A stretch of 64,000 bases of DNA from an uncultured Dehalococcoidia bacterium (GTDB taxonomy: Bacteria > Chloroflexota > Dehalococcoidia > SZUA-161): the NCBI GenBank assembly GCA_964574685.1, contig CAZNOI010000003.1, forward strand, positions 53,408 through 117,407, read 5' to 3'. How positions within the stretch are numbered: the stretch's first letter is position 1; each line of letters opens with the position of its first letter. The position numbers and the translations under genes were made by a program. Below the pieces are notes generated by a model. The model was given only the letters and a program-made list of their open reading frames with translations. It did no database searches and was not told where the DNA came from. This document shows positions 1 to 64,000 of the stretch, one piece after another.

Positions 1-363
1 GTCGAAGAGGCCGTGACCCTGGCTCAGGACAGGAAGGTCGGGGCTCTTCTCGTTGTCGACGACGGCAGGCTTGTCGGTATAGCCACGACAAACGACTTCT
101 TCTACAAGATACTCAACCCGATACTCGGCGTGGGCAAGCCGGGTTCACGCCTGGTCGTGCGGCATATCCAGAGCCCGGGCGATATCGAGCGCATAGTCGG
201 TGCGATAAACAAGCTGGGCCTGGAGGTCATGACGATGTTCATGCTGCCGGTGCCGGAGAGGGAAGCGCAGAACTTCGTCGTCCATCTGGTGTCCGATGAC
301 CCCACGCATCTGGTCACAGAGCTGAAGCTCCTGGGCTTCACCGTGGAGCGGCGTGCACGCTAA
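1..363 (+). CDS. CBS-domain protein, C-terminal portion (5' end lies outside the window)
   Basis: Frame is open from nt 1 (VEEAVTLAQDRKVGALLVVDDGRLVGIATTNDFF...). GxxTxxD CBS-like motif followed by an ACT-like tail. Stop at 361-363. Confidence 0.5.
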   Translation, partial: VEEAVTLAQDRKVGALLVVDDGRLVGIATTNDFFYKILNPILGVGKPGSRLVVRHIQSPGDIERIVGAINKLGLEVMTMFMLPVPEREAQNFVVHLVSDDPTHLVTELKLLGFTVERRAR

Positions 364-367
364 TGTG

Positions 368-397
368 TTGAACGGCTCCGAAGGCCTGTGCTATACT
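368..397 (+). promoter_or_regulatory. sigma70-like promoter (TTGAAC-18-TATACT) upstream of tRNA-Asn
   Basis: ttgaac at 368-373 and tatact at 392-397, about 30 nt before the mature tRNA 5' end at 427. Confidence 0.4.
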
Positions 398-426
398 CCA
401 CCACCGGAAGGCATCACCTCAGACGC

Positions 427-501
427 TCCCCGATAGCTCAACGGTAGAGCGGGCGGCTGTTAACCGCTAGGTTGTAGGTTCGAATCCTGCTCGGGGAGCC
501 A
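427..501 (+). tRNA. tRNA-Asn(GTT): tRNA-Asn (anticodon GTT), CCA encoded
   Basis: Hand-folded cloverleaf. Acceptor TCCCCGA pairs with TCGGGGA; D arm GCTC/GAGC; anticodon stem GGCGG/CCGCT; loop CTGTTAA; T arm GTAGG-TTCGAAT-CCTGC; discriminator G then CCA. Confidence 0.9.
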
Positions 502-2048
502 TTCTGTATGGAAGGTAAAACCCCCACCGTCTCACCGACCCGACCATCCGGAAACACAGGCAGCGTGTACCTCACCGTGACCTCGTCCCTGTCTACGTCG
601 ATTGCCTTGACGAACGACCGCAGGAAGGCCTTGCGCTCCATGATCTCCGAATTCTCCAGCAGGCTTCTGAGGTCCTCGACGTAGGCCTGCACCGCGCCCT
701 CGTCCGTCAGCTCGACCGCGTGGAACAGCAGCGACTCCTCGGCCTCCGATTTCGCGCGCTCCAGTTCCAGCTTGCGGTCGAACAGAGCGTTGATTCTGGA
801 CGACAACTGCGCTGGCTTGTACTCCCCCGTCTCCAGGGCGTCGTACAGCTTGCCCAGCCTCCCCTCGACCTCCCCCATTTGCAGTTGCAGCAGCTCGATT
901 CTCTCGTGCGCCTCCCTGGAAGCGCTCCGCAGCTCGTCATTGACCAGCCCCACCAGCTCGTGCAGGTTCTCATTCGTCAGGATGTGCTGCCTGATCTGGT
1001 CGACGATGAAGCCCTCAATTTTGGCCTTCGGCAGCAGCGGCGTGTCGCAGACATCGCGGCCGCGCCGTCGCGCGTTGCCGCACATGTAGTAGAAATGCCG
1101 CCCCGACTTCACCGCGTGGCCTATCATCGCAGCGCCGCAGTGCCGGCATCTTATCAGACCGCTCAGCGCGTACTCGCTGTGCACCGTACGCGGATGGCTG
1201 ACCCTGGGGGCGCGTTCGCCCAGCTTCTCCTGCGCCTTGGCGAACGTCTCAGCGTCGATGATTGCTGGCCAGGCATTCTCCACCCTCACCGGCGGGCTGT
1301 CGCCATTGCCCAGCTGCCTCTTCTTGCGCTTGTCCCACACCATGACTCCTGCGTATGCCTCATTCTGCAGGATGCCGTGTACAGAGGTTGTGCCCCACTT
1401 CCCGCCCGTCGCGCTGCCCACGCCGTCCCTGTTCAGCCCGCCCGCTATCTCCTTGAGGCCCCGCCCTTGCAGGCACTCCCTGAATATCCGCTGCACCACC
1501 GGAGCGGTCGCAGGGTCCGGCGCGAGCTTGCTTCTGGACATCTCTCCGTCCTGGACGCTCACCCTCTTGAACCCGTAGGGAGTGCGCCCCCCGTTGTGAT
1601 AGCCGCGCGACGCGCTTTCTCTCATTCCCCTGACCACGTCCTGCGACAGGTTGGCCGAATAGAACTCGTCGATGACCTCTATGATCCCTTCGAGGAGCTT
1701 CCCGGAAGGCGTGTCCTCCAGCGGCTCGCTCACCGAGATTACCTGCACGCCGTGCTTCCGCAGCAGGGACTTGTAGACGATTGAGTCCTCGCGGTTCCTC
1801 GCGAACCTGGAGAGCTTCCACACCAGGATAGTGTCGAACCGTGGTGGCTTTTGCCTCGCAGCGGCGATCATTCGCTTGAAGCCCGGCCTGTCGATGGAGC
1901 GCCCGCTCTCCGCCTCGTCGACGTACTCCCGCACCACCTCGTGCCCGTTGCGCGAGGCCCACTCCCTCAGCGCCTTGAGCTGCGCCGAGATCGACAGGTC
2001 CGTGTCCTGCCTGTCCGATGACACCCTTGCGTACAAAGCGACGTTCAT
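438..2048 (-). CDS. large serine recombinase / integrase
   Basis: N-terminal resolvase catalytic domain: MNVALYARVSSDRQ with Ser nucleophile, then ...TILVWKLSRFARN. Large C-terminal recombinase domain with Cys-rich zinc ribbon (CRHCG...YYMCG) and coiled coil. Start taken at MNV (2048), overlapping the upstream gene by ATGA. The 3' end overlaps the tRNA. Confidence 0.85.
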   Translation of the reverse strand: MNVALYARVSSDRQDTDLSISAQLKALREWASRNGHEVVREYVDEAESGRSIDRPGFKRMIAAARQKPPRFDTILVWKLSRFARNREDSIVYKSLLRKHGVQVISVSEPLEDTPSGKLLEGIIEVIDEFYSANLSQDVVRGMRESASRGYHNGGRTPYGFKRVSVQDGEMSRSKLAPDPATAPVVQRIFRECLQGRGLKEIAGGLNRDGVGSATGGKWGTTSVHGILQNEAYAGVMVWDKRKKRQLGNGDSPPVRVENAWPAIIDAETFAKAQEKLGERAPRVSHPRTVHSEYALSGLIRCRHCGAAMIGHAVKSGRHFYYMCGNARRRGRDVCDTPLLPKAKIEGFIVDQIRQHILTNENLHELVGLVNDELRSASREAHERIELLQLQMGEVEGRLGKLYDALETGEYKPAQLSSRINALFDRKLELERAKSEAEESLLFHAVELTDEGAVQAYVEDLRSLLENSEIMERKAFLRSFVKAIDVDRDEVTVRYTLPVFPDGRVGETVGVLPSIQNGSPSRIRTYNLAVNSRPLYR

Positions 2049-2893
2049 CGTGCCCCTCCGTTCCGTGGTAACGCGATCTCGCTGATGTCCCATGTCCCGT
2101 TGCCGTCCAATGCAGAATTGCCGCCGTGCACATAGCAGTAGTCTATTGAGTCGTAGTCGTTCATCTCCAACATTTCCACAGTCGCCTGCACCGCGTCGGC
2201 CTCTGCTCCCATGTAACCCGTAGTAAGCAGAATCAGGAACGTGCTTGTTGCGCCTCGCCGCTTGGCCTCTTCCAGTTGGTCGTCGGCATCTTTCACGTTC
2301 TTGTTGAACTGGTCAAACGCCTTACCGCTCAAGGCGTGTGTGTGGCCATTGTAGAACTGATTCACCGCATCTGGGTTCAGGAATGAGCCATCCTCCTTCC
2401 ACTTGCGCAGCGTCACCCAGAAGTCATGAGGCAGTCGGTCCGATAGCTTGCCCTGCAAGTCGCCAGTGAGGTCTACTTCATCACCCAAGGCCATATCTCT
2501 TGATCGCGTCGCAATGACATCACGGAGGGCATCCCGGAGCAGCATTCTGCCGTCCCTCCTCAAGTCCAGGGCGACTAGGTCGGACACGTTCATCGACCAG
2601 ATGAATGTGCCTGACAACTCTCCGGACACAGCCTCCGCCACTTCGCGGCATATCGCTTCCAGTAGCGACGTCTGTTCGTGCAGCGCCGCATCAGTTAATC
2701 TCTTGACCTCAATGGCTACCTCGTCTCCCGTACCGGTGTCCTTGGCTACCCAGTCCGGGTTCTTCTGGCCCTGCTCCGGTTGGCCGTGCACGTCTGTGTA
2801 GCGCCCTACGAGTTCGATCGCCGTGCCATGTGTCTCGTTGTGTAGCTGCAAGACCCGCTCTACATACGACCGCTGCCATTCCTCATCTGCCAT
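2045..2893 (-). CDS. hypothetical protein, translationally coupled upstream of the recombinase
   Basis: 283-aa ORF from MADEEWQRSYVERV... No recognisable motif. Its stop overlaps the recombinase start (ATGA). Confidence 0.5.
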   Translation of the reverse strand: MADEEWQRSYVERVLQLHNETHGTAIELVGRYTDVHGQPEQGQKNPDWVAKDTGTGDEVAIEVKRLTDAALHEQTSLLEAICREVAEAVSGELSGTFIWSMNVSDLVALDLRRDGRMLLRDALRDVIATRSRDMALGDEVDLTGDLQGKLSDRLPHDFWVTLRKWKEDGSFLNPDAVNQFYNGHTHALSGKAFDQFNKNVKDADDQLEEAKRRGATSTFLILLTTGYMGAEADAVQATVEMLEMNDYDSIDYCYVHGGNSALDGNGTWDISEIALPRNGGAR

Positions 2894-3064
2894 CGTTGCC
2901 CCTCTCAACCGTAGCCTCCGGCGCATTTTAGCACATTTGTTCCATAAATGCAAGTATTTAGTACATGATTTTCACCAACGAGCTTCAAGACTGCTCCGCC
3001 CCGTGACATTCTCCGGTTGACCGTGTCCGACATCTGTTGATACCCTGCGCCACAGGAGCAAGAA

Positions 3065-3310
3065 ATGGTCAAGGCACGCACACCCGTACATCTCAAGGTC
3101 AACAGCGTCGCCGTCTGGAACTACCTCACTAGGCGCAACCTCGCCCAGAACGAGCTTGCCAAGCAGCTCGGCATCAGCACTGGCTACATGGCCCAGCTCA
3201 TCAGCGGCAAGAGAAGCCCGTCGCCCGCGCTTCGCCGCCGCATGCTCGAAACACTCGCCCCTCTCTCCTTCGACGACCTCTTCCAGGTATCAGAGAGGGA
3301 CGCCCTGTGA
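3065..3310 (+). CDS. XRE/Cro-like HTH transcriptional regulator
   Basis: NLAQNELAKQLGISTGYMAQLISGKRSPS is a typical XRE HTH. Divergent from the recombinase operon, a classic int/regulator layout. Confidence 0.7.
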   Translation: MVKARTPVHLKVNSVAVWNYLTRRNLAQNELAKQLGISTGYMAQLISGKRSPSPALRRRMLETLAPLSFDDLFQVSERDAL

Positions 3311-3458
3311 CGACCCTGCGCCAGGAGACGACGCCCGCCCCCGCCCTCGCACACGACGAGCCGTACGAGGGACTTCGCATCCTCGCCCGCATGATCGCCC
3401 GCGCCCACCTCGCCCGCACCGAGATCCCCGCCGACACCGACGCCAGCGGAGACCGCTG

Positions 3459-4106
3459 ATGCCCCGCCGCTGGTCCAGCCCCCAGACCCGAGCCTGGGCG
3501 TACCGCTATCTTGTCCTTCGGGACGGCGAGAAATGCGCCCTCTGCGGCAAAGTCCCGAAGAACACTTATTCCCTCGACATTGACCACATTGATCGTGACC
3601 CGACTAACACCTATCCCCACAATCTGCGCCTTCTGTGCCGCTCGTGCAACGTAGCTGAGGAGAACCGCAAACGCCCAAGTGACGCTGTGTGTGTGGGTGT
3701 GAAAGGCAGGGAGAGGCCGGGGACGAGGATAGCCAGGGACGTGGTGCCGTACTACGAAGGAAGCCCGGAGATGCAGGCGAACGCCCTTTTCGAGGTGCGC
3801 TATCGCCACTGGCTGCAGGGCTTCATAGACGCCCGAGGCTTCATACCGAAGAAGGAGGCCGTGAACGCTGGGGCTGAGGCCGTGGGGTGCAGCCCCGCGA
3901 CCGCGGCAAGGTACCTGGCCAAGCTCACGTCCTATCTAGGCCCACTGAAGGAGACCAAGGACATGCTGGGAGAGCCGGTGGTGACATCGAGGGCGGACGA
4001 CGGAGATTGCCCCCCAGGCTGTCCGTCGCAGGGGGAGGAACTGGCCCGCCGCCGTGGTGGGCGTCTAGCAGAGCCATCAAGCGACGGTGGTGAGGCCGAC
4101 GACTGA
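3459..4106 (+). CDS. HNH endonuclease (phage-type)
   Basis: CALCGK...LDIDHIDRDPTNTYPHNLRLLCRSCN (CxxC...DH...N...CxxC). The listed ORF 3156-4106 has a low-complexity Arg/Pro N-terminus. The in-frame ATG at 3459 is the plausible start. Confidence 0.7.
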   Translation: MPRRWSSPQTRAWAYRYLVLRDGEKCALCGKVPKNTYSLDIDHIDRDPTNTYPHNLRLLCRSCNVAEENRKRPSDAVCVGVKGRERPGTRIARDVVPYYEGSPEMQANALFEVRYRHWLQGFIDARGFIPKKEAVNAGAEAVGCSPATAARYLAKLTSYLGPLKETKDMLGEPVVTSRADDGDCPPGCPSQGEELARRRGGRLAEPSSDGGEADD

Positions 4107-4273
4107 GCCGCCCCGAGGTGCAGGACGCCTCCTGCCGGTTCTTGTGAAGGAGGAACAAGCCATGAAGCTGCTCAAGACCGCAATCGAGACCCAGCGCTGG
4201 GACCTCGCGGCGCACACCCTTGTGCTGGGGGCCGCCCTGGTTCTGGACGCACGAAAGAACGGAGCGGGAAGGA

Positions 4274-4630
4274 ATGCCAAGACAGAAGCGAAAACGAGGC
4301 GCGCAGCCCGGAAACCGCAACGCGCTTAAGCACGGCTTCTACTCGGAGGCCCTGAAGGAAGCCGAGAAGCTTGAGCTGGAGGCCGCCCGTGACCTCGACG
4401 GCCTGGACGACGAGATCGCGCTCCTGCGGGTGAAGATCAAGTCCCTGGTGGCGCACGACTCCGACGACATCAAGCTGCTGATCGATGCCACCAGCACCCT
4501 CGCGCGCCTCCTGCGGACCCGCTACAACCTCCAGCAGCACCAGCACGACGGCATCCGCGACGCCATCACCAGCGTCCTCACCGACCTCGCCATCCCCCTC
4601 GGGGTCACCATAGCAAAGGGTACAATGTGA
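4274..4630 (+). CDS. putative phage terminase small subunit-like / DNA-binding protein
   Basis: N-terminus MPRQKRKRGAQPGNRNALKHGFYSE (basic stretch plus GNxNAxKHGxYS, as I recall it from phage TerS-like proteins), then a coiled-coil region. HNH next to TerS is a common phage packaging arrangement. Confidence 0.35.
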   Translation: MPRQKRKRGAQPGNRNALKHGFYSEALKEAEKLELEAARDLDGLDDEIALLRVKIKSLVAHDSDDIKLLIDATSTLARLLRTRYNLQQHQHDGIRDAITSVLTDLAIPLGVTIAKGTM

Positions 4631-4758
4631 CCTCGCCTGCTCCACGGCCCGAGTGGGTACTTCAGTGTACTTGCGTGCACCTCGGATAAGCTGCGTACTA
4701 TTGACAAAAACCCGCCTGGCCTATAACGTTTTCTCAAACAGCTGTGGGGTGGCTACGT

Positions 4759-5811
4759 ATGTTCACACTTCTCGACCTCTTCTGCGGAGCTGGCGGCATG
4801 ACGGCTGGCTTCGTCGATGCCGGATTCGTACCCATCTTCGCGGTGGACAGCTGCAGATGGTCCGTGGACACCTACAATGCCAATTTCGGACACCATGCCA
4901 CGTGCACGCCGGTCGAGGATGTTGAGCATTTCCCCAAAGCCGACGTCGTGATCGGTGGCCCCCCTTGCCAGGGATTCAGCAACCTTGGCAAGCGTCTTCC
5001 CTTTGACCCGAGGAATCAGCTGTGGCGCCACTTCGTACGCGCGATTGCGGCCGCGCAGCCCTTGTACTTCGTAATGGAGAACGTGCCAGAGCTGCTCAAG
5101 TCCGCCGAATATGAAGCGTTGAAAGCTGAGACCGAGGGCCTCGGGTATGAAGTTGACGGTCAGGTTCTGATCGCCGCCGACTACGGCATTCCTCAGACGC
5201 GCAAGCGTAGCTTCGTTATAGGCTCGCGCGTCGGGCCACCACTGTTCCCGGTGCCCACCCACCGGCGCCCTGACGAAGTCGACTTGTTCAATCTCCACCT
5301 GCCCCCCTGGCGGACGGTCAGGGACGCGATCGCGGACCTCCCACTTGTACCGACCGACTTCGACTGGCACATCGGCCGCAATCCTACTACGATGTCATTG
5401 GAGCGCTATCGTCACGTCCCCGAGGGAGGGAACCGATTCGATCTTCCCACGCACCTCCAGCCGCCGTGCTGGATACGGAAGACAAAGGGGGGAACCGACC
5501 TGTTCGGCCGGCTGTGGTGGGACAGACCTGCGTATACCATTCGGACTGAGTTCTTCAAGCCCGAGAAAGGACGCTACCTCCACCCCCAGGCCGACCGCCC
5601 GATAACCCATCGGGAGGCGGCGCGTTTCCAGACCTTCTCGGATGATTTCACGTTCTGCGGTTCGAAGATTGAGGTCGCCAAGCAGATAGGCAACGCGGTT
5701 CCGTCCCTGCTCGCTCGCAGGATCGCCGAGGCTGTTAGAGAAGCCGTTGGGGATGCTCAACTCACGAGTGCGTCGACTCAGCCCACTCGCGCAGTATGTC
5801 CAACGCAGTGA
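4759..5811 (+). CDS. DNA (cytosine-5)-methyltransferase
   Basis: Motif I LDLFCGAGGMTAGF, motif IV GGPPCQGFS, motif VI MENVPEL, motif VIII QTRKRSF, motif X GNAVPSLLA. Confidence 0.9.
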   Translation: MFTLLDLFCGAGGMTAGFVDAGFVPIFAVDSCRWSVDTYNANFGHHATCTPVEDVEHFPKADVVIGGPPCQGFSNLGKRLPFDPRNQLWRHFVRAIAAAQPLYFVMENVPELLKSAEYEALKAETEGLGYEVDGQVLIAADYGIPQTRKRSFVIGSRVGPPLFPVPTHRRPDEVDLFNLHLPPWRTVRDAIADLPLVPTDFDWHIGRNPTTMSLERYRHVPEGGNRFDLPTHLQPPCWIRKTKGGTDLFGRLWWDRPAYTIRTEFFKPEKGRYLHPQADRPITHREAARFQTFSDDFTFCGSKIEVAKQIGNAVPSLLARRIAEAVREAVGDAQLTSASTQPTRAVCPTQ

Positions 5812-6406
5812 GCTCCGGTGGCTGCCCGGTCTCTTTCGACCTTGCCTCCAATGCCTTCATGACCTTCTTCGGCAGGTGAACGACTAGCTGTAGTGGCAGC
5901 TTCTCAGGGAAGGCCAAGGGGCATTCGCTGCAGCTCTCTCTCCGGCATGTAGCACACTCGCGCCTCTTTCGGATGTTGCAGGATGTGCACGTTGTCTGCA
6001 GGTTGCTGTCATCATCAGCGCCGTAGCGAATGAGCGGCACCTTGTGGTCTATGGTGGGACTGGGCTTGCCGGGGTCGTCGCCTACCTGTACAAGACAGAG
6101 CTGACACACATACCGGTCACGTGCATATATCCGCCTTCGCTGCTTGGCGCTGGGATATCTGCGGACCAGACGAGGCCTCACCGGCTCGGCTGACGTCCTA
6201 CGATAGTGCCACTGGCCGTTTATGTTCGACCTATCGATGTCGAAGCCGTACTCATCGCGAAGCTGCGCGATACGACGACGGTAGTCGCTCTGCCCGCTTA
6301 TCTTCAGCATTTCCTCTCGAGACACCCACTCGCCTACCGGTAGTGCGTCCAGGAACGGCTGAAGATGCTGTGGTACCGGGTCGACCCCTTTGCGGTTGCC
6401 TCCCAA
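5762..6406 (-). CDS. HNH-family restriction endonuclease (R subunit of Type II R-M), convergent with the methyltransferase
   Basis: VCQLCLVQ...IDHKVPLIRYG...NLQTTCTSCN HNH core plus extra CxxC pairs. The 3' end overlaps the methyltransferase gene by 50 bp. The controller gene lies immediately upstream. Confidence 0.6.
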   Translation of the reverse strand: MGGNRKGVDPVPQHLQPFLDALPVGEWVSREEMLKISGQSDYRRRIAQLRDEYGFDIDRSNINGQWHYRRTSAEPVRPRLVRRYPSAKQRRRIYARDRYVCQLCLVQVGDDPGKPSPTIDHKVPLIRYGADDDSNLQTTCTSCNIRKRRECATCRRESCSECPLAFPEKLPLQLVVHLPKKVMKALEARSKETGQPPELTALDILREWAESTHS

Positions 6407-6408
6407 GT

Positions 6409-6648
6409 CTACTCTTCTCCCTCGACTGCCGACTGAAAGAACGACATCGACTTCCCGTATGCGCGGGCGAACTCCACCAACTCCACGAAGTCAACGCGTC
6501 GCTCGCCAGACTCGCACTTAGATATGTACGACTGAGACCTGCCAAGGCGCTTCGCGGCCTCTGCCTGAGTCAAACCGGCTTCCAGTCGCGCTCGCCGCAG
6601 GCTGGCGACAAGACTCTCGTATGATTGCCTGTCTTCACCCCGCTTCAT
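6409..6648 (-). CDS. controller (C) protein-like XRE HTH regulator of the R-M system
   Basis: 80 aa from MKRGEDRQS.... LEAGLTQAEAAKRLGRSQSYISKCESGERR is an XRE HTH. Its stop codon is 3 bp from the endonuclease start (C-R operon). Confidence 0.6.
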   Translation of the reverse strand: MKRGEDRQSYESLVASLRRARLEAGLTQAEAAKRLGRSQSYISKCESGERRVDFVELVEFARAYGKSMSFFQSAVEGEE

Positions 6649-6819
6649 GACCGTGTCTGCTCTGACCAAGAACGGCATTATCCCATTCTGGAATAGATAT
6701 CCCAAATTGGAATATCGCGCCCTCCGCATTGAGTCTCAGACACGCAGCGGGTCGTACCATGTGGTGTGAAATGCCGACAAGTGGCAGAATAGGGTGGACC
6801 ATGTCACCATGGGGGCCGC

Positions 6820-7521
6820 ATGACTGCTCAAGACAAGGGTGCACACGACCTGGACCAGCTTGCGGTTGACCAATTCCGGCAGGTTCTAGTCCTGTGGTTC
6901 CGCGCTCACGGTCGGGACCTTCCCTGGCGGCGCACACGTGATCCCTACGCGATTCTACTGTCGGAAGTGCTGTTACAGCGGACGCAGGCCTCTCAAGTCG
7001 CGGCCCACTTTGATTCGATCATCTCCGCAATTCCGACTATCACTTCACTCGCTGGTGCCTCGGAGCAAGACATCCGTGTAATCTTAGCGCCGCTGGGCCT
7101 TGCCAAACGCGCAGGTACGCTCCGCGCCATGGCGGTTGACATCATTGAGCACTACGATGGCTCTGTCCCGTCGAATGTCAACTCTCTTATGGCACTGCCC
7201 GGAGTCGGCCGCTACATCGCTTCGGCGACTGCCTGCTTCGCGTTCGGTGCCAAGACGCCGGTACTAGATGCGAACGTCATCCGTATCCTCAGCAGGTACT
7301 TCGCCGTGGCTTCCGCCATCAAACGCCCGCGATATGACAACCGGCTCTGGAGTGCAGCGGCAGACATCTTGCCGGAATCCGACTACGTCGATTTCAACAG
7401 AGCGCTGATTGACTTCGCTTCTCTTGTCTGCACCGGCCGACGGCCTGGCTGCCTTGACTGCCCACTACGTTCTACCTGCCGGAACGCCGTCGACGCCCTT
7501 ACCCGATTGTCTGAGACTTGA
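6820..7521 (+). CDS. EndoIII/MutY-family HhH-GPD DNA glycosylase with [4Fe-4S] loop; context suggests a Mig-type T:G mismatch glycosylase
   Basis: LPWRRTRDPYAILLSEVLLQRT; HhH LPGVGRYIASA; catalytic VLDANVIRILSR; C-x6-C-x2-C-x5-C (CTGRRPGCLDCPLRSTC). 233 aa, EndoIII-sized. Lies adjacent to the C5-methyltransferase. Confidence 0.75.
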   Translation: MTAQDKGAHDLDQLAVDQFRQVLVLWFRAHGRDLPWRRTRDPYAILLSEVLLQRTQASQVAAHFDSIISAIPTITSLAGASEQDIRVILAPLGLAKRAGTLRAMAVDIIEHYDGSVPSNVNSLMALPGVGRYIASATACFAFGAKTPVLDANVIRILSRYFAVASAIKRPRYDNRLWSAAADILPESDYVDFNRALIDFASLVCTGRRPGCLDCPLRSTCRNAVDALTRLSET

Positions 7522-7591
7522 CAAGACGGGCCTCCTGGCGTATTTACTTACATGTTCGGCACCGGTTCATCGCCGACACAAGGAGACAACC

Positions 7592-9556
7592 ATGACCGAA
7601 GAGGACAGGGCGCTCTACCTGAGGTTCCATGGTCGGATACTAGAGCATTTTGGCATCCAGACTTACCAAAGCCCGGTTGCCGCCATCGCGGAGCTTGTGG
7701 CGAATTGCTGGGACGCGGATGCAAGTGAAGTGCGAATAGTGCTTCCGGCGAACTTGGGGGACAATGCCACCATCGAGATACTGGACGACGGTATCGGCAT
7801 GACATTCGATGAGTGTCAAGAACGCTACCTAAGCGTTGGTCTGAACCGGAGGGCCAATGACCCGGATGAACGTTCGCCGGAGAAGAGGAGACCGATCTTG
7901 GGCCGCAAGGGAATAGGCAAGTTCGCTGGCTTCGGCATTGCAGAAACCATGCGCATCTCAACGACCAGCAAGCAGACGGGCGAGGCGACCGTGTTCGAGC
8001 TTCGTCTACCTGACCTAATCAGCGATGAATACGTAAGCACCAACGATAAGCCTGTCGACATCGTTGAGCATAGGTCTCCCGATGACCAACGCAAGTTGGA
8101 GCACGGCACTGTTGTGACACTATCGGGGCTCAAGCTCGGAAAGACTCCGTCGCCCGACGCGTTCGCCAAGAGTATGGCTCGTCGTTTTCTGCTCCTCCAG
8201 CAGCAGGCCGACTTCCGGGTGCTTGTCAATGATCAGGAGTTGCCCAAATCCTTCGACTTGCAGGACGTGCAATACGTGTTTCCCCGCGACTACAAATCTG
8301 AGGAGATGCCCGCCGATCTTGAGACACAAGACATTGAACTCTATGGCGTGGAGAAGCTATCCAACGACCGTAAGATCCGATGGCAGTTCTGCTTCCACAA
8401 TGATACGATTGACGACGAGGAGCTGCAGGGTATTGCTATCTTCGCCAAGGGGAAGCTCATCCAGGCCCCATTCCTTTTCAATCTCAGCGGTGGTCTCGGC
8501 GGTCAACACGGGGTAGCCTATCTGTCTGGTCAAGTCCAGGCGGACTACCTTGACTCGCTCTCCGTGGACCTTGCCGCTACGGAGCGTCAGAGGGTCAACT
8601 GGGAGCATAGAGAGAGCGCCCCACTGCTGGAGTGGGGGCAGACCAGGATCAAGGAGCTCCTCAGGACTTGGCAAGACCGCCGAGGTGAGCAGAGAACTCG
8701 CATGCTTGATCAACGCGTGTCCGGTTTCTCATCGAGGTTGGGCAGACTACATTCACCTGAGCAGCGAACGGTCTCCAAAGCTTTGAGGAAGCTTGCCCAA
8801 GTTTCCACACTGAATGATGCACAATTTGAAGACCTCGGAAACGCGGTACTCACCGCGTGGGAAGAGGGACGCCTCAGAGGACTCATTGACCAGATTGCCC
8901 AAGCTCAGACCATGTCCGAGGAAGACCTCCTCAGCGTCCTCCTGGAGGCACAGGCGCTCACGGCTCTCAACGTGGCAGAAGCAGTCCGAACCAAGCTCCA
9001 GACTGTGGCTGGCCTGATACAGCGTATAGAACGCCGTGAGCTCGAAACAGCTGTACGCGACTACATAGCGAAGAACCCTTGGCTTATAGCTCCCCAATGG
9101 GAAACCTTCCGCAAGGAGACTACTGTTAAGCACCTCCTAGATCAGGCCGCCGGGCAGGTCGGTTTCACCGACAACGAGTTCAACGGTCGTGTCGACCTCG
9201 CACTCGCGAGCGGCAATCACCTGCTTGTTCTCGAATTCATGCGACCAAGCCTTACCCTCAATTGGGACCATCTACAACGCTTCGAGAGATACGTCCTGAA
9301 TATACGGGGCAACATAGACGCCAACACCGCTGGCGTTTTCAGGCGCGTCACTGGTTACGTAATAGCAGACAACCTTGAGGCTCGGTCGGATAATCGCGCC
9401 AAGATTACTTCTATGGTCAAAGAAGACATGTACGCCCTCGATTGGCGCTCCCTCTTCAGCCAGGCCCTTGCCAAGTGGCAGGAGTTCCTTGACATACTCG
9501 TCTCACGGGCTCCGGAGGACGAGCGTCTGCAGGCTCTACTCCAGCCTCCCGACTAA
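7592..9556 (+). CDS. MORC-like GHKL (HATPase_c_3-type) ATPase with long C-terminal region
   Basis: ELVANCWDADASEVRI (N box), IEILDDGIGMT (G1), GRKGIGKFAGFGIA (G2-like). C-terminal part contains NPWLIAPQW...GRVDLAL...LLVLEFMRPS, which resembles a restriction-endonuclease-like core. RBS AGGAG before ATG 7592. Confidence 0.75.
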   Translation: MTEEDRALYLRFHGRILEHFGIQTYQSPVAAIAELVANCWDADASEVRIVLPANLGDNATIEILDDGIGMTFDECQERYLSVGLNRRANDPDERSPEKRRPILGRKGIGKFAGFGIAETMRISTTSKQTGEATVFELRLPDLISDEYVSTNDKPVDIVEHRSPDDQRKLEHGTVVTLSGLKLGKTPSPDAFAKSMARRFLLLQQQADFRVLVNDQELPKSFDLQDVQYVFPRDYKSEEMPADLETQDIELYGVEKLSNDRKIRWQFCFHNDTIDDEELQGIAIFAKGKLIQAPFLFNLSGGLGGQHGVAYLSGQVQADYLDSLSVDLAATERQRVNWEHRESAPLLEWGQTRIKELLRTWQDRRGEQRTRMLDQRVSGFSSRLGRLHSPEQRTVSKALRKLAQVSTLNDAQFEDLGNAVLTAWEEGRLRGLIDQIAQAQTMSEEDLLSVLLEAQALTALNVAEAVRTKLQTVAGLIQRIERRELETAVRDYIAKNPWLIAPQWETFRKETTVKHLLDQAAGQVGFTDNEFNGRVDLALASGNHLLVLEFMRPSLTLNWDHLQRFERYVLNIRGNIDANTAGVFRRVTGYVIADNLEARSDNRAKITSMVKEDMYALDWRSLFSQALAKWQEFLDILVSRAPEDERLQALLQPPD

Positions 9557-9589
9557 ACAGACTGAACCTTCCTTCAGGAGGCCTTTCCC

Positions 9590-10426
9590 ATGGCCTACGT
9601 AATCCTCACTCAGAGAGTCCCTCCCGACGACTACCGGGACGAGATCGGCACACTGTACAACTACCCTCGGCGATACTGGAGGCGACTCTACACAGGCGAT
9701 CGCATGATCTATCACCAGCCGCGCGATCGTTCAAACGGAGGAATGGTCTATTTCGGATGCGGTGTAGTCGGAGACATCCAACCCGACCCTCACGACCCAA
9801 ACCGGCGTAACGCAGAGATCGTCGACTACACAGCCTTTGAAAGGCACGTTCCCGTCACGCGTCGGGGCCGGTTTCTTGAGCCTGCCATCAATAGGCAGGT
9901 CGACATGGTAGGCAACGCAGTTCGCACTATTGATGAACCGACCGCTCTCGCCATCCTGAGTGCTTCTCATACGCAGCCCCCATGGGCTTGGCTGCCCACC
10001 GGTGGGACCGGGGCACCACCATCGTCGCCTACTAACGAGGCGGACCTGCGGCGTGCTATTGACACCTTCGACCAGCACTATGCAAGCCTGGCCCCCGAGC
10101 GCCGTGCGCGCACGCTATCGACGCTTCATCGCCCATCATCCATAGGGGCATACCTGAAGCAGCTCTACGGCACCAGATGTCGCATCTGCGGCGTGGACGG
10201 TTTCCTGCAGAGAATCGGGACCTCCTATGCCGAGATTCACCACGTCGATGAGCTCAGCACTGAACACCCCGGAGTTCTCGGCACGCAGAACATCTTGATC
10301 CTCTGTCCTACCTGTCACAGAAAGCTCCATTTCGCGAACGTCACTGTCATTCCCACTTCCTTGGGCTGGGACATGACCATCAATGGTCGGCATGTCGCCG
10401 TCCAAAGGATGCATAGCCCCGCCTGA
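9590..10426 (+). CDS. HNH endonuclease with about 190-aa N-terminal domain of unknown type (possibly modified-base/DNA binding)
   Basis: C-terminal CRICGVDG...AEIHHVDELS...NILILCPTCH HNH motif. N-terminal region YVILTQRV...YNYPRRYWRRL...MVYFGCGVV has no motif I can name. Starts 34 bp after the GHKL gene, same strand. Confidence 0.7.
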   Translation: MAYVILTQRVPPDDYRDEIGTLYNYPRRYWRRLYTGDRMIYHQPRDRSNGGMVYFGCGVVGDIQPDPHDPNRRNAEIVDYTAFERHVPVTRRGRFLEPAINRQVDMVGNAVRTIDEPTALAILSASHTQPPWAWLPTGGTGAPPSSPTNEADLRRAIDTFDQHYASLAPERRARTLSTLHRPSSIGAYLKQLYGTRCRICGVDGFLQRIGTSYAEIHHVDELSTEHPGVLGTQNILILCPTCHRKLHFANVTVIPTSLGWDMTINGRHVAVQRMHSPA

Positions 10427-10860
10427 CCATACGGCCCGCGCACCGGCGTAGGGGTGCCTTCCGGCCTAGACAGGCTCGCCTCCGGCACCCCCTGTTGGGT
10501 CGCTTCGTTCTCCCTAGGCCCTGGTGGTGCCTGCCGCCGGGGTTTCACCACCCCACGGCATCGTGCCTTCGGCACCATGCCGCCCCAGTGCAGGGCACCG
10601 TGGCTGCGGCTCCGCTGGCTTGCTCGCTCCGCTCCGGCTTCTCGGCGGGCGCGCAGGCTGCCCCGCCCCGCCCCTCCAATCAACATGGATCGAGCGGGGA
10701 GACAAAGCGGACACTGCCGAGTACTGCCTCCCGGAGTTGCCACTGGACTGTAGTAGAGTCCCAATGGGTGGTGTATGAGGGGGCTGGAAAATAGCTACCG
10801 CCCGGGAGATGACTGATAGCGAAAGGCGCCTCTACAGCAAGGCAATGAGAGGGAGGCGAA

Positions 10861-11100
10861 ATGGCTGATTTGGATAAGGAGATCAAGAGAATAGAAGCGG
10901 GCGACGCCTGGGACGAGAGCGATGAAGTCGTCCGGGTAGAAGTGAAGAAGCCTCTGGACAAGGTGATCCCCGTGCGGCTCTCGGCGGACAAGTGGGAGGA
11001 GCTGAGGAAGGAAGCCACTGAGCTTGGCATCGGTCCGACGACCCTTGCCCGGATGTGGATACTGGAGCGTTTGCGACTTGGGACGAAGGCCGGAGTCTAG
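10861..11100 (+). CDS. RHH/CopG-like (BrnA-type) antitoxin-like protein, orphan
   Basis: IPVRLSADKWEELRKEATELGIGPTTLARMWILERL is a ribbon-helix-helix antitoxin-like sequence. No toxin ORF adjacent. Confidence 0.5.
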   Translation: MADLDKEIKRIEAGDAWDESDEVVRVEVKKPLDKVIPVRLSADKWEELRKEATELGIGPTTLARMWILERLRLGTKAGV

Positions 11101-11149
11101 CGGTGATAACCTGTCACTTTGATTGTGATATGGCGTTTCATCACCTCTG

Positions 11150-11353
11150 CAATGGGGACTTTCAGTCTATCCAACACTTCGGTCAGTTCCCTCTCCCTCT
11201 AAGGGAGAGGGTCAGGGTGAGGGTGCGTAAATGCATGCGGCTTAAGAATGGTGCTGCGGCGGTTGTTCGCCTCACTCCGGCTTTCTCCCCTTTGGGGAGA
11301 GAGGGGATGGTTTCGCTTTGGTCAGTGCTGCCCTCTCCCTCTAAGGGAGAGGG
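11150..11353. repeat. cluster of three GC hairpin repeats (REP/MITE-like family), locus A
   Basis: CCCTCTCCCTctaAGGGAGAGGG at 11189-11211 followed by tcAGGGTGAGGGTGCG. TCTCCCCtttGGGGAGA at 11284-11300. A second CCCTCTCCCTctaAGGGAGAGGG at 11331-11353. Lies between convergent gene ends. Confidence 0.6.
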
Positions 11354-12478
11354 TCAGGCGGCCGTGTGCGCGGCGGTCCGGCAGCGGGCAGCCTCTGCTG
11401 TGTACTCTGCAATCAGGGATTGCATGAGTTCGCTGACCGATATGATGGTGTCCACGCGATAGGCGTTGGCCCCGGCGAAGGCGAAGCCGTTCCTCATGTT
11501 ACCCCTCTTCGCGTTGGCCAGCGCCAGCGCGATACAGTAGCTGGACTTCTCGAAATCACAGGTCTTGAGGCACTTCCAGGGGCACTTGAACGGCTTCCTT
11601 GCACCTGCAGCCACTTCATCGAGGAACCGGCTCCTGATGGCCCTGCCGGGCAGGCCGACCGGGGAGTCGATGATGGTCAGGTCCCCCTCTTTGCAGTTCA
11701 CATATGCATCTTTGAACTGCGTTGCCGCATCACATTCGTATGTCCCCACGAACCTGGTCGCCATCTGAACGCCCTTCGCGCCAAGCTCCATGAACTGGAA
11801 CATGTCCGCGCCTGTGTAGACTCCGCCCGCTGCGATAACTGGGATGCTCTTCCCGAAGCGTTGCTCGTAGGGCTCAATGGCGGAAATTGCGTCCATCAGT
11901 ATGTTCTTCAGTGAGTAGGCGGGATCGTCGATCTGTTCTCTCTTGAACCCGAGATGCCCTCCGGCCAGAGGGCCTTCCACCACGACAGCATCCGGCACGT
12001 GATTGTAGCTCCGCGCCCATTGCTGGAAGACGATCCTGGCTGCTCTTGCGGAGGATATGATCGGGACTACCCTGGTCGCCCCCTGTGTAAGGCGGTCGAT
12101 GGCAAGTGCGTCGGGTTTCTTGGCGAGTCCCGCCCCGAGGAAGACCAGGTCGGCGCCCTCATCGAAGGCGGTCTCGACCAGTCCATCATAGTCGTTGAGA
12201 GCTACCATTACGTTCACACCGATTATGCCCTTGGTAACGTCCCTCGCTTTGCGTATCTCGGCGCGAAGCGCACGTTTGTTGGCCTCTCTGGAGTTGGTCA
12301 TGAAGTCGGACTCGTGAAGCCCGATTCCGGCGGTGGCAATGACTCCGATCCCACCTTCATTCGCGACGGCGGAGGCCAATCGGGAGAGGGAAATGCCTAC
12401 CCCCATTCCTCCCTGGACTATTGGAATACTTGCTTCCAGGTCACCAATTCGAAGCCCTGGAAGTCCGTTAAGTCTCAT
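11354..12478 (-). CDS. nitronate monooxygenase / FabK-like enoyl-ACP reductase family (NPD) protein
   Basis: IVQGGMGVGIS...GGIGVIATAGIG... and overall NMO-family (FMN TIM-barrel) fold, with a Cys-rich C-terminal extension. Confidence 0.75.
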   Translation of the reverse strand: MRLNGLPGLRIGDLEASIPIVQGGMGVGISLSRLASAVANEGGIGVIATAGIGLHESDFMTNSREANKRALRAEIRKARDVTKGIIGVNVMVALNDYDGLVETAFDEGADLVFLGAGLAKKPDALAIDRLTQGATRVVPIISSARAARIVFQQWARSYNHVPDAVVVEGPLAGGHLGFKREQIDDPAYSLKNILMDAISAIEPYEQRFGKSIPVIAAGGVYTGADMFQFMELGAKGVQMATRFVGTYECDAATQFKDAYVNCKEGDLTIIDSPVGLPGRAIRSRFLDEVAAGARKPFKCPWKCLKTCDFEKSSYCIALALANAKRGNMRNGFAFAGANAYRVDTIISVSELMQSLIAEYTAEAARCRTAAHTAA

Positions 12479-12803
12479 TCAGTGTCTTTCTGGGTTGCTG
12501 CACGCAACCGGGCCATAGTATAGCAGGCACATTTCAAAAGTACAGAGGGGTAGAGTATGAAATCGGTCTGAATTCTAGGCGGGCCTCCATCGAAGTCGAG
12601 AACTGCCCGGCGGTACCATTTGCCCTTTCCGTACAGGTCGATAGTACCATTGTGCCTCCGACGGGCAGGTGCTACATTTGGCTAGGAGCGCATGCGACCA
12701 TCATCCGCAGTCGGAGCCTGTCGCTCAATGGTGCAGGCTTCCCAAGGGAAGGCGGCCGCTTCGACGCGAGGCCTGAGTTCGTCAACAGGGAGGCCAGCAA
12801 CAG

Positions 12804-14762
12804 ATGCCAACGAAGAGAGCCGCCAGACCAGATTCTACTACGAACACCGGGAAAACGCGGAAGCAGTCCGGACCCAGGAGTCGGGCCGCGAACGGCCCAC
12901 TACCGCCTTTCGACGTGGATATCGAGATCGACGCCACTGCTGTACTAACCCGGGACGGCAAGATCCGCTACCAGAGCCCATCGGTCGAGCAGCTACTGGG
13001 CTACAGGGCTGACGAGGTGACCGGCAGGGACTTCGTGGAGCTGCTTCACCCCGACGACGCGCGAAGCGCGACCGAGAAGCTTGAGGTGGTCACGGAGAAC
13101 CCCGGACGTACCGTCTCCATGGAGATGCGCTTTCTGCACAAGGACGGCTCATGGCGAACCGTCGAGAGCGTGGGCACTAACCTTCTCGATGACCCTGAAG
13201 TCAACGGCATCATCATGAGCTATCGCGACGTCAGCAGTCGCAAGAGACTGGAGGACCAACTCTGGTTGCTCCAGAATGCGATAGAGAACGCGATCGCACC
13301 CATGGCCATCTCCGACATACAGGGCAACATAACCTACGTCAACCAAGCGTGCATGAAGCTGTGGCGTCGCGACAAGAAGGAGGACCTGGTCGGCGGGTCC
13401 TACTGGGAACTGCTGGAGCTGGAGGATCCTGCGCTGGCTGACGAGATCGCATCCACCATGATCGAGAGCGGCTCGTGGGAGGGCGAGATCGCCGCTCGTA
13501 GGAAGGATGGCTCAACCGTACACGTCAGGGTCCTGACCAGCATTCTCAAAGACAAGGACGGCAAGCCCATCCAGACCATTTCATCGTTCGTTGATCTGAC
13601 TGACAGGAAGCGTGTGGAGCAGGCTCTTCGGGAGTCGCAGGCGCAATACACCGCACTGCTCGACAACGTACCCGATGCGGTCTTCCGCTACCAGGAAGGC
13701 GTCATGACCTGGGCCAACGACAGGATCGAGCAGATCCTGGGCTACAGCAGGGACGAGCTTGTCGGCAAGGTCGCGGATCTCTTCGTCTCCGACGACGTAA
13801 GCCTCACCCAGGTGACCGAAACGGTGGGAGAGGGAATCAGGGAGCAGGGCCACTTCCGTGGCACTATCAAGGCGAAGAAGAAGAACGGCACAGAGGTTGA
13901 CATAGAGTTCTCAGCCTCCAATGTTCGTGGCAAGCGCCCCGTTGAGATTGTCGGTGTTGCCCGCGACATAACCGAACGCAAAAAGGCTGAGGAGGAACGA
14001 GAGAGGCTGACGGCCGAGCTTGCGGAGAAGAACGCGGAGCAGGAGCAAATCATATACGTTACCTCTCATGACCTTCGTTCGCCGCTGGTCAATGTTCAGG
14101 GCTTCAGCAAGGAACTCAAGTACTCGGTCGAGGAAGTGGGCACCATCTTGAGTTCCGAAGAGGTCCCACAAAGCATACGGGACCAGGTTGTGCCGATACT
14201 CGATCAGGATGTCCCTGATGCACTTGCCTATATCGCGACAAGTGTATCAAAGATGGACACACTGCTGACGGGACTGCTGAGGCTGTCGCGTCTCGGCAGA
14301 GCAGCCCTGAGCTTCGAGAAGCTCAATATGAACCTGATGCTGTTCGACATAGCCAAGTACTTCGAGTTGCGTATCAGGGAACTTGGAGCGACCATCGATG
14401 TTGGCACTTTGCCACCCTGCACAGGGGATTTCGTCCAGACCAACCAGGTGTTCTCGAACCTCGTCGACAACGCTTTGAAGTATTCCGACCCGTCTCGACC
14501 ACCAGTCATCAAGGTCACAGGAGAGGTCGTGGATGAGGAGGTCGTCTACTGCGTGGCCGACAACGGCACCGGAATTGCCAGGGAGCACCAGAAGAAGGTC
14601 TTCGAGATATTCCACCGGCTCAATCCTGAGGCATCGGGGGGCGAGGGCCTCGGACTGAGCATAGTGAAGAAGGTAATCGGGCGCCACAGCGGCCGCATAT
14701 GGCTCGAATCGGAGCCGGGCGAAGGCAGCAAGTTCTACGTATCGTTGCCTGCGGCGGACTAG
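12804..14762 (+). CDS. multi-PAS sensor histidine kinase
   Basis: Several PAS repeats, HisKA H-box YVTSHDLRSPL, HATPase N/G boxes (DNALKYS..., ADNGTGIA...GGEGLGLSIV). Confidence 0.8.
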   Translation: MPTKRAARPDSTTNTGKTRKQSGPRSRAANGPLPPFDVDIEIDATAVLTRDGKIRYQSPSVEQLLGYRADEVTGRDFVELLHPDDARSATEKLEVVTENPGRTVSMEMRFLHKDGSWRTVESVGTNLLDDPEVNGIIMSYRDVSSRKRLEDQLWLLQNAIENAIAPMAISDIQGNITYVNQACMKLWRRDKKEDLVGGSYWELLELEDPALADEIASTMIESGSWEGEIAARRKDGSTVHVRVLTSILKDKDGKPIQTISSFVDLTDRKRVEQALRESQAQYTALLDNVPDAVFRYQEGVMTWANDRIEQILGYSRDELVGKVADLFVSDDVSLTQVTETVGEGIREQGHFRGTIKAKKKNGTEVDIEFSASNVRGKRPVEIVGVARDITERKKAEEERERLTAELAEKNAEQEQIIYVTSHDLRSPLVNVQGFSKELKYSVEEVGTILSSEEVPQSIRDQVVPILDQDVPDALAYIATSVSKMDTLLTGLLRLSRLGRAALSFEKLNMNLMLFDIAKYFELRIRELGATIDVGTLPPCTGDFVQTNQVFSNLVDNALKYSDPSRPPVIKVTGEVVDEEVVYCVADNGTGIAREHQKKVFEIFHRLNPEASGGEGLGLSIVKKVIGRHSGRIWLESEPGEGSKFYVSLPAAD

Positions 14763-14781
14763 TACGCATCTCAGGAGTGAT

Positions 14782-15240
14782 GTGATGAAGGGTGCATTGA
14801 CGATTCTGATAGCCGAGGATGACATGGGCCATGCCGCCCTGATCCAGAAGAACCTTAGAAGGGCCGGCATAAACAACCCCATAGTCCACTTCAAGGATGG
14901 GCAAGAAGCGCTGGATTTCCTGTATGGCAACTCTGATGAGCCGAAGTTCCAGTCTGGCAGCTCGTACCTGCTGCTACTCGACATAAGGATGCCAAAGGTG
15001 GATGGCGTCGAGGTGCTGCGAAGGGTGAAGGACGATCCGGGTCTCAGGAAGATGCCAGTGATCATGATCACCACAACTGATGATCCGAGGGAAGTGGCCC
15101 ACTGCCACGAACTCGGATGCAGCAACTACATCACCAAGCCAATAGAGTACGAGAACTTCGTAGAGGCCATCAGACAGCTCGGCCTGTTCCTGATGGTGGT
15201 GGAGGTGCCGGAGATCGATGGACAGACCCGGAACAACTGA
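14782..15240 (+). CDS. single-domain response regulator (CheY-like receiver)
   Basis: ILIAEDDMGHA...LLLLDIRMPKVDGVEV...MPVIMITT...ITKP, REC domain only. Confidence 0.8.
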   Translation: MMKGALTILIAEDDMGHAALIQKNLRRAGINNPIVHFKDGQEALDFLYGNSDEPKFQSGSSYLLLLDIRMPKVDGVEVLRRVKDDPGLRKMPVIMITTTDDPREVAHCHELGCSNYITKPIEYENFVEAIRQLGLFLMVVEVPEIDGQTRNN

Positions 15241-16777
15241 GAACGACATCGACATCCGCGAACCCGTTCTCGTCGTTGAAGATGACGAGGGCCTGTGTCG
15301 TCTGGTGACCAGGAATCTTGTCAGGGCGGGCTTTCCGGCGACCGCAGCGACCACAGGCCATGCGGCCATAGAGGAGTACGGCAAGAGGCCGGGGCTGCTT
15401 CTGTTGCTTGACTACTGCCTTCCCGATATGACGGCGAAGGAAATCGTTGAACGATTGATCGAAAGCCAGGGCAGGGTGCCGTTTATCGTCATGACCGGCC
15501 AGGGTGATGAGAGAATCGCCGTGGAGATGATGAAGCTGGGTGCCCTCGACTACCTGGTCAAGGATTCCGGGCTCATGGATGCCCTCCCTCAGGTAGTCGG
15601 ACGTGTGGTCCGTCAGATTGAGACTGAGAGGAGACTCAGCGAAGCCGAGGCAAAGCTTCGTGAGTCAGAGAGGTCACTCATTACACTGATGAGCAACCTG
15701 CCCGGTATGGCGTACCGCTGTTGCTGGGACGCTCAGAGAACGATGATCTTCGTCAGCGATGGGTGCCGGGACCTCACCGGGTACGAGCCGGCTGACCTGC
15801 AGAACAACCGAATGGTGAGCTACGCGTCCCTCATACACGCCGATGACCATGAAACGGTCGCCAGGGAGATAGACAGGGCCCTCGAAAGCAGAAGGCCCTT
15901 CCAACTCACGTATCGGATTCTCGATGCGGCCTCAGAGGAAAGATGGGTCTGGGAGAAGGGCGCAGGGGTACTCTCCCCGGAAGGTGAGTTGCTCGGAATT
16001 GAAGGCTTCATCACGGATATCAGCGACCGCAAGAAGAGCGAGGAAGAGAAGCAGCGGATGGAGCGGCAGCTCCAGCTTACGGGCCGACTCGCGGCGGTCG
16101 GTGAACTGGCAGCCGGCATCGCTCATGAGTTGAACAACCCGCTGGCGGCGGTCCAGGCATTCGCCCAGTTGCTTGCTGCTAGAGGCGACCTGGACGAATC
16201 GGTCAAAGAAGACGTGAGCACCATTTACGAGGAAGCGCAACGGGCGGCGAGGATAACCTCGAACCTGCTTTCATTTGCGCGGAGGCACAAGCCGGAACGC
16301 AGTCTGGTCTCCTTGAACGAAGCCATCGAGAAGAGCCTTGAGCTTCATGCATATCGGATGAATGTGAACGATATCGCGGTGGTGACGGAGCTGGCTCCCC
16401 ACCTGCCCAAGACGATGGCCGATTTCCATCAAATGGAACAGGTGTTCGTTAACATCATCACCAACGCGGAACATGCTATGACCGAGGCGCAAGGCAAGGG
16501 ACAGTTGCGCATCAGCAGCCGCCTGTCGGCCGACGTGATCCAGATCCAGATTGCGGACAATGGGCCGGGCATTCCCGAGGATTGCATAGACCGGATATTC
16601 GACCCGTTCTTCACTACCAAGGACGTGGGCAAAGGCACCGGCCTGGGGCTGAGCATCTGCTACGGCATCATTCACGAGCACGGGGGGCGCATCTACGCCA
16701 GGAGCCGCCTTGGCAAGGGGACAACCTTCTATGTGGAGATACCGCTGGTCACCGAGGAAAACGACGAACCTGAGTAG
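15218..16777 (+). CDS. hybrid sensor kinase (REC-PAS-HisKA-HATPase)
   Basis: N-terminal receiver (VLVVEDDEG...[15 protein letters not shown]...FIVMTGQGD), PAS, H-box [14 protein letters not shown]-boxes ADNGPGIP...GTGLGLSI. Confidence 0.8.
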
Positions 16778-16991
16778 CCTGTTTCAGGTAGGCCGGCGGG
16801 TCAGCCGTGTTGACGCCTACCGCTGAGATTGCTTGAAGCACAGATGGGTCCTGAAGTAGCCACGGAGAAACTGCTGCTTGGCCACGACAGAGAGTCCTCG
16901 TGCCACGCAGGTATTGCGTGGGTTGCGCCGGCCGAGCGAGTTGGATTTTGGATCATAACGTAGGGGCGTTGCGAGATCAACGGCTTTTCCT

Positions 16992-17207
16992 TCCCTCACT
17001 CCAACTCTCTCCCTGGGGAGAGAGGGCACTGGCGTATCTACCTTCTTCCCGAGGGGAGAGGGCGAGGGCGTGGACGTCCGTGACGTCGTCGTCGGAGCGG
17101 AGTTGTGGATTTAGTCTCCTCACTCTGGGTCTCTCCCCAAGGGGGAGAGAGGGCATGGGTGTGTCTCCCCTCTCCCTGCGAGGGAGAGGGCTAGGGTGAG
17201 GGTGCGC
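16992..17207. repeat. cluster of GC hairpin repeats of the same family as 11150-11353, locus B
   Basis: CTCTCTCCCtgGGGAGAGAG (17005-17024), TCTCTCCCCaaGGGGGAGAGA (17131-17151), CCCTCTCCCTgcgAGGGAGAGGGctAGGGTGAGGGTGCG (17168-17206). The last is near-identical to the 11189-11227 element. Confidence 0.6.
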
Positions 17208-17296
17208 TGGGTTGACGGCCTCAGGGCAACGCCGCTAGTATCCAGATTGGAGACTTGGAACGCCTCAAGCGGGGGTTCGGATTGGCTGAGAGCAGT

Positions 17297-18322
17297 ATGA
17301 AGTCGAGAGTGGCGCTGGTCAAAGGCGGCGACAGGATGCAGAACATAGACTCCGCGCTGCGCCTTGTCGATGGAGACATCCGTCTTGACGGGAAGACGAA
17401 TGTTCTCGTCAAGGTCAACTTTGTCTCAGTCACGAACCAGTTGGCCGCAACTCATGCGGACGCTGTTCGTGCCGTCCTGCGCTACGTCCGCGAAAGATAT
17501 GACGGCAGAATCAGCATCGGAGAGTCGACCATCGTGCCCGCACTTCAGGGTTTCGAGAACTACGGGTACAAAGGACTCGTGGAGGAGTTCGGTGTCGAGC
17601 TCGTGGACCTGAACGAGGGCGACTGGGTCGAAGTCGTCGTCTATGACTCGAATCTCAATCCGATCAGGCTCAAGTACTCGAAGGCCGTTGCGGATAGTGA
17701 CTACCGCATAGTCGTCGGGCCGCCCAAGACCCATGATGTCGTTGTCGTCACGCACTCGATCAAGAACCTGGCCATGGGTGCTCTGTACTACAGGGTCAAG
17801 ACGGGCTCGAGTGGGGCCGTTCGCGGTCTGCTCAGGAGGGCATACCACACCCTGCCGGCATCGGTTAGGCAATCGGGAAGGGTATCCAGGGTGAGAGACA
17901 CGGCTGCCGAGTACGCTGGAGGGGACAAGCGAAGGATGCATCAAGGCTATCCAGTGCACAACGCCAACCTTTGCCTCGTCAACAGGGAGTTCTCTCCCGA
18001 TTTGAGCGTAGTCGATGGCTGGGTCGGCATGGAAGGCGAGGGTCCTGAGGCGGGCGAACCTGTGGACTGGAGAGTGGCCCTGGCCGGGACGGACGCAGTC
18101 GCGGTGGACTGCCTGACTACGGACTTGATGGGGTTCGATCTGGAGGATGTGGGATATCTCTGGTACTGCTGGCAGGCGGGGCTTGGCGCCGGCGCATTGG
18201 ACGAAATGGAAGTCGTCGGGGCCGACCCCGAGAGCTGCCGTCGGTGCTTCCGGCCCGCTGCGAATTTTGAAGCTCAGAGGCAATGGCGAGACGATAAGGT
18301 TGGCAAGCTGATAGGGTTCTAG
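17297..18322 (+). CDS. DUF362-family protein
   Basis: VALVKGGDR...NVLVKVNFVS start and overall similarity to the second DUF362-like ORF at 61401-62717 (VLVKPNNCF). Confidence 0.4.
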   Translation: MKSRVALVKGGDRMQNIDSALRLVDGDIRLDGKTNVLVKVNFVSVTNQLAATHADAVRAVLRYVRERYDGRISIGESTIVPALQGFENYGYKGLVEEFGVELVDLNEGDWVEVVVYDSNLNPIRLKYSKAVADSDYRIVVGPPKTHDVVVVTHSIKNLAMGALYYRVKTGSSGAVRGLLRRAYHTLPASVRQSGRVSRVRDTAAEYAGGDKRRMHQGYPVHNANLCLVNREFSPDLSVVDGWVGMEGEGPEAGEPVDWRVALAGTDAVAVDCLTTDLMGFDLEDVGYLWYCWQAGLGAGALDEMEVVGADPESCRRCFRPAANFEAQRQWRDDKVGKLIGF

Positions 18323-18364
18323 GGGACAGGGCAGTGCCTGAGATGGCGTTCGTCGAGCCTGGAG

Positions 18365-18547
18365 CTACTTTCGGAGAAGTGCCATAACGTCGTCACGCTT
18401 GAACCTGCGATCACGACGCGGGCCCACCCGATGAGCCTTGAGGACTCCCTGTTCGGTCCATCCCCGCAGGGTGTTGGTGTGCACATTGAGAAGGCGACTC
18501 GCCTCCCTGACGGTCAGAAGCTCCTTCGAATGCTCTTCCCTGCCCAT
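18365..18547 (-). CDS. excisionase/MerR-like HTH DNA-binding protein
   Basis: ELLTVREASRLLNVHTNTLRGWTEQGVLKAHRVGPRRDRRFKRDDV matches the excisionase-family HTH pattern. Start taken at MGREEH. Confidence 0.55.
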   Translation of the reverse strand: MGREEHSKELLTVREASRLLNVHTNTLRGWTEQGVLKAHRVGPRRDRRFKRDDVMALLRK

Positions 18548-18845
18548 TCCGATTACCCCCGGATGATTCGTGGGGACACCCTTTCCTGGAATATATCGCA
18601 GGGCAAATCTGTGGGCATCACCCAAAAGGACTGATTTGGAATGGGTCAGAGGTACGGGGTGCGCCTGAGGGGTCCTTTCCCTGCGGGCTGATGCCCGCTG
18701 AGACCATCTTCTCCTACTGGACAGATTGGCGAATTATGTCTAGAATTGTTGCCAAACCGGTAGCCCTTGGAGGACGCCTCGTCTTGACGGGCAGATAAGC
18801 CGGAGAATCCGCAAGGCGCGATTAGAGCGCCCGTCCCTGCGATCA

Positions 18846-19241
18846 ATGCTTGCCAGACTTATAGTCCTGTTTGTCGTCGTGCCGCTCGCTGAACTGGCAC
18901 TCTTGGTCTATCTGGGCACGGTCGTAGGTCCCTGGTATACCATTCTCGTCGTTGTCGCCACGGGGCTGGTCGGGGCCGCTCTTGCGCGGAGCCAGGGACT
19001 GGCTACCCTTGCCAGAATCCGTGGCAACGTGGAGCGTGGCATCCTGCCCCCTGAGGACATACTTGACGGCGCATTGATCCTCCTCGGCGGGCTGCTGCTC
19101 GTGACCCCCGGCCTGATAACCGACGCCCTGGGACTGCTTCTCATGGCGCCTGGCTTCAGAAGGTGGGTCGGAAGCAAGATTCGCGAATCCCTGCGACACA
19201 GGATAGCTTCGGGGGAAGTGCAGTACTGGCGGGTTGGATAG
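18846..19241 (+). CDS. fxsA: FxsA-family inner-membrane protein
   Basis: Two N-terminal TM helices, LLGGLLLVTPGLITDALGLLLMAP and a basic tail, an FxsA-like pattern. Confidence 0.6.
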   Translation: MLARLIVLFVVVPLAELALLVYLGTVVGPWYTILVVVATGLVGAALARSQGLATLARIRGNVERGILPPEDILDGALILLGGLLLVTPGLITDALGLLLMAPGFRRWVGSKIRESLRHRIASGEVQYWRVG

Positions 19242-19315
19242 CCAACGCTGTTGTTGACTGTGCCACCGGAATCGGGGACTACGTGAGCTTCAAGGCTCGC
19301 TGTGAGACCACAGCG

Positions 19316-20371
19316 ATGGGCTCCATGCCACACACCGATGTCGATCGTGCTCTAGCTCTGGCTTTGAGTCTTGACATCCCCTTCTGGCCTCAACTGCCAA
19401 AGCTTGGCTACTCCGAAGACATGTTCGTCCAGTTCTCGCACGACTTCCCCGGCGTGACTGTAGATGGAGAACAGCGGAAGATTCGGTTCAGTCACGAGAG
19501 GTTCTACACCGAGTTCACGGAGTACTCCGAAGCAATCGAACTGCCGGGCTCTCTGGCCCTCACGGAAGACGTATCGGTGACATATCCTCGTTTCCTGAAT
19601 CAGGACCTAAGTGCATACGACGCCATCCGTGGTCAGGTTACGGGGCCCATCAACCTGGGCTTCCAGGTGATGGACGAGGATGGCAGACCGATCATCTACG
19701 ATGACCAGGTCCGCGGCATTCTATTCGACTTCGTCCAGCGCAAGGCGAACCTGCAGTATCGCGAACTCGGCCGTAGAAACGACAACGCCTTTGTCTGGCT
19801 GGATGATCCCGGATTCTGGTGGGTCTTCAGCAGCGTAACCGGCTACAACGATACCCAAGCCGCCGCGGACTACGTCGACTTCCTCGAAGGGCTGGAAGGG
19901 CCGAAAGCGTTGCACATGTGTGTCAACGTCAATTTGCCCTATCTGGTCGACCTCGGTGTGGATATCCTGTCGATCGATGCTTACCAGTTCGAGGCCATGC
20001 CCCGGGAGTATGCGCGATCGCTGAGCGACTTCATGGCCGGTGGGGGGATAGTATGCTGGGGCATAGTGCCGACTGAGGCTGCGCCTCTGGAATCTGAGTC
20101 GCCCGATAGACTCGTGGAGCGGCTTCTGAGATACTGGGGTGTGCTCTCCGAAGTCAGTGACACATCAATCGAGGACATCGCGTGGAACTCGCTGCTTGCC
20201 CCCGCCAGATGCTGCCTGAGAAGCCCCGGTGAGCGGGGCACGATGGATGGCGCGACCTGTGATGGTGCAGGCCCCGACCTGGAGCCGACCATCGAAGAGG
20301 GGCTGGTCGAGAAGGCCTTCAGTTATCTGGCGGAGGTATCGGGTACGCTCAAGGCAAAGCTCGATATATAG
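19316..20371 (+). CDS. URO-D/MtaA/MetE-like TIM-barrel family protein (function unclear)
   Basis: Weak resemblance only (TGPINLGF, DDPGF...; about 350 aa). Start chosen at MGSMPH. Confidence 0.3.
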   Translation: MGSMPHTDVDRALALALSLDIPFWPQLPKLGYSEDMFVQFSHDFPGVTVDGEQRKIRFSHERFYTEFTEYSEAIELPGSLALTEDVSVTYPRFLNQDLSAYDAIRGQVTGPINLGFQVMDEDGRPIIYDDQVRGILFDFVQRKANLQYRELGRRNDNAFVWLDDPGFWWVFSSVTGYNDTQAAADYVDFLEGLEGPKALHMCVNVNLPYLVDLGVDILSIDAYQFEAMPREYARSLSDFMAGGGIVCWGIVPTEAAPLESESPDRLVERLLRYWGVLSEVSDTSIEDIAWNSLLAPARCCLRSPGERGTMDGATCDGAGPDLEPTIEEGLVEKAFSYLAEVSGTLKAKLDI

Positions 20372-20406
20372 CACAGATTCCTCGGACTCTGTCCCGGGCG
20401 TTCCGG

Positions 20407-20697
20407 CTACTTCTTGCTGTCGCCCACTCTCACGCGGCCCCAGATGGCCACGCATCTGGCGAGAGAGTCCACCCCGTCAGCGCCTGAGTTCGGCTCCTTC
20501 GTGAAGCACAGGTTCATGTAGTTGTTCAGGACCAGCGCTCCAACTCCCTCGACAGCGGAACGGACTGCAGCGAGTTGAGTTATTATGCTCTCGCATTCGC
20601 GCTCGCTTTCGATCATTCGTTGGACGCCTCGGATTTGCCCCTCTATTCGCTTCAGGCGCTTGATCAGGGCGTCGCGTGAAACCGCTTCTTCAGTCAT
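20407..20697 (-). CDS. CsoR/RcnR/FrmR-family (DUF156) metal/persulfide-sensing repressor
   Basis: LIKRLKRIEGQIRGVQRMIESERECESIITQLAAVRSAVEGVGALVL...NLCF is a CsoR-family four-helix pattern. The conserved Cys is present, but no His at the expected position. Confidence 0.7.
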   Translation of the reverse strand: MTEEAVSRDALIKRLKRIEGQIRGVQRMIESERECESIITQLAAVRSAVEGVGALVLNNYMNLCFTKEPNSGADGVDSLARCVAIWGRVRVGDSKK

Positions 20698-20722
20698 GGC
20701 AAGCTCCGCAGGATAATGAAAG

Positions 20723-20741
20723 ATACCCTCCCTCCTGGTAT
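20723..20741. promoter_or_regulatory. candidate CsoR-family operator (ATACC-N9-GGTAT) in own promoter
   Basis: ATACCctccctcctGGTAT lies 26-44 bp upstream of the repressor start codon. A half-site ATACCC recurs at 20906-20911, next to a TTGACA-17-TATCAT promoter (20930-20958) ahead of the rhodanese gene. Confidence 0.35.
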
Positions 20742-21101
20742 TGAAGCCTCGCGACGGGTATCCAGCAAGCAGAAGGGGTATGTAGTATTCTATCACATGT
20801 CGTGATGCGTGTGCTAGGGGGTATTGCCGGCATTGCAGGGCATACCTGTTCCGGGCCACCGGGTACGTGTTGTGCGGCGCTTCTGGTTAACAAAGTCACA
20901 GATAAGATACCCTTTGATAGTTCAGGAGGTTGACACTGCGTGTGAGTTGTAATATCATGGCACGCGGTCTGGCGCGACCGGCCCGTTCCAGCGTTGTGTC
21001 AGGCAAGGGGGGTAAGGTATCAATTACTCAACCGTCGGGACCGCTGTGTGTTGCGGGAGGCGACGTTCACATAGACTACATTCAAGACAGGAGGTAAACG
21101 G

Positions 21102-22184
21102 ATGAGAGGGAGCAGGTTGGCCCAGATTGCATTTTTGCTGTGCATTGCGCTCCTCCTGGCACTGATGCCTCTGTTGGCTGGATGCGATGGTGAGGAAGCA
21201 ACGCCGACACCTACGCCTCAGCCGACGGCGGAGCCGACGCCCGAACCTACCGCGGAGCCTACGGTTGAACCCACTCCTGAGATGACGCAGTTCGAGATGA
21301 TACAGGGTGCGGTCGCCCAATACTTGCAGGACCCCGCTTCAAACATCAGCGCGGATGAGCTCTTCACGCTGATCACTGATGAGGATGAAGACAACGATCC
21401 CTACATCATCAGTTGCAGGAGTGCTGATCACTACGCCGCCGGTCACATCGAGGGGGCGGTGAATCAGAGCTTCGACGAGACGTTCAGTTCGGAGAACCTG
21501 ATCGCATTGAATGAGGCCGGCAAGCCGATAGTGGTCTACTGCTACACGGGCCAGACCGGCTCCTGGACCGCCGCCATGCTGGGTGTACTCGGCTTTGACG
21601 TACAGAATCTCCTTCATGGCATGAGTTCGTGGTCGGACGATCCCGATGTCTACGGTAGCCGCTTCGACCCCGACACTCACCAGAACGACTTCATGACGGA
21701 GACGGAGCCGAACGAGCTGACCGGGACATACGATCCCCCGTCGCCCGACTATTCGCCCATGATGCCCACCGTAGACGCCACTCTGTTTGCGGCGATCAAC
21801 GCGAATTCCTACAGTGGCAATATCGTGGACGCAAGCAGTGTCTTCGATCTCATCACCGATGCCGACGAAGACAACGATCCGTTCATCATCAGTTGCCGGG
21901 GTGCAGAGGATTACGCGGCCGGACACGTACCCGGTGCTGTGAACATCCCGCTCGGGTCTCTGGTCGATAACCTCCAGTATATACCTCCAGAGCAGGACAT
22001 CATCGTCTACTGCTACACCGGTCATTCGGCGGCTCAGGCCACAGCCCTGCTCAGGATGTTGGGCTATGACGCCCAGAGCATGAAGTTCGGCATGTGCTCG
22101 TGGAGCAGCGATCCCGCTATCAACGCAGGCAAGTGCTTTGACAGCGCCAATGTGGCAGGATATCCGACAGTAGCTTCTGAGTAG
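21102..22184 (+). CDS. secreted lipoprotein with tandem rhodanese (sulfurtransferase-like) domains
   Basis: Lipobox LLAGC; Pro/Thr/Glu linker; two copies of ...DNDPYIISCRSADHYAAGHIEGAVN... and ...DNDPFIISCRGAEDYAAGHVPGAVN... with active-site-like CYTG. Confidence 0.75.
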   Translation: MRGSRLAQIAFLLCIALLLALMPLLAGCDGEEATPTPTPQPTAEPTPEPTAEPTVEPTPEMTQFEMIQGAVAQYLQDPASNISADELFTLITDEDEDNDPYIISCRSADHYAAGHIEGAVNQSFDETFSSENLIALNEAGKPIVVYCYTGQTGSWTAAMLGVLGFDVQNLLHGMSSWSDDPDVYGSRFDPDTHQNDFMTETEPNELTGTYDPPSPDYSPMMPTVDATLFAAINANSYSGNIVDASSVFDLITDADEDNDPFIISCRGAEDYAAGHVPGAVNIPLGSLVDNLQYIPPEQDIIVYCYTGHSAAQATALLRMLGYDAQSMKFGMCSWSSDPAINAGKCFDSANVAGYPTVASE

Positions 22185-22207
22185 AGGCGCTGTACTGTGG
22201 GTCAATG

Positions 22208-22244
22208 ACGCCCATGCAAGGAGCGACTGCTCCTGCATGGGCGT
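22208..22244 (+). terminator. strong stem-loop downstream of rhodanese gene (terminator-like, weak U tract)
   Basis: ACGCCCATGCAaGGAGCgactGCTCCtGCATGGGCGT is a nested, nearly perfect 16-bp stem. Confidence 0.3.
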
Positions 22245-22417
22245 TCCCTGTCTGGCCGGCAGCGGATTCCGTGGGATACGTGAAGTCAGTTGTAGTGAAT
22301 GCGATATTCGATAGGAAAGGTAAAGTAAAGTAAGGTTGACATAGGCATAGACGCGATTTAGACTCTGCGCGTGAGTACGGTCGTACCATACTCCGTCTTC
22401 GCATAGGGGTAGACCTC

Positions 22418-22460
22418 CTCCCCGTCCCTGTCTCCGAGGGACGGGGAGTTTATTGTATTG
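22418..22460 (+). terminator. GC stem-loop plus U-rich tract immediately upstream of the giant ORF (terminator/attenuator-like)
   Basis: CTCCCCGTCCCTgtctccgaGGGACGGGGAG followed by TTTATTGTATTGG, about 50 nt before ATG 22511. Confidence 0.35.
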
Positions 22461-22510
22461 GACGTATCAATCGAATACCGCCCGTTTGCATGAGGGCAAG
22501 GGAGTCTGTG

Positions 22511-25500
22511 ATGACGCGCAAATCGAGAAGGACGACAAAGGGTAGCAGGATCGTGTTGGCCTGCGTGCTGACATTCGCTCTGCTGGTTGTCGGCCTGCCG
22601 GCGGCGAGCGCGGCGGTGCCCGGCGGACCATCTGAGGGAGATGCCGATCCTGCAGTCGACTCCGGCGGAGCGGAAGTGCTGGTGCTCGACTCTGATGGGT
22701 CCTGGACTGTCCTGGACGTGAAGGTACGTGCCGTTGATGAAGAGGAGACCCCGGCGGGCGGGCAGGTCTTCCAGCGATTGTCTATCGCCGGCCGAGAGAC
22801 TACGCTTGAGGTTGGCAAGCCGCAACTGCCCGCAATCAGGGAGTTGGTGGCAATACCGGATGGGGCGACTGTTACGGCGTCTGTCGTCGATTCATCCTTC
22901 ACAACCACTCGCGACTATCATGTTTTCCCCGTGCAGGAACCCGAGGTTGATGGGCAGCCCACGCCCGGCTTCACCATTGACAGCGAGTTCTATTCGATCG
23001 ACGCCTTCTACCCGAGAGACCTTCTCGAGGTGGATGAGCCCGGCATATGGCGCGACATCACCGTTGCAGGAGTGCAGATCAATCCGGTTCAGTTCAACCC
23101 CGCTACGGGTGAATTGCGGGTCTACGACCGCGTCCGGATCAGGCTGGACTATGCGGGCGGCAGCGTGGCTCCCAAGAAAGTAGCGCCTGCATTCGCGCGC
23201 ATGTATCAGAGCGCCATCCTGAACTACGACTCCCTGGACGTAAACGTGGACTACGGCTCATATGAAGACCAGGTAGGGACGCATGACGCCGCGGCCGCTC
23301 TTCCGGAAGTGGAAGGGTTGGGGCTTGACGGTACCCCCTATGATTCCTCGGTGAAGCTGCTCTCCCTCAGGCACGAGTCCTGCTCCGACTTCAGTACACT
23401 GTTGCCGCTGCTCGAGTGGCACAAGAGCGAAGGACTGCCATACATCTCGGCGGTATACCACTCGACCCCTACGGCAAGCAGCTTGAAGAGCACAATCGCG
23501 AGTTACTACGATGACTACCCCGAACTCGAGTACGTCCTGCTGGTGGGCGACACAGCGTACCTTCCCTGGCAGCAGAGCTGGGGGCCGAACGACACGCCGG
23601 GCGACCACTGGTATGCGTGCATCACGGGCGGCGCGACCCCCGACCTCTATGCGGACGTCGGTCTCGGACGGCTCTCGGTTACCAGTGACGCGCAGCTCCA
23701 GCAGCAGGTTGACAAGATACTCGACTATGCCAAGAGCCCACCGGCCGGAAGCTGGGTGAACCGTGCGATCCTTATGGCACATAAGGAAGCAGCTCCCGGC
23801 AAGTATCAGGGGTGCTGTGAAGACATACGAACCGCCACCTACAGCGATTCGTTCACCTTCTGGACGGACTACGGTGCGGCAGCCGCGCAGGGAGGCGACG
23901 ACGCTACGAACGCCGACGTTACGGCAGACTTGAACTCCGGCGTTGGGATTCTCAACTACAGAGGGCATGGCGGGGACGGCGACCCTTATGGGCCGCCGTA
24001 TGGCGAGTTCTGGGGAACCAACTGGAACACGTCATTCGAGGAATACACAGTCACTGACGCGCACGGCCTCACGAACGGCGACAACGCTCCGGTTGTCTTC
24101 AGCATATCGTGCACCAATGCCTGGCTGGATGCTGCCAATGAGGTGCTTGGCGAAGCGTTCGTGAGGGACAGCGATTCCGCCGTCGCATTCCTGGGGGCTT
24201 CCCGGCCTTCGTACACCACTCCGAATCACGAGTTCGACAAGAACCTGTTTGACGCCATAGGCAACGAGCATATCACCAGGCTGGGCTGGATACTGAACGA
24301 CGCCAACGCCGAGCTGGTGGCTGCGTACGGCTCAGGTTCCTACTATATGGACAACGTCAGGATGTACCTGTGGCTGGGCGACCCGGCTCTTGACCTCTGG
24401 ACGAGCAGCCCGCAGTCCCTGGTGGTCGACCATCCCGCTCAGGTAACAACAAGCATGACGGTAGCCGTGCAGGACGTCATGACCAACCCGGTGCCGAACG
24501 CGCTGGTCTGCCTGCACAAGTACGGCGATATATACGCGTACGCCTATACCAATACCATGGGCGAGGCGAGCTTCAGCTTCAATCCGAGCACCGACGGGAT
24601 GATGGATGTGGTTGTGACGAAGCACAACTACTACCCGTATGAGGGGCAGACAGAGGTCGTACCTCTGGAGAATGCCATAACCAACATCGCGTTCACCCCC
24701 TCCCCACCCGCCTCGCTATGCAACGGCGAGCATGTGGACATCTCGTTCGACTACTCGACCGACGAGGAAGACGGGGTCCGGATACAAATGACACCATTTA
24801 CTGAGGGCTCTCCTACCCCGGGTTACGGATGGAGCGGTTCGACAGTGTACCCGAAGGGCGAAGGAAGCGGTAGCACCTGGTTCACGATCCTCTCGGGTGA
24901 TACCGCCGTAGACCAGGTCAGGTTCCAGATGAAGACAGCCGACTGGAACACTGTGCTGATCGAGTTCTTTGTCCCGGTCGCCTATACATTCGGGCATTCA
25001 GTGCACGACACAACTATGGATCCCATATCGCCCGCCGACCTCATCTTCGGCGAGCACGTCGACATCGGTTTCGACTACTACACGTGTGAGACGGACGGGG
25101 TAGTGATCTTCGTGAAGCCCTATACGGGCGGGCCACCGACGCCCAACTACCTGGCAAGTGGCTCGGACGTGTACCCGAAGGGCAGCGGGACCGGAAGCGG
25201 GTGGTTCACCGTCACCTCGGGCGTCACGACCGTTGACCAGGTCCATGTTGAGATGATGACCGCCGACCAGACGACCACGCTTCTGGACTTCCTCGTGGAT
25301 GTCTCATACCAGTATGCGGGGCACCCGGATATATGGGTAGAGCCGACCGGTATCGAGGTCGAGTTGTACCCGGACTCCTACTCCAGCAGCATACTTGAGA
25401 TCGGAAATACGGGGGAGGGCGCCCTCGAATACAACATCGCGGACGTGGAGACTACCGGAGGGCCGTTCATCGAGTGGGTGGCCGTGACTCCGGACCCCCT

Positions 25501-28500
25501 TCCTGCCGGCGACCCCGGGACCCTGACGGCCGAGGTGCATGACCCCGACGGTCTCGGCGACATATCCTGGGTCAAATGGTGGGTGAACGAAAGCCCGACC
25601 GACGGGCTGCATATGTACGACGATGGGATGCACGGAGACGGCGCCGCCGGGGACGGCGTCTATGGGTCAAACGTCTACGGCGCCACGTTGTACGGTTCCG
25701 AGATAGGGATGACCTTCCAGGCGGGCGATTCGACCGGCAAACTTGGGCACAGGTCCTATGTCCTGTCGCTGGCCGACAGTGGACGTGGGGCGGCGGTCGG
25801 CCTTGGAGCCTCCGGCAGGGAGATGGTCGAGGCGGAGGATACGACGGAGGAGGATGCGGCACCGGGTGAGGAAGCGAACGACCAGGTATCATCTACGGGC
25901 TCGAATGTCGGGGACGCCTCGGATGCGCCCGGTTTCCCGGACATCCATTTCGACTATGATCTGCAGGCGGCTACAGGTGACATACAGTGCGTGGGCGTCG
26001 AGTTCGATGGGACGAACTTCTATGTTACGGGCGCCAACTCGGGCAGCCCCAACATGGTCTACGTGCTTGACCGTAAGGGCAACCCGGCAGGCAGCTTCGC
26101 CCAGGACCCCGCGTATTCAGCCTCGACGTGGGGTTGGCGTGATCTTGCCTGGGACGGAAGCTATCTCTACGGCAGCGAGAGCTCCAGCATAGTCCAGTTC
26201 GAGACCGACGGTACGGTTGTCGGCACGATACCCGGCCCCATCAGTCCATGCCGGGGTCTCGCCTACGATCCGGCCGGCGACCACTTCTGGACGGCGGGTT
26301 TCGGCACGAATGTATATGAGATAGACCGGTCAGGAACGGTCGTCAACGCGTTCTCGAACCCCTACAACGTCTACGGGCTGGCCTGGGACGATGTGTCTCC
26401 TGGCGGGCCGTGGCTCTGGGTCTTCGCCCAGGAAGGCTCTCCAGCGGTTACCGCATATCAGTTCGACCCGGTGGCGGGGGCGTACACGGGGCTGAGCTTC
26501 GTGAGCCAGGGCGAAGTCGCGGGCGGCGCCTGCTTCACTACGGAGCTGGAGCCCCCATATGGCATCCTGGCTGTAGTCAGCCAGGGATACCCCGATGCCC
26601 TCCTGGGGCATGAGATATGCCAGCTCGACTGCGATTGGCTGGACGAATGGCCGATGAGCGGCACTGTGCCGCTGAGCCAGACACCGGCGTACGACGAGAT
26701 CGAGGTCGGCATAGACAGTACAGGCCTCGCGCCCGGGGAATACACAGCCGAAGTGCACGTGGCCAACAACGATCCCTCGGGCAATCCGACGATTGTGCCG
26801 GTGAAGCTGACGGTCCTGCCGGAACCCAATATCTGGACGAACCCCGACGTGCTGCAGGTCGAGATGTTGCCGTATTCCGAGTGGTTGGGGACAGTCACGA
26901 TCGGCAACAGCGGTGACGGCACTCTGGACTACAACGTGGTCGATATCGAAACGACCGGCAGTCCATACTTCGAGTGGGTGACGCAGGCCCCCGACCCTCT
27001 TCCGTCTGCTTCAAGCGGGAAGATAGAGGCAATGGTCGGTGACCCGGACGGTCTGGCTGATATCGACTACGTCAAGGTATGGTTCACCGAGCATCCGTCG
27101 ATATGGACTTGGATGCTGGACGACGGCGTGGCTCCCGATGTCACAGCGGGGGACGGCGTCTATACCTGTGTGACGCCCGGAACGAAACCCAGCGAGGATT
27201 TCGGCCTGCTGCTTCAGGCCAGAGACATGGCCGGAAACCTCGGTCACACGTCGCTCGAATTCCATGTGGACTTCGGCGGCGGGCCGATGTCTTCGACCGC
27301 CAACCCCAGGGAGTGGGATGGCGGGGCGTGGAACATCGATATCGGCGAGCGTCCGAGGGCGGGCGACGGAGCAGGCAGTGGCGTAGCGGATGAAGTAGCG
27401 GCCCCGGCAGCTCCTGGGGCGGGCGCGGTGAGCGACGGTGAGGGCACCGACGCACCCGGCTTCTCCGACATCCGCTTCTCATATGACGTCGAAGGAGCTT
27501 CGGGCGATTATCAATGCCTCGGAGTCGAGTTCGATGGGACCAACTTCTACGTGACAGGCGGCAACTCCGGTGGAGGCGCCGGTGATCCGAACCAGGTTCA
27601 TATGTTTGACAGGGCCGGCACCTATGTCGGCTCGTTCCCTCAGGACCCGACGTACTCCACATCGAGCTGGGGCTGGCGTGACCTGGCGTGGGACGGCGCG
27701 TACCTGTACGGCAGTGAGAACTCGGACATCGTCCAGTTCGGGACCAACGGCACGGTGACCGGGACTATAGCCGGACCCATCAACCCCTGCAGGGGTCTCG
27801 CCTATGACCCGGCGACGGACCACTTCTGGACGGCTGGTTTCGGCACGGACATCTACGAGATAGACCGTTCGGGGATTGTGGTCAAGTCCTTCGTCAATAC
27901 CTACAACGTGTATGGGCTTGCGTGGGATGATGTCAGCCCCGGGGGGCCGTGGCTCTGGGTGTTCTCGCAGGATGGCTCTCCTGCCGCCACGGTGCGCCAG
28001 TTCGACCCGGTAACCGGCGTGTACACGGGTGTATCGTTCTCCAGCGTCGGGACCTACGCCGGGGGTGCCTGCTTCGTTACAGATGTCGAGCCGCAATACG
28101 GTATTCTGGTAGCCCTGAACCAGGGATACCCGGATATGCTGGTGGGGCATGAGATATGCCAACTGAACTGCCCATGGCTTGGCGCGGCACCCACGCCGGG
28201 AACCGTAGGGCCGGGCAGTATGGGAACCCTTGACGTGGTTGTGAATTCGTCCGGTCTGGATCGGGGCGAACACACCGCAGAGATGTACATCGAGAGCAAC
28301 GACCCGGATGAGGATCCCACGATAATCCCGGTACAGCTTACAGTGTTGCCCTCGCCTGACATAGACGTTGAGCCAAGATCAATCGACATAGAGCTGCCGC
28401 CCGATACGATTTGGAACGCACCCATAGATGTATCCAACGATGGGGATGACGGATCGACGCTCAAGTACCAGATGGTCGACACCGAGACAACGGGTGGACC

Positions 28501-31500
28501 GTTCATCAAGTGGGCGAAGTCGGTTCCCAATCCGATACCGGAGGGCGACGTCGGGGCCATCATGGCGGAAGTCATCGATCCTGATGGTTTAGCCGATGTC
28601 GACAGTGTCCGGTTCTGGGTCACGAAGAACCCCAGTGACTGGAACTACATGCACGACGATGGGGTGGCACCCGATCAGGTTGCCGGAGACGGCATATACA
28701 GCAGCACTGCCAATGGCGTCTCGATGTACGGTACGGAGTTCGGCGTGACGGTCGAAGCCGTCGACCTGGGCGGCCCCGTATGCCACATCACTCACGTGCA
28801 GAAGGTTGAATTGACTGACGATGGCAGCGGACAGTCGTTCGACAGCTACAGCGGGCGTTCGGCCCTTGATGCCGAAGGGGACATTGAGGTCCTGTACCAG
28901 CAGGAGGTAGCTGTCGCGGAGGGCGATGTCAACGCCGAGGGCGTGACCAGTGTAGTGAGAGCGGCCTATAGCTGGGGGGATGCTGATGGAGCGGGCCGCA
29001 GCATACTGGTGTACACGGATGACATGTTCGTCGAACCCGGACAGACTTACGTAGAGCTGGCGCTTCGCGAACTCGGGCTCGCGTACACATGCTACTACGA
29101 CGACTATGCTGGTTTCGGGGCAGCACTGACCGCTGGCACGTGGGACCTGGTCCTGGTCTCACACAACAACCGCTTCCAGTTCGGCGACTACTGGTCCGAG
29201 ATCGAAGACTACGTCAATGCGGGTGGCAAGGTCGTTATCGAGACTTTCGATATTGACGGTTCTCACAGTGAAGCGACCACGCTCTGGAATACACTGGGAG
29301 TTGCGCACTCCAGCGACATGGGCTCGGCCGAACCGCTGTACCGGTGGCAGCCGGCCCACCCGGTCTTCCAGGGCATTGAGAATCTGTCCGACCTGACGAC
29401 TTATACCGCCGAGTACAACGATAACGGCGACAAGTGTGATGCTGTATCACCGACCATAGCCGTCGGCGGCTTCGCGGCAGGCCCGACATCCGGCCAGGGC
29501 GGCATCTTCAGCGGGTCCATCGTGAACAGCTTTGTCATATCGAACTTCCGCTCTGACGACGATGGCGACGGGAAGCTGGACGCCGTCGAGCTGTGGAAGA
29601 ACGAGATCATGTACACCATGTTCGGTTCGGACTGCGACTGGCTGAGCGAGACCCCCACCGAAGGCTCCCTGGGGTACGGCATGTCGGACGAAGTGATGCT
29701 GAGCATCGACACTTCAGGGCTGGCCCTGGGTGAGTACTCGGCAGAGGTGTACGTGGCCGGCAACGACCTGAATGAAGGCGTGACGTTCGTGCCTGTCAGG
29801 CTCACTGTTGCGCCGCCGGTCGAAACAGGCAGTGTCCTCTTCGACGAGACACACTCGCCTGTGAATTCGAGTGAGGCGGCGATGAAGCACTGGGCCGAAC
29901 TGCTGAGAGCCTGGGGCTTCGTAGTGGACAGGGCAACGACAGTGCCTACTACATACGGTGAGCTGCTGGAAGGATACTGCGCGGTCATCATACCAGGCCC
30001 CACGGCCGACTACACGGAAGCTGAGATAGCAGCCCTGCAGGACTACGTTGACCACGGCGGCGGCCTGCTGATAACCGGCGAGTGGGGCGACTACGCTCAG
30101 ATGAGCGGGTTGTTCCCGGTGGTCAACGAGCTTGCGGCATCGTTCGACATGTGGTTCAACGATGACGCTGTGTGCGACTACACATACAACGACGGGAACG
30201 CGATGTGGCCGCTCATTCCCGACTTCGAAGCTTCTGTCGCCGGTGCGAACGTCGACGAGGCTGTCATGTACTTCGGGTGCTCGGTTGGCGGAAACGGGAC
30301 GGCCTTCCCGATCGCGTGGACTTACAGCTCGGCCTATGCCGCGACCGCAGACGCTGATGGGGAGATCGGTTCGGCGGGCACCGGGTACGCCCGAGGAGAG
30401 GCAGAAGACAGGAATGACTCTCCACCCACGAAGGAGGAGGCGCCGACTGAGGTACAGGACGGTATAGATGTATCGACCGGCGAGCCGGCCAGGTTCGGCT
30501 CCGAGTTCGTAGAGCTGAAACCTCTGGTGGAGGTCGATGGCGGGTATGACGTCCTGTGGGATCTGACGCACGGCGTCTACCTAGGCTACGAGCCTGGTGT
30601 TGATTACTCGAGCCTTGTCGCTCTGCTGGGCAGCGCCGGCTACAGTGTGGACACCACAACGGCCGGCGTGGAGAACGTCAATCTGAATGACTATGCTGTG
30701 CTCGTAGTATGCCTTGGGTCGTCATGGGACACGGCGTACACAGCGGGAGAGGTCGCAGCGATCGAAGCATTCGTCGAGAACGGCGGCGGCCTGCTGGTTC
30801 TGGGGGATAATGAGGGTTGCCCCAACTCGAACATCAATCCTGTACCGCAGGCCTTTGGCACAACATGCGGTCTGTCGACGCTATCCCCGACCGACGTTTA
30901 CGTATCGGATATGGACGAACACCCGATCTTTGAGGGCGTCTCCGAGTTCTATCTCAGAGCGGCCGGGGAGGTTGACGGCATATCACCGTCTCAGGAGATG
31001 GCATGGACGCCGATGGATGCGGGAGAACCCGTCGCGACAGTTGCCACCCAGGGTAACGGCAGGATCGTTGCGCTGGGCGACTTCAATCTGTGGCAGGACG
31101 AGCACCTGGCCAAGTCTCAGAACCAGTTGTTCGCGGAGAACACGTTCAACTGGCTGGCCGAGCCCTCACAGCCCGGCCCCCCGGTCATGGCCGCTTCGGT
31201 GTTCGGAGCAGGTCGTGCCATGATTATCGGCGACGGTAACCTGTTCGACTACCTCGACTACGACGAAGACAGCCCGTCGGCCTTGTACGAGTACGATAAC
31301 CAGAAGCTCGCACTCAACATCATCGACTGGCTGTGTCAGCCTAGACCCGATCTGGTGATCGAGGAGAAGTGGGAAGAGCCAACCGGGCGGATCAAGCATC
31401 TGCATTCGTTCGATGACCCGCCTTTGTATCCCGGCAGGCCGATAGAGGAGCCCCTCGGAACCGGCTGGCACGAACTCTACCCCGAATACTGCAATAGATA

Positions 31501-32761
31501 CGCGATAGACGGGTGGATAGAGCCCAGCCCGGATGGTGTTCTCAGCCCGGGAGACATCGTGTCTCTGGGCGGTGTGGACCACCATGTGGGAGACCTGACC
31601 GCCACCATGTTCGTCACGCCTGAGGGTGGCGATCAGATTGCACTCGAGTACATCGAGGGATACGAGTACGTGGCCGGTGCGATGAGCGACCCGGAGGGAA
31701 CGTACTGGTACAGTATTCACCCTCATGCATTTGATGACTACCTGATCGCCAGGTGGAAGGACGCATCGCCGGCAGGCCTCAGCGCGGGTGACCTTATTCT
31801 ACTCACCGATGTGGAGACCGGAGCGGAACTTACGTGCGACGTTGATGAGGTGGCCTGGGACCTCGTGGTCAGCCCCGTCCTCGACGAGATGCCGGGCACA
31901 TACCGGGTCTGCTACCAGGTAGCGAACATAGGTAACGCTGCTGTACCGGCCGGTCACTCGGTGACACTCTATGTGGATGAGGCGCCGGTGGAGCACATGG
32001 TGGTGCCGGTTGACCTCGGGCCGGGGGGCCGATACACCGACTGCTTCAGGACGATTGTCGAGTGCACCCCCAGCGAGGACCTGGTCGTCGTCTGCGCCGA
32101 CAACTACGAGCAGGTGGTTGAGGCGGACGAGGTCAACAACTGCACGGAGAACATCTACGAATGCCCCTGCGAGCCCGCCATCGATGTGCAGAAGACTGTC
32201 TGGGATGACTGCGGCGAGAAATGGGTGAAGATTGCCTGCGTCCCGATCGAATCAGCGGCAACGTTCCGGATTACCATCGAGAACACCGGCGACTGCTGTG
32301 ACCTGCTGTACATGGAGGTAACCGACTGGCTGCCGACCCGGACGTCGTACGTGCCCGGCAGCGCGACCGTGAACGGCATCCCGTGGGAGCCTTCGGGAAT
32401 GAGTCCGCTGGGATGGAGCCTCGAGTTGGCGCCGGTACCTCCCGGAGGGAACGTAACCCTGGTGTTCGACGCCACGGTCGACGAGTGGAGCGCCGATATT
32501 TTCGGCAACCTGGTTGAAGTGGAGGCCTGGTGCGAGGGCACCGGCATTTCCGCCTCAGGCAGTGACGAGGCGGCGCTGCAGCCGTTTATACCCGGCGATG
32601 CGAACATGAACGGCGCTGTGAACATGCAGGACGTGACTTACACGGAGTTGATAATTCTCGGCTACCTTGACCCGACCTGCGGTGCGGATGCGAATCTGGA
32701 CTGCACTATCAACATGGGAGACGTGACCACCATCGAGTTGATGATCCTGGGCTATCTGTGA
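22511..32761 (+). CDS. giant secreted multidomain surface protein: gingipain-like C25 peptidase domain, repeated modules, CARDB, DUF11, C-terminal dockerin
   Basis: Signal peptide. C25-like motifs YVLLVGDTAYLPW, ADVGLGRLSV, NYRGHGG, VFSISCTNAW. Triplicated beta-sandwich-like module and duplicated about 300-aa module. ThuA/GATase1-like stretches (VIIPGP...GGGLLITGEWGD). CARDB (YRVCYQVANIGNAAVPAGHSVTLYVDE). DUF11. Two dockerin repeats DANMNGAVNMQD / DANLDCTINMGD. Confidence 0.85.
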   Translation: MTRKSRRTTKGSRIVLACVLTFALLVVGLPAASAAVPGGPSEGDADPAVDSGGAEVLVLDSDGSWTVLDVKVRAVDEEETPAGGQVFQRLSIAGRETTLEVGKPQLPAIRELVAIPDGATVTASVVDSSFTTTRDYHVFPVQEPEVDGQPTPGFTIDSEFYSIDAFYPRDLLEVDEPGIWRDITVAGVQINPVQFNPATGELRVYDRVRIRLDYAGGSVAPKKVAPAFARMYQSAILNYDSLDVNVDYGSYEDQVGTHDAAAALPEVEGLGLDGTPYDSSVKLLSLRHESCSDFSTLLPLLEWHKSEGLPYISAVYHSTPTASSLKSTIASYYDDYPELEYVLLVGDTAYLPWQQSWGPNDTPGDHWYACITGGATPDLYADVGLGRLSVTSDAQLQQQVDKILDYAKSPPAGSWVNRAILMAHKEAAPGKYQGCCEDIRTATYSDSFTFWTDYGAAAAQGGDDATNADVTADLNSGVGILNYRGHGGDGDPYGPPYGEFWGTNWNTSFEEYTVTDAHGLTNGDNAPVVFSISCTNAWLDAANEVLGEAFVRDSDSAVAFLGASRPSYTTPNHEFDKNLFDAIGNEHITRLGWILNDANAELVAAYGSGSYYMDNVRMYLWLGDPALDLWTSSPQSLVVDHPAQVTTSMTVAVQDVMTNPVPNALVCLHKYGDIYAYAYTNTMGEASFSFNPSTDGMMDVVVTKHNYYPYEGQTEVVPLENAITNIAFTPSPPASLCNGEHVDISFDYSTDEEDGVRIQMTPFTEGSPTPGYGWSGSTVYPKGEGSGSTWFTILSGDTAVDQVRFQMKTADWNTVLIEFFVPVAYTFGHSVHDTTMDPISPADLIFGEHVDIGFDYYTCETDGVVIFVKPYTGGPPTPNYLASGSDVYPKGSGTGSGWFTVTSGVTTVDQVHVEMMTADQTTTLLDFLVDVSYQYAGHPDIWVEPTGIEVELYPDSYSSSILEIGNTGEGALEYNIADVETTGGPFIEWVAVTPDPLPAGDPGTLTAEVHDPDGLGDISWVKWWVNESPTDGLHMYDDGMHGDGAAGDGVYGSNVYGATLYGSEIGMTFQAGDSTGKLGHRSYVLSLADSGRGAAVGLGASGREMVEAEDTTEEDAAPGEEANDQVSSTGSNVGDASDAPGFPDIHFDYDLQAATGDIQCVGVEFDGTNFYVTGANSGSPNMVYVLDRKGNPAGSFAQDPAYSASTWGWRDLAWDGSYLYGSESSSIVQFETDGTVVGTIPGPISPCRGLAYDPAGDHFWTAGFGTNVYEIDRSGTVVNAFSNPYNVYGLAWDDVSPGGPWLWVFAQEGSPAVTAYQFDPVAGAYTGLSFVSQGEVAGGACFTTELEPPYGILAVVSQGYPDALLGHEICQLDCDWLDEWPMSGTVPLSQTPAYDEIEVGIDSTGLAPGEYTAEVHVANNDPSGNPTIVPVKLTVLPEPNIWTNPDVLQVEMLPYSEWLGTVTIGNSGDGTLDYNVVDIETTGSPYFEWVTQAPDPLPSASSGKIEAMVGDPDGLADIDYVKVWFTEHPSIWTWMLDDGVAPDVTAGDGVYTCVTPGTKPSEDFGLLLQARDMAGNLGHTSLEFHVDFGGGPMSSTANPREWDGGAWNIDIGERPRAGDGAGSGVADEVAAPAAPGAGAVSDGEGTDAPGFSDIRFSYDVEGASGDYQCLGVEFDGTNFYVTGGNSGGGAGDPNQVHMFDRAGTYVGSFPQDPTYSTSSWGWRDLAWDGAYLYGSENSDIVQFGTNGTVTGTIAGPINPCRGLAYDPATDHFWTAGFGTDIYEIDRSGIVVKSFVNTYNVYGLAWDDVSPGGPWLWVFSQDGSPAATVRQFDPVTGVYTGVSFSSVGTYAGGACFVTDVEPQYGILVALNQGYPDMLVGHEICQLNCPWLGAAPTPGTVGPGSMGTLDVVVNSSGLDRGEHTAEMYIESNDPDEDPTIIPVQLTVLPSPDIDVEPRSIDIELPPDTIWNAPIDVSNDGDDGSTLKYQMVDTETTGGPFIKWAKSVPNPIPEGDVGAIMAEVIDPDGLADVDSVRFWVTKNPSDWNYMHDDGVAPDQVAGDGIYSSTANGVSMYGTEFGVTVEAVDLGGPVCHITHVQKVELTDDGSGQSFDSYSGRSALDAEGDIEVLYQQEVAVAEGDVNAEGVTSVVRAAYSWGDADGAGRSILVYTDDMFVEPGQTYVELALRELGLAYTCYYDDYAGFGAALTAGTWDLVLVSHNNRFQFGDYWSEIEDYVNAGGKVVIETFDIDGSHSEATTLWNTLGVAHSSDMGSAEPLYRWQPAHPVFQGIENLSDLTTYTAEYNDNGDKCDAVSPTIAVGGFAAGPTSGQGGIFSGSIVNSFVISNFRSDDDGDGKLDAVELWKNEIMYTMFGSDCDWLSETPTEGSLGYGMSDEVMLSIDTSGLALGEYSAEVYVAGNDLNEGVTFVPVRLTVAPPVETGSVLFDETHSPVNSSEAAMKHWAELLRAWGFVVDRATTVPTTYGELLEGYCAVIIPGPTADYTEAEIAALQDYVDHGGGLLITGEWGDYAQMSGLFPVVNELAASFDMWFNDDAVCDYTYNDGNAMWPLIPDFEASVAGANVDEAVMYFGCSVGGNGTAFPIAWTYSSAYAATADADGEIGSAGTGYARGEAEDRNDSPPTKEEAPTEVQDGIDVSTGEPARFGSEFVELKPLVEVDGGYDVLWDLTHGVYLGYEPGVDYSSLVALLGSAGYSVDTTTAGVENVNLNDYAVLVVCLGSSWDTAYTAGEVAAIEAFVENGGGLLVLGDNEGCPNSNINPVPQAFGTTCGLSTLSPTDVYVSDMDEHPIFEGVSEFYLRAAGEVDGISPSQEMAWTPMDAGEPVATVATQGNGRIVALGDFNLWQDEHLAKSQNQLFAENTFNWLAEPSQPGPPVMAASVFGAGRAMIIGDGNLFDYLDYDEDSPSALYEYDNQKLALNIIDWLCQPRPDLVIEEKWEEPTGRIKHLHSFDDPPLYPGRPIEEPLGTGWHELYPEYCNRYAIDGWIEPSPDGVLSPGDIVSLGGVDHHVGDLTATMFVTPEGGDQIALEYIEGYEYVAGAMSDPEGTYWYSIHPHAFDDYLIARWKDASPAGLSAGDLILLTDVETGAELTCDVDEVAWDLVVSPVLDEMPGTYRVCYQVANIGNAAVPAGHSVTLYVDEAPVEHMVVPVDLGPGGRYTDCFRTIVECTPSEDLVVVCADNYEQVVEADEVNNCTENIYECPCEPAIDVQKTVWDDCGEKWVKIACVPIESAATFRITIENTGDCCDLLYMEVTDWLPTRTSYVPGSATVNGIPWEPSGMSPLGWSLELAPVPPGGNVTLVFDATVDEWSADIFGNLVEVEAWCEGTGISASGSDEAALQPFIPGDANMNGAVNMQDVTYTELIILGYLDPTCGADANLDCTINMGDVTTIELMILGYL

Positions 32762-32797
32762 TCGGTAAGATAAGTTAAGTTAGAGAAAGCGTTGTTG

Positions 32798-32826
32798 TTG
32801 TCAAGTTAGTTAGGTTATGGTAAACT
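32798..32826 (+). promoter_or_regulatory. sigma70-like promoter (TTGTCA-17-TAAACT) for the cohesin/PEP-CTERM gene
   Basis: ttgtca at 32798-32803, taaact at 32821-32826, RBS GAGGAGG at 32834-32840, ATG at 32849. Confidence 0.3.
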
Positions 32827-32848
32827 GCAGCGCGAGGAGGTAGCAGCC

Positions 32849-33871
32849 ATGGGTAAGTTCCGACTACTGGCGGTGCTGGGGATAGTAGTGGCGCTTGTGG
32901 CGGCTGTTGTGCCCGGGCACGCACTGGCGGATGGGGCTGTCAGCGTCGTTGCCCCCGGGGAGGTTCCGGAAGGGGGTACTTTCACGGCTTATATCACTGT
33001 CGACTGGGTGGAGGACCTCGATTCCGGTCAGTTCGAGCTTGGATACGACCCGAACGTCATTGAAGTGACGCATATTGTCTCGGGTATCAGACACGGCACG
33101 CTGCTGCCTTCGGGGAACACAACAGTCACGGCGAGTCAGCCCGACACGGGCATACTGCGGGTGGTGGTGAACACAGCAAGTCATCCGGCTACAGGAGGTG
33201 TAACCGGGACCGGCTGCCTTGTCGAGATCGACTTCGATGTGCTGGGCGAGTACTGCGATACCAGCGTGCTGGATCTCGCCCCTCCTACGGGTTTCCAGAA
33301 CGGGATGTGGGATTACCTGGCCTTCGAGATTCCCACGACTTGGTCAGACAGCGCCGTGCACGTCTGCCAGCCGCGGACCCTGGTATCGGGGGTAATCGAT
33401 AGCGGTTTTGCTCCCACCGACGACTTCAACCCGGGCGAAACTGTGGCTGTCTATGGCTACGGGTTCCTGCCGGGTGAGCCGTATGAGCTGTATGTTCAGC
33501 CGTACACAATGGGCGTGAACGTTGCCGAGGGAGATGCACTGGTCGCCGGTGCCGATCCCAGTGCAGTGTCTCCGCAGCCGATCGTGTCGAACATGTACGG
33601 TGAAATAGGCCCGGTGCCTGTGTGGATCATACCGGCAACCGGTCAGGAGGGAACCTACTGGGAGATAGTAGCCGACGATGCGGGGGCCTCATGTGTCGGA
33701 GACGGACTGTACAATGCCGCTGAGGATGGACTCGACGCCATGGCCCTCGACGAGGAGGGCTTCTATGTGGTGCCCGAGGCCACGACGCTTATCCTGCTGT
33801 CACTTGGCCTGGTCAGCGTGGGAGGGTACTACTTCATACGCAGGCGCAGAGTCTCGTCAATCGAGGCTTAG
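32849..33871 (+). CDS. cohesin-domain protein with PEP-CTERM-type C-terminal sorting signal
   Basis: Signal peptide. Cohesin-like GGTFTAYITVDW...SGQFELGYDPNVIEVTHIVSG...GILRVVV...CLVEIDFDV. C-terminus VVPEATTLILLSLGLVSVGGYYFIRRRRV (PEP-like motif, TM helix, Arg cluster). Confidence 0.55.
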   Translation: MGKFRLLAVLGIVVALVAAVVPGHALADGAVSVVAPGEVPEGGTFTAYITVDWVEDLDSGQFELGYDPNVIEVTHIVSGIRHGTLLPSGNTTVTASQPDTGILRVVVNTASHPATGGVTGTGCLVEIDFDVLGEYCDTSVLDLAPPTGFQNGMWDYLAFEIPTTWSDSAVHVCQPRTLVSGVIDSGFAPTDDFNPGETVAVYGYGFLPGEPYELYVQPYTMGVNVAEGDALVAGADPSAVSPQPIVSNMYGEIGPVPVWIIPATGQEGTYWEIVADDAGASCVGDGLYNAAEDGLDAMALDEEGFYVVPEATTLILLSLGLVSVGGYYFIRRRRVSSIEA

Positions 33872-33898
33872 AGACCAGATATCAGCTTGACGATCCAG

Positions 33899-33935
33899 GG
33901 AGACGGCGAGAGGCCTCGCCGTCTCTTTCTCTTTT
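33899..33935 (+). terminator. rho-independent terminator
   Basis: GAGACGGCGAGaggCCTCGCCGTCTC followed by TTTCTCTTTT, 28 bp after the cohesin gene stop. Confidence 0.7.
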
Positions 33936-33995
33936 CCCGGCCGTTCTTTGACCTCGAATTGGGTGGCCGGTATCATGGTAGCTGACCGGTGAGTC

Positions 33996-34811
33996 ATGGA
34001 GTTCATCCGTAGATACGCTCTTGTCATCGGCGGTCTGCTTCTGGTCGTAGTCGTCGTGGTGCTGGCAACGGTGCCGGCCGATGTGCTCGCTCTTCAGACC
34101 ACCTTCATCAGCAGCGAGTTGCACCACACCGGCGATGACCAGGTGCGCGTCCGAACCAAGCTCGACCTGGGGGATGCCGAGCACATGAGCAGCATTCCGA
34201 AGAAGCTGGCGAGCTGGGAAGGCCTTGACTTCGGATCATCTGAGGTTGTCGAACAACTGGGGGCTGAAGTCGTCCTGCTTCGCACGTATCTCTATTCCGA
34301 GAGGTACCTTCCCGTTCATTTCATAGTCGTCCAGAGCAACGACCCGACCTCATTCCACCCCCCTCCGCTGTGCTACCGTTCGTGCGGCTGGGACATCCTG
34401 GAGGAGGGAAGAGAGGAGATAACTGTCGCAGATGCGAGCTGGACAACGGGGACGGAGCCGATCTCCCTTGGCGCGAGGAAGCTGGTAGTGTCGCAGGCGC
34501 GTTCGGAAGGGGACGCCGAACGGCAGGTCGTGCTGTACGTCTACGTGAAGGGGCGGCTCTTCGAAGATAGCGTCACAATGGTGGAGACAGCCGCCGAGGT
34601 GCCTTCATCGGGCTCAACGGATGATACGCTTGAAGCGACAGCGACCTTTCTGGGTGACATACTGCCATACATGTTCGAGGCCGAGGAGGACCAGGGCGGC
34701 GAGATACTCGCTTCGCGCCTCGCCGGATCATGGGGTGGTATAGCGCTAATGACCGTGCTGGTCCTGGGCCCAGTTGCGCTCATGGTCTATCCCCGCCTCA
34801 GGCGTTCCTGA
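33996..34811 (+). CDS. exosortase-associated EpsI-like membrane protein (paralog 1)
   Basis: N-terminal TM; central region ...DDQVRVRTKLDLGDAEH...W.G.D......LGA.VVLLRTY...; C-terminal TM. Paralogous to the next gene and adjacent to the exosortase. Confidence 0.4.
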   Translation: MEFIRRYALVIGGLLLVVVVVVLATVPADVLALQTTFISSELHHTGDDQVRVRTKLDLGDAEHMSSIPKKLASWEGLDFGSSEVVEQLGAEVVLLRTYLYSERYLPVHFIVVQSNDPTSFHPPPLCYRSCGWDILEEGREEITVADASWTTGTEPISLGARKLVVSQARSEGDAERQVVLYVYVKGRLFEDSVTMVETAAEVPSSGSTDDTLEATATFLGDILPYMFEAEEDQGGEILASRLAGSWGGIALMTVLVLGPVALMVYPRLRRS

Positions 34812-34820
34812 CGACTGCAG

Positions 34821-35672
34821 ATGGCTTTCTACAGGCGCTACGCAGTGCTTCTGTCAGCCATAGCTCTCGTGCTCATCCTCGTGGTGCTGTTGACCTCGCC
34901 GGCGTCCACACTCTCCCCCGGTGGTACTTTCATCGGCAGCGACTTGACCGGCACCGGTGGCGACGAGGTCCACGTGAGGACGAAGATAGACCTCAGCGAC
35001 GCGGAAGCACTGAGCGAGTTCCCGAAGCAGTTCGGGGTCTGGCAGGGCGAGGACGCATCGCAGTCCGAAATCGATGATATGCGTGAGACGCTTGGCGCTG
35101 ATGTCGTCCTGCTGCGCGACTATGAGAGAGCAGGGCTCTATCAACCGTTGGACGTTCTGGTCATGCAGGCCGAGACCGATGTCAGCTTCCGGCCGCTGGC
35201 TACGTGCTACGTAGCTCATGGCTACGACGTGGTGGAGGAGGGTAAGGAGACAGTATCGATGAGTGGCAATGGCTGGACGGAGGGGCAGGACCTCAGCCTG
35301 CCGCTCAGCAGGATGGTTGCTGTCAGACAGCGCGAAGGTGAGGTATACCAGCGGCTTGTTGTGCTGTACTTCTACTTGAGGGGCAATCAACTCAGCGGCG
35401 ATGCTGTAACCATGCTACGGGTGCAGGCTCTGGCGACTCCGGCGGGTTCCTACTCAGGGATCCTGAGCATGCAGAAGGACTTCATCGCTGAGGCTGTACC
35501 TCTCCTCTTCGAGCCCGATGAGCGAGCGGGCTGGAGACCGCTTGCAGTGAGGCTGGCGGGCGTGGGGGCGGGAGGGTACCTGGCTATGGCGCTGCTGCTT
35601 CTAATCCCCGTGGCGATCGCGGTCTACCCGAGGCTGAGAAGTGAAGAGAGACAGACTGGCGCCACGAGTTGA
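34821..35672 (+). CDS. exosortase-associated EpsI-like membrane protein (paralog 2)
   Basis: Same architecture as 33996-34811 (...GDEVHVRTKIDLSDAEA...LGADVVLLRDY...). Confidence 0.4.
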   Translation: MAFYRRYAVLLSAIALVLILVVLLTSPASTLSPGGTFIGSDLTGTGGDEVHVRTKIDLSDAEALSEFPKQFGVWQGEDASQSEIDDMRETLGADVVLLRDYERAGLYQPLDVLVMQAETDVSFRPLATCYVAHGYDVVEEGKETVSMSGNGWTEGQDLSLPLSRMVAVRQREGEVYQRLVVLYFYLRGNQLSGDAVTMLRVQALATPAGSYSGILSMQKDFIAEAVPLLFEPDERAGWRPLAVRLAGVGAGGYLAMALLLLIPVAIAVYPRLRSEERQTGATS

Positions 35673-36513
35673 CATAATACTTTCACGTGTCAAGAAGAGC
35701 CTGGTGCTGCTCCTCGTCCTGGTGGTTGTGGGTGTGTTCTATTGGCCGACCTTGCGGTGGCTGGGAAACGCATGGCTCTCCAATGACTACTACAGCCACG
35801 GCTTCCTGGTGCCCATCGTCGCCGGGTTTTTCGCGTGGCAGAACCGGAAGGCGCTTGTTGGAAGTGAACCTTCGATCACAGGTGTCTTCGCGCTCTCGGT
35901 AGCCGCCATCCTCTATGTCTTCGGAATCGTTCGAGACGAGCGCCTTCTGACTGGCCTTTCGCTGATTGTGCTCGTCGGCGGGATTGTGCTGTCCATCTGG
36001 GGTCTGAGGCGAGGAAGGGTGATGGCCTTCCCTATCTTCTTCCTTCTGTTCATGATTCCGTTTCCATTCGTGCAGGACCTGGGGTTCACGCTCCAGGGCG
36101 TGTCTGTGGAGTCATCTGCCTGGCTTCTCCGGCTGTTCGGCATGTCAGTCGACGTCGTGGGTCGGGAGTTGCACTTGGGCGACCTCGCCTTCACAGTCGG
36201 GCTGCCCTGCAGCGGCATCAACACGCTGATTGCACTACTGGCGTTGACAGCCGTCTACACCTACCTGCTGGCTGGTTCCTGGAGAAGAAGGGCATTCCTG
36301 TTCATCCTCGCTTTCCCGATTGCCATAGCGGCGAACATCCTGCGAGTCACGTCTATCGTGCTGGTTGCACGCTTCGGCAATGTCGACGTGGCTACCGGCG
36401 TCTATCACGATGTATCAAGTCCTCTCTTCTTCGCACTGGCCTTCCTTTGCATTGTGTTGCTCGCGCGATTGATGAAGTGTAAACTTGGCTTCGGGGTTCC
36501 AGGGCAAGAGTGA
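35641..36513 (+). CDS. exosortase/archaeosortase-family transpeptidase
   Basis: Polytopic membrane protein with conserved-looking VGLPCSGINTLIAL (Cys) and AANILRVTS (Asn/Arg) motifs. Confidence 0.6.
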   Translation: MKRDRLAPRVDIILSRVKKSLVLLLVLVVVGVFYWPTLRWLGNAWLSNDYYSHGFLVPIVAGFFAWQNRKALVGSEPSITGVFALSVAAILYVFGIVRDERLLTGLSLIVLVGGIVLSIWGLRRGRVMAFPIFFLLFMIPFPFVQDLGFTLQGVSVESSAWLLRLFGMSVDVVGRELHLGDLAFTVGLPCSGINTLIALLALTAVYTYLLAGSWRRRAFLFILAFPIAIAANILRVTSIVLVARFGNVDVATGVYHDVSSPLFFALAFLCIVLLARLMKCKLGFGVPGQE

Positions 36514-37340
36514 TAGACCTTATCGTCGCTGTATTCCTGACGCTGCTTTCCATCCCGGTTGTTCTGCTCACGGACGGACCCTTCAGAGTCGTTCTCCCAG
36601 TAATCGTGCTTCTGCTCCTGCCCGGATACTGCCTCATGGCTGCTCTCTACCCCCGAAATGGGAGCATGCAGGGTCCCCAGAAGCTTGTGCTCAGTATCGT
36701 ATCCAGTCTGGCGATCGTACCTCTTACGATGCTGGCGCTCAACTTCACTCCCTGGGGGCTGGGCCTGGTTTCCGACACAGCGGCCATGTCGACCGTAATC
36801 CTGATACTGGCGACGACCGCCTTCGTGCGCCGGGCTCGTCTGCCGCGTGAAGAGCGCCCGCACTTTACGCGGCCGCGCATACGGCGTCCACAGCTTGACG
36901 GGGGGACGAAGGCGGATATGGTGATCTCCCTGGTACTGGTAATGGCTATTGCCGGCGCAGGCTGGGGACTCCACTACGCCGTTACCACTCCCAGCCACGA
37001 AGATGCGTTCACCGACTTCTATCTGCTCGGCGGTGACGGTCTCATAGGTGACTACCCCACCGAGCTTGCGCCGGGTGAGTCCGCCAATGTGACAGTCGGA
37101 GTTGTCAATCACGAGAACGAGGATGTGGACTACAGCGTCGATCTCCTTCTCGATGGACAGCCGATGAAGCACTACGGGCCGGTACTGCTCGCGGATGAGG
37201 AGGAGTGGAGCAGGGTAATACACATAGCCATCAGTGAAGAGGGCGAGAGGCACCGGGTTGAGTTCATCCTGCGCAGGGGCAGTGAGACCGAGCCTTACCG
37301 GTCGCTGCACCTCTGGATAGACGTGAGAGAGCGGCAATGA
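36510..37340 (+). CDS. DUF1616-like membrane protein
   Basis: Four N-terminal TM helices plus C-terminal beta-rich soluble domain. Weak family call. Confidence 0.35.
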   Translation: MIDLIVAVFLTLLSIPVVLLTDGPFRVVLPVIVLLLLPGYCLMAALYPRNGSMQGPQKLVLSIVSSLAIVPLTMLALNFTPWGLGLVSDTAAMSTVILILATTAFVRRARLPREERPHFTRPRIRRPQLDGGTKADMVISLVLVMAIAGAGWGLHYAVTTPSHEDAFTDFYLLGGDGLIGDYPTELAPGESANVTVGVVNHENEDVDYSVDLLLDGQPMKHYGPVLLADEEEWSRVIHIAISEEGERHRVEFILRRGSETEPYRSLHLWIDVRERQ

Positions 37341-38086
37341 GCCTTGCGCGAGTCCTGGTCCTCTGCATTGCCGCCCTGGGAGCGGCCGAGGCGGTCACGA
37401 TCTTCGTGTCACAGGTTGGCGGTGTCGTGATGCACATGGCACTGCTGGCCGCCCTGGTTGTTCTGGCGGTTCGTTGGCGCGGCGAGTCCTCGCACAGGCT
37501 GATGATCGCGCTGGGTCTGGCACCACTCACGAGAATACTCAGCCTTTCGATGCCTCTTTCCGAGATCGCTGATGTCTACTGGTACGTGATAATCGCGGTC
37601 CCGCTCCTTGTCGGGGTATTCGCAGTGATTCGCACGCTCGACCTCGGTCCGGACCAGGTCGGGCTCACGGCTCGGGCAATGCCGGTGCAGATACTCATTG
37701 GCCTGTCCGGTGCAGCCATTGGCGTTGTCGACTACCTCATCCTGGAGCCCGATGCGCTGATTCCCGCGCTGGACTGGCGCGAGATGATAGTACCGGTGAT
37801 TGTCCTCATGCTGGCTACCGGGCTGGCCGAAGAGTTGGCATTTCGCGGCGTGATGCAACGTGCTGCCACCGAGGTCTTGGCCCGCTGGGGCTGGGTTGCG
37901 GTAGCGATGGTGTACGCCCTGCTACAGATGGGGCACGGCTCTCTGTTCCATGGCCTGCTGGCGTTCGGTGTGGCTCTCTTCTTCGGCTGGACAGTGAGGA
38001 GGACAGGCTCGATCGTCGGGGTCAGCCTGTCGCACGGTCTGGCAAATGTGGGGCTGTATCTCGTTTACCCGTTCGTGTTCACCTAG
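37337..38086 (+). CDS. CPBP-family intramembrane metalloprotease (CAAX protease/Abi family)
   Basis: TM protein with EELAFRG (motif 1 EExxxR), FxxxH-like motifs (LFHGLLAFG) and a SHGLAN tail. Confidence 0.75.
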   Translation: MSLARVLVLCIAALGAAEAVTIFVSQVGGVVMHMALLAALVVLAVRWRGESSHRLMIALGLAPLTRILSLSMPLSEIADVYWYVIIAVPLLVGVFAVIRTLDLGPDQVGLTARAMPVQILIGLSGAAIGVVDYLILEPDALIPALDWREMIVPVIVLMLATGLAEELAFRGVMQRAATEVLARWGWVAVAMVYALLQMGHGSLFHGLLAFGVALFFGWTVRRTGSIVGVSLSHGLANVGLYLVYPFVFT

Positions 38087-38298
38087 CCGATAATGCGGAT
38101 TACCTCGATGCTGACGACGACGGCGAATGCAACAAGAAGAGGCAGGGAAAAGGTAACAGCGTAGCGCCTGAAGGCGAGCATAGCCGGCTTGCTGCTGGCA
38201 CCGGCGACCTCGCTGGCGGCCATCCATGCTATCAAGAAGATGACCATGGCTATCGTCACCGAGCCGGCAAGAGCGGTCGTGAGCAAGATGGCAGTCAT
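38083..38298 (-). CDS. possible small two-TM membrane protein (71 aa)
   Basis: MTAILLTTALAGSVTIAMVIFLIAWMAAS...LPLLVAFAVVVSIEVI with GGGAGG 11 nt upstream. It is only the tail of the listed 189-aa ORF. Confidence 0.25.
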   Translation of the reverse strand: MTAILLTTALAGSVTIAMVIFLIAWMAASEVAGASSKPAMLAFRRYAVTFSLPLLVAFAVVVSIEVIRIIG

Positions 38299-38387
38299 CT
38301 GAGGGACGACCTCCCGTTGCAGGTTAGCCGACACCGAACTGCAAGTCAAGGTCAGGGGCGCTCCGCCGCCGGAGAAGGAGGACTGGA

Positions 38388-38903
38388 ATAACCCCGATTG
38401 CGCACGTAGGCATCGCCCTTCCGGCTGCCTATGTCCTGAGGCTGAACCTCGTGATCGTGGCCGTCTGCGCGATCTTGCCGGACCTCGTGGACAAGCCGCT
38501 ATGGGCGCTCGGCATCGGGCCGGGCAGGTATGTCGGCCACTCGCTGGTCTTCGTCCTGGGCGTAGCCCTCGCGGCGGCGCTCGTGAAGCGTTCGTACGGT
38601 CTCGCGGCACTCGCCGGCGGCCTGTCTCATCTCCTTCTGGACTGGGTGGCAACCGGTCCGGTCGTCCCGTGGTTCTACCCGGTGGTGGACTACGGATTCC
38701 CTCCCCCAGCCTTCGAGCCTTCAGGTTTCTTCAGCAGGCTGTCAGGCTCGGTGCAGCAGTACTTCTTGCTCGATGTCGGGAACCAGTTGGTATGGGTAGC
38801 CGCCGTCTTCGCGGCGGCGCTTGTCGTGATCGGACTGCGCAGGCTCCATACGTCAAGGCGGAGGAGAGATGGGGTAGCCGTGAGCGAACCGGAGGAGTTC
38901 TAG
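38388..38903 (+). CDS. membrane-bound metal-dependent hydrolase (DUF457/YdjM-like); start codon uncertain
   Basis: ...PIAHVGIALPAAY...VAVCAILPDLVDKPLW...HSLVFVLG...LSHLLLDW. Frame is open back to 38328 with RBS GGAGAAGGAGG at 38371-38382 but no canonical start. Confidence 0.45.
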   Translation: MTPIAHVGIALPAAYVLRLNLVIVAVCAILPDLVDKPLWALGIGPGRYVGHSLVFVLGVALAAALVKRSYGLAALAGGLSHLLLDWVATGPVVPWFYPVVDYGFPPPAFEPSGFFSRLSGSVQQYFLLDVGNQLVWVAAVFAAALVVIGLRRLHTSRRRRDGVAVSEPEEF

Positions 38904-40190
38904 GTGGTGAGCCGGCTGTCAGTGGAAATCGGGAAGAGGTGGCGCGATTCGCTATTCCGGAACTCGCTGTACCTGATGGCGAGCTCCGCCGTCACCGCCG
39001 TGGTCGGCTTCCTGTTCTGGATGCTGGCTGCCAGGCTCTATCCGGCGGAAGATGTCGGCATCGCTTCGGCCGTCATCTCTGCGATGATGCTGATCGCGCT
39101 CCTCGCAACACTCGGCCTTGACTACGGCATAGTCAGGTTCCTGCCGGGCGCGGGCAGAGACAAGAATGACACAATCAACACCTGCCTCACACTGACCGGT
39201 CTGGCCGCGATCGCGATCTCCGTCGTCTTCGTCCTCGGTGTCGGGGTCTGGTCACCGGCGCTGTCGTTCCTGCGCGACAACTGGGCCCTGTTCCTCGCGT
39301 TCGTGGGGTTCTGCGCTGTCGGCACTGTATCCCTGCTCATTGGCAGGGCCTTCGTGGCCGAACGCAGGGCTGCCTACACCCTGCTGCAGGGTAGCATCTT
39401 CAACGTCTCCAGGCTCGGGCTGGTTGCAGGCCTGTCGGCGAGCTTCGCGGCGTTCGGCATCTACAGTTGCTGGGGCCTTGGCCATGCGATGGCTCTCGTC
39501 GTAGCCGCCTTGCTGCTGCTTCCCCGCCTGAGAACCGGATACCGGCCGATCCCGGCTATCAGGTCGGCAGTGGTGAGAAGGCTCTTGCGCTTCTCACTCG
39601 CCAACTATGTCACTGCGCTCCTGTGGACCGCGCCGTCCTTCATCCTGCCGCTGATGGTCGTGAACCGGCTCGGCGCAGAGGCGACCGCCTACTTCTACAT
39701 CGCCTGGTCGATCGCCAATGTCCTCTTCGTCGTGCCGCTGGCCACCTCGTTCACCCTGCTTGCCGAGGGCGCGCACGACGAGACCAGGCTCGCTGGCGAT
39801 GCGAAGAAGACCATCGCGCTCACCCTGTCGGTCATCGTTCCACTGATAGTCGTCCTGGCTGTCGTGGGGGACAGGGTCCTCAACGCCTTTGACCCCGCGT
39901 ACGCCGAGAACGGCTTCGACCTGTTGCGTCTCCTGAGCATCTCGGCGGTTCCCCTGAGCGTGAACTTCGTTTACTTCGGGGTGCTCAGGGTCCGGATGAG
40001 GATGCGGCCCGTTCTCCTCCTCAGCGGCTTCATAGCTGTGGCCACGCTCACGGCGAGCTGGTTCCTGCTGCCCGAAATGGATGTGCTCGGCCCCGGCGTC
40101 GCCTGGTTCGCCAGCCAGGGGATCGTTGCCGTACCGGTGTTGCTCTGGTCGCTGCGGGGTCTGCGGAGCGGCGCTAGCGGATCATCCTGA
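38904..40190 (+). CDS. polysaccharide biosynthesis/export flippase-like (Wzx/MOP family) membrane protein
   Basis: Twelve or more TM segments and an N-terminus SLFRNSLYLMASSAVTAVVGFLFWMLAARLY typical of oligosaccharide flippases. Confidence 0.55.
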   Translation: MVSRLSVEIGKRWRDSLFRNSLYLMASSAVTAVVGFLFWMLAARLYPAEDVGIASAVISAMMLIALLATLGLDYGIVRFLPGAGRDKNDTINTCLTLTGLAAIAISVVFVLGVGVWSPALSFLRDNWALFLAFVGFCAVGTVSLLIGRAFVAERRAAYTLLQGSIFNVSRLGLVAGLSASFAAFGIYSCWGLGHAMALVVAALLLLPRLRTGYRPIPAIRSAVVRRLLRFSLANYVTALLWTAPSFILPLMVVNRLGAEATAYFYIAWSIANVLFVVPLATSFTLLAEGAHDETRLAGDAKKTIALTLSVIVPLIVVLAVVGDRVLNAFDPAYAENGFDLLRLLSISAVPLSVNFVYFGVLRVRMRMRPVLLLSGFIAVATLTASWFLLPEMDVLGPGVAWFASQGIVAVPVLLWSLRGLRSGASGSS

Positions 40191-40408
40191 TGAGCACGCC
40201 GTCATAGCAGGCGATGTCTGTGGGCACGCTCGTGTTGAGCCTGAAGGCAGCTTTGCCGTGCAGGACCACAAGCGGCGGGTTCTCCCACGAAGCGTAGTCC
40301 CCACCAGCCTTGTGCAGCAGCAGGGCGCGGCCCGTGTAGTCCTCCGCCGCACCATACAGTCTCATTCTGGCATCCCCGGTGCCGATCCTCCTCAGGGTGC
40401 CGGAGACA

Positions 40409-40963
40409 TTAGCGATGCCGGTGTGCTCGGGTCATAACGAGGGTATTCGGAGCGCCGATGCTGTCGGTGGATGAAGTGCCGACTCCTTCCCAGAGCTGGA
40501 TACGGCTGATCACCGCGTTGCCCGAGTCGACCCAGAGGAAGAAGTAGAAGGTGTGGGACGAGCCGTCCCGCAGCAGGTCGAAGATGACAGCCTTCGAGTC
40601 TGCGTACACGGTGTCCGCTGCCAGCTTCTCGCCCGTCGTGTCCCAGTCGCTGTCGAACAGGCGGTGGTCCGCGTCCTGCTGGTCCACGTACACGCGGCAG
40701 TGCAGGTGCCCCGCCGTCATGGTATCGATGTTCACCGCCAGCCTTGCTGCTATTCTCTTGACCACCAGCCTGGGGTCAACCGGCTTCGCGAGCGCCATGC
40801 TGTGCGAGTAGTCCGCGTTGCCCACGCCGGCGGCCTCCACAGTCGCCGTTATCGTTCTCGTTCCTCCCTCCAGGTCGCCGGTGTCCTCCAGACCGGGTCC
40901 GTAGTCGATTGTATCCACCATCTCTGCGGTCGATATGCCGATCCTCATGCGTCCTCCTGTCAA
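40409..40963 (-). CDS. hypothetical protein
   Basis: 184-aa ORF. Its start overlaps the upstream ORF by ATGA (40960-40963). No recognisable motifs. Confidence 0.35.
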   Translation of the reverse strand: MTGGRMRIGISTAEMVDTIDYGPGLEDTGDLEGGTRTITATVEAAGVGNADYSHSMALAKPVDPRLVVKRIAARLAVNIDTMTAGHLHCRVYVDQQDADHRLFDSDWDTTGEKLAADTVYADSKAVIFDLLRDGSSHTFYFFLWVDSGNAVISRIQLWEGVGTSSTDSIGAPNTLVMTRAHRHR

Positions 40964-41463
40964 ATCACGCGGTAGACTAACCTCGCCCGGCTGCTGCTGG
41001 TAACTGGGGCCCTGCCCTGGTCGGCCTCATCGCAGGAGATGACGAGCCTGATCTCGCAGGGGACTGCATCAAAGCCCGGCTGCGACGGGAAGCAGCCACC
41101 CCTCGCTCTCCCAACGTAGGCTGTCCCGATGTTCGTCTCCAGTACCGCCTCGTGCAGGTCCACCCAGGGACCGTCGCCGCTGCGCGCCTGCCATTTCCAG
41201 GTCATGTCCGCAGTCGGTGATGACACGGCTCTGAACTCGCCGACCAGGTCGAACTCGGCCCGGAGAATCCTGCCTTCAACGAGGGGATCGATGGTCTTCG
41301 AGAAGACGATGGTCTCGACTCCGGCGTCGGCCGTCGTTACCTCATCCGAGACCTGGACGCCGCTCTGCGTCAGCGCTCCCGACACCAGCCTGTCCTCGAA
41401 GTCCACCAGGGGGTCGAGGCGCACAGGCAGCTCCTGCGGGCCCGAGACGATGCCTTTGACCAT
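40960..41463 (-). CDS. hypothetical protein
   Basis: 167-aa ORF, first of a three-ORF minus-strand set (41463->40174). No recognisable motifs. Confidence 0.35.
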   Translation of the reverse strand: MVKGIVSGPQELPVRLDPLVDFEDRLVSGALTQSGVQVSDEVTTADAGVETIVFSKTIDPLVEGRILRAEFDLVGEFRAVSSPTADMTWKWQARSGDGPWVDLHEAVLETNIGTAYVGRARGGCFPSQPGFDAVPCEIRLVISCDEADQGRAPVTSSSRARLVYRVI

Positions 41464-41662
41464 TACTGCCTCCTTGGAACATTAGTTCTCATCGAGCCTA
41501 GGGCATGCTCTACGGCAGTGTCAAGGGAGAAGGGTCGTTCCAGCGCCACGTGTCGCCGGAACGACCCGGTACTATCGTCCGCGACGCCGGCTGCCAAAGT
41601 ACCTTGACGGAGTGTACGTTCGCCCCATATCCGGCTGCGCGACGCGACAATAGCATGTAGCT

Positions 41663-43309
41663 GTGGGCTGTTGCGGGGGCACGTGCGGCGATGTGACAGC
41701 CCGACTCTTCATCGGGGTGGACATCAGTTTGACTGGGAGTCGCAAGAGAACCAGCTTGGCGCTGATAGTGACAATGCTGGCAGCAGGTGTTGTGGCCAGT
41801 CTGTCTGCAGTTGTCGAGACATCATCCGATGCTAGGACTGCACCGGTATTCCCGACCAGACCTGGTTATGGCATAGTCTCGTCGGCCGGGCCACTCGAGG
41901 AATCCATCGACTGGTCAGAGGGAAACACCTCCGAAGTCACGATAGTGGCCGCACATAACACGCCAGAGAGGGGGGCCGCCGATTACATCTGTAACGGTGT
42001 GGCCGACGACCAGACTGTGCAGGCAGCTATCGATTCGCTCCCCGACAATGGTGGTGAAGTGCTCCTGCTGCCGGGGGACTACCGATTCTCGGCGGATGGT
42101 GAGTACTGCGTGGAGATACCGGATAACGTAGTGTTGCGTGGGAATCGAGGCGACCCCGCTCGAATAGGCTTGGTGGGTCAGCCTTCGAAGGGGATGTTCG
42201 TTACGGACGACTGGAGGTGGAACCCTCCTTATGCGAAGGTCTCGAACGTGACCTTGAGAAACCTGGTCATCGATGCCGGAAGTCCGAAAGGCTTCTGGCG
42301 AGAGGGAGATTGGGGTAATCATTGGGACTTCTTCGCGCTCTGTGGTTCCATAGAGCACCTGGTAGTGGACAACGTGCACTTCAAGTCTCGAAACCCCGGA
42401 GAGGTGACTACAAGATTGTTTCTGTGGCAGTGCAATGATGTCAGCATCCTGAACAGCACTTTCGAAGGGGTCGCGATCTGGCTATTCAGCCATACCGACA
42501 ACGACGATCCCGCCTCGATAACGGGTGGAGACGCGTTGGTAGAAGGCTGCCTCTTTTCCGATACGTGTGACAAGATGGCCATAGGTGCGAATATGAAGGG
42601 ATTGACGATCCGCGGCAATCGCTTTCGTGATTGCAGGAGCACGGCAATAGATGTGGGCATAAGCCCGAACGCACTGGTTGAGCAGAACAGCATAATGGGA
42701 GCGGCAGGGAACGGCATCTACGGAGAGGGCGGGTACGGTCAGGTCTTTCGCGACAATGCCGTCGACGGCGTCCTGGCTGACGAGCCCGGTGGCTGGAATG
42801 GGTTCGGGATCGCGCTGAGAGATAACCTGCATATGCGGCTTGGGGGGGATTCGCTCATCGAGGGCAACACCATCACCAATTGTGGGAACGGACTTGCAGT
42901 TATGGGCGTACCGAATGTGAGCGTTTCGGGCAACGTGATTGCTGGGATTGATGCTCGTGCGATACAGGTAGGATGTGTCGTGGATGAAGGATTGTACTTC
43001 GATGGCATTCCTTCGTTCAGCGATGACTGCCTTATCTCAGGAAACACGATTGTCGACTTCGGGCGCGCCGCCGGGTTCAGCAAAGGGGTTCTTCTTGTCG
43101 ACGTTCGTAACTGCGTGGTAAGCAGCAATCTCATCGACGGGCTCGGCAACGCAGGTGCCCTGTCTGGAGTAGAGGTCCTGTGCTGGCAGGGGCGAAGAGG
43201 ACACGAGACTATATCGCATCTGTTCTCTGGTCGTCCCGGGGCGAACATCATCGAGAACAACGCGATCTCTGGGGTATCCGAGCCGATTAGATATGCTGGA
43301 CAGGAATGA
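41663..43309 (+). CDS. secreted right-handed parallel beta-helix (PbH1/NosD-like) repeat protein
   Basis: Signal/anchor. Repeated GN.I.N...G..I.G motifs (IRGNRFRDC..., ALVEQNSIMGAAGNGIY, IEGNTITNCGNGLAV, VSGNVIAGIDA, ISGNTIVDFG, VSSNLIDGLGN). Confidence 0.65.
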   Translation: MGCCGGTCGDVTARLFIGVDISLTGSRKRTSLALIVTMLAAGVVASLSAVVETSSDARTAPVFPTRPGYGIVSSAGPLEESIDWSEGNTSEVTIVAAHNTPERGAADYICNGVADDQTVQAAIDSLPDNGGEVLLLPGDYRFSADGEYCVEIPDNVVLRGNRGDPARIGLVGQPSKGMFVTDDWRWNPPYAKVSNVTLRNLVIDAGSPKGFWREGDWGNHWDFFALCGSIEHLVVDNVHFKSRNPGEVTTRLFLWQCNDVSILNSTFEGVAIWLFSHTDNDDPASITGGDALVEGCLFSDTCDKMAIGANMKGLTIRGNRFRDCRSTAIDVGISPNALVEQNSIMGAAGNGIYGEGGYGQVFRDNAVDGVLADEPGGWNGFGIALRDNLHMRLGGDSLIEGNTITNCGNGLAVMGVPNVSVSGNVIAGIDARAIQVGCVVDEGLYFDGIPSFSDDCLISGNTIVDFGRAAGFSKGVLLVDVRNCVVSSNLIDGLGNAGALSGVEVLCWQGRRGHETISHLFSGRPGANIIENNAISGVSEPIRYAGQE

Positions 43310-43365
43310 ACGTCATGACAACCGAGGCTTACCGGTCAATCGTCTTGCGCTTCTCTCGCTGCCTG

Positions 43366-44921
43366 TCAGCGATGATACCGCGAGCGAAGTCCCTTGGCGC
43401 GACGAACCAGCTTCTCCGTTTCAGTGGTCTCATGCCAGACCGCAGGGCGTCTTGCTGGATCCGAGTCCGCAGTGAACAGCTCCCTCAGTACTCTGCCGTC
43501 AGAATCGCCCGTTAGAGACAAACCAAGGGCATGCAGGATGGTCGGCGCAACGTCATACATTGATACCCCGGCTATTTCGCCCAATGAGGTCACGGCATCT
43601 CCGTAGGCGAGGAAGATACCCATTACATCGTGGTTTCCAGTCTCCCTGTGCGCTGGGATTATTGGCCGATCTTGATAGTGCGGGGTTGGAGCGTAGCCTT
43701 CTGCCATAGCGGGTAGAACAACTATGTCGGCGAATTCGTGAGCGTACGGGGCCCCGCCGTACAGCTCATCAGCATCATAGACGGCCGCCAGAGGATTTAC
43801 CCCGGTATCAGGGTCTCGCCAGTTCTTCAGGTACTGCATCAAGTCGGACTTGAGCTGGCTTGACCGCTCGGGTTGGACTGTACCGTTGTCGAATCTCGAT
43901 TCGGAGTTCAGCATGATCTCACAGAAGCTGGTGAGGGAAAACGCGAGTGTGTTGTCCCAGTCGATCCTTCTGGCCTTGTCAGCGTCGGTCTCCATGAAGT
44001 GGTCTTTCAATCGGGTACGCAGTGAAACCGGGACCGCATTGACAAGTGGATCGAGGCCCAGGTCATGTAGTGCGTAACGCACGGCTGTGACCATGTTCTG
44101 ACCTGTGCGTCTGTATTTCAGATACCCGCCCTTTTCCAGGTATGCGTTGAGAGAGAACTGGCGTTGAATCTGCGCGAAGCCGTGGTCAGAAGCCAGAATC
44201 AGTAGCGTATCCTTGTCAAGGCACGTCCTGATGAGGTGTTCTATCTCCTCGTCAAGGAAGTAGTAGAAGTCGCGAATAGCTTTCGGGTTCCACCACAGGT
44301 GCTGCAGACGGTCAGTCTCCGTCACAACCAGGGACATGAACTCGAATCGGTCTTCGGACGCAAGACGCTCGAACAGCCGGAACCTTCGGTCAGCGGCATG
44401 GCGGAGTGCGGAGGGGAAACGCTGACCTTGCCCATAGATTCGAAAGTCAAGGTCAATCACGTAGTCCGGCATACTTCGCAGGATCTCGTCCCTCAACTCG
44501 GGAGGGTACGTGAACTGTGAACCGACCCCCGGCGTTTGCATACCGGATACAACGAGACCACTGATCTTCTGAGGGGGATACGTGATAGGCAAGTTGACAA
44601 GGAGACTCCTTCCACCGTTGTCACCTACGTGGTCCCAGATGGCCCTGGCCCGAAGGCTGTCAGACAGGCAGAGGGATATGGAGTGGTCTCTGTTGACCTT
44701 GGTGAAGTTGAAGTAGCCGTGCTTGCCGGGGCTGACGCCGGTCATTATGGCACCCCAGCCACTAGGTGTACCGGGAGGGATGGTGCTGGGCATGCGGCCC
44801 CAGGCACCGCCACGCATCAGGTGCGCGAATGTGGGGAGGTATCCCTCCTGTGCAAGGGGCGCAATGATGTCCCATGTTCCGCCATCGAGACCGAGCAATA
44901 TCACACGTTTGACGGTGGTCA
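43366..44921 (-). CDS. alkaline phosphatase / nucleotide pyrophosphatase (type I phosphodiesterase) family protein
   Basis: VILLGLDGGTWDII...GAIMTGVSPGKHGYFNF...ILASDHGF... metal-binding motifs. TTG start at 44921 after GGAGGA. Confidence 0.75.
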
Positions 44922-46793
44922 ATCTGTGTCCTCCGCGGTTAGAGCAAGCTCTGTCTTCTTCCAGCGTGTCTCTTGATACAGGAGTACATGCCCGTTGTCG
45001 AGCACACGATTGGTGTCCTCCAGCTTCGCATGCAATGAATTCCACTGCGGATCATCGCTAGACATCCCAAGGATATGCGCATAGTGTAGGGGATCTTTGT
45101 CACTGAACACGAAGAGCTTCTGCATTCCCCGAAGTACCCATCCCTCTTTATACAGAGTCGCGAGTTCTTCTGACTCTTGCCAAACTTCATCCTCTGATCG
45201 AATGTAGTAGTCCTTCTCCCTTGGATTTCGGAGGATTGCATCTGGTGCATGAGTGTATACCCAACCCCTGGAAGCGAATGTGAGGCTATGAATGATGCTC
45301 TGCTCACCGCGGCTAACCAAACCAGCAGACGCGATTTCGCCCGCGGTCCACTCGTAGGACCGGACGGCATCAGTACCAGCCGTGTTGACAGCGCACAGGA
45401 ACGTCGGCAGGGCTAGGAGGATGACGACTACTCCCAGAGCGGCCGAGCTCACACGCCGCACGTGACCGCCCTTCGACAGAAACAGCAGCAGAGCGGGGAC
45501 GGCAAAGAGGGGCGCGTACATCAGGAACCTAGAGAACTGCTGACCGCCGTGGGTTCCGACCAGACCAGCGATAGTAAGAGCTATAACTCCAACCAAGCCG
45601 CCCGTGATCAACATCTCGCCTGAGGTCAGCCGTCTAGTTCGGAGGAACATGTAGAGGCCCAGCAGGGTCCCGGTCACGAGGAAACCGAACCAGAAGCCAC
45701 GTACTATGCTAGCCCATAAGGGTAGCCGACTTCCGATGTTGGCGGCCCCCAGCGTGGCTGCGCTGGCCAGAAAGCGCCCTGACGAGAAGTCCTCCCAAGC
45801 CGATGGGACGAAGTCGGCCATATTCTCGAAGAAGTGCCATGACCAATAGACCCCCCACGCTGTTACCATCGCCAATAGGATAGCTACGGTATGCGTACCT
45901 ACCCAATTCGCAGGTGACCGAATCAGATAAGCGACACCGAGTATGCCAAGGACCAACAAGGGAGCGAGGAGGGATGTCGCGAAGTAGCTGACAACCATGG
46001 CCGTGAACACAATCAGCAGTAGTGCCTTGTCTGATGCCTTAGTGTTGGACTGCTCGACGGAGTTGGCTGTCGGGTTTAGGGTGTCGTGATAGACCACGAG
46101 CCTTGTGAGCGCCAGGACGAAGGCTACCAGCATAGTGAAACCCAGGGCGCGTGGATAGAAGACGGTTATGTCATCGGCAATAAGCATGCTTCCCACGATC
46201 ACTAGCGAGGTCGCGAGCATCGCCAAATGGTTGCTCTGTAGAATGCGGGTCGCCAGCAGGTATAGGCACGAAGAGAAGAGGAGGACATTGATCGTAAGCA
46301 GAAGCACTCGGCACTCGAGGATACTGAGTCCACCCATTTCAGATGCCGACGACGCAAGCATGTGCAGTCCAGGGAAATCGAAGTATACGAGGTTTTCGTG
46401 GCCAACGGGGATAGAGCCTTCTTGCAGAAGCCAGTTGACATGCCCCATGTTGAACGCACCATCGGCGTAGCTTCCATTCGGAGTTATGACTATCCAGAAC
46501 CCGAGGTACACAAGGCCGAATATGCAGGCCAGGCCTGTGTTCTCCCAGCTTGGCTTGCCTTTGGAGTCCGGCTTACTCGCGACGAGTGTAGCCAGCACTG
46601 TCAACCAGACGGCAAAGAGAGTGCAGAAGAGGGGCAGGTTCAGAATCAGACTCGGCGCTTGAATTGGCTGGTACTGGTCAACTAGATGGACAGGGAAGAG
46701 GAGGAGCGTTGATGTGAGGGCAAGCAGCAATACCCAAGCTGCGCTGCGGTGTCGAATCGATAGAGCACAGGGCAAGTGTAGTATCTTCCGCAC
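44919..46793 (-). CDS. polytopic membrane glycosyltransferase-like protein (PMT/ArnT-like or polymerase-like) with C-terminal soluble domain
   Basis: Twelve or more TM helices in the first 450 aa plus a 170-aa C-terminal domain. Sits within a glycosyltransferase operon. Family call is by architecture only. Confidence 0.45.
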   Translation of the reverse strand: MRKILHLPCALSIRHRSAAWVLLLALTSTLLLFPVHLVDQYQPIQAPSLILNLPLFCTLFAVWLTVLATLVASKPDSKGKPSWENTGLACIFGLVYLGFWIVITPNGSYADGAFNMGHVNWLLQEGSIPVGHENLVYFDFPGLHMLASSASEMGGLSILECRVLLLTINVLLFSSCLYLLATRILQSNHLAMLATSLVIVGSMLIADDITVFYPRALGFTMLVAFVLALTRLVVYHDTLNPTANSVEQSNTKASDKALLLIVFTAMVVSYFATSLLAPLLVLGILGVAYLIRSPANWVGTHTVAILLAMVTAWGVYWSWHFFENMADFVPSAWEDFSSGRFLASAATLGAANIGSRLPLWASIVRGFWFGFLVTGTLLGLYMFLRTRRLTSGEMLITGGLVGVIALTIAGLVGTHGGQQFSRFLMYAPLFAVPALLLFLSKGGHVRRVSSAALGVVVILLALPTFLCAVNTAGTDAVRSYEWTAGEIASAGLVSRGEQSIIHSLTFASRGWVYTHAPDAILRNPREKDYYIRSEDEVWQESEELATLYKEGWVLRGMQKLFVFSDKDPLHYAHILGMSSDDPQWNSLHAKLEDTNRVLDNGHVLLYQETRWKKTELALTAEDTD

Positions 46794-46807
46794 TTGAGTG
46801 CATCCTG

Positions 46808-48007
46808 TCAGGAGCGGCTATCAATCAACTCGAAGATGGAACAATACTGATGGACCACGTCGCGCCAAGTCACCGGTGGAGGCGGATGCGGGCCTAGCTC
46901 GCACCTATTGCGTCTAGCGGCGAGTTCCTCGATGCGCAAGCGCAAATCGATAGGATCGCCTGCCTTGGCATAAACCGCACCGTCATAGCCGTGCAGCAAT
47001 TCCCGCATCACCTGCAAATCAGAGGCCAGGATAGTCTTCCCGTAGGCCATGCCGATGCTGGCCACCCCACTGCCGGAGGTTGCCAAATACGGGAGCACTA
47101 ACACGTCTGTAGCTGAGAAATACTCTCGCACTACTGAGTTCGGCACGTACATTGGGCAGAACAATATATTGCTGCTGAATGGGGAGGTTTCGACAAGGCG
47201 GCTGACTTCGGCATCGTCACCCCAGTCTTCCCCGGCGATGATCAGTTTCGTTGCGCTGGCTACCGAAGGGTGCAGCCCATTGAACGCCCTCAGGAGCTCA
47301 GACACTCCTTTGTACCGCCTTATCATGCCAAAGAAGAGCATGACGAATTCCTGTTGGATACCGAGGCTTGCCCTTGCTTGGAGCATTGGGAGCGGCGGTC
47401 CGTAGCTATCATATGTCCCAAAGGGTATCGTGAAGACGTTCCTGGCACTGAGATGATAAGTCAGTATCGCCTCGGCTGCAACAGCCTCGGAGTGAGTGGT
47501 GTGAGCGTCGGCGAGTGACATTATGGCACCGCTCGCATGCTTGGACAGCAGCCGAAGCGGTTGGTATCCCATTTCAAGCGGTTCCGCAACCTCGTGAAGC
47601 TGGACTATCAGCGTAGTCCGAAGACAGATCTTTGCGTACAGCGCAATGAGGAGCTGCATGGGTATTGTAGCTGACGTCCACCATTGTAGGATCACTACCT
47701 CCGGTCTGTAGGTTCTCAGAAATCGAATAGCCTGCAGCCAGCTCACAGGCGAATTCCAGTCCATTCCGTTGAAGCTCTCTATTCCAGGATCGAGTGGTTC
47801 TGGAGACGTAGCCCTGCCGATGTGTTCTTTGCCAGGGTACAGGAACTCTGGAAGCAGGTTTCGGAGAAACAGTACTTCAACCTTGTTCTGACTATCACTA
47901 GCGAACGCATTTGCCAAGAGGAACGTATGGACTGTCACGCCGCTGCAGAATCTCTCGGAGGGGCCGACCACGCAGATTCGTCTTGACGAATGTGAGCGCA
48001 TATACAT
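46808..48007 (-). CDS. glycosyltransferase family 4 (GT-B fold)
   Basis: C-terminal ...LPYLATSGSGVASIGMAYGKTILASDLQVMRELL... resembles the GT4 EX7E region. Confidence 0.7.
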   Translation of the reverse strand: MYMRSHSSRRICVVGPSERFCSGVTVHTFLLANAFASDSQNKVEVLFLRNLLPEFLYPGKEHIGRATSPEPLDPGIESFNGMDWNSPVSWLQAIRFLRTYRPEVVILQWWTSATIPMQLLIALYAKICLRTTLIVQLHEVAEPLEMGYQPLRLLSKHASGAIMSLADAHTTHSEAVAAEAILTYHLSARNVFTIPFGTYDSYGPPLPMLQARASLGIQQEFVMLFFGMIRRYKGVSELLRAFNGLHPSVASATKLIIAGEDWGDDAEVSRLVETSPFSSNILFCPMYVPNSVVREYFSATDVLVLPYLATSGSGVASIGMAYGKTILASDLQVMRELLHGYDGAVYAKAGDPIDLRLRIEELAARRNRCELGPHPPPPVTWRDVVHQYCSIFELIDSRS

Positions 48008-48091
48008 TAGGAAGCCGGAATCTGACCGGAGGCGTCGCCATCGGACTTGTGCCTTCTCCGGCGCTGCAACTGCCGCGGATGTACTTCGGGA

Positions 48092-48844
48092 CTAAGTCTG
48101 GTCAGTGGATTTCCCGGCTACCGGTGGTCGCCAGAATATCAGCCCCAGTATTGTTCTCAGGTGGTCGTAGCCTGCCTGGAAGCTGCCGAGCTTGGCCTTG
48201 CCCACCCTTGGGCGGTACTCGATGGGTATCTCCTTGACGCGAAGCCTCATCCGTGCGGCCTTGATCGCTATCTCGGGCTCGATGGCGAAGCCGCACGAGT
48301 TCACCGCCATGGCTTCCAGGTGCTCCTTGCGGATGCCGTACAGCCCGGTCGAGTAGTCCGACGCCGCGAATCCGTAGATGCACCGGATCATGTGCTGAAA
48401 GACGCAGTTGCCGAACCGGTTCAGGGGCGGGATGTTGCTCCTGCCGCGCCTGCGGGATGCGTAGACAACGTCACACGTTTCGAGGGCCTCGTACATCATG
48501 GGTATGGCCTCCGCAGGGTACGTGTCGTCCGCATCTATCAGGATGACGTAGTCACCACGCGCCTGCCTGACTCCCGACTTCAGGGCCTCGCCCTTTCCCA
48601 GGTTCCGAGGGTGGCTGATGAGCCTGCAGGGAAAGTCAGACGCGACATCGACCGTCCGGTCACTCGACCCGTCATCGACGACGAGCACCTCGCAGACGCC
48701 GTCGACGGCCCTGTGTATCTTCTCAAGGATTACCGGGAGGCCGGTCTCCTCGTTGTAGGCGGGGACGACGATACTGGCCACTACTCGCGTGGCGGTGGTT
48801 GTCGAGCCCTCGAGAAGGGACCCGGCCAGTACCTTCTGAGTCAT
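48092..48844 (-). CDS. glycosyltransferase family 2 (polyprenyl-phosphate sugar transferase-like)
   Basis: IVVPAYNEE...VLVVDDGSSDRT...ILIDADDTYP (DXD) motifs. Confidence 0.8.
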   Translation of the reverse strand: MTQKVLAGSLLEGSTTTATRVVASIVVPAYNEETGLPVILEKIHRAVDGVCEVLVVDDGSSDRTVDVASDFPCRLISHPRNLGKGEALKSGVRQARGDYVILIDADDTYPAEAIPMMYEALETCDVVYASRRRGRSNIPPLNRFGNCVFQHMIRCIYGFAASDYSTGLYGIRKEHLEAMAVNSCGFAIEPEIAIKAARMRLRVKEIPIEYRPRVGKAKLGSFQAGYDHLRTILGLIFWRPPVAGKSTDQT

Positions 48845-48859
48845 GCCGTCCTTTCCGGC

Positions 48860-49531
48860 CTATTTGGGTGCCCTCACCCGCCTCACACCGACATAGCCGA
48901 CCAGGCCCAGAAGACCGAGCCCCAGCAGGGCAACGGTAGCGACCTCCGGCGTTGGATAGCCGGGGTCCATATGCGGCGAACGGAGCGATGACTCTCCGTC
49001 AGTGCTTATCATGTGTGGATTCGTGTCCGTGTTGCAGACCTCGAGCGCCAGGTAGTCCCCCTGAAGAATGGTCGCGGACTCCGCCTGAAGCTCGATGATA
49101 ACGGCATTGTAGCCCTGGTCGAAGGTAAGGAAGGTCTCGGTGGTCGTCGGTATGTCATACCACTGCTCGAGATCGGTATCCCAGCCCCCTATGTGCACTT
49201 CCCACTCGTCGAGGGACTCGGGATCAGGCTCCCCGATCTCGTACTCATCGATCCTCAGCTCGATGACCCATGCCCCGCCGGGGAACGTGACGTCGCACAC
49301 GGCCGCGTTCTCCGCGAGCCATGTCTTGCACCCACCGGCGCCGATTGTTACCCAGCCCGCCTGAGCGCCCCATGCCTTCTCCATGACCGAGAACGGGGAA
49401 CCGCAACTGTGCGGCGCGCCGTCCAGGTACCACAACTGGGACGCGGTTGCGCCGACCGCCGCGGGCATCGCGACCAGTATCGCGGCTATGAGCAGGGTAG
49501 CTGCAAGTACCCCGGACCGGGACCACTTCAT
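48860..49531 (-). CDS. secreted PEP-CTERM protein
   Basis: Signal peptide MKWSRSGVLAATLLIAAILVAMPAAVGA. C-terminus PTPEVATVALLGLGLLGLVGYVGVRRVRAPK (PEP motif, TM helix, Arg-rich tail). RBS GGAGG before ATG 49531. Confidence 0.6.
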   Translation of the reverse strand: MKWSRSGVLAATLLIAAILVAMPAAVGATASQLWYLDGAPHSCGSPFSVMEKAWGAQAGWVTIGAGGCKTWLAENAAVCDVTFPGGAWVIELRIDEYEIGEPDPESLDEWEVHIGGWDTDLEQWYDIPTTTETFLTFDQGYNAVIIELQAESATILQGDYLALEVCNTDTNPHMISTDGESSLRSPHMDPGYPTPEVATVALLGLGLLGLVGYVGVRRVRAPK

Positions 49532-49621
49532 TACGTACCTCCAAACGGCGCATGGTTTGGGTGCAACCCACGGAGCGAACCACGCACACGTAAGCATACA
49601 AGGTCGCACACAACCGTTGCC

Positions 49622-49650
49622 ATTAAAGCACACGGGTAAACTGCTGTCAA
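49622..49650 (-). promoter_or_regulatory. sigma70-like promoter (TTGACA-17-TTTAAT) for the PEP-CTERM gene
   Basis: Reverse complement of 49622-49650 reads TTGACAgcagtttacccgtgtgcTTTAAT. Confidence 0.4.
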
Positions 49651-49746
49651 CTTAATCTAACCTACCTTATCCTATCTCAGGCCTTTGGGCCAGAGTACGA
49701 TAGTACTGTACCGGAGCTTGACAAAGCCACCGGCGCTACGTAAAGT

Positions 49747-50454
49747 GTGCCTAGCTGCATGTCTGCTGACAGTATGGACAGGGTCTCTTTGCTGGGCCAG
49801 GTCCCCCTTTTCGCTTCCCTGCAGTCCGAATGGCTGGATGAGCTGGCCGCCAGTCTGACTGCCAGGAACTACAAGCGCGGCGAGACCATATTTCACAAGG
49901 ACGACCCCGGCGATTCGCTCTACATAATCGCCGAAGGCCAGGTGAAGATAGCTACGACGTCGCTGGAAGGCGAAGAGGTGATACTGGCCATTCTGACGAC
50001 CGGCGATTTCTTCGGCGAGCTGTCGCTGCTCGACAGCAGGCCGAGGTCGGCCGGTGCCATGGCTATGGAGGCAACGCAGGCGTTTACTCTTCACCGCTCC
50101 GACCTGCTGGAGGCGATCGGGAGACGCCCGGAGATGGTGAGCGGCATACTTGCGGCCCTTAGTGACCGCCTTCGGCGAGCGGACCTGCTGCTGGAGGACG
50201 CTATCTTCCTGGATTTGCCTTCGCGGCTGGCCAAGCGCCTCCTTGAGTTGGGCGAGAGGCACGGTATCGAGACGGAGAAGGGGCTGGAGATCGAGCTGCG
50301 CCTGACGCAGCAGGACCTTGCGAATTTTGTCGGCGCCAGCCGTGTCGCCGTTAACAAGCTGCTCGGGCAGTTCCAGGATCGGGGCCTCATAATGCTGGAC
50401 AAGCATAAGCTAATCATCCTGAAGGGCGAAGAACTGAGGAAGCAGGTCCAGTGA
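49747..50454 (+). CDS. Crp/Fnr-family transcriptional regulator
   Basis: cNMP-binding beta-roll (GDFFGELSLLD..RSA) and C-terminal HTH (RLTQQDLANFVGASRVAVNKLL). Confidence 0.8.
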   Translation: MPSCMSADSMDRVSLLGQVPLFASLQSEWLDELAASLTARNYKRGETIFHKDDPGDSLYIIAEGQVKIATTSLEGEEVILAILTTGDFFGELSLLDSRPRSAGAMAMEATQAFTLHRSDLLEAIGRRPEMVSGILAALSDRLRRADLLLEDAIFLDLPSRLAKRLLELGERHGIETEKGLEIELRLTQQDLANFVGASRVAVNKLLGQFQDRGLIMLDKHKLIILKGEELRKQVQ

Positions 50455-50503
50455 TTGAGGGCCGAGAGTCTCACGGGGCGGCCTGCGGGTAAGGAGATCG
50501 ACT

Positions 50504-51409
50504 GTGTTCAAGAGAATCCTGGTTCCACTGGACGGTTCGGAGCTGGCGGAGATCGCCCTGCCCTACGCCGAGGACCTGGCGGGGGCGTTCGGAGCGGAGA
50601 TAGTCCTTCTTCATGTGCTCGAATCCGACGATTCAGAGTACAAGCGCATGCACGAGTCGTACCTTCAGGAGGCGGCTGAGCGCGTGACGGACTCGGTGCG
50701 GAAGCGGGCCGCCGGCGACCAGGCAGGCGCGGTAAGGGTCGAAGCCGTCATCGCGGAAGGCCACCCGGCCGAGCAGATCATCGACCGTGCGGACGATGAG
50801 TCCGTCGATCTCATAGCCATGGCGACACACGGGCGGTCGGGAGTCCGCAGATGGGTAATGGGCAGCGTGGCGGACAAGGTAGTCTCAGCAACGCAAGCGC
50901 CGGTCACGCTGGTCAAGGCAAAGGCCGAAGGGACTGAGCGCAGGGAGACGCCATACGGGAGCCTGCTCGTGCCGCTTGACGGATCTCCGGAGGCGGAAAC
51001 GGTGCTCTCATATGTCGAGGCGCTCGGAACGCGAATGGGCAGCCGTGTCGTTCTGCTGAGCGTGGTGCCCGGCGTGTCGGCGGTGTACGCGTTCCCGGGC
51101 GAGACCGTGCAGTTTCCCTACACCGAGGCCGATGTCCAGATCATGAAGACCGACGCCGAGACCTATCTCGCAAGCGTCGCGGAGAGGCTCGAGGAGAAAG
51201 GTCTCAGGCCCGAGTCCAGGGTTGTCGCAGGGGACACTGCTGAGGAGATAATACTCACCGCCGAGAGAGCGCATGCGGATCTCGTCGCAATGTCGACGCA
51301 CGGACGTTCGGGAGTGAGTCGCTGGGCTTTTGGCAGTGTTGCCGACAAGGTGCTGAGGGGAGTGGACAGCCCGCTGTTCCTGGTGAGGACAGCATCCACC
51401 GGCTCATGA
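50504..51409 (+). CDS. tandem universal stress protein (UspA) domains
   Basis: Two copies of ILVPLDGS...A...LLHV...G..SVADKV pattern. Confidence 0.8.
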   Translation: MFKRILVPLDGSELAEIALPYAEDLAGAFGAEIVLLHVLESDDSEYKRMHESYLQEAAERVTDSVRKRAAGDQAGAVRVEAVIAEGHPAEQIIDRADDESVDLIAMATHGRSGVRRWVMGSVADKVVSATQAPVTLVKAKAEGTERRETPYGSLLVPLDGSPEAETVLSYVEALGTRMGSRVVLLSVVPGVSAVYAFPGETVQFPYTEADVQIMKTDAETYLASVAERLEEKGLRPESRVVAGDTAEEIILTAERAHADLVAMSTHGRSGVSRWAFGSVADKVLRGVDSPLFLVRTASTGS

Positions 51410-51410
51410 A

Positions 51411-52355
51411 TCAGGTGCTGGCGGCCTGGTCCAACTCCTGAGTGCCGAGAGCCTTGAGCTCGTCGATATCGTTCATGCTCAGGGCCTTGGCTTTCCGCGC
51501 TATCCTCTTGATGAGCTTCGTGAGGACTATGCCTGGGCCGACCTCCACGAAGGTTGTCACGCCGGCTTCAGTCATGTACTCCACTGAGGGCTGCCACCTG
51601 ACGCAACTGCAGAGCTGTTGAAGCAGTTCGTCCTTGACCTCCTCGACCGTAGTCATCGGCTTCGCAGACGCATTGGCGATCACGGGTAGCTGAGGCGGGC
51701 GGAAGCTTGTGCTCTCAACTGCGCGGGCCATGCCTTCTACCGCCGGACGCATCAACTCTGAATGGAAGGCTCCGCTGACTTCCAGGGCCACTGTGCCTAC
51801 CGCACCTCGCGCCTGCGAGAGGTCCATGGCGTTGGCAACGGCTTCCCTGGTTCCACTGACAACGAGCTGACCTGGGCAGTTGATGTTAGCGACCTGGGCG
51901 CCGGTCTCGGTGCAGACATCTGCGACGGTCTCGGCGTCAAGGCCGATGATGGCCGCCATAGCGCCGGGCTCCATTTCTCCGGACAATTGCATCAGACGGC
52001 CCCGCTCCCTGACGAGCTGCAGCGCATCAACGAAGTCGAGGACGTTGGCTGCAACCAGCGCTGTGTATTCGCCCAGGCTGTGCCCGGCAAGGAAGTCGGC
52101 CTTCCTGCCGCCGTTCAGTTGCCGGGTGGCCATCATATATGCGACGCTGGCGGTCAGGATGGCGGGCTGGGAGTTTATGGTCTGGCGCAGCTCCTCCGCT
52201 GGACCTTCGAAGCAGAGACGCGAGAGGGGAAAGCCCAGGACCTCATCCGCTGCCTTGAAGACACGCCTGGCCTCCGGCGAGGACTCACATAGTCCGAGGC
52301 ACATGCCCACTTCCTGTGACCCCTGGCCGGGAAAGACGTAAGCTATCTTGGACAT
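51411..52355 (-). CDS. fabD: malonyl-CoA:ACP transacylase
   Basis: YVFPGQGSQ..GM and GHSLGEYTALVAA active site. Confidence 0.85.
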   Translation of the reverse strand: MSKIAYVFPGQGSQEVGMCLGLCESSPEARRVFKAADEVLGFPLSRLCFEGPAEELRQTINSQPAILTASVAYMMATRQLNGGRKADFLAGHSLGEYTALVAANVLDFVDALQLVRERGRLMQLSGEMEPGAMAAIIGLDAETVADVCTETGAQVANINCPGQLVVSGTREAVANAMDLSQARGAVGTVALEVSGAFHSELMRPAVEGMARAVESTSFRPPQLPVIANASAKPMTTVEEVKDELLQQLCSCVRWQPSVEYMTEAGVTTFVEVGPGIVLTKLIKRIARKAKALSMNDIDELKALGTQELDQAAST

Positions 52356-52972
52356 GTCAGTATCTCCTGCTTCCGGCGCACTGCCCCGTCAACTCCGTTG
52401 GGAAGTTGATCGATGACAGTCCATTCGATTTCGCTGTCGCCCGCCACCACCGAGACCATATGGCCGCTATGGTGAAGATGTCTAACGACGTAGGCGACAC
52501 CGTCGTGTTCCAGCAACGTGCGCCGGTCATCCGGCATGGCCTTCACCCGGCACGCCCGCAAGCCGCCAATGCCAACGCCGACCGCCTTGAGCGCGGCCTC
52601 CTTTGCAGTCCACACCCTGAAGAAGGCCGGCCAGGACTTGCCACCCGCGATTTCCCACTCTTCCTCGGACGCCGTCAGATCGAACAGGTACCGGCGACGA
52701 GGGGCCACCTTCTCAACATCTATGCCGACTCTGGAAAGGGCTGCAACCGCCGCAACGCATCCGGGCTTGTGTGACACAGACCAGTAGATTCCGCTCGATG
52801 CTACAGGCACATCGTCGTCGTCCTTCTGCAGGGGATGCAACTCGAAACCGCTCTTGGCTGCGCTCAGCCTCAACGCCACCCTCGAAAGCCTGCTGAGACG
52901 TTGAACACGCTCCTTGCCCGGCGCGGACCGTTCGGCCGTCGGAATGGACATTACGACGGGATGCAACACCAT
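52343..52972 (-). CDS. Sfp-type 4'-phosphopantetheinyl transferase
   Basis: GIDVEKV... and FFRVWTAKEAALKAVGVG (W/FxxKEAxxK) motifs. Start overlaps fabD. Confidence 0.7.
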   Translation of the reverse strand: MVLHPVVMSIPTAERSAPGKERVQRLSRLSRVALRLSAAKSGFELHPLQKDDDDVPVASSGIYWSVSHKPGCVAAVAALSRVGIDVEKVAPRRRYLFDLTASEEEWEIAGGKSWPAFFRVWTAKEAALKAVGVGIGGLRACRVKAMPDDRRTLLEHDGVAYVVRHLHHSGHMVSVVAGDSEIEWTVIDQLPNGVDGAVRRKQEILTCPR

Positions 52973-52980
52973 GGCGCGGA

Positions 52981-53781
52981 TCAGTCCCTCGTCACCTTGA
53001 ATACGATATCCTGGTCGAAGTAGTTCGCGGACATGCCGGCGTCCACGATTATGCTCTGGGCGTTGATGCCACTTGATCTGTCACTCAGCAGGAACGTTGC
53101 CACGTTTGCCACTTCCCTCGTGGCCAGCGACTTCTTTCGGAGCGTCGCTTTCTCAGCGTAGAGATAGTAGTCGAGGTAGCCGGGTATCCCCGCTGATGCC
53201 GAGGTCTTCAGCAGACCGGAATTCACCGAATTGAACCTGACGTTGGAGAAGCGGCTGAACGACTTCGCCAGGAAGACCACCGACGAGTCCAGGGCTGCCT
53301 TCACCGGGGCCATATACCCGTACGGCTCGGCCGCCATTCTTGTGGTGGATATGGATATGGTCACGACCGAGGCATTCTGGTCCAGCATGTCTTTGAATGC
53401 ATTCGCGATGTTGAGGAACGAATAGCAGGAGATCTCCACTGCCTGCAGGAAGTCCTTTCGCTTCACCTCGTGGAACGGCTTCAGACCTTCAGAGTAGTTG
53501 GCGAAGGCAAGCGAGTGAACGAAGCCATGGAACTTGTCGTATCTGGATTGGAGGTCGCGTGCCAGCCGGTCTATCTCCTCCTCGCGCTCTACGTCGCATG
53601 TGTAGATGTCGGCGTCGGGTAGTATCCTGGCTACGTTTTCCTTCACTGCTTCATTCTGGACGACCTGCACGATCTCGGCGCCTGCCTCGGCAAGCACCTC
53701 GGTGATGGCATAGGCCACACTCTTCTTGTTGGCCACGCCGAATACCACGTATCGTCGTCCTTCTATTCCCAGGAAATCCAT
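52981..53781 (-). CDS. fabI: enoyl-ACP reductase (FabI/FabL-like SDR)
   Basis: [16 protein letters not shown] (Gly-rich NAD site), Tyr/Lys catalytic pattern; length 266 aa. Confidence 0.7.
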
Positions 53782-53807
53782 TAGCCTGCCTCTCTGATGC
53801 TCCGTCG

Positions 53808-54230
53808 TCAGCCCTCAACGAGGCTGACCGCGAATTCCACCGTAACTGCGGTCTTGCCGTCGGACCTGGCGCTGCCCTTCATGAAGAAGGCGTTGCTGAC
53901 CCGTTCCACAAGCTCGGCTTCGAGTTCGAGCGTGGCACCGGGCTTCACCATGTTCTTGAATCTGGCGTTGGTCACCCGTGTCAGTACCGGCGTACCACCG
54001 CCTCCGTATTCTATGACTCCGGAAAGCAGTATGGCCCCTGTCTGGAATATCGACTCGCAGATTAGTACGCCCGGCATTATCGGATTGCCGGGGTAGTGAC
54101 CTTTGAAGAACTCCTCTTCCGGTCTGACCTGTCTCGTTGCCTTGATCTTCGACTCTGTCAACTCGACAACTTCATCCACGAACAGGAAGGGTGGTCTGTG
54201 AGGTATAGCCTTCAGCACCTGATCATCCAT
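53808..54230 (-). CDS. fabZ: 3-hydroxyacyl-ACP dehydratase
   Basis: [13 protein letters not shown]...[26 protein letters not shown] hotdog motif. Confidence 0.8.
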
Positions 54231-54232
54231 CT

Positions 54233-54973
54233 CTAGAGACCTCCCGTTACCTCCAGCACCGAGCCGGTGACGTATGAGGCCTCCTTCGACGCGAGGAACA
54301 GGACGCAGGCTGCGACCTCCTCCGGTTTCCCGAAGCGCTTCAAGGGTACCTGGCTCGTGTACTGGTCACGCTGCTCCTTCGGCAGGTCCTCGATGAGTTC
54401 GGTGGCAATGAAGCCGGGAGAGACGCAGTTGACCGTTATCCCGCGCCGGGCCACCTCCTTCGAAAGCGACTTCGTGAGCGCTACCATCCCGGCCTTGGCC
54501 GCAGCGTAGTTGCCCTGTCCCTCGAACCCATATTTGCCCGACGGGGAAGTAACATTGATGATGCGACCATAGCGCTTTCTCGACAGGCTCTGCACTCCGA
54601 ACTTGCACATGTAGAAGACGCCGCTGAGGTTTGTCTCGATCACATCGTGCCAGTCCGATTCCTGCATCATCCCGACTATTGCGTCCTTGCGTATGCCAGC
54701 ATTGTTCACAATGATCTCGAATCCCTCGTAGCTCTTCCCAATGTGGTCGAAGAAAGCCTCGACGTCCGCCTGCCTGGATACGTCACACTTCTGCACGTCT
54801 ATCATGTCCCCATGCTGGCTGTTCTCGTCCTTGAACCTGGCGGCGGCGGCCTCATTCGACGAATACGTTACGATCACCCTCGCGCCCTCGCGGAGGAAGC
54901 ATTCGGCAATGCTCCTGCCGATACCCCTGGTGCCCCCGGTTATGATGGCCGTCTGGCCCTGGAAATCAAGCAT
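54233..54973 (-). CDS. fabG: 3-oxoacyl-ACP reductase
   Basis: AIITGGTRGIGRSIA..., NAG, YAAAKAG SDR motifs. Confidence 0.8.
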   Translation of the reverse strand: MLDFQGQTAIITGGTRGIGRSIAECFLREGARVIVTYSSNEAAAARFKDENSQHGDMIDVQKCDVSRQADVEAFFDHIGKSYEGFEIIVNNAGIRKDAIVGMMQESDWHDVIETNLSGVFYMCKFGVQSLSRKRYGRIINVTSPSGKYGFEGQGNYAAAKAGMVALTKSLSKEVARRGITVNCVSPGFIATELIEDLPKEQRDQYTSQVPLKRFGKPEEVAACVLFLASKEASYVTGSVLEVTGGL

Positions 54974-54995
54974 CCGATGCCTCCCTGGGACTGGA

Positions 54996-56402
54996 TTAGC
55001 CTCTCAGGTACTTGTCCACGTCGTTGGAAACGATGACTCCGTAGTTGGCTGCGCCCAGCCAACCCGACATGATTATGCCCACCGAGCCGGTGTGGAACAG
55101 GCCTGGCATGACCTTAGGCAGGTCCATGCTTACCTTCAGCCCCTCGAACTTCGTGCCAAATGACGCCCCACCCTCATGCAGCGTATATCGGTGGAACGTC
55201 TTCGGAGTGGCCGCCTCGACGTAATCGATCTTGTCCCGGACTCCGGGTATGTACTTGTCCAGCGCATCGACCGTGGTCTCTATCAGGTACTGCTTGTCCT
55301 TCTTGTACTGCTCGTCCGGGAGGAAGGCCCAGTCCTCGTATCGGGCATTGGTGGACGCAACTACCGAGTACATGTTGTGTCCCGGTCGTGTTGAGGGATA
55401 GTAGACCGAGAAGGTCCTGCTGGTGACGTCCTTACTCAGCAGCATCTCGGTGTCGAACTTCGGCGCAGTTGAGGTGAACAGAAGGTCGCCGCAGTAGTCG
55501 AAGCCTTCTCCCTTCTTGATACCCATGTAGACCTGGCAACTGCTGTTGTTGATGCGCACATTCCTCGATTCCTCCACGAAGTCATATGGGAAGTGCTCAT
55601 CACCCACCAGCTTGTGTATGGTCGTCTTCAGGTTGCCGTTGGAGACTACGGCCTTGCTCTTTATCGGTGTTCCGTTGGCGACAACCCCCGCCGTCTTGCC
55701 GCCGTCCACCATAATCCTGTCCACCAGAGCCCTTGTGCGGATATCGACCCCGTTCTTGCGCAGCTCGTCCGCCATTCTTCCTATGAACAGGTCTGTGCCG
55801 CCCTGCACGGTATAGACACCCTTGCTCATGAAGTTCGAGAAAACGATACCGTAGCTGATGGCGGGATCGTCGAGCGTCGACCCGTTCGCGTATGTGATGG
55901 GCTCCATAAGAAGGCGCACCACGTCATCACGGCCGGGGAAGTACTTCTCGAACAACTCGCGGGCAGTCATCGACTGGTCATCATAGAAGTTCATATCCCT
56001 CGCGGTGTCAAAGAAGTCGTCGATGTTCTGCTCGGGTACCTTGAAGTACTCCTTCAGCAGCCTGGTGAAGTCCTGCCGGTCGAACGTGGTCGTGAAGGCG
56101 AACTGGGGGTTATCGAACCTGATACCCTTGAGCTGGACTATCATGTCCGCGATTTCCTGGTTCCAGTACTTGCGGCAAGTCTTGATCATGCCGACCGGGA
56201 AGCCGTGCAGCGAAACGTCGAATATGTGGTTGCCCCTTCTCTTGAACCAGGTGGCGAGTCCGCCAAGCTGGTGATGGTGCTCCAGCAACAGCACCGAGTG
56301 GCCGTTGCGCGCAAGCATGTTCGCCGATGTCAGTCCCGCGAGACCGCTGCCTATCACGATTGCATCGTATTCTGGTCGAAGGTTCTCCAGCTTGTCGCCC
56401 AT
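54996..56402 (-). CDS. FAD-dependent oxidoreductase of the phytoene desaturase (CrtI/RetSat) family, paralog 1
   Basis: [37 protein letters not shown] dinucleotide-binding motif. About 470 aa with CrtI-like C-terminus. Confidence 0.7.
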
Positions 56403-56420
56403 TCGTATCTCTCCGATTGA

Positions 56421-57812
56421 CTAGTCCTTTTGCAGGATGTGATAGTTCGCCATGGATATGCCGCTCAGCATCGCCCCGACGATGCCGAGGAACCCCTGGT
56501 CTGTACCACAGACGAACAGGTTCTTCAGGTGCGTACGGCCATCCTTGACCTTGTCCGGCGTTCCGTACACGGCCCCGTTGAGGTGACCGGTATACCTGCG
56601 TATTGTCCTTGGAGTGAACATGTCGGTGTAGACGATAGAGTCACGGAAGTCCGGCACGAATTGTACCGCCGCTTCCAGTGATCTTTCAATCCAGGCCGAC
56701 TTCTGAGCCCGGTACTCATCTTCATCCAGTTCAGCCCATCTCTCGTAGTTGGCCATGTTGGTCACGCGAATCAGCGGTTCCGGCAGCGGCTGATCGTACT
56801 GGAAGTTGTTGGGGCAGCATATCACGCCGCTCGAGATATCCACCATTTCCCGGGGCTTCCTGTAAGTGAACCTCTCGCTTGTGCTGAAGAACGTGATCGT
56901 CCTATCGTAGCCGAGGTCGGACATCTCGCGGTTGAGCACGAATATGAATTCGACGAAGGAGAGCTGGCCGGGCTTCCGGTCATCGGCATCGGCATGCTGT
57001 CCCGGCAGAAGCTCCATGGTCTCAACATAACCGGCTGAGGAAAGCACGTACTTCGCGGTAACTTCCTCGCCGCTGTCCAGCAGTAGGGACTCGACACGAT
57101 CGCCTGATGACCGCATTTCCTTGACGCCCTGCTTTAGCCGGAGTTCGCCCCCGCTTTCCCTGTACTTGTCTACCAGCACATCGAGTATCTGCCTTACGCC
57201 CGCGTGGGGCCTGGCGAAACCCTCGCAGAATATGCTGCTGAACATTATCACGAATTGCCCAAACTCCATATCGTCTTCCTGGGCATTCCCGTAATACATG
57301 AGAGGACAGAAGATCATGTCAACCAGCAGCGGATCCGTGATGACGGACTCCACAACCTCCCGTGCTGATCTGGGCCTGGCGTCGAGGGCCAGCGCGTCGT
57401 GCTCGCCCACCGCCTGCAGCAGCTTCTGGAAGTTGTCCTTCTGCTTCGGAAAACCCTCGTTGACCTCTTGAATCAGGAAGTCCAACTCGTTCGTGAACCG
57501 CAGGGTCTTAACGGGGAACGCAATCGCAGACATCCTCTGCTGGCACAGGTCAAAGTCATCGGGCTTCAGCTTGAGCTGCCGCAACAGCTTCGGAAGCGGC
57601 GTCGACTTGACGCCCCTGGGCACGTAGTTCGTCATAGCGTGAAGGCCGACGTCGAACTTGTGCCCGTCCCGGCTGTAGAACGAGTTGAGTCCGCCCACCC
57701 GATGATGTCTCTCCAGAACGCAGACCTTCTTGCCGTAATAGGCAAGCCTGATTCCTGCGGCCAGACCGGACATTCCTGCGCCGATTATCGCGACATCGTA
57801 GTCCATTGACAC
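56421..57812 (-). CDS. FAD-dependent oxidoreductase of the phytoene desaturase (CrtI/RetSat) family, paralog 2
   Basis: YDVAIIGAGMSGLAAGIRLAYYGKKVCVLERHHRVGG; 463 aa. Confidence 0.7.
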   Translation of the reverse strand: MSMDYDVAIIGAGMSGLAAGIRLAYYGKKVCVLERHHRVGGLNSFYSRDGHKFDVGLHAMTNYVPRGVKSTPLPKLLRQLKLKPDDFDLCQQRMSAIAFPVKTLRFTNELDFLIQEVNEGFPKQKDNFQKLLQAVGEHDALALDARPRSAREVVESVITDPLLVDMIFCPLMYYGNAQEDDMEFGQFVIMFSSIFCEGFARPHAGVRQILDVLVDKYRESGGELRLKQGVKEMRSSGDRVESLLLDSGEEVTAKYVLSSAGYVETMELLPGQHADADDRKPGQLSFVEFIFVLNREMSDLGYDRTITFFSTSERFTYRKPREMVDISSGVICCPNNFQYDQPLPEPLIRVTNMANYERWAELDEDEYRAQKSAWIERSLEAAVQFVPDFRDSIVYTDMFTPRTIRRYTGHLNGAVYGTPDKVKDGRTHLKNLFVCGTDQGFLGIVGAMLSGISMANYHILQKD

Positions 57813-57920
57813 TCGCTTGGGTGCACTTCATCCCCTCTCGATTGATGGAATAGGCATCTCAACCGGCCGAATGGCGGCGAGGGGATGGAGCAATGGTCTG
57901 TTCCGGGCGGCTTGTGTCGG

Positions 57921-58172
57921 TTAGATATCCTTCATATGCGGTTCGAGATAAGCCACCGCGCCGTCCAGCGTCGAGAGCTTCATGTAGTCCTCTTCCGGCA
58001 CGGTAACGTTGTACCGCTTCCGCAGCTCCATGATCATGTCGAGGAAGTCCATCGAGTCCATCTCGATCTGGTCACGGATTCGGACATCACCCTTGAGCTG
58101 GCTGAGGTCCTCATCCGGTACGATTTCGCTCATCACTTCGACGATCATGGCTCTGATCTCGTCTGGCTTCAT
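57921..58172 (-). CDS. acyl carrier protein
   Basis: 83 aa, IEMDSMDFLDMIMEL phosphopantetheine attachment motif (DSM in place of the usual DSL). Confidence 0.7.
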   Translation of the reverse strand: MKPDEIRAMIVEVMSEIVPDEDLSQLKGDVRIRDQIEMDSMDFLDMIMELRKRYNVTVPEEDYMKLSTLDGAVAYLEPHMKDI

Positions 58173-58220
58173 TTGTACCTACCTTTCTATCTGGCTTGAC
58201 AGAACCGAGCTGGCGCCGAA

Positions 58221-59459
58221 CTACTCGGCGAACCGCTTCACCACAACGACCGAGTTGATTCCAAGCATTCCGAACGAGTTGTTCAGCAGGTAGTCTACCT
58301 TCTTGACCTTCCTCGGTTCTCCTATGACCAGTCCCTTCAGGTTGCACTCAGGATCGAGGTTGTCGACATTGATTGTATGATGAACCAGCAGGTCATTGAA
58401 TGAGGGCAGGTTTCCTGCGAGTTCCAGCGCACCCGCCGCGCCCATTGTGTGTCCTATGAAGCTCTTGGTGTTGTTGACAAGTACCTCGGAGTCCGCACCG
58501 AACGTCTCGAGTATGGCGCGGCACTCCTGGGGGTCGCCCATCGGGGTTCCCGTCGCATGGGTGTTCACAACGTCCACGTCCGCCGGCTTCAGGCCCGCCT
58601 TTTTCAGCGCGAGGACCATGCACTCGGCCTGTCTCTCCCAGTTGGGCAGTATGAAATCGAGGGCATCCGAGTTGCTCGCGTAGCTGACGACCTCCCCGTA
58701 TATGCGCGCCCCTCTTGCCACCGCGTCTTCAAGCCTTTCTAGGACGTAGACACAGCCGCCCTCTGACACCACTATGCCGTTCCGGTCCCGATCGAACGGA
58801 CGGCTTGCCTTCCCGGGGTCCTCGTGGCTTGCCAGGGCGCCCTCGTTGCGGAAGGCGGCGAATACACCGAAAGTCCCCGGCGTCTCGGAAATGCCGCCCG
58901 CCAGGGCAAGATCGATCTCACCCAGCAGAAGCATCTGGTATCCCTGGATAAGCCCCAGGTTGCCCGCCGCACAGGCTCCGCCCAGCGTGTAGTGGGGCCC
59001 GGTGATGCCCATATTTATCGTGACCTCGCCCGCCGGGCTGTTCGCCACGGTCCTCGGATTGTGGTGATGTGACCAGAAGTCTACGTTGTAGTCGTACTGC
59101 TTGATATTCCAGATCTCGTGCTCCGTCTCGACGTTCCCGTGCTCCGTTATGCCCAGGAAGATGCCCGTTCTCGCCTTGTCGATAGTGTCCGGGGTCAGGC
59201 CGGCGTCACCCAGGGCCTCGTGGGAGCAGTAGATGGCAATAGAGCCCGCGCGCGTCCCGCGGCGCAGCTCCTTCTTCTTCTGATGCTTGAGTGGATCGTA
59301 GTCGCATACTCCAGATATCATCGGTCCCATGTAGTGCGTGTCTATAGTGCTCACACCGGACTTGCCCGCGAGCAGGTTCTGCCTGTACTCCGCCAGGTCG
59401 TTGCCGTTAGGCGCTGTTAGCCCGACGCCGGTTATAACAATCCTTCTGTCATGAATCAT
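58221..59459 (-). CDS. fabF: beta-ketoacyl-ACP synthase I/II
   Basis: IVITGVGLTAPNG..., active-site Cys context (GACAAGNLGL), HATGTPMGD, GHTMGAAG. Confidence 0.85.
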   Translation of the reverse strand: MIHDRRIVITGVGLTAPNGNDLAEYRQNLLAGKSGVSTIDTHYMGPMISGVCDYDPLKHQKKKELRRGTRAGSIAIYCSHEALGDAGLTPDTIDKARTGIFLGITEHGNVETEHEIWNIKQYDYNVDFWSHHHNPRTVANSPAGEVTINMGITGPHYTLGGACAAGNLGLIQGYQMLLLGEIDLALAGGISETPGTFGVFAAFRNEGALASHEDPGKASRPFDRDRNGIVVSEGGCVYVLERLEDAVARGARIYGEVVSYASNSDALDFILPNWERQAECMVLALKKAGLKPADVDVVNTHATGTPMGDPQECRAILETFGADSEVLVNNTKSFIGHTMGAAGALELAGNLPSFNDLLVHHTINVDNLDPECNLKGLVIGEPRKVKKVDYLLNNSFGMLGINSVVVVKRFAE

Positions 59460-59492
59460 TGTAGCTGTCGCCCCCGTGTGGGATTCTGAGGA

Positions 59493-60542
59493 CTACCATT
59501 CGACGCCAAGCATAATACAGGAGAGCCCGCTGCCTATTCCCAGCATGGCCACGTTGTCTCCAGGCTCCAGTTGGCCCTCGCTGAGGGCAATGGCGAGAGT
59601 AATCGGGAGCGATACCGGGCCGATGTTGCCCAGATACTCTACACTGGAGTAGCCTTTCGACGGGTCGAGCTTCAGCGTGTCGAACAGCATCCTCTGGTGC
59701 ACTATGGTGACCTGATGGCAGAAGACCTTGTCTACGTCCGCGTTGTGCCAGTGGAGTTCCCTCTTGAGCGATCTCCAGGTGTCTCCAGCCAAGTCCAGGC
59801 CGTTCAGCAGGATGCCTTCGGAGTCGGTCTTCATCAAAGGCCTTGCGTTCTCCTCAAAGAAATAGGTGTCGCTCGTTATGCGACACAGGCCGTTGTGTTG
59901 GGAAGCAGTGCGTATCGTGCCGCCCATCACCTTGTGGCCCGACTTCGATATCGAGGAGTGGGCCAGCACTGCGGCGACTGCGCCCGAGCCGAGAGTCAGC
60001 GATGCCAGCGACGGCTTCAGTCTCTCCCGGTCCATGGTGGTATCTTTGACAATGTCCTGGATGGTGCATTCGGTGATGTGGCGGCTGCTCTCACTTGCCA
60101 CTACGATGCCGGCCTTCACCTGCCCAAGCTCTATCATGTTGGCCAGGGTTACCATGCCGTTCACGAAACCAAGGCATGCGTTCGATATGTCGAAGATGGT
60201 GCCTGTAGGCGGCAGGCCGACGAGGTCATGCACCAGGAACGCCGTAGCCGGTTCGAGGAAATCACGGCTCAACGAAGTGTGGAGCAGGCATTCGATATCC
60301 TCCTTGGGTATGCCCGAGTTCTGTATGGCCCGCTCCGCCGCGACAGCGCTCGCCTGACTCGGCGCCATGCCTTCGTTCCAGAACCGCCGCTCCCGGATGC
60401 CCGTCATCATCTCGAGGCGTCCGTAGGGCAGCTTCAGGCGTTCATAGACGGGCGCCAGCCGCTGCTCCAGACTCAAGGACGTGACGACTTGAGGCGGGAG
60501 TTCGTAGCCGAAGGCCTCAATGCAGACGTTCTTGTAAAGCAC
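59493..60542 (-). CDS. fabH: beta-ketoacyl-ACP synthase III-like
   Basis: FDISNACLGF (active Cys) and C-terminal ...GNIGPVSLPITL.. / AMLGIGSGLSC. Confidence 0.75.
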   Translation of the reverse strand: MLYKNVCIEAFGYELPPQVVTSLSLEQRLAPVYERLKLPYGRLEMMTGIRERRFWNEGMAPSQASAVAAERAIQNSGIPKEDIECLLHTSLSRDFLEPATAFLVHDLVGLPPTGTIFDISNACLGFVNGMVTLANMIELGQVKAGIVVASESSRHITECTIQDIVKDTTMDRERLKPSLASLTLGSGAVAAVLAHSSISKSGHKVMGGTIRTASQHNGLCRITSDTYFFEENARPLMKTDSEGILLNGLDLAGDTWRSLKRELHWHNADVDKVFCHQVTIVHQRMLFDTLKLDPSKGYSSVEYLGNIGPVSLPITLAIALSEGQLEPGDNVAMLGIGSGLSCIMLGVEW

Positions 60543-60683
60543 CCATCAACTCCTCAGTCTGCACAGTCCCACCCGACTGAACGCACGCAGCATCGTTCGC
60601 GCTCGTATCCTGCCTAGCTTTGCTCCATCGACCGCGTCGCGCTCTGATGCGGCATGCGGCTTGAGGCTGTTCAAAGGCCGGGG

Positions 60684-61163
60684 TCACCTCTTGGGAGGAT
60701 TGCCCTGCCCCCTCGATAACAGGGTCGGAATATGGAATTTGAGCTTGAGCTTGGACCAGCTATCCTGGGAGTCCTCGGGGATTATGCGGTCCGGGATGTA
60801 CTTGCCGACCCCGGCGACTACCGTGGAGAACTTCCTGGAGCTGGCGGCAGAATCCGGCACCATTTCATCTGCAGCGGTAATCAACGACGAGACGACCTTG
60901 GGTGGAACGAATCTCTCTACTTCCTCGAACACCGCGTCAATCGCCTTCGAAGGTATGTGCTTGTCGAGGACGTTCATGGAGAACAAAAGAACCCTGTCCG
61001 GTATATACCGGTCAACGATCTTGACCTGAAGCAGAATCAGCCGTTCCGAGATGAACCGTACGGGAGGCTCAAACCGGTAGCCCTTCCGGAACAACTGAAG
61101 GCCCCGCGTTACAACAAACCTGACGGGAGGCTCGAAAGACGAGGTCCTGTGTTCCTCTACCAT
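60684..61163 (-). CDS. hypothetical protein with internal short repeats
   Basis: FEPPVRF x2 and (R/K)YIPDR-like x3 repeats. No known motif. Confidence 0.35.
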   Translation of the reverse strand: MVEEHRTSSFEPPVRFVVTRGLQLFRKGYRFEPPVRFISERLILLQVKIVDRYIPDRVLLFSMNVLDKHIPSKAIDAVFEEVERFVPPKVVSSLITAADEMVPDSAASSRKFSTVVAGVGKYIPDRIIPEDSQDSWSKLKLKFHIPTLLSRGQGNPPKR

Positions 61164-61400
61164 TGCCCCTCAATCACCATATAGTCCGCCAGTCTACACT
61201 CAAATGGTAAGTTAAAACTATCACACTGGCAAGCCACTTTGTCAAGAGCTACGCACCTCACTATCCCTGTCGTTTCCTACATACATCGGTGGGGAGGCCT
61301 CTGACGGAACGCGACAGGCCGCACCGGGAATGAGTCTCCAGCAGCGTACTCGTATTGCACGCAGGTCGTGCAGGTATTGCGTGCAGAAGCTCAGCACCCT

Positions 61401-62717
61401 TCATCGGTTGAACGAGAAGTCAGCCTCATCGAACTCCTTGGAGCGATAGCGCTCCCACCTGGGGAAGACTTCTCGATAGATGCCCAGGCGGATTCCTGCA
61501 AGCTTCAGGGCTCTCATGGCAAGCATTCTCGCCTGTCTGGGCCGGCTCAGCAGGGCCTTCGCCAGAGCAATGATGGTCTTGGTGAGGGAAGGCGGGCAGC
61601 CCTGAATCCTGGTGGAGTTCTGGAGACCCCTGTTCGCCCTGATGGAGCAGTTCCCGTACAGAACGGTTCGGGGCGTGTCCTTCTCGGCGTGCAGTTCGGA
61701 GCCGTACAGCAGCTCGGCATAGGCGAAGTCCATCCGGCGATTATCCTTCGCCAGAATCGATAGGGCCAGTGCCAGCGTGGCTGCGCACCCGCAGCACAGA
61801 GACTGGCCCGGGGTCGGCGCGGACAGCCCTGTGACGCCCGACGGCGCGAGCAGTTCTTCCTGTGGATGAAACTGCCATTCGAGGTGCTCACTTACCGATT
61901 GCAGTTCCTCGCCCCGTATGTCTATCGCGCTAAGGTCGAACGATCGGTCGTGCCGCTCGGCGTACTCGCGCAGGTACCGTACCTCGGCTGGATCTACGCC
62001 CAGTACGGCTGAGCCCACCACATCGCACTCGAAAACGTCCGGGCCGGCGATGATGAGGTCCTTGCGGTGGGCAATCCCCGCAAGCGTCTCGGGTCCCTTC
62101 TCCAGCATGTATATGCCGTCCACTATCTCGAGGTCGGTTCTGACAACCTCGTTGAGGTAGGATATGGCGCGGTCCAGATGGCCTGAGGTGTGGAACTTCT
62201 TCTTGGAGCCCTTGCTCAAGCAGCCCTTCAAGTTCTTGAACCCGAGTGATACCATGGTCTGGAAGTGAGTCTTCAGGGTGGGGATGTTGATGAGGAAGTC
62301 CGTTTCGAGGGCTGGCTCCGCTATCTGCGCCTTCAGTCCGCCGATGTCAACCTGCCTCGAAGGCTGCTCGTTGAAATCGGCCAGTTTGGCCCCGTGTTTG
62401 CGGGCCACGCGGTCGATACCGGTGCCTTTGAAGCCGTGCTTCGTGTAGGGTTCAAGCTCCTCGAAGATGCCGATGATGGCCCCCTCGCCTATGGTGATGT
62501 CGGAGCAGCCATACTCACGCAGAAGGGTCAGGACCATGTCCAGCAAAGTCGAGGTAGTGACCATGCCGTAGGGAGGAGTGATGGGGTGCCGGAAGCAGTT
62601 ATTTGGCTTCACCAGCACCCTGTCGGTGGGCTTGAGCCGCCCGAACCCGTCGCACAGCTCGACGGCCTTGCGGAGTGAATTCAGCGAGCCGTCATATTTG
62701 ACTATCGATACCGTCAT
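61401..62717 (-). CDS. DUF362-family protein (paralog of 17297-18322)
   Basis: RVLVKPNNCF...ITIGEGA... start region, Cys cluster near C-terminus (CCGCA). Confidence 0.4.
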   Translation of the reverse strand: MTVSIVKYDGSLNSLRKAVELCDGFGRLKPTDRVLVKPNNCFRHPITPPYGMVTTSTLLDMVLTLLREYGCSDITIGEGAIIGIFEELEPYTKHGFKGTGIDRVARKHGAKLADFNEQPSRQVDIGGLKAQIAEPALETDFLINIPTLKTHFQTMVSLGFKNLKGCLSKGSKKKFHTSGHLDRAISYLNEVVRTDLEIVDGIYMLEKGPETLAGIAHRKDLIIAGPDVFECDVVGSAVLGVDPAEVRYLREYAERHDRSFDLSAIDIRGEELQSVSEHLEWQFHPQEELLAPSGVTGLSAPTPGQSLCCGCAATLALALSILAKDNRRMDFAYAELLYGSELHAEKDTPRTVLYGNCSIRANRGLQNSTRIQGCPPSLTKTIIALAKALLSRPRQARMLAMRALKLAGIRLGIYREVFPRWERYRSKEFDEADFSFNR

Positions 62718-64000
62718 TCGACTTCGGCGCCGACGGGATAGTGCCTTATCTCATCGACGAGCATTCTCAGGAACTCATGTGCCTTCTCATCGGAGAACAT
62801 GGCTTCGCGGTAGGTGAGCGCCACATTCAGCTTCCTGTTGTATATGTTAACGCAAATGCACAGGCCCATGGGAGTCACCACCGGAGCCGAGCCCACGAAG
62901 TTCAGTATCCTTGCGTCCCCGAGCCTGGTCAGCGCAGCTTCTTCCGAGTTCGGCTTTGGCCACACGACCCCGATATTGGTCATGATGATCGTGTTGACGT
63001 ATATGCGGCTGACAATCAGAAGCCGGCAGACCCACCTCATCAGGAAGAGGGGGAACTGAGAGCAAAGGTAGAAGTAGTATATCAGAGAGAAGGCTTTCCG
63101 GTTTCTCGCTGCCTCCCGCGTGGCCGCGTTCACATTGCGAAGCAGGCGAACAGGGTCCCGCCGGTCTTCGCGAGATGTCGAGGGGGATATCCAGGATGCT
63201 TGGTTCGATACCACGTTCCGGTATCCCCTGGGCCTCATGTTGACGGGCGTCATGATGTACACCCTCCCGCTTCGACGTCCATGTGCCGTGTTCCATTTCT
63301 CCACAGTCCTGTGACATGCTGCGAGAATGATGTCGTTCAGCATGACATCGGCCTGGCGGGCCTTTGACTCGATGGCCGAAAGCTCGTCCGGCGATATGGT
63401 CTCGAAGCGGTGTCGCAGACGCCTGGACGGTCCCGACCGGTCGTGATACACCCTGGTCGGCGGTGAGAATGCGTCCACGACGAAACGCCTGAACAGCGCC
63501 GCAACGATCTTGCGATAGTAGCCCTTGACCCTGCCTCGTTGAGCGTTGGCGAACTCGACCAGCTCATCGCCGGTGCGAGTGATACGTATCTCCTGAGACC
63601 CCGGGCTAACCCCCGCAGTGCCGTTGCTGTACAGCTCGATGACGCTCTTTATGAAGAGCGTGGCACGGACCCCGTCCGTCGATGAGTGGTGGAAGCTGAA
63701 GACCAGCAGGGTTTGATCGCTGTCCCATTGCAGCAGAAGCACCCGCAGGGGAGGCACCTCCCTTGGGTCCATCGGCTGGTTCATCCAGTCGAAGAGGGTG
63801 CTCTCATCTCTTGTGTGAATCAGGCCTTGGACTGTGAGAAGACCGTCTCTAGACGGTGTCTGCGTCTCCCTGTACGTCCTGAGGATGTCGCATCTAATGA
63901 GAGTGTTAGTAACCGGGAATATCTCCTGTGCCTGTTCCAGTGCATGTTCCAGCCTTGCAGCGTCGACCTTCCCTTGCAGGGTAAGGATCGCGTGGATAAC
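62714..64000 (-). CDS. condensation-domain/WS-DGAT/PapA5-like acyltransferase (HHxxxDG); 5' end outside the window
   Basis: FSFHHSSTDG catalytic motif. The frame stays open upstream of the listed Met to the window edge (…ILTLQGKVDAARLEHALEQAQEIFPVTNTLIRCDIL…). Confidence 0.5.
   Translation of the reverse strand, partial: VIHAILTLQGKVDAARLEHALEQAQEIFPVTNTLIRCDILRTYRETQTPSRDGLLTVQGLIHTRDESTLFDWMNQPMDPREVPPLRVLLLQWDSDQTLLVFSFHHSSTDGVRATLFIKSVIELYSNGTAGVSPGSQEIRITRTGDELVEFANAQRGRVKGYYRKIVAALFRRFVVDAFSPPTRVYHDRSGPSRRLRHRFETISPDELSAIESKARQADVMLNDIILAACHRTVEKWNTAHGRRSGRVYIMTPVNMRPRGYRNVVSNQASWISPSTSREDRRDPVRLLRNVNAATREAARNRKAFSLIYYFYLCSQFPLFLMRWVCRLLIVSRIYVNTIIMTNIGVVWPKPNSEEAALTRLGDARILNFVGSAPVVTPMGLCICVNIYNRKLNVALTYREAMFSDEKAHEFLRMLVDEIRHYPVGAEVE

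Follow-up and report, generated by a model that had tools for sequence, protein, structure and literature searches.

The locus raises the question of whether the nuclease genes packed beside a tRNA-Asn gene in an uncultured Dehalococcoidia bacterium belong to one element that moves as a unit and, if so, how it moves. Within the window (the whole 64,000-nucleotide stretch of DNA analyzed) we find a mobile element of ~10 kb adjoining tRNA-Asn in a Dehalococcoidia-type genome, which combines a serine integrase, a small phage DNA-packaging core and a swappable block of anti-phage nucleases. Elements of this kind are known; the lineage is little studied. We place a probability of about 0.65 on the reading that positions 502 to about 10704 constitute a single integrative element, one of a small family in Dehalococcoidia-type genomes with satellite-like movement. 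Three members of this family were found (the element in the window and those at loci L179 and L192).

The left end comprises the tRNA gene and a large serine recombinase (LSR) that faces it:

427-501 (+): tRNA-Asn(GTT), the integration target (ARAGORN; Rfam, 69 bits)
438-2048 (-): LSR, 536 aa (Pfam Resolvase, Recombinase and Zn_ribbon_recom; phrog_95 integrase, 1e-129)

The original prediction of an LSR overlapping tRNA-Asn is borne out by the tRNA calls, the Pfam domains, phrog_95 and a 64-nt overlap, in which the tRNA's antisense strand supplies the final 21 LSR codons. The open reading frame spans 438-2093 (-), and the public gene call (P0001, 536 aa, 100% identical) starts at 2048. Compared with its homologues the protein is full length with every domain present, and is thus intact and not the truncated pseudogene that had been considered. 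Among the named NCBIfam models CcrB comes closest (6e-50), though far under its cut-off. Three homologues at 60-70% identity (P0002, P0010, P0074) each overlap antisense tRNA-Asn, in other neighborhoods and with other cargo. The DNA-binding domains share 53-69% identity with those of tRNA-Asn-associated LSRs and 42-46% with those of the recombinase from a sister element (L178-L182) that overlaps tRNA-Lys(ctt), and the first 60 aa of the latter recombinase are 90% identical to the LSR. Judging by its family and arrangement, the LSR would insert the element at the 3' end of the tRNA gene, here tRNA-Asn, and exchange of the DNA-binding half of the recombinase may alter the choice of target. Because the LSR gene faces the tRNA, its reading frame in the integrated state runs into the antisense tRNA; in the circular form that we infer, the frame would end eight codons past the junction. 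Prophage-like surroundings, with genes for primase, helicase and RusA, are also seen for relatives of the LSR (L084).

Between the recombinase and the defense genes lie a variable slot and a conserved core:

2045-2953 (-): orf302, variable slot 1 (start codon uncertain; stop overlaps the LSR start)
3065-3310 (+): divergent Cro-like HTH regulator, 81 aa, conserved core (HTH_3, 2e-6)
3307-3459 (+): orf50, small ORF of the conserved core (same-position gene in L179 and L192)
3459-4106 (+): HNH endonuclease of phage-packaging type, 215 aa, conserved core (Pfam HNH; PHROG HNH families)
4274-4630 (+): small terminase subunit homologue (TerS), 118 aa, last core gene (weak profiles; synteny)

The backbone conserved in the family consists of the LSR N-terminus, the divergent promoter region with the Cro-like HTH, orf50, HNH, TerS and a 234-nt right-end block. 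Slot 1, between recombinase and regulator, is filled by orf302, and slot 2, between terS and the right-end block, by the defense genes. With the sister element, nucleotide identity is 90.8% over window positions 2910-4607 and 90.4% over 10441-10674; its core (divergent HTH, orf50, HNH, small terminase) is kept at ~91%, and its cargo between the conserved blocks is a Type IIG-like methylase-nuclease, QueC and tRNA-Gly. L192, the third member, combines this core with a cargo of TIR-pentapeptide, protease and Fic genes.

The anticipated divergent Cro-like HTH is found as an HTH_3 protein; its aa identity is 95% to the L179 counterpart and 71% to that of L192, and homologues adjoin the LSR in L082-L084. 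The orf50 product shares 76% identity with that of a 48-aa gene in the corresponding position of L179 and 51% with its counterpart in L192. The exact sequence of the core HNH is called as a 215-aa gene, with 96% identity in L179 and 81% in L192, and its homologues adjoin TerS and TerL in L183 and L195. TerS is 88% identical in L179; its profile matches are weak (phrog_1889, 6e-7; NCBIfam, 2.5e-4) and it has no match in cultured phages. Gene order confirms the TerS call: in the phage-like contigs L183 and L195, homologues with 53-54% identity immediately precede the gene for a Terminase_6C large terminase (TerL). The proposed phage-like HNH and TerS-like genes are accordingly identified as phage packaging genes by their synteny with TerL, the HNH also by Pfam and PHROG and TerS also by a short profile match. 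In slot 1, orf302 has no match in Pfam, PHROG, PADLOC or NCBIfam and is unrelated to orf266, which fills the same position in the sister element. Its AF2 model is poor (pLDDT 49), and a candidate PD-(D/E)xK motif (D..EVK) can be read by eye.

Slot 2 carries six genes:

4759-5811 (+): cytosine-5 DNA methyltransferase (M), first cargo gene (Pfam DNA_methylase, 1.4e-59)
5762-6406 (-): HNH-type Type II restriction endonuclease (R) (PADLOC REase_II PDLC03478, 1e-40; Pfam HNH)
6409-6729 (-): controller (C) type HTH, upstream of R (HTH_31 and HTH_3, 1e-13 to 1e-14)
6820-7521 (+): HhH-GPD/[4Fe-4S] DNA glycosylase, Mig-like, the "V" partner of a 5mC methylase (Pfam HhH-GPD)
7592-9556 (+): GHKL protein of the R.HgiDII/BbrUII restriction-enzyme family, 654 aa (NCBIfam NF050001, 5e-88)
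9590-10426 (+): HNH nuclease, 278 aa, candidate Type IV enzyme (McrA/TagI-like C-terminal domain)

Together these genes make up a C-controlled 5mC restriction-modification (R-M) system, whose nuclease is of HNH type and whose T:G repair glycosylase is Mig-like, plus one HgiDII-family GHKL enzyme and one McrA-like HNH. All components of the expected C-regulated Type II R-M system are present: M (P0121 is 100% identical); R, which is convergent with M over a 50-nt overlap and aligns nearly full length to the PADLOC model; and the C-type HTH, whose stop overlaps the R start. The C protein matches PADLOC Control_protein at 1.8e-4, and gene calls in L172 and L173 give it 86 or 106 aa; no C-box was established for it. 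The Mig-like glycosylase was likewise recovered, by HhH-GPD and by PADLOC "Type II nicking endonuclease" (5.6e-41), and C-x6-C-x2-C-x5-C is visible in its sequence. Its NCBIfam mutY match is under the cut-off and the MutY C-terminal domain is absent. The order M, convergent HNH, HhH-GPD is kept around a 63% M homologue, and the M, HNH, V cassette is also found on its own elsewhere. With the 278-aa protein (PDB 6ghc, McrA, 1e-7; 6ghs, TagI, 4e-3; PADLOC mREase_IV, 3.5e-8), the count of three HNH enzymes holds (3459-4106, 5762-6406, 9590-10426). No family could be assigned to the N-terminal domain of this 278-aa protein.

The GHKL protein aligns over its full length to NF050001 at 296 bits, under the equivalog cut-off of 550, and also matches PADLOC REase_II (1e-42) and phrog_6203 (8.5e-130). 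Its N-terminal GHKL domain with a long C-terminal domain follows the architecture described for R.HgiDII (Orlowski and Bujnicki 2008, PMC2441816). Its homologues are paired with 5mC methylases, as in R.HgiDII/BbrUII-type systems, and follow such a methylase in Pantoea and Halobaculum plasmids. In the window, by contrast, no methylase lies directly upstream; the sole one is 1.8 kb away, past the R, C and V genes, and the HgiDII-like enzyme may therefore be inactive or dependent on this distal methylase. The GHKL protein had been proposed as the partner of the downstream McrA-like HNH; both genes are present, but the pair is not conserved elsewhere and the partnership is rejected in favor of an HgiDII-family enzyme.

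The right end and the flank beyond it contain the following features:

10441-10674: GC-rich non-coding block of 234 nt that closes the cargo on the right and is conserved in the sister element
10692-10704 (+): candidate attR, imperfect repeat of the tRNA 3' end (GAGCGGGGAGACA vs GCTCGGGGAGCCA)
10861-11100 (+): BrnA/CopG-like ORF, 79 aa (NCBIfam BrnA, 3.9e-4, 20.5 bits vs a cut-off of 60)
11189-11358: host REP-type hairpin cluster in the flank, downstream of NMO (palindromes; conserved in L022/L090)
11354-12478: NMO, then a PAS histidine kinase and response regulators

The left junction (attL) is the 3' end of tRNA-Asn, at about 499-503, and homology to the sole syntenic relative (L022/L090, ~76% identical) ends at 503. 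The flanks of that relative are the same as in the window (CBS protein, tRNA-Asn, REP hairpins, NMO, histidine kinase), and between tRNA and NMO it holds a different 3.9-kb insert, which lacks a recombinase and contains another conflict gene (HD-CE plus GHKL). Since the flanks are shared and the insert differs, the variable segment is 504-11187, which replaces the proposed extent of 427-11360; the interior differs as anticipated, and the site in the relative holds other content instead of being empty. The right-end block is 90.4% identical to L179 15115-15349, does not occur in the remaining ~2.2 Mb of fetched loci and has no Rfam match. Its fold z-score is only -1.3 to -1.4, and one hairpin has a symmetric 2+2-nt insertion. 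The candidate attR lies 20 nt past this block and agrees at 9/10 positions with the final 10 nt of the tRNA, one of only two such matches in 64 kb. In the sister element, L179 15569-15580 likewise repeats the end of tRNA-Lys at 11/12; both candidates were picked post hoc, with chance expectations of 0.016-0.2 (9/10) and 0.018-0.1 (11/12) within the allowed intervals. No long or clean direct repeat of the tRNA was found, and the core sequence expected to be shared between the tRNA 3' region and the right end is thus reduced to this short imperfect repeat.

Because HNH and TerS are kept while a large terminase, capsid and recognizable replicase are absent, the element looks, from its gene content, like a phage satellite carrying a defense-cargo slot. 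Tail and lysis genes were not found in it either, and no replication gene or origin was recognized, which is unusual for satellites. Transfer would most likely be satellite-like, with a helper phage as the source of TerL and particles and packaging directed by the HNH and TerS that the element itself encodes; recombination within the conserved flanks probably accounts for the exchange of cargo. Neither an excised form nor a helper phage was seen, and no close relative showed an empty site. Independent Logan assemblies break at 4541 and 10568, inside both conserved blocks, and the exact combination of LSR and cargo is confined to one strain. The original prediction of a mobile defense island anchored by an LSR at tRNA-Asn is supported by the relative, the LSR homologues and the sister elements, and its suggestion of a satellite-like unit retaining int, regulator and terS by recurrence of the same backbone with other cargo in L179 and L192. 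The label "remnant" is probably wrong, as the short core is the conserved architecture of the family.

It is unlikely that the locus is instead a decayed prophage at tRNA-Asn, which lost its structural, lysis and replication genes, had the gap filled by defense genes and left immobile remains. TerL does come after HNH and TerS in phage-like contigs, LSR relatives occur in prophage-like contexts (primase/helicase/RusA, L084), a clean attR and a replication gene are both absent, and composition is fully ameliorated. However, three independent elements (in the window, L179 and L192) all stop the phage-like part right after terS and continue with different cargo, and the right-end block is common to two of the three; the same truncated architecture is not expected from random decay, and the LSR and core genes are intact. 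Two blocks that are ~90% conserved with the sister element bracket the cargo, and in each element a short repeat of the tRNA end comes after the right block, so that the defense genes fall inside a recombinase-delimited unit. This makes quite improbable a static defense hotspot beside the tRNA, in which several unrelated insertions (LSR, R-M, HgiDII-like, McrA-like) accumulated and the LSR moves itself or nothing, a scenario favored by the recombinase-free HD-CE plus GHKL insert of L022/L090, the GC range of 0.56 to 0.65 between blocks, the solitary M, HNH, V cassettes and the movement of GHKL homologues elsewhere as M-R pairs. An integrative mobilizable element, transferred by conjugation or vesicles with HNH and TerS serving another role (regulation, homing), appears very improbable: no relaxase, oriT-associated or conjugation gene was found in Pfam, PHROG and NCBIfam scans of the element, and both conserved core enzymes are of packaging type by synteny. 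In its favor, Dehalococcoides ssrA islands with the same LSR arrangement are read as integrating and mobilizable with transfer unknown (McMurdie et al., PMC3146451), and a helper phage is not known here.

For the satellite-like integrative element, the closest precedent is these Dehalococcoides ssrA-specific islands, whose serine integrase is DsiB (McMurdie et al. 2011, PMC3146451). In the same host class, a recombinase of ~540 aa and its target RNA gene lie side by side on opposite strands; the 3' end of the recombinase gene invariably runs into the RNA gene and attL, with the stop codon beyond the island boundary. CcrB is likewise the nearest named relative, and cargo is carried without transfer genes (PMC3146451). 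The DsiB islands, however, target ssrA rather than a tRNA (Asn here, Lys in the sister element), have a clear 20-bp direct repeat that is absent here and carry reductive dehalogenases in place of defense genes; the element here has an HNH/TerS packaging core, and the window lacks a DsiA-type small recombinase and a RecF, ParB or Mom module. P4-like, PICI/cf-PICI and PICMI satellites resemble the element in their ~10-kb size, integrase, divergent regulator, small terminase that redirects packaging, absence of structural and lysis genes and a variable slot with anti-phage systems bracketed by conserved sequence (PMC9122126, PMC10085698, PMC10803314). Unlike them, the element has an LSR instead of a tyrosine integrase and encodes its own HNH; primase, replicase and capsid-remodeling genes are not recognized, and the host is a Chloroflexota with no known helper phage. 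Prochlorococcus tycheposons are also tRNA-targeting cargo elements that build islands beside tRNA genes; which integrase type they use goes with the tRNA they target, some resemble PICIs and carry terS, and a minority, 27/937, use an LSR (bioRxiv 10.1101/2020.12.28.424599). They differ in phylum, in their mostly nutrient-acquisition cargo and in usually having replication genes and partial tRNA repeats (bioRxiv 10.1101/2020.12.28.424599).

Tetranucleotide composition does not differ between the element and its flanks (z < 1.5), contrary to the k-mer deviation expected of an island, and GC content across blocks of the segment is 0.56 to 0.65. The 79-aa ORF lies within the variable segment, yet probably outside the LSR element. 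The proposal that it encodes an orphan RHH antitoxin is weak: its BrnA and CopG matches (Pfam CopG_antitoxin, 0.07) are under cut-offs. No toxin gene adjoins the ORF, which is absent from L022. The gene content was said to switch at the hairpin cluster, and NMO and two-component genes do lie beyond it, but the hairpins themselves were rejected as an island feature, being host-wide REP found at the same place in L022/L090. The 28-nt palindromes at 11189 and 11331 are identical, and a further copy starts the count of three at 17168.

The DNA between tRNA-Asn and NMO, the first gene of the right flank, is occupied differently in this genome and in its one syntenic relative. Scans of genomes and metagenomes with the NMO protein, whose best identity is 75-78% (to proteins from Dehalococcoidia MAGs), returned a single locus with the same surroundings, L022 (identical in sequence to L090), in which a CBS-domain protein and tRNA-Asn are followed by 3.9 kb of intervening DNA, REP hairpins, NMO and a histidine kinase. 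Nucleotide homology between the window and L022/L090 covers positions 1-503 and resumes at 11188, and in the relative the space between holds one gene, for a 1117-aa protein of conflict type (L022 1388-4741) with HD-CE and HATPase_c_3 (GHKL) domains, and no recombinase or integrase, so that the variable segment, as delimited by this alignment, is 504-11187. The island that the original prediction had placed at 427-11360 is thus a real variable segment with other bounds. The same scans found no empty tRNA-Asn site; the one relative that lacks the segment carries other content there and represents an alternative occupancy of the locus. Judged from gene content, the interval from tRNA-Asn to NMO is a variable locus for defence and conflict genes in both species. 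The features of the borders and of the element core are as follows, in window positions.

427-501, plus strand: tRNA-Asn(gtt), the sole tRNA reported by ARAGORN in the window; Rfam agrees
438-2093, minus strand: open reading frame of the large serine recombinase (LSR), with Resolvase, Recombinase and Zn_ribbon_recom domains; the public call of 536 aa starts at 2048
2045-2953, minus strand: orf302
3065-3310, divergent from the LSR: HTH_3 protein (HTH81)
3307-3459, plus strand: orf50
3459-4106: HNH protein of 215 aa, the form on record
4274-4630: TerS-like gene (phrog_1889, 6e-7; NCBIfam 20.8 bits against a cut-off of 120)
10861-11100: 79-aa ORF, matching BrnA and CopG models at scores under their cut-offs alone
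11189 and 11331: two identical copies of a 28-nt palindrome, in a hairpin cluster at 11.19-11.36 kb
11354-12478: NMO, followed by genes for a PAS histidine kinase and a response regulator

The hairpin cluster is kept in L022/L090, with further copies at window 17168 and several in L090. By this distribution it is a host REP sequence downstream of NMO, and not the island boundary that had been read into the repeats at 11.15-11.35 kb. REP-like palindromes with the pattern CCCTCTCCCTnnnnGGGAGAGGG lie between genes in the window (11189-11216, 11331-11358 and 17168-17190) and many times in L090, and they appear in gene calls as spurious 'GEGQGEG'-type peptides.

The LSR, to which the database protein P0001 is 100% identical, matches Pfam Resolvase at 2.4e-35, PF07508 at 2.8e-25, PF13408 at 1.9e-15 and the PHROG integrase family phrog_95 at 1e-129. 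Domains and length mark it as a large phage-type serine integrase, which is predicted to recombine attP with attB. The possibility that the recombinase was a truncated pseudogene had been raised against a mobile island; because the catalytic motif YARVSSDRQ of the active-site serine domain is invariant across the homologue alignment and all domains align full length to homologues, the alignment identifies the gene as intact. As predicted, it lies beside tRNA-Asn and overlaps it, by 64 nt, and its last 21 codons are antisense tRNA. The LSR clade comprises 4142 proteins at E <= 1e-50, whose source names, where given, indicate Dehalococcoidia or Chloroflexota. On longer contigs, three homologues run into an antisense tRNA-Asn in just the manner of the window LSR, amid unrelated neighbourhoods and cargo, and the geometry is found in L086-L089, L084 and L179. 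Identity to the window LSR is 64-65% for P0010 (L086-L088, adjoining polA), 60-61% for P0074 (L089, adjoining clpB) and 70% for P0002 (L084, L085). In at least 20 of 119 close LSR homologues the C-terminal peptide is the translated antisense T-arm, (R/G)(I/T)RT.

At L083, L084 and L085, tRNA-Asn 3' halves at the LSR ends were at one stage read as attP with a crossover in the anticodon loop, because the LSR is followed by just the last 40 nt of the tRNA. This reading was rejected: the 5' half of the tRNA is present after another 529 nt, an insert that Rfam identifies as a group I intron (RF00028, 92 and 86 bits) and that splits tRNA-Asn(GUU) in the anticodon loop (L084 11329-11932, L085 2839-3442, L083 11551-11833). 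ARAGORN misses these tRNAs. In L084 the 529-nt insert also contains an ORF of 126 aa, rich in Cys and His, that may encode a homing endonuclease. Immediately upstream of the full-length, tRNA-Asn-associated LSR of L086 (8928-9848) and L087 (4403-5323) lies a gene for a 306-aa protein with Resolvase and Recombinase domains; it shares 56% identity with the LSR's N-terminal half and may be a DsiA/CcrA-like partner or a truncated duplicate.

The genes next to the LSR belong to a conserved backbone. In an exact-sequence look-up, the HTH, HNH and TerS-like proteins share their 90%-identity clusters with proteins of two other assemblies, and neither the LSR nor any cargo protein has a cluster partner. 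A sister element on contigs of ~105 kb (L178-L182) has a 557-aa LSR that overlaps tRNA-Lys(ctt), followed by an unrelated 266-aa gene, an HTH protein (95% amino acid identity to that of the window), a 48-aa ORF, HNH (96%), a TerS-like protein (88%) and a cargo of a 640-aa HSDR_N/N6_Mtase/Eco57I protein, a 260-aa ORF, QueC and tRNA-Gly. Window 2910-4607 is 90.8% identical in nucleotide sequence to positions 9458-11125 of L179, a locus of this sister element, and window 10441-10674 is 90.4% identical to L179 15115-15349. With both blocks shared, the defence cargo of the window, at 4.6-10.44 kb, is bracketed by conserved sequence. A third member, L192, resembles the window element in its LSR N-terminus (75%), HTH (71%), HNH (81%) and TerS-like protein (62%), contains orf50, and carries two pentapeptide-TIR proteins, a protease and Fic after the TerS-like gene. 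A second variable slot lies between LSR and HTH and is filled by orf302 in the window, orf266 in L179, and a 243-aa gene with an HTH_31 gene in L192. Neither orf302 nor orf50 has a family match, and a single-sequence AlphaFold model of orf302 (pLDDT 49) was too poor for a fold search. Within the sister element, L181 has an 86-nt deletion in orf266 relative to L179 (8909-8994) and is otherwise 100% identical over 12 kb.

The right-hand block is 234 nt long, GC-rich and non-coding, with no other copy within ~2.2 Mb of fetched loci. Its folding is not significant (z -1.3 and -1.4), and it may serve as an accessory att site or packaging site, or encode a small RNA. It holds a hairpin, GGCATCGTGCC-TTC-GGCACCATGCC, whose sister-element version is lengthened by a symmetric CC/GG insertion. 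Two independent Logan assemblies of the window's strain (L172 and L173, from SRR7048218 and SRR7048220) correspond to window 4541-15811 and 4541-10568; both start inside the TerS gene and left block, and one ends inside the right block. Because the assemblies break inside both cargo-flanking blocks, where the assembly graph appears to branch, they suggest that sister elements coexist in the samples.

Domain by domain, the LSR reads as a mosaic. Its first 60 residues are 90% identical to the tRNA-Lys sister (the first 36 aa being the same) and 80-83% identical to tRNA-Asn-associated LSRs, but its recombinase and zinc-ribbon domains are 42-46% identical to the sister and 53-69% identical to the tRNA-Asn-associated enzymes. 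On these identities, then, the DNA-binding half tracks the target tRNA and not the backbone of the element.

The divergent Cro-like regulator of the original prediction is borne out as HTH81, and so are its phage-like HNH and TerS-like genes. For HNH, the 215-aa call was preferred to a 316-aa ORF with a false low-complexity N-terminus. The TerS protein has no match among cultured phages, and its profile matches are weak; synteny settles the call, because homologues of HNH and TerS sit beside a Terminase_6C protein in two other loci. In L183, an IMG/VR contig, the order is HTH, HNH (57%), TerS-like (54%), orf81 and a 453-aa Terminase_6C protein, and in L195 a Terminase_6C protein begins inside the TerS-like gene (53%), with HNH (51%) after. 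Pairing of HNH with terminase is a known cos-type packaging arrangement, of which SaPI is an example. The core of the element is, on this gene order, a phage packaging module. Pfam, PHROG and NCBIfam scans of the element's ORFs revealed no TerL, capsid, tail or lysis gene, and no primase/replicase-type domain in any ORF of 502-10704. The element therefore has two hallmarks of a satellite, an integrase with a divergent regulator (an arrangement of LSR and HTH81 kept in the sister elements) and a packaging gene, as HNH and TerS, free of structural and lysis genes, and lacks a third, a replication module of its own.

We favour, at a probability of about 65%, an LSR-borne, tRNA-targeting, satellite-like element with a slot for defence cargo, and so retain the mobile defence island that had been proposed at tRNA-Asn. 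The comparisons themselves establish what genes the segment holds, its variability, the architecture of the family, the tie of LSR relatives to tRNA 3' ends and the affinity of the core to phage packaging. The LSR would excise and integrate the element, and by analogy with satellites its induction, packaging and transfer are predicted to depend on a helper phage. Recombination in the conserved blocks may exchange the cargo, and exchange of the DNA-binding half of the LSR may retarget the element. The gene content could also be what is left of a decayed prophage, and packaging genes of phage affinity are present; but the same cut-down core recurs in three elements, which argues for a satellite-like design over random prophage decay, and this alternative appears unlikely. 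It is quite unlikely that the locus is a static hotspot built up by multiple events, a reading that has the recombinase-free occupant of L022/L090 for it and, against it, a cargo bracketed by two blocks shared with the sister element. Movement of a mobilisable element by another route seems very improbable.

The right end of this satellite-like element probably lies at 10692-10704, where the imperfect repeat GAGCGGGGAGACA matches GCTCGGGGAGCCA at the tRNA end, 20 nt past the conserved right block. This attR candidate matches the last 10 nt of the tRNA at 9/10 positions (10/13 overall), and two such matches occur in 64 kb. In the sister element, GCGCCCTTCCAC at 15569-15580 corresponds to GCGCCCTACCAC at the end of tRNA-Lys and is unique in 20.6 kb. 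Chance expectations in the allowed intervals are 0.016-0.2 for the window and 0.018-0.1 for the sister, with a word length chosen post hoc. A longer core was sought with 22-mers (<=3 mismatches), 40-mers (<=8), 24-mers (<=5-6) and Smith-Waterman alignment, and no 22-40 nt repeat of the 3' part of tRNA-Asn was found in the window or within 10 kb of five related LSRs; for the short shared core looked for in an integrated island, the imperfect match is a candidate. Similarity of inverted-repeat P/P' type between the junctions was also considered and dropped, the best match (12/17) being not above chance. The candidate implies a crossover at the acceptor/CCA end, as would fit the intron-bearing tRNA-Asn genes, in which the LSR overlaps the 3' exon alone. 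On this basis the element would run from 502 to ~10704 (10.2 kb), and in the circular form the LSR frame, read from the minus strand, would end ...LPSIQN-VSPLDPC before a stop. If the candidate is right, the 79-aa BrnA-like ORF would fall in the flank. That ORF had been called an orphan RHH antitoxin, a call that its scores (BrnA in NCBIfam, 20.5 bits against a cut-off of 60; CopG in Pfam, 14.3 against 28) do not sustain, and no toxin-like ORF lies upstream of it or adjoins it.

The cargo bracketed by the two conserved blocks comprises the following genes.

4759-5811: 5mC methyltransferase (M; Pfam 1.4e-59)
5762-6406, convergent with M: HNH restriction enzyme (R; PADLOC REase_II, 1e-40)
6409-6729: C-type HTH protein (PADLOC Control_protein, 1.8e-4)
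6820-7521: HhH-GPD glycosylase (PADLOC 'nicking endonuclease', 5.6e-41)
7592-9556: GHKL protein (NCBIfam BbrUII/HgiDII model NF050001, 5e-88)
9590-10426, plus strand: HNH278, of 278 aa, McrA/TagI-like in its HNH domain alone

M, R and C form a compact cassette in which M and the convergent HNH gene overlap by 50 nt and the C stop overlaps the R start. A C-regulated Type II system had been proposed; adjacent M and R genes and a small HTH gene upstream of R are there, and upstream lie repeated ACATGGT motifs, from which no C-box was established. The HNH enzyme, which has no match among plasmids, is likely the cognate nuclease of M, because the order of methylase, convergent HNH and HhH-GPD is kept around a 63%-identical methylase of another lineage (L174, L176 and L177). 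The glycosylase has an HhH-GPD fold with an Fe-S loop, lacks the MutY C-terminal domain and is linked to the 5mC methylase here and in the same three loci; its features uphold the Mig-like assignment and suggest a Mig/V-type partner that would repair T:G mismatches arising from 5mC deamination.

The GHKL protein aligns full length with NF050001 at 296 bits, under the 550 cut-off. R.HgiDII combines a GHKL domain with a C-terminal domain that is unassigned (PMC2441816), and the window protein likewise has an N-terminal GHKL domain and a long C-terminal part. Its homologues in Halobaculum and in a prophage on a Pantoea plasmid (48% identity) each come straight after a 5mC methylase and have no HNH gene close by; the proposed GHKL/HNH pair is withdrawn, and a MORC-style partnership of the protein with the next HNH is rejected. 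The protein lacks a dedicated methylase: the nearest is M, 1.8 kb upstream, which is 35% identical to the Pantoea methylase. By our own reading of an alignment, residues ~533-552 (window 9190-9260) resemble a nuclease motif of PD-(D/E)xK/DUF4263 type in which another residue stands for the lysine; the haloarchaeal homologue has D...DLKRP there, and Pfam gives no hit. HNH278 matches 6ghc at 1e-7, its McrA/TagI likeness being confined to the HNH domain; no family could be assigned to its N-terminal 150 aa, and a single-sequence AlphaFold model (pLDDT 39) was too poor for a fold search.

Serine-integrase islands that adjoin an RNA gene are known from Dehalococcoides, where the LSR of the ssrA islands lies on the opposite strand to the target RNA gene and its 3' end overlaps that gene (PMC3146451). 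The window element shares this geometry, with its 64-nt overlap, and CcrB is the nearest named family for DsiB, the LSR of those islands, as for the window LSR, which scores far under the CcrB cut-off. However, the DsiB islands target ssrA and this element tRNA-Asn; they carry, at their far boundary, a 20-bp repeat of the 3' end of the target, in place of the 9/10 (10/13) repeat here; and their six-gene module (with the DsiA small recombinase and RecF-, ParB- and Mom-like proteins) is absent. Pfam and NCBIfam scans of the element found no DsiA, RecF, ParB or Mom domain, and the LSR-adjacent orf302 matches no family. ARAGORN and Rfam detect no tmRNA gene in the window, and Rfam, even at a permissive threshold, no RNA family besides tRNA-Asn in window 1-13000. 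The element falls outside the ssrA-GI family, because its target differs and it has neither the DsiA or ParB/Mom module nor the 20-bp repeat. It shares the logic of a core plus a cargo hotspot with P4, PICI and PICMI satellites and PICI-like tycheposons, whereas satellites usually have the replication module that was not recognised here.

A tRNA-adjacent defence island with an integrase is an ordinary thing; the specific family, the retargeting of a serine integrase and the host lineage are of moderate interest. More speculatively, and with doubt outweighing belief, these elements might be an undescribed, minimalist family of phage satellites in Dehalococcoidia, with a core of serine integrase, regulator, HNH and TerS, an integrase C-terminus read from antisense tRNA in the integrated state and from the P arm in the excised state, a difference that might aid control of directionality, a DNA-binding half swapped between Asn and Lys targets, and a slot after terS that would be a hotspot of defence-gene exchange as in P4 or PICI. 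If the reading holds, satellite-type carriers of exchangeable anti-phage systems would extend to uncultivated, environmentally important Dehalococcoidia (Chloroflexota), and serine-integrase islands reading into their RNA-gene target, so far known from the Dehalococcoides ssrA islands, would have further representatives. The elements would also document natural retargeting of an LSR from one tRNA gene to another while the backbone is otherwise 90% identical, giving a matched enzyme/site pair that could help study or engineering of LSR target specificity. The cargo offers a compact test case, with 5mC restriction-modification and a glycosylase for T:G repair next to a GHKL nuclease of HgiDII type that comes with no methylase of its own.

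Composition speaks neither for nor against recent acquisition, and agrees with either long residence or exchange between hosts of similar composition. The k-mer deviation looked for in the island is absent, its tetranucleotide distance in 4-kb windows against the rest of the window being unremarkable (z -0.25 to 1.45). GC content is 0.56-0.65 among island blocks and 0.58-0.60 in the near flank, and GC skew is negative over 1-11 kb and positive beyond ~12 kb, with a left flank too short to credit the island with the negative stretch. The sole tetranucleotide outlier of the window, at 24-30 kb (z up to 3.35), coincides with a single 3423-aa ORF (22490-32761, plus strand) with Propeptide_C25, gingipain-like Peptidase_C25, DUF4350 and CARDB domains.

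Follow-up and report, generated by a model that had tools for sequence, protein, structure and literature searches.

The segment from position 501 to about position 10,675 of the window, that is, of the whole 64-kb stretch of DNA that was analysed, was assigned with middling confidence to a family of 8–10 kb integrative islands in Dehalococcoidia-like Chloroflexota (Table 1). We favour, at roughly even chances, the reading that the island represents a new helper-dependent, satellite-like family of Chloroflexota, and the occurrence of relatives of the island in other genomes points to spread by borrowing the motor and the capsid of another virus. The Cro-like regulator, the HNH endonuclease and the TerS-like gene that a sequence-only reading of this DNA had placed at 3065–4630 were all recovered with Pfam and PHROG matches.

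Table 1. Features of the island and of its insertion site (positions are those of the 64-kb window).
Feature	Position	Strand	Basis or remarks
tRNA-Asn (GTT)	427..501	+	ARAGORN; Rfam tRNA, 69 bits
Large serine recombinase (island integrase)	438..2093	-	Pfam Resolvase 2e-35, Recombinase 3e-25, Zn_ribbon_recom 2e-15
Variable accessory gene, 302-aa ORF (unk302)	2045..2953	-	Divergent from Cro
Divergent regulatory intergenic region	2954..3064	.	92.8% identical to L169
Cro-like HTH regulator, operon gene 1	3065..3310	+	Pfam HTH_3 2e-6; PHROG repressor/regulator families
orf50, 50-aa ORF	3307..3459	+	GTG 3307, stop TGA 3457-3459
Two-domain HNH nuclease	3459..4106	+	PF01844 5e-6, PF13392 1e-5
orf55, 55-codon micro-protein	4162..4329	+	Strong SD GAAGGAGG upstream
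Small terminase (TerS), 118 aa	4274..4630	+	PHROG TerS families; product begins MPRQKRKRGAQPGNRNALKHGFYS
Variable cargo slot, here restriction-modification genes	4759..10426	.	Pfam, NCBIfam, PADLOC
Dcm methylase	4759-5811	+	
HNH type II REase	5762-6406	-	
Controller XRE	6409-6729	-	
MutY-like nicking enzyme	6820-7521	+	
BbrUII/HgiDII-family REase	7592-9556	+	
Type IV-like HNH	9590-10426	+	
Conserved non-coding right-end block	10441..10674	.	90.4% identical to L169 15115-15349

The 118-aa product matched three PHROG small-terminase families, phrog_1889 (4.9e-7), phrog_370 and phrog_509, and the same families were detected in 34, 9 and 22, respectively, of 44 diverse relatives, in agreement with the TerS similarity that had been predicted for this gene. 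Its sole NCBIfam match, TerS_not_xtmA (3.3e-4), scored 20 bits against a cut-off of 120 and is thus sub-threshold; no match was obtained in Pfam, with any PADLOC model or by tblastn against 50,697 GenBank phage records. The likeness to named families was restricted to the N-terminal part (residues ~4–56), the AF2 monomer was an all-helical but poor model (mean pLDDT 56), and a PDB profile search revealed no relative. The family is large (1359 homologs; 2366 representatives at 50% clustering) and occurs mostly in Dehalococcoidia. As the large terminase gene (TerL, identified by Terminase_6C and phrog_5909) directly follows terS in 127 of 139 related loci, the 118-aa protein is, judging from its genomic context, a genuine small terminase of a Dehalococcoidia phage lineage. 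All residues invariant in the family are kept in the window TerS, including a C-terminal PLG motif, and comparison of residues 20–110 with the sister island L169 gave a dN/dS of 0.19 (p=3e-4).

Upstream of terS, the regulator that opens the operon is 95% identical to its counterpart in L169 and 71% to that in L174. The 50-codon ORF that follows, described earlier as coupled to HNH through TGATG, overlaps both the Cro stop codon (GTGA) and the HNH start (TGATG, with the ATG at 3459) and is thereby translationally coupled on both sides; its stop codon was corrected as given in Table 1. orf50 was seen in island-type loci only, with a conserved core GLRILARMIAR and a dN/dS of 0.44. The HNH protein consists of an HNH domain (about residues 8–72), a winged-helix-like domain (about 100–178) and an acidic tail, and its catalytic and zinc residues (CxxC, DH, N, CxxC-N) are invariant in alignments A3 and A5. 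In its AF2 model (mean pLDDT 81) both domains exceeded 90, and the top Foldseek matches were HNH nucleases and winged-helix regulators, none of them significant (best E=0.018). dN/dS values of 0.08 and 0.03 were obtained for HNH, with 21 synonymous and 4 non-synonymous differences between window and L169 (Fisher p=2e-10). Full-length homologs (43–61% identity) lie directly 5' of orf55–TerS–TerL in viral and metagenome contigs; the order HNH–(orf55)–TerS–TerL was found in 14 of the first 162 loci, L080/L102 being without an adjacent TerL, and also in further metagenome contigs. By this gene order, HNH is taken to belong to the TerS/TerL packaging module. The overlap of orf55 with the start of terS, likewise noted before, amounts to 56 nt, and in this phage lineage the conserved micro-protein always stands ahead of terS and overlaps it; an orf55 homolog lies directly 5' of TerS in 91 of the first 162 loci, and residues L4, A7, L15, A16, A17 and H18 are nearly invariant among 110 distinct sequences.

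The island does not encode the ATPase/nuclease motor (TerL), a portal or a capsid. The sequence-only reading had noted that no such genes follow here, and none is present in the remainder of the 64-kb window. A tblastn search with the TerL of this family gave a best E of 1.3 over the 64 kb, and when the 43 genes of three complete relatives were compared with the window, HNH and TerS alone matched; the ORFs past 11.3 kb that were sampled with Pfam were host genes. The relatives with TerL are complete, capsid-encoding elements of 14–15 kb that carry Int, HNH, TerS, TerL, portal, scaffold and capsid genes and no recognisable tail. In these the HNH–orf55–TerS string runs directly into TerL, portal, scaffold and capsid, which bears out the earlier view of the HNH/TerS pair as the start of a packaging module and supplies the intact elements with orthologs of both genes for which a search had been proposed. 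They possess a tyrosine integrase that lies 5' of the packaging genes and reads in the same direction as these, and their backbone differs from that of the island (serine recombinase, Cro, orf50). Truncated TerL genes were observed in a few relatives (L016, L046 and L051). A complete TerL-encoding element of 14.9 kb, L086/L085, stems from metagenomes 3300029267 and 3300017989, which also yielded the island contigs L171 and L168, and by this co-occurrence L086/L085 are candidate helpers.

The tRNA-Asn gene is the left boundary of the island and its probable integration target; the 3' end of the recombinase ORF reaches antisense into it, and tRNA-Lys and tRNA-Arg genes are abutted in the sister islands. 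All three Pfam domains of a phage-type serine integrase were detected in the recombinase far above their cut-offs, together with a match to the phrog_95 integrase (1e-129). The divergent integrase of the earlier description was hence recovered as a large serine recombinase instead of a tyrosine integrase, with the 302-aa gene intervening between it and Cro. This 302-aa ORF, whose likely start is an ATG about 60 nt inside, had zero matches in Pfam, PHROGs, NCBIfam and PADLOC, and its slot is occupied in sister islands by unrelated genes of 266, 243 and 272 aa. Similarity of L174 to the window begins in the intergenic region between this gene and Cro, in which no sigma-70 consensus could be recognised; a promoter and terminator scan of 2800–4900 gave nothing above chance.

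The TerL-less layout was found in at least four other sequence sets, all of them metagenomic, with the recurring order serine recombinase, variable gene, Cro, small ORF, HNH, orf55, TerS and cargo, and three islands lie at different tRNA genes (Asn, Lys and Arg). The cargo differs among four islands: restriction-modification genes in the window; a type II methyltransferase, a 260-aa protein and QueC in L168–L173 (tRNA-Lys); two TIR-pentapeptide proteins, an SDH protease and Fic in L174, which is without TerL in 7.5 kb; and a 505-aa unknown protein in L177 and L197 (tRNA-Arg). In a third genome, Cro, HNH and TerS (91% identical) fell into the same 90%-identity protein clusters, the core proteins having three members each and the Dcm and BbrUII-like proteins being singletons. 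HNH homologs of at least 76% identity were all island-type, two TerL-less and the third on a contig that stops inside HNH, and those of at most 61% identity with this TerS beside them and sequence beyond all have TerL. L001 was considered as a further member (Cro 69% identical, an orf and TerS, no TerL) and excluded since it is without HNH and integrase.

Window and L169 have in common the catalytic N-terminal domain of the recombinase (79% identical, as against only 44% in the DNA-binding part), the core 2910–4607 (90.8%) and the right-end block (90.4%), their flanks and cargo being unrelated; DNA similarity ends at 4607 and restarts at 10441. The structure of the island is thus mosaic. Frameshifting indels separate the right-end blocks of the two islands and one hairpin is preserved via a compensatory change, and the block is a candidate packaging, att-arm or origin sequence. 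Rfam searches of the whole window, and a permissive run on 2900–11400, returned tRNA only.

The islands of this family share a large serine recombinase next to a tRNA gene, a variable gene facing the Cro-like regulator, a translationally coupled operon Cro–orf50–HNH (winged helix)–orf55–TerS and a cargo slot with differing defence-type genes; a non-coding right end is conserved between the two closest members, and some members, namely L174 and L177 and not the window island, add an XRE repressor facing the Cro-like regulator. We read HNH–orf55–TerS as the half of a packaging module that recognises DNA and cuts cos, the module being that of the 14–15 kb capsid-encoding elements found in the same bacteria. 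According to the mechanism that we propose, activity of a related TerL-encoding element or phage in the cell would be accompanied by derepression of the island and its excision by its own recombinase. Island TerS, together with orf55 and the HNH protein as DNA binder, would then mark the island DNA at a putative packaging site. Through interaction with TerS, the TerL of the helper, and with it procapsids, would be recruited to this complex, and the island with its restriction-modification cargo would be packaged and transferred.

Several observations count against the satellite reading. The islands (8–10 kb) are smaller than the 14–15 kb genomes of the presumed helpers, a mismatch that would be a poor fit to strict cos packaging unless multimeric packaging or smaller capsids are involved. 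No island ORF matched a primase, helicase or Rep in Pfam, PHROGs or NCBIfam, unk302 having no assigned function; an att-site search of the island ends gave neither direct nor inverted repeats, and near the right end it revealed no tRNA 3' fragment that had been displaced. In a neighbour-joining tree the TerS sequences of the islands did not form a single clade, and between the window and L174 (63% identical) the dN/dS of TerS is about 0.5. RNA folding predictions for the two strands of the right-end block were not significant (z-scores -0.9 and -1.3), and the block was not detected in L174, the right end of which may lie past the contig. Searches of IMG/VR with the island-type HNH and Cro returned no island-type contig, and, as described above, TerS has N-terminal similarity only, a poor AF2 model and no PDB relative.

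The want of a replicon and of att repeats would also suit a decaying remnant, that is, a small prophage or capsid-forming element which lost everything past terS, where restriction-modification genes then landed, leaving HNH, orf55 and TerS as functionless leftovers. Because TerL is adjacent to terS in nearly all relatives, its absence is a derived state, and the truncated TerL genes of L016, L046 and L051 point in the same direction. However, the breakpoints (the terS end and the right-end block) are common to two islands at different tRNAs with unrelated flanks, no TerL fragment is left, and the backbone is unlike that of the relatives with tyrosine integrase and TerL. Furthermore, at least four other sequence sets have the same layout without TerL, which occurs at three different tRNAs and with swapped cargo, and HNH and TerS are intact and, as judged from dN/dS values of 0.03–0.19, under purifying selection. 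Decay is on these grounds distinctly improbable, and the term 'remnant' of the sequence-only reading was given up. A defence island with a packaging decoy, in which HNH–orf55–TerS sabotages the packaging of relatives by titrating TerL or cutting DNA, seems unlikely to us as well. Such a module would complement the restriction/TIR cargo, the island moving rarely by its recombinase and some other route. Of the four islands with cargo read, three have cargo made up of defence-type genes or, in the case of L174, containing them; interference with helpers is known for packaging proteins of satellites (PMC5052747; PMC11417361), and the selection on HNH and TerS is compatible with any function. A decoy nevertheless leaves the same core at three different tRNA sites unexplained, PADLOC gave no match for TerS and a weak one for HNH (PtuB, 7e-4), and interference is not exclusive, known satellites combining it with hitch-hiking.

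It is very improbable, finally, that the TerS-like protein, orf55 and the winged-helix HNH constitute a repurposed DNA-handling module which serves island recombination, for instance by providing the serine recombinase with a directionality factor or an accessory nuclease, or which initiates an in-situ, lateral-transduction-like packaging that takes along neighbouring chromosome. Serine integrases require a separate directionality factor, and none is recognisable in the island; the operon adjoins the recombinase, and an excised form was not found in the IMG/VR searches. Yet orthology and synteny tie the module to true packaging modules, every TerS-family invariant residue is retained, the C-terminal PLG motif included, and we know of no directionality factor that is TerS-like. 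Within the preferred satellite reading, a more specific version is doubtful, although conceivable: the islands may be undescribed Chloroflexota satellites that parasitise the 14–15 kb elements, themselves without recognisable tail or replication genes, and would then be satellites of satellite-like elements, carrying no more of an HNH-dependent terminase than its specificity half (winged-helix HNH, micro-protein and TerS) together with a swappable defence cassette. To our knowledge, no helper–satellite system is known in this uncultured, slow-growing class.

If the island is helper-packaged, phage satellites would extend to Chloroflexota/Dehalococcoidia, bacteria with few known mobile elements, and would include a distinct minimal hijack kit (HNH, micro-protein and TerS, with a serine integrase and no replicon). 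Helper packaging would also explain the movement of defence cassettes (restriction-modification, TIR and other) among hard-to-culture bacteria. The analysis uncovered a large unannotated TerS family together with its 14–15 kb capsid-encoding carriers, both of which can serve as markers when viruses and satellites are sought in metagenomes from the subsurface and from sediments.

Pac-type SaPIs encode their own TerS working with phage TerL (PMC5052747). Like these SaPIs/PICIs, the window island is an integrated island of ~10 kb with a terminal integrase and a divergent regulatory switch, has its own TerS without TerL, capsid, tail or lysis genes, and carries accessory or defence cargo 3' of terS (PMC5052747; PMC10085698). 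It differs from them in its large serine recombinase, in the HNH nuclease and micro-protein beside TerS, in the lack of primase-replicase, Ppi and capsid-remodelling genes and of any recognised AlpA/Stl homolog, and in its Chloroflexota hosts. Compared with the SatelliteFinder PICI model (PMC10085698), the island has the terminal integrase and a terS without tail, holin or capsid, and is without the primase/replicase module. The PICI-type satellite of the sequence-only reading accordingly survives as a satellite-like lifestyle, which is the best reading, but not as PICI membership, because the integrase is of the serine type and there is no replicon; no AlpA-type match was obtained among the island ORFs. 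Satellites typically integrate via tyrosine integrases (PMC10690885). Chloroflexota are not mentioned in the survey of PMC10085698, which reports no satellites there, and in our search of the literature we met with no report of a satellite from this phylum.

cf-PICIs exploit HNH-dependent cos packaging with HNH, TerS and TerL, and their hnh-terS gene order is that of the island (10.1101/2022.09.08.507074). The TerL-encoding 14–15 kb relatives resemble cf-PICIs in gene content, whereas the window island is not capsid-forming since TerL, portal, protease and capsid are absent. The PICMI core comprises Int, AlpA and primase, without terS, integrated next to fis (PMC10803314); the island, with terS, no AlpA or primase match and a position adjoining a tRNA gene, does not belong there. 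MulchRoom and MiniFlayer of Streptomyces likewise occur outside Proteobacteria and Firmicutes, are without replication genes and have HNH and terminase genes (PMC10690885). Unlike the island, with its HNH and TerS only, they carry a full head and terminase set. Vibrio PLE, as does the island, integrates by a large serine recombinase. It relies on helper TerL with packaging-specifier proteins of its own (PMC11417361); it has no homologous genes with the island, and differs in its replication initiator, pac-site mimic and large lytic helper phage. In HK97-type cos modules (HNH gp74, TerS and TerL) the HNH gene is immediately 5' of terS, as in the island, and the HNH protein is, as outlined in 10.1101/2022.09.08.507074 (citing Kala 2014 and Quiles-Puchalt 2014), needed with TerS-TerL for cos cleavage. 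The island HNH agrees with the gp74 type in its intact HNH/zinc motif and in the position of its gene next to terS/terL in relatives, and differs in a predicted extra winged-helix-like domain; its partner is a 118-aa TerS with no recognisable N-terminal HTH, the gene of which is overlapped by a conserved 55-aa ORF.

The 118-aa product of the last gene in the Cro-like operon matched three PHROG families with a small-terminase (TerS) annotation and, as its single NCBIfam match, a TerS model under the cut-off; Pfam gave no match. Its likeness to named TerS families is confined to the N-terminus, which is basic and contains the GNxNAxKHGFYS motif, no relative was detectable in solved structures or deposited phages, and its AF2 model was too poor for use. 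A word-indexed search yielded 1359 homologs of ~120 aa (55-68% identity among the 120 best), and an exhaustive profile search 2366 family representatives at 50% clustering. Among 44 diverse representatives, phrog_1889 was matched by 34, phrog_509 by 22 and phrog_370 by nine, all of them TerS families, the sole other recurrent match being a function-unknown family. Gene position was decisive for the identity of TerS: 162 loci were fetched (416 matching stretches from GTDB genomes, largely Dehalococcoidales MAGs, plus 142 from IMG/VR), and of the 139 that extend 1.5 kb or more downstream of terS, 127 have an ORF of 450-490 aa immediately 3' of it. This ORF is a divergent large terminase (TerL; Terminase_6C, phrog_5909, phrog_38), beyond which portal, scaffold and HK97-fold capsid protein genes follow. 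Together, these matches and gene neighbours therefore confirm the 'TerS-like' call of the sequence-only reading, whose description of the GTGA and TGATG overlaps and Shine-Dalgarno sequences in the operon was likewise reproduced. At one locus (L001), in a different genomic context, TerS is accompanied by homologs of orf55 and Cro (the latter 69% identical), without HNH, TerL or integrase; this may be another kind of orphan TerS locus.

Features of the island (window 501 to ~10,675), its surroundings and related loci; dN/dS, window versus sister-island locus L169 (Nei-Gojobori counts, few substitutions behind the values for small genes)
Feature	Position	Strand	Remark	dN/dS
CBS-domain gene, end	left end of window		before tRNA-Asn	
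tRNA-Asn	427-501			
Large serine recombinase	438-2093	minus	Resolvase, Recombinase, Zn_ribbon_recom	
302-aa gene	2045-2953	minus	no family match	
Divergent intergenic region	between 302-aa gene and Cro-like operon		111 nt	
Cro-like HTH	3065-3310	plus	operon gene 1	0.22
orf50	3307-3459	plus	operon gene 2	0.44
HNH	3459-4106	plus	operon gene 3	0.08 (HNH domain), 0.03 (winged-helix-like domain)
orf55	4162-4329	plus	operon gene 4	0.23 (non-overlapping part)
TerS-like gene, 118 aa	4274-4630	plus	operon gene 5	0.19 (residues 20-110, p=3e-4)
Restriction-modification cargo	4759-10426			
Non-coding DNA	after cargo		~430 nt	
Right-end block	10441-10674		L169 15115-15349; ~235 nt, non-coding	
79-aa ORF	10861-11100		no family match	
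Palindromic repeat, 28 nt	11189-11216, 11331-11358			
Giant ORF	22490-32761	plus	3423 aa	
Common piece 1	recombinase catalytic domain		79% to sister island	
Common piece 2	2910-4607		90.8% to sister island; ends 23 nt before terS stop	
Common piece 3	10441-10674		90.4% to sister island	
Recombinase-tRNA overlaps	window 438-501; L169 7066-7201; L177 545-619			
QueC and tRNA-Gly region, sister island	L169 14042-15040			
Cro-orf55-TerS set	L001 9456-10360			
TerL-portal inserts	L002 11859-15995; L018, L030, L037, L040, L042, L005, ~11.8-16.3 kb		locus coordinates	

The small gene orf55 is real; among the first 162 loci, 91 have a homolog that lies directly upstream of terS and overlaps it, and residues 1-28 of the product show strong conservation (L4, A7, L15-A16-A17-H18; 110 distinct sequences). 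Structure prediction gave two confidently modelled domains for the HNH protein, an HNH domain whose zinc and catalytic residues are all invariant in alignments, and a second domain (three helices and a beta-hairpin) which in the model resembles a winged helix; Foldseek returned HNH nucleases and winged-helix regulators, every match being non-significant. In viral and metagenome contigs, full-length HNH homologs (43-61% identity) immediately precede orf55-TerS-TerL. HNH-orf55-TerS is therefore the front part of an HNH-dependent terminase module, of the type that is known from HK97-like cos phages and that cf-PICIs exploit (10.1101/2022.09.08.507074).

Of the packaging and head genes, the window retains HNH, orf55 and TerS alone. 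The best tblastn match to seven TerL representatives in the 64 kb had E=1.3, and when 43 genes of three complete relatives were compared with the window, only the HNH and TerS genes matched. Past the 79-aa ORF and a stretch, just beyond the island, with two copies of the palindromic repeat CCCTCTCCCTCTAAGGGAGAGGGTCAGG, host genes begin at 11.3 kb, and ORFs sampled with Pfam across the remainder were metabolism and signalling genes. The closest named relative of the NMO gene nearby has 75% identity, in line with a host that is probably of the class Dehalococcoidia. As CCCTCTCCCTCTAAGGGAGAGGGTCAGG was also found in unrelated contigs (L117, L142 and L113), it is a REP-like dispersed element.

The sequence-only reading had taken the locus for a remnant, which we consider quite unlikely, as the TerL-less layout recurs with differing cargo in three further islands, all comparators being metagenomic. 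Exact-cluster look-ups placed Cro, HNH and TerS in three-member clusters (each at >=90% identity), whose members derive from three sources: the 161,926-bp contig to which the window belongs, an NCBI contig of 269,535 bp, and metagenome contigs as long as 105 kb. The metagenome copy of the sister island (L168-L173) comprises, in order, tRNA-Lys, serine recombinase, a 266-aa gene, Cro, orf48, HNH, orf55, TerS, a cargo of type II methyltransferase, 260-aa gene and QueC, then tRNA-Gly and a non-coding block; in DNA sequence it has only three pieces in common with the window, flanks and cargo being unrelated. Its QueC gene (7-deazaguanine pathway) adjoins the methyltransferase, and the tRNA-Gly, just inside the right end, is complete. 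A second island (L174) carries recombinase, a 243-aa gene, XRE repressor, Cro, orf62, HNH (81%), orf55 and TerS (63%), with cargo including two TIR-pentapeptide proteins, an SDH protease and Fic, and no TerL within 7.5 kb. The third (L177 and L197) shows tRNA-Arg, recombinase, a 272-aa gene, XRE repressor, Cro, an orf and HNH (82%), then orf55 and TerS, followed by an 89-aa gene and a 505-aa unknown, with no TerL within 2 kb. Across 80 metagenome loci with HNH homologs, all those at >=76% identity were island-type (preceded by serine recombinase and Cro, or followed by TerS that lacks a TerL neighbour), whereas all those at <=61% with this TerS adjacent and sequence beyond had TerL. The backbone differs as well: islands encode a serine integrase, oppositely oriented to the tyrosine integrase of TerL-encoding elements; orf50, with its conserved GLRILARMIAR core, is island-specific.

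Complete TerL-encoding relatives, judged from contigs terminally redundant or assembled beyond one genome length, measure 13.8-15.3 kb (L165, 13,844; L163, 14,151; L086, 14,875; L080/L102, 15,258; L145 and L157, about 15.1-15.3 kb) and are widespread in Dehalococcoidales MAGs. They encode tyrosine integrase, orf55, TerS, TerL, SPP1-type portal, scaffold, capsid protein and a decoration/adaptor-like protein, in part also HNH, and in some a 660-678 aa protein without family match; no tail or replication module was recognisable in the complete ones, which are temperate phages of very small size or else satellite-like elements that form capsids. In many of the MAG copies, TerL and the portal gene are separated by unrelated genes spanning 2-5 kb (e.g. 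TIG/Big-domain proteins, HTH_17, a sigma-70-like protein), an arrangement that resembles a second cargo slot within the head module. One complete relative (L086/L085; HNH 56% and TerS 60% identical) shares its two source metagenomes with the island contigs L171 and L168, a co-occurrence that is no more than suggestive of a candidate helper.

Between the window and L169, the two domains of the HNH protein together showed 21 synonymous versus four non-synonymous changes (Fisher p=2e-10), and two shared non-coding pieces were more conserved (7-10% divergent) than synonymous sites (16-21%). Against L174, dN/dS was still only 0.19 for HNH and climbed to ~0.5 for TerS, and island TerS proteins did not group in a neighbour-joining tree, which fits either faster TerS evolution or TerS exchange with phages.

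In three islands, the recombinase ORF, in antisense orientation, enters the 3' part of a tRNA gene or crosses it completely, the tRNA differing between the islands (Asn, Lys, Arg) and the overlap in the window being formed by the tail of the ORF. Crossover therefore probably takes place within the 3' coding end of the recombinase gene itself. The right-end block is 90% conserved between two islands with unrelated cargo, shows frameshifting indels, and keeps a hairpin (10556-10582) through compensatory change, with no Rfam match and a non-significant folding z-score; cos/pac, an att arm or an origin are candidate roles. Searches for att sites and a circular junction, and for a viral-fraction copy in IMG/VR, found none.

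The window cargo is a close array of three restriction-type units. The first comprises a Dcm methylase, an HNH type II enzyme and its controller protein, together with a MutY-like nicking enzyme whose probable role is to repair the T:G mismatches that arise when 5mC is deaminated. The second is a GHKL-ATPase restriction enzyme of the BbrUII/HgiDII family, and the third a type IV-like HNH. The Dcm and BbrUII-like proteins were singletons in the exact-cluster look-up.

As the same breakpoints occur in two islands at different tRNAs with unrelated flanks, it is most economical that the TerL-less architecture predates their divergence, the islands having since moved and exchanged cargo. The window island possesses integrase, switch, cargo slot and the specificity half of a terminase, without motor, capsid, tail, lysis or recognisable replicon, and this gene content is best explained by a hitcher, which would borrow TerL and procapsids from a related element, as pac-type SaPIs do from another element via their own TerS (PMC5052747). 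We infer that such an island would excise, present a packaging site, engage TerL through its TerS and be transferred. That it acts instead as a packaging decoy or in defence appears unlikely, and that the genes form a repurposed recombination module is very doubtful.

With regard to known systems, the hitcher would be a helper-dependent island in a phylum for which a large survey, where Chloroflexota goes unmentioned, reports no satellites (PMC10085698); our literature search likewise found no such report. The island differs from cf-PICIs, lacking TerL and head genes, and from PICMIs, having terS but no AlpA or primase hit (PMC10803314), so membership of both was ruled out, and it shares no genes with PLE. 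The earlier comparison with PICI-type satellites does not extend to replicon and AlpA-type regulation, neither of which was recognised in the island, or to integrase type, which differs, but it holds for the proposed mode of working, in which the TerS-bearing PICIs are the nearest to the window island.

Follow-up and report, generated by a model that had tools for sequence, protein, structure and literature searches.

Gene content of the island

The window analysed here, namely a stretch of DNA 64 kb in length, contains four intact ORFs, encoding a C5 cytosine DNA methyltransferase, an HNH nuclease, a small XRE-type helix-turn-helix (HTH) protein and a DNA glycosylase, each at the position given in a preliminary description of the region. 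The same genes were predicted by an independent gene caller (two metagenome contigs). The four genes, together with two others directly downstream, are contained in an island of some 10.6 kb of the serine-recombinase type, found beside tRNA-Asn. The left end of the island (427-2093) comprises the tRNA-Asn gene (427-501, plus strand), as identified by ARAGORN, and a large serine recombinase gene (438-2093, minus strand) that overlaps tRNA-Asn in the antisense orientation and whose CcrB-like product (3.9e-50) contains Resolvase, Recombinase and Zn_ribbon_recom domains.

The methyltransferase (350 residues; 4759-5811, plus strand) covers the entire PF00145 profile of Pfam (E=1.4e-59) and scores 172 bits against TIGR00675 (cutoff 100.65). 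Its motifs had been listed as complete, and all six diagnostic motifs, IX included, are indeed present (I, FCGAGG; IV, PCQ; VI, ENV; VIII, QTRKR; IX, REAARFQTF; and X, GNAVP). This is the only methyltransferase in the 64-kb window, within which palindrome statistics gave no signal for its target. The best PADLOC match of the methyltransferase is DruM, yet the island contains no large helicase, and assignment to Druantia type II, in which DruM is accompanied by the DruE helicase, DruF and DruG, was rejected. A DEAD helicase of approximately 1930 residues was found only beside distant relatives.

Convergent with the methyltransferase gene and overlapping it, as had been claimed, is a gene that shares 50 bp with its 3' end (5762-6406, minus strand) encoding an HNH Type II restriction endonuclease of 214 residues. 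The protein matches PF01844 (E=1e-8) and, over residues 10-186, the PADLOC Type II REase model PDLC03478 (REase_II; E=9.7e-41), with the catalytic DH/N/N residues and the two CxxC motifs all being intact (D120-H121, N135, CxxC at 101-104 and CxxCN at 140-144). An N-terminal wHTH-like DNA-binding domain is followed by the HNH/zinc core, a Cys-rich tail and a ribbon-helix-helix-like tail. The nearest full-length relatives of this nuclease, P0250 (43% identity) and P0251 (38%), are each encoded by a gene that overlaps a convergent C5 methyltransferase gene, the product of that adjoining P0250 being 52% identical to the methyltransferase considered here. The same convergent overlap is kept in the P0251 contig and in four of the loci compared, namely, L170, L174, L179 and L182, the last encoding a nuclease and a methyltransferase 43 and 52% identical, respectively, to those of the window. 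More distant HNH relatives are found in L170, L174, L179, L180 and L172, where members of this nuclease family are partnered with methyltransferases that are 62-65% identical overall to the present enzyme and 65-71% identical in the target recognition domain (TRD), Mig or Vsr also accompanying such methyltransferases. Judging by this conservation of sequence and arrangement, the methyltransferase and the HNH nuclease are a conserved cognate pair, as expected from their earlier designation as a restriction-modification (R-M) pair.

The preliminary description overlooked the two genes directly downstream of the glycosylase gene, which encode a GHKL restriction-enzyme homologue and a McrA-like HNH protein. 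The former (654 residues; 7592-9556, plus strand) is paraMORC3-like, comprising GHKL and S5 domains and a C-terminal RE-fold nuclease, and matches NCBIfam NF050001, the BbrUII/HgiDII family, at 7e-88 and 296 bits, below the cutoff of 550. Its architecture is conserved and its ATPase motifs are intact, and it is 62% identical, over its full length and with no gaps, to the protein encoded in a methylase-glycosylase-GHKL operon (L116). In the subfamily to which it belongs, the lysine of the ExK motif is replaced (EFMR). A C5 methyltransferase gene abuts seven of eight annotated plasmid homologues, and the methylase type that accompanies these GHKL relatives was not found within the window. The second downstream gene (9590-10426, plus strand) encodes a 278-residue HNH nuclease (HNH278) with a McrA/TagI-like HNH domain; PDB matches, limited to the HNH region, are to EcoKMcrA (6GHC; 9.6e-8) and TagI (6GHS; 3.7e-3), the PADLOC mREase_IV model is matched at 3.5e-8, and residues 1-190 have no Pfam match. 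The glycosylase and GHKL genes are separated by 71 bp and the GHKL and HNH278 genes by 34 bp, with no terminator-like site between them. The functional allegiance of the glycosylase is ambiguous, since its gene directly precedes that of the GHKL restriction-enzyme homologue on the same strand.

The glycosylase and its linkage to methyltransferase genes

The glycosylase gene (6820-7521, plus strand) encodes a protein of 233 residues that matches PF00730 (E=2e-11), in which the catalytic residues E49 and D150 are intact, as is the HhH motif LPGVGRY. The [4Fe-4S] cluster that had been attributed to this HhH-GPD protein was confirmed (C204-x6-C211-x2-C214-x5-C220) and is invariant in the clade. 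Because the protein ends just 13 residues past the cluster, it has no NUDIX-like domain; the MutY 8-oxoG domain PF14815, present in long homologues, was likewise not found in it. Searches of the PDB returned MutY (9e-44) and Mig.MthI (1KEA; 4.6e-40), with EndoIII matching at approximately 1e-10 to 1e-13, while the PADLOC/REBASE-derived "Type II nicking endonuclease" model PDLC03398 was matched at 5.6e-41. An AF2 model of the protein (pLDDT 93) gave Foldseek probabilities of 1.0 to both 1KEA and MutY, with the best two-way scores being those obtained with 1KEA (TM 0.85/0.91). By overall score, the glycosylase is equally near to the MutY core and to Mig.

Residues assigned roles in the thymine pocket of Mig.MthI are F27, R47, A50, Y126 and L187 (PMC2714593). 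The corresponding residues here are L34, R54, A57, Y132 and R194, three of the five (R54, A57 and Y132) being Mig-like, and the consensus of the clade is F, R, A, Y and R/W. MutY carries Q and V at the positions of R47 and A50 of Mig.MthI. As for the other two positions, L34 is a MutY-type residue and R194 is that of neither Mig nor MutY. Furthermore, Leu94 is found at the position of the MutY Tyr wedge and Tyr132 at that of the catalytic Lys of EndoIII (Lys120). An EndoIII (Nth) identity was rejected, given Tyr132 and a TIGR01083 score of 71 against a cutoff of 211.7, as was a MutY identity, given A57, R194, L94, the missing C-terminal domain and a TIGR01084 score of 193.8 against a cutoff of 286.5. 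As such, the label "EndoIII-family" used in the preliminary description is only loosely right, with the protein belonging to the MutY/Mig branch of HhH-GPD proteins and not to EndoIII proper. In a neighbour-joining tree constructed without bootstrap support, the glycosylase clusters with methyltransferase-linked Mig-type proteins, apart from housekeeping MutY. The earlier assignment also withstood a check of whether the protein groups with housekeeping orthologues from a conserved locus, since a housekeeping-looking Nitrospira group bearing the MutY signature forms a separate branch.

The linkage of such genes to those encoding C5 methyltransferases was considered in a set of non-redundant loci, 37 of Mig type and 28 of MutY type. 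A C5 methyltransferase gene was found within 700 bp in 23 of the former and in none of the latter (Fisher p = 3e-8), and within 5 kb in 31 and none, respectively (Fisher p = 1e-12). In the window, the distance between the two genes is approximately 1 kb. In one locus (L110), methyltransferase and glycosylase are naturally fused in a single metagenomic ORF, and in two others (L180 and L181), an orthologous methylase is accompanied by Vsr (PF03852) where others have the glycosylase, as predicted for a Mig/Vsr analogue; that proposal, put forward in the preliminary description, thus gains from both the linkage and the replacement. The nearest methylase relatives (approximately 64% identity) come with the same methylase, HNH nuclease and glycosylase. 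Because the closest relatives carry this set, with two others having Vsr and one presenting the ORF fusion, the set is recurrent. Accordingly, of the earlier suggestion that a controller, an HNH nuclease and a Mig-type repair gene are an uncommon combination, the part that holds is the added controller, seen nowhere else, while the methylase-HNH-Mig set itself is not uncommon. From these sequence comparisons, accessory glycosylases of the Mig type appear to be widespread among C5-methylase R-M systems.

Sources annotate relatives of the glycosylase as "A/G-specific adenine glycosylase," an annotation by automatic pipelines that is probably wrong for the Mig-type clade. That annotation, the fact that the top NCBIfam and PDB scores go to MutY, and the MutY-type residue L34 would all fit an ordinary housekeeping enzyme of the MutY/Nth type, engaged in repair of oxidative damage and placed beside R-M genes by chance. 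Such a reading is very improbable, given a score below the MutY equivalog cutoff (see above), the lack of the C-terminal 8-oxoG domain, of Val45, of Gln182 and of the Tyr wedge, Tyr132 in place of the EndoIII catalytic Lys, the location of the gene on a mobile island, and membership in a methyltransferase-linked clade when no gene with the MutY signature showed such linkage. Restriction by glycosylases is an established concept (PMC10273834), and the protein could instead be a base-excision restriction effector that acts on unmethylated sites in the manner of R.PabI, a view with which the many methylase-glycosylase pairs whose sampled flanks show no obvious nuclease and the PADLOC placement of the family under REase_II are consistent. 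Known restriction glycosylases are, however, of an unrelated fold (HALFPIPE), Mig.MthI, the one member of the present clade to have been characterised, acts in mismatch repair (PMC2714593), and members of the clade co-occur with genuine nucleases (NgoMIV-type in L003; HNH in L170, L174 and L179) and are interchangeable with Vsr, a repair nuclease. A role in restriction is hence most improbable.

The controller-like protein and a proposed mode of action

The small HTH gene (6409-6678, minus strand; HTH_31/HTH_3, approximately 1e-14) is directly upstream of, and oriented as, the HNH gene, the classical position of a controller gene. Alternative starts are found at 6729, 6678, 6669 and 6648, with translation probably beginning downstream of 6729, at one of the last three. 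Its TAG stop codon (6411-6409) is separated by 2 nt from the TTG start codon of the HNH gene (6406), which had been described as lying 3 bp past the HTH gene, and a GGAG sequence lies approximately 10 nt upstream of that TTG. This 2-nt interval, together with the presence of the Shine-Dalgarno sequence within the HTH gene, points to co-translation with the nuclease. Upstream of the HTH gene are two tandem, dyad-symmetric, operator-like boxes of 17 bp (6679-6714; TATTCCA-N3-TGGGATA on the strand encoding the HTH protein), spaced 19 bp from centre to centre. These are the only two matches in the 64 kb when two mismatches are allowed (chance expectation, 0.30), and are unlike the canonical GACT...AGTC C-box. 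Embedded in the boxes is a predicted sigma-70-like promoter (6677-6705, minus strand), comprising a -35 element (TTGGGA), a 17-nt spacer and an extended -10 element (TG-GATAAT) by consensus match, both elements being overlapped by the boxes; it is the only such minus-strand site between 4500 and 10700.

The HTH protein matches PADLOC Control_protein models weakly (1.8e-4), with values of 6.7e-4 for C.BclI, 0.013 for C.AhdI and 7e-4 to 0.1 for proven C proteins overall; uncharacterised XRE proteins score better (3f6w, 1e-12). Given this weak resemblance to proven C proteins, the earlier designation of the protein as a controller is supported by the location of its gene and by the paired dyads at its own promoter. 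No relative of the module carries the HTH gene in the loci compared. Among features of the module, only the regulator and its two 17-bp dyads appear particular to this locus.

Taken together, it is probable that the locus is a mobile Type II R-M module with a built-in mutation-avoidance gene, and the preliminary interpretation is supported with refinements as to the cognate pair, the position of the controller and the Mig type of the glycosylase. The gene set is a genuine but fairly ordinary R-M system of a known kind. We infer its biochemical specificities and regulatory circuit to be as follows. The C5 methyltransferase would methylate cytosines at its target site, which the convergent HNH nuclease would cut when unmethylated. 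The nuclease would be translated from a transcript shared with the HTH protein, which in turn would bind the two dyad operators over the -35 and -10 elements of its own promoter, such that nuclease expression would be delayed, and then capped, after entry of the island into a new cell. Deamination of 5-methylcytosine to thymine generates T:G mismatches invisible to uracil glycosylase. With its MutY catalytic core, its Mig-like base pocket and no domain for reading 8-oxoG, the glycosylase is most likely a monofunctional enzyme that excises T (and U) paired with G, after which host AP endonuclease, polymerase and ligase would restore C:G and the methyltransferase would re-methylate the site. Mig.MthI beside M.MthTI and Vsr beside Dcm perform the same T:G repair job.

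Two aspects of this scheme could be read otherwise. It is rather unlikely that the HTH protein is instead a generic autorepressor or island regulator, with the HNH gene being constitutively expressed via read-through. The uncharacterised XRE proteins that are its best matches, the box sequence and 19-bp spacing unlike those of classical C-boxes, and the related methylase-HNH-glycosylase modules that manage without any HTH gene would agree with such a role, as opposed to the translational coupling to the nuclease, the paired dyads over the promoter and the weak but specific Control_protein matches. The other aspect concerns the GHKL enzyme, and extends rather than excludes the module proposed above. 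With lower probability, the island could be a recombinant of two R-M systems, in which the GHKL enzyme would also be served by the glycosylase and by the single methyltransferase, one methylase would give protection from both HNH and GHKL, nucleases unrelated to each other, and the operator region between the divergent HTH-HNH and glycosylase-GHKL-HNH278 units may coordinate both. Mig-type glycosylase genes do adjoin those of GHKL relatives (L116, methylase-glycosylase-GHKL, 62% identity; L138, GHKL-glycosylase, 55%; also L100, L012 and L008), the GHKL gene is full length, gapless relative to L116 and intact in its ATPase motifs, the short intergenic distances downstream of the glycosylase gene contain no terminator-like site, and there is but one methyltransferase in 64 kb. 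By contrast, the window TRD is 36-39% identical to those of GHKL-associated methylases, as compared to 65-71% for HNH-paired ones, and the glycosylase is nearer to its counterparts in HNH and NgoMIV modules (54% identity) than to that of L116 (43%); moreover, the GHKL protein may be inactive here, or may have its cognate methylase encoded beyond the ends of the window. Because the TRD is much nearer to those of HNH-paired methylases, a specificity shared by the GHKL and HNH enzymes is not supported. The fullest version of this proposal, namely that a methylase and Mig-type glycosylase common to two active nucleases, HNH and GHKL/paraMORC-type, of the same or nested specificity arose from recombination of two methylase-glycosylase-nuclease systems, with operators in the divergent promoter region timing both nuclease operons, is decidedly unlikely.

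Comparison with known systems

As in the C-controlled R-M systems PvuII, AhdI, Esp1396I and BclI, the nuclease gene is immediately preceded by, and coupled to, a small XRE HTH gene with a pair of adjacent dyad operators at its own promoter, and the methylase gene is transcribed separately. The present system differs in the marginal similarity of its HTH protein to C.BclI and C.AhdI, in operator sequence and geometry, with the boxes lying over the -35 and -10 elements, and in having an HNH rather than a PD-(D/E)XK nuclease. The GHKL protein recalls the paraMORC/GHKL enzymes (Iyer, Abhiman and Aravind, 2008; BbrUII/HgiDII) that occur together with Vsr and cytosine methylases, sharing the GHKL ATPase and C-terminal RE-fold nuclease, and the genes of its relatives likewise adjoin those for C5 methylases and for T:G repair. 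Here, however, no methylase of the type proper to such enzymes is present, a glycosylase takes the place of Vsr as the repair partner, the subfamily has EFMR in place of the ExK lysine and the score is below the NCBIfam cutoff.

With MutY of Escherichia coli and Geobacillus, the glycosylase shares the fold of the catalytic domain, both catalytic residues (Glu and Asp) and the Fe-S cluster, at approximately 36% identity. It differs in lacking the 8-oxoG domain, in having Ala and Arg for Val45 and Gln182 and Leu for the Tyr wedge, and in scoring below the equivalog cutoff, and MutY-type loci were never methyltransferase-linked in the sample. With Dcm-Vsr and the Vsr of R-M operons, it shares predicted T:G repair at the sites of its own methylase and the same genomic position, yet is related to Vsr neither in fold nor in chemistry. 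Vsr, an endonuclease of the PD-(D/E)XK type, nicks on the 5' side of the T, whereas the glycosylase would remove the base and then depend on base-excision repair.

A close parallel is offered by Mig.MthI/M.MthTI/R.MthTI of Methanothermobacter plasmid pFV1 (PDB 1KEA). Both glycosylases are short, MutY-core-only [4Fe-4S] HhH-GPD proteins (221 residues, as compared to 233 here) of matching fold, whose genes neighbour that of a C5 methyltransferase in a Type II R-M system, with the catalytic Glu and Asp, a Tyr where EndoIII has its Lys, and Ala and Arg corresponding to A50 and R47. They differ in being only 33% identical, with L34 and R194 here for F27 and L187, and in setting, an archaeal plasmid there and a serine-recombinase island beside tRNA-Asn here, where the partner is an HNH nuclease under a controller-like HTH protein and thymine specificity is predicted. 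The locus does not overturn current understanding. It does offer a test case for how mobile methylases offset their own mutagenic cost and for whether a single methylase covers two different nucleases, and provides a bacterial, island-borne addition to the Mig.MthI precedent, from a clade of glycosylases interchangeable with Vsr and sometimes fused to the methylase.

Gene content, regulation and setting of the locus

The four ORFs listed in the preliminary description were found as described, with the same calls being made by an independent gene caller on two metagenomic contigs carrying the exact locus. The C5 methyltransferase (4759-5811, plus strand; 350 aa) matches the entire PF00145 profile (1.4e-59) and scores above the TIGR00675 cutoff, and the motifs claimed for it, namely, I (FCGAGG), IV (PCQ), VI (ENV), VIII (QTRKR), and X (GNAVP), are all present, as is motif IX (REAARFQTF). 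The nuclease HNH-214 (5762-6406, minus strand; 214 aa) contains an HNH domain (1e-8) and matches, over residues 10-186, the PADLOC/REBASE-derived Type II restriction endonuclease model PDLC03478 (9.7e-41), with D120-H121, N135, and the zinc ligands (CxxC and CxxCN) all intact. The two genes are indeed convergent and overlapping, sharing 50 bp. The XRE HTH gene likewise lies upstream of the nuclease gene, terminating at position 6409, 2 nt short of the TTG codon with which the latter starts, with GGAG found some 10 nt upstream. The HhH-GPD glycosylase (6820-7521, plus strand; 233 aa) presents E49, D150, LPGVGRY, and the cluster C204-x6-C-x2-C-x5-C220. As a separate observation, the C-terminal 65 residues of HNH-214 (5762-5960) form an additional tail that is not seen in its relatives at comparison loci L170 and L174; this tail, partly encoded within the overlap with the methylase gene, carries another Cys cluster (CATC...CSEC) as well as a segment resembling a ribbon-helix-helix.

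Two dyad boxes of 17 bp each (6679-6695 and 6698-6714), with the coding-strand sequence TATTCCA-N3-TGGGATA, map onto the -35 and extended -10 elements of the only minus-strand promoter-like site of the region. No further match was detected in the 64 kb when two mismatches were allowed, the chance expectation being 0.30. Given these boxes and the promoter-like site, the regulator likely starts at 6669 or 6648, rather than at 6729. The HTH protein resembles proven controllers only weakly (C.BclI, 6.7e-4; C.AhdI, 0.013; PADLOC Control_protein, 1.8e-4), with generic XRE proteins scoring better, and its gene is absent from all relatives of the module examined. It is nonetheless quite probable, on the basis of position, coupling, and operators and not of family membership, that the HTH protein acts as a controller, in which case it would time expression of the nuclease. 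The midpoint of a perfect 8-nt inverted repeat (CGTGTCTG / CAGACACG; 6652-6659 and 6737-6744) nearly coincides with that of the two operator boxes; considered alone, this repeat is not statistically compelling.

The left flank of the island comprises tRNA-Asn (427-501, plus strand) and a large serine recombinase ORF (438-2093, minus strand), the 3' end of which is antisense to the tRNA gene with a 64-nt overlap, while ordinary metabolic and signaling genes begin at about 11.3 kb on the other side. The tRNA-Asn region shares no direct repeat of at least 11 nt with the rest of the window, as expected since the recombinase is of the serine type. Within the island, phage-like remnants at 3065-4630 suggest a satellite or degraded prophage backbone; these encode an XRE repressor, an endonuclease of the HNH type (about 3462-4106), and a small-terminase-like fragment of 136 aa. 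Elsewhere in the window, a giant ORF (22490-32761; 3423 aa) contains peptidase C25 (gingipain-like), propeptide, CARDB, and DUF4350 domains. All of the window proteins that were looked up are singletons at 90% identity in a collection of 15 billion proteins.

The methylase, its cognate nuclease and the downstream genes

The closest relatives of the methylase (62-65% identity) are accompanied by the same components, namely, an HNH protein and a glycosylase. At L170 and L174, the methylase gene is followed by a convergent HNH gene with the glycosylase gene behind it, whereas at L179, the convergent HNH gene is followed by a divergent glycosylase gene, which is the layout of the window without the regulator; L172 is arranged as is L179, with the HNH ORF being uncalled. 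The HNH proteins of these modules are distant from HNH-214 (26-39% identity), sharing the same wHTH-like domain and matching the same PADLOC model. As such, the set was only in part correctly described as uncommon: methylase, HNH nuclease, and glycosylase recur together elsewhere, and what is atypical at the window locus is only the added controller and an orphan GHKL nuclease.

An exhaustive HMMER search with HNH-214, limited to E <= 1e-10, returned 76 cluster representatives. Two of these are closest to HNH-214 (43% and 38% identity), and the gene of each is convergent and overlapping with a C5 methylase gene, that beside the nearer relative encoding a protein 52% identical to the window methylase. 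A word-indexed homology search yielded one match only (29% coverage), and tblastn against plasmids gave nothing beyond matches to the HNH motif. In the loci of these two relatives (L182, 1-6615, and the P0251 contig), the overlapping pair adjoins a DEAD-box helicase of some 1930 aa and further nuclease genes. These surroundings are Druantia-II-like, which may account for DruM being the best PADLOC match of the window methylase. The island itself was rejected as a Druantia type II system, given that it lacks the helicase.

Directly downstream of the glycosylase gene lie two genes that the preliminary description had not mentioned. The first, 71 bp past the glycosylase gene and on the same strand, encodes a full-length GHKL ATPase restriction-enzyme homolog (GHKL-654; 7592-9556, plus strand; 654 aa) with a 7e-88 match to the BbrUII/HgiDII family of restriction enzymes that falls under the family cutoff. 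Its architecture is similar to that of paraMORC3 (Iyer et al.), with a C-terminal RE-fold nuclease, the ExK motif of which reads EF[MV]R in this subfamily. Could the window methylase then be the cognate of GHKL-654? A C5 methylase adjoins seven of eight annotated plasmid homologs of the GHKL protein, and close relatives are encoded beside Mig-type glycosylases at L116 (a methylase-glycosylase-GHKL operon; 62% identity), L138 (55%), L100, L012, and L008. The methylases accompanying these relatives are, however, of another type, no second methylase was found in the window, such that this type is missing there, and the target-recognition region (TRD; residues 155-283) of the window methylase is only 18-39% identical to those of GHKL-paired methylases; this pairing was rejected on TRD identity (36-39%). 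By comparison, TRD identity is 55% to the NgoMIV-type-paired methylase of L003 and 65-71% to the HNH-paired methylases of L170, L174, L179, and L172, exceeding the 58-62% seen in the conserved N-terminal core. As TRD identity is highest to HNH-paired methylases, the window methylase is, judging from this region, the cognate of the HNH nuclease. That a single methylase and glycosylase serve two unrelated nucleases is considered improbable. Palindrome under-representation in the window offered no pointer to the methylase target (GTCGAC, z = -0.6; GCCGGC, z = -2.2); the most under-represented palindromes are GATC, CTAG, GGCC, and CAGCTG.

The second gene, 34 bp past that encoding GHKL-654, encodes HNH-278 (9590-10426; 278 aa), the nuclease domain of which is closest to those of EcoKMcrA and TagI, both 5mC-dependent enzymes. 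For the N-terminal 150 or so residues, Pfam gave no match, a scan of viral contigs gave no relative, and plasmid tblastn gave a single weak match (residues 14-122) to a DUF3883 protein. No homolog was found in the fetched loci, and a single-sequence AlphaFold model (pLDDT 39) was unusable.

The glycosylase and its association with C5 methylases

The glycosylase had been assigned to the EndoIII family. While its description as an HhH-GPD [4Fe-4S] protein stands, structure searches and residues place it with MutY/Mig-type enzymes and not with EndoIII/Nth. In sequence searches of solved structures, MutY (9e-44) and Mig.MthI (PDB 1KEA; 4.6e-40) far outscored EndoIII (merely 1e-10 to 1e-13). The NCBIfam MutY equivalog score was below the cutoff (193.8 vs. 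286.5), with the catalytic domain alone being matched. On superposition, the high-confidence AlphaFold model (pLDDT 93.2) fits MutY cores and 1KEA equally well, the best two-way TM scores (0.85/0.91) being those obtained with 1KEA. The protein also matches the PADLOC 'Type II nicking endonuclease' model (5.6e-41), which comprises 221 positions, the same length as Mig.MthI. Identity to Mig.MthI, the sequence of which was checked against the PDB, is 33%.

Adenine specificity of Escherichia coli MutY relies on V45 and Q182, replaced in Mig.MthI by A50 and L187, with F27, R47, and Y126 also surrounding the thymine (PMC2714593). Signatures were accordingly read at the F27, R47, A50/V45, MutY Tyr-wedge, Y126, and L187/Q182 positions. 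In that order, Mig.MthI presents F, R, A, L, Y, L and the window glycosylase L34, R54, A57, L94, Y132, R194, two pocket positions thus differing, whereas all 24 long MutY homologs present L (M in three), Q, V (I in one, S in one), Y, Y, Q/E. A genome-collection scan with the glycosylase clade returned mainly Nitrospira MutY-signature genes, used as a negative control only; all of the short Nitrospira homologs read L, Q, V, Y, Y, Q. This short glycosylase (about 240-300 aa), in which the MutY signature is complete (Val, Gln, and the Tyr wedge), is conserved on Nitrospira chromosomes (L013-L089, with relatives), where its C-terminal domain is apparently absent and no C5 methylase was found within 10 kb.

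Grouping with housekeeping orthologs, which would have argued against the original proposal, was not seen, since in a neighbor-joining tree the window glycosylase falls amid short Mig-signature proteins, with Mig.MthI in the same broad group and MutY-type groups apart. Residue signature, missing domain, and genomic context together led to the rejection of a housekeeping MutY or Nth. The protein is best filed as a putative divergent Mig-type accessory of C5 restriction-modification systems, a member not previously described. Where EndoIII has its catalytic lysine (K120), the window glycosylase has Tyr132; because Lys is absent at this position, the chemistry would be monofunctional, with T/U:G specificity being expected.

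Linkage to methylases was considered by scanning 169 fetched loci with an HMM made from five C5 methylases, counting loci de-duplicated at 90% identity and having an upstream flank of at least 1 kb. A C5 methylase lies within 700 bp at 23 of 37 Mig-type loci, as compared to none of 28 MutY-type loci (Fisher p 3e-8), and within 5 kb at 31 of 37 and 0 of 28, respectively (p 1e-12), usually directly upstream of the glycosylase gene and on the same strand. At L110, one 697-aa ORF (6612-8702, plus strand) joins a C5 methylase (residues 74-426) to a Mig-type glycosylase (494-610 and beyond), and as read from its sequence represents a natural 'Rosetta stone' fusion. The literature searched contained no paper describing linkage between Mig and methylases in bacteria.

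At L180 (6001-8100) and L181 (6001-7604), methylases orthologous to that of the window (TRD 67-69%) are followed by Vsr (PF03852) in the position of the glycosylase, with L180 also encoding a wHTH-HNH nuclease (7095-7685) of the HNH-214 family. This displacement by a non-orthologous gene provides the strongest of the indirect evidence for a Vsr-type role of the glycosylase and, together with the C5 methylase linkage, favors the earlier reading of the protein as a Mig/Vsr analog. What is established here comprises the gene content, the integrity of the catalytic motifs, the conservation of the pairing, the linkage statistics, the natural fusion, and the Vsr displacement; by analogy, the window locus is predicted to work like both Mig.MthI/M.MthTI and Dcm-Vsr.
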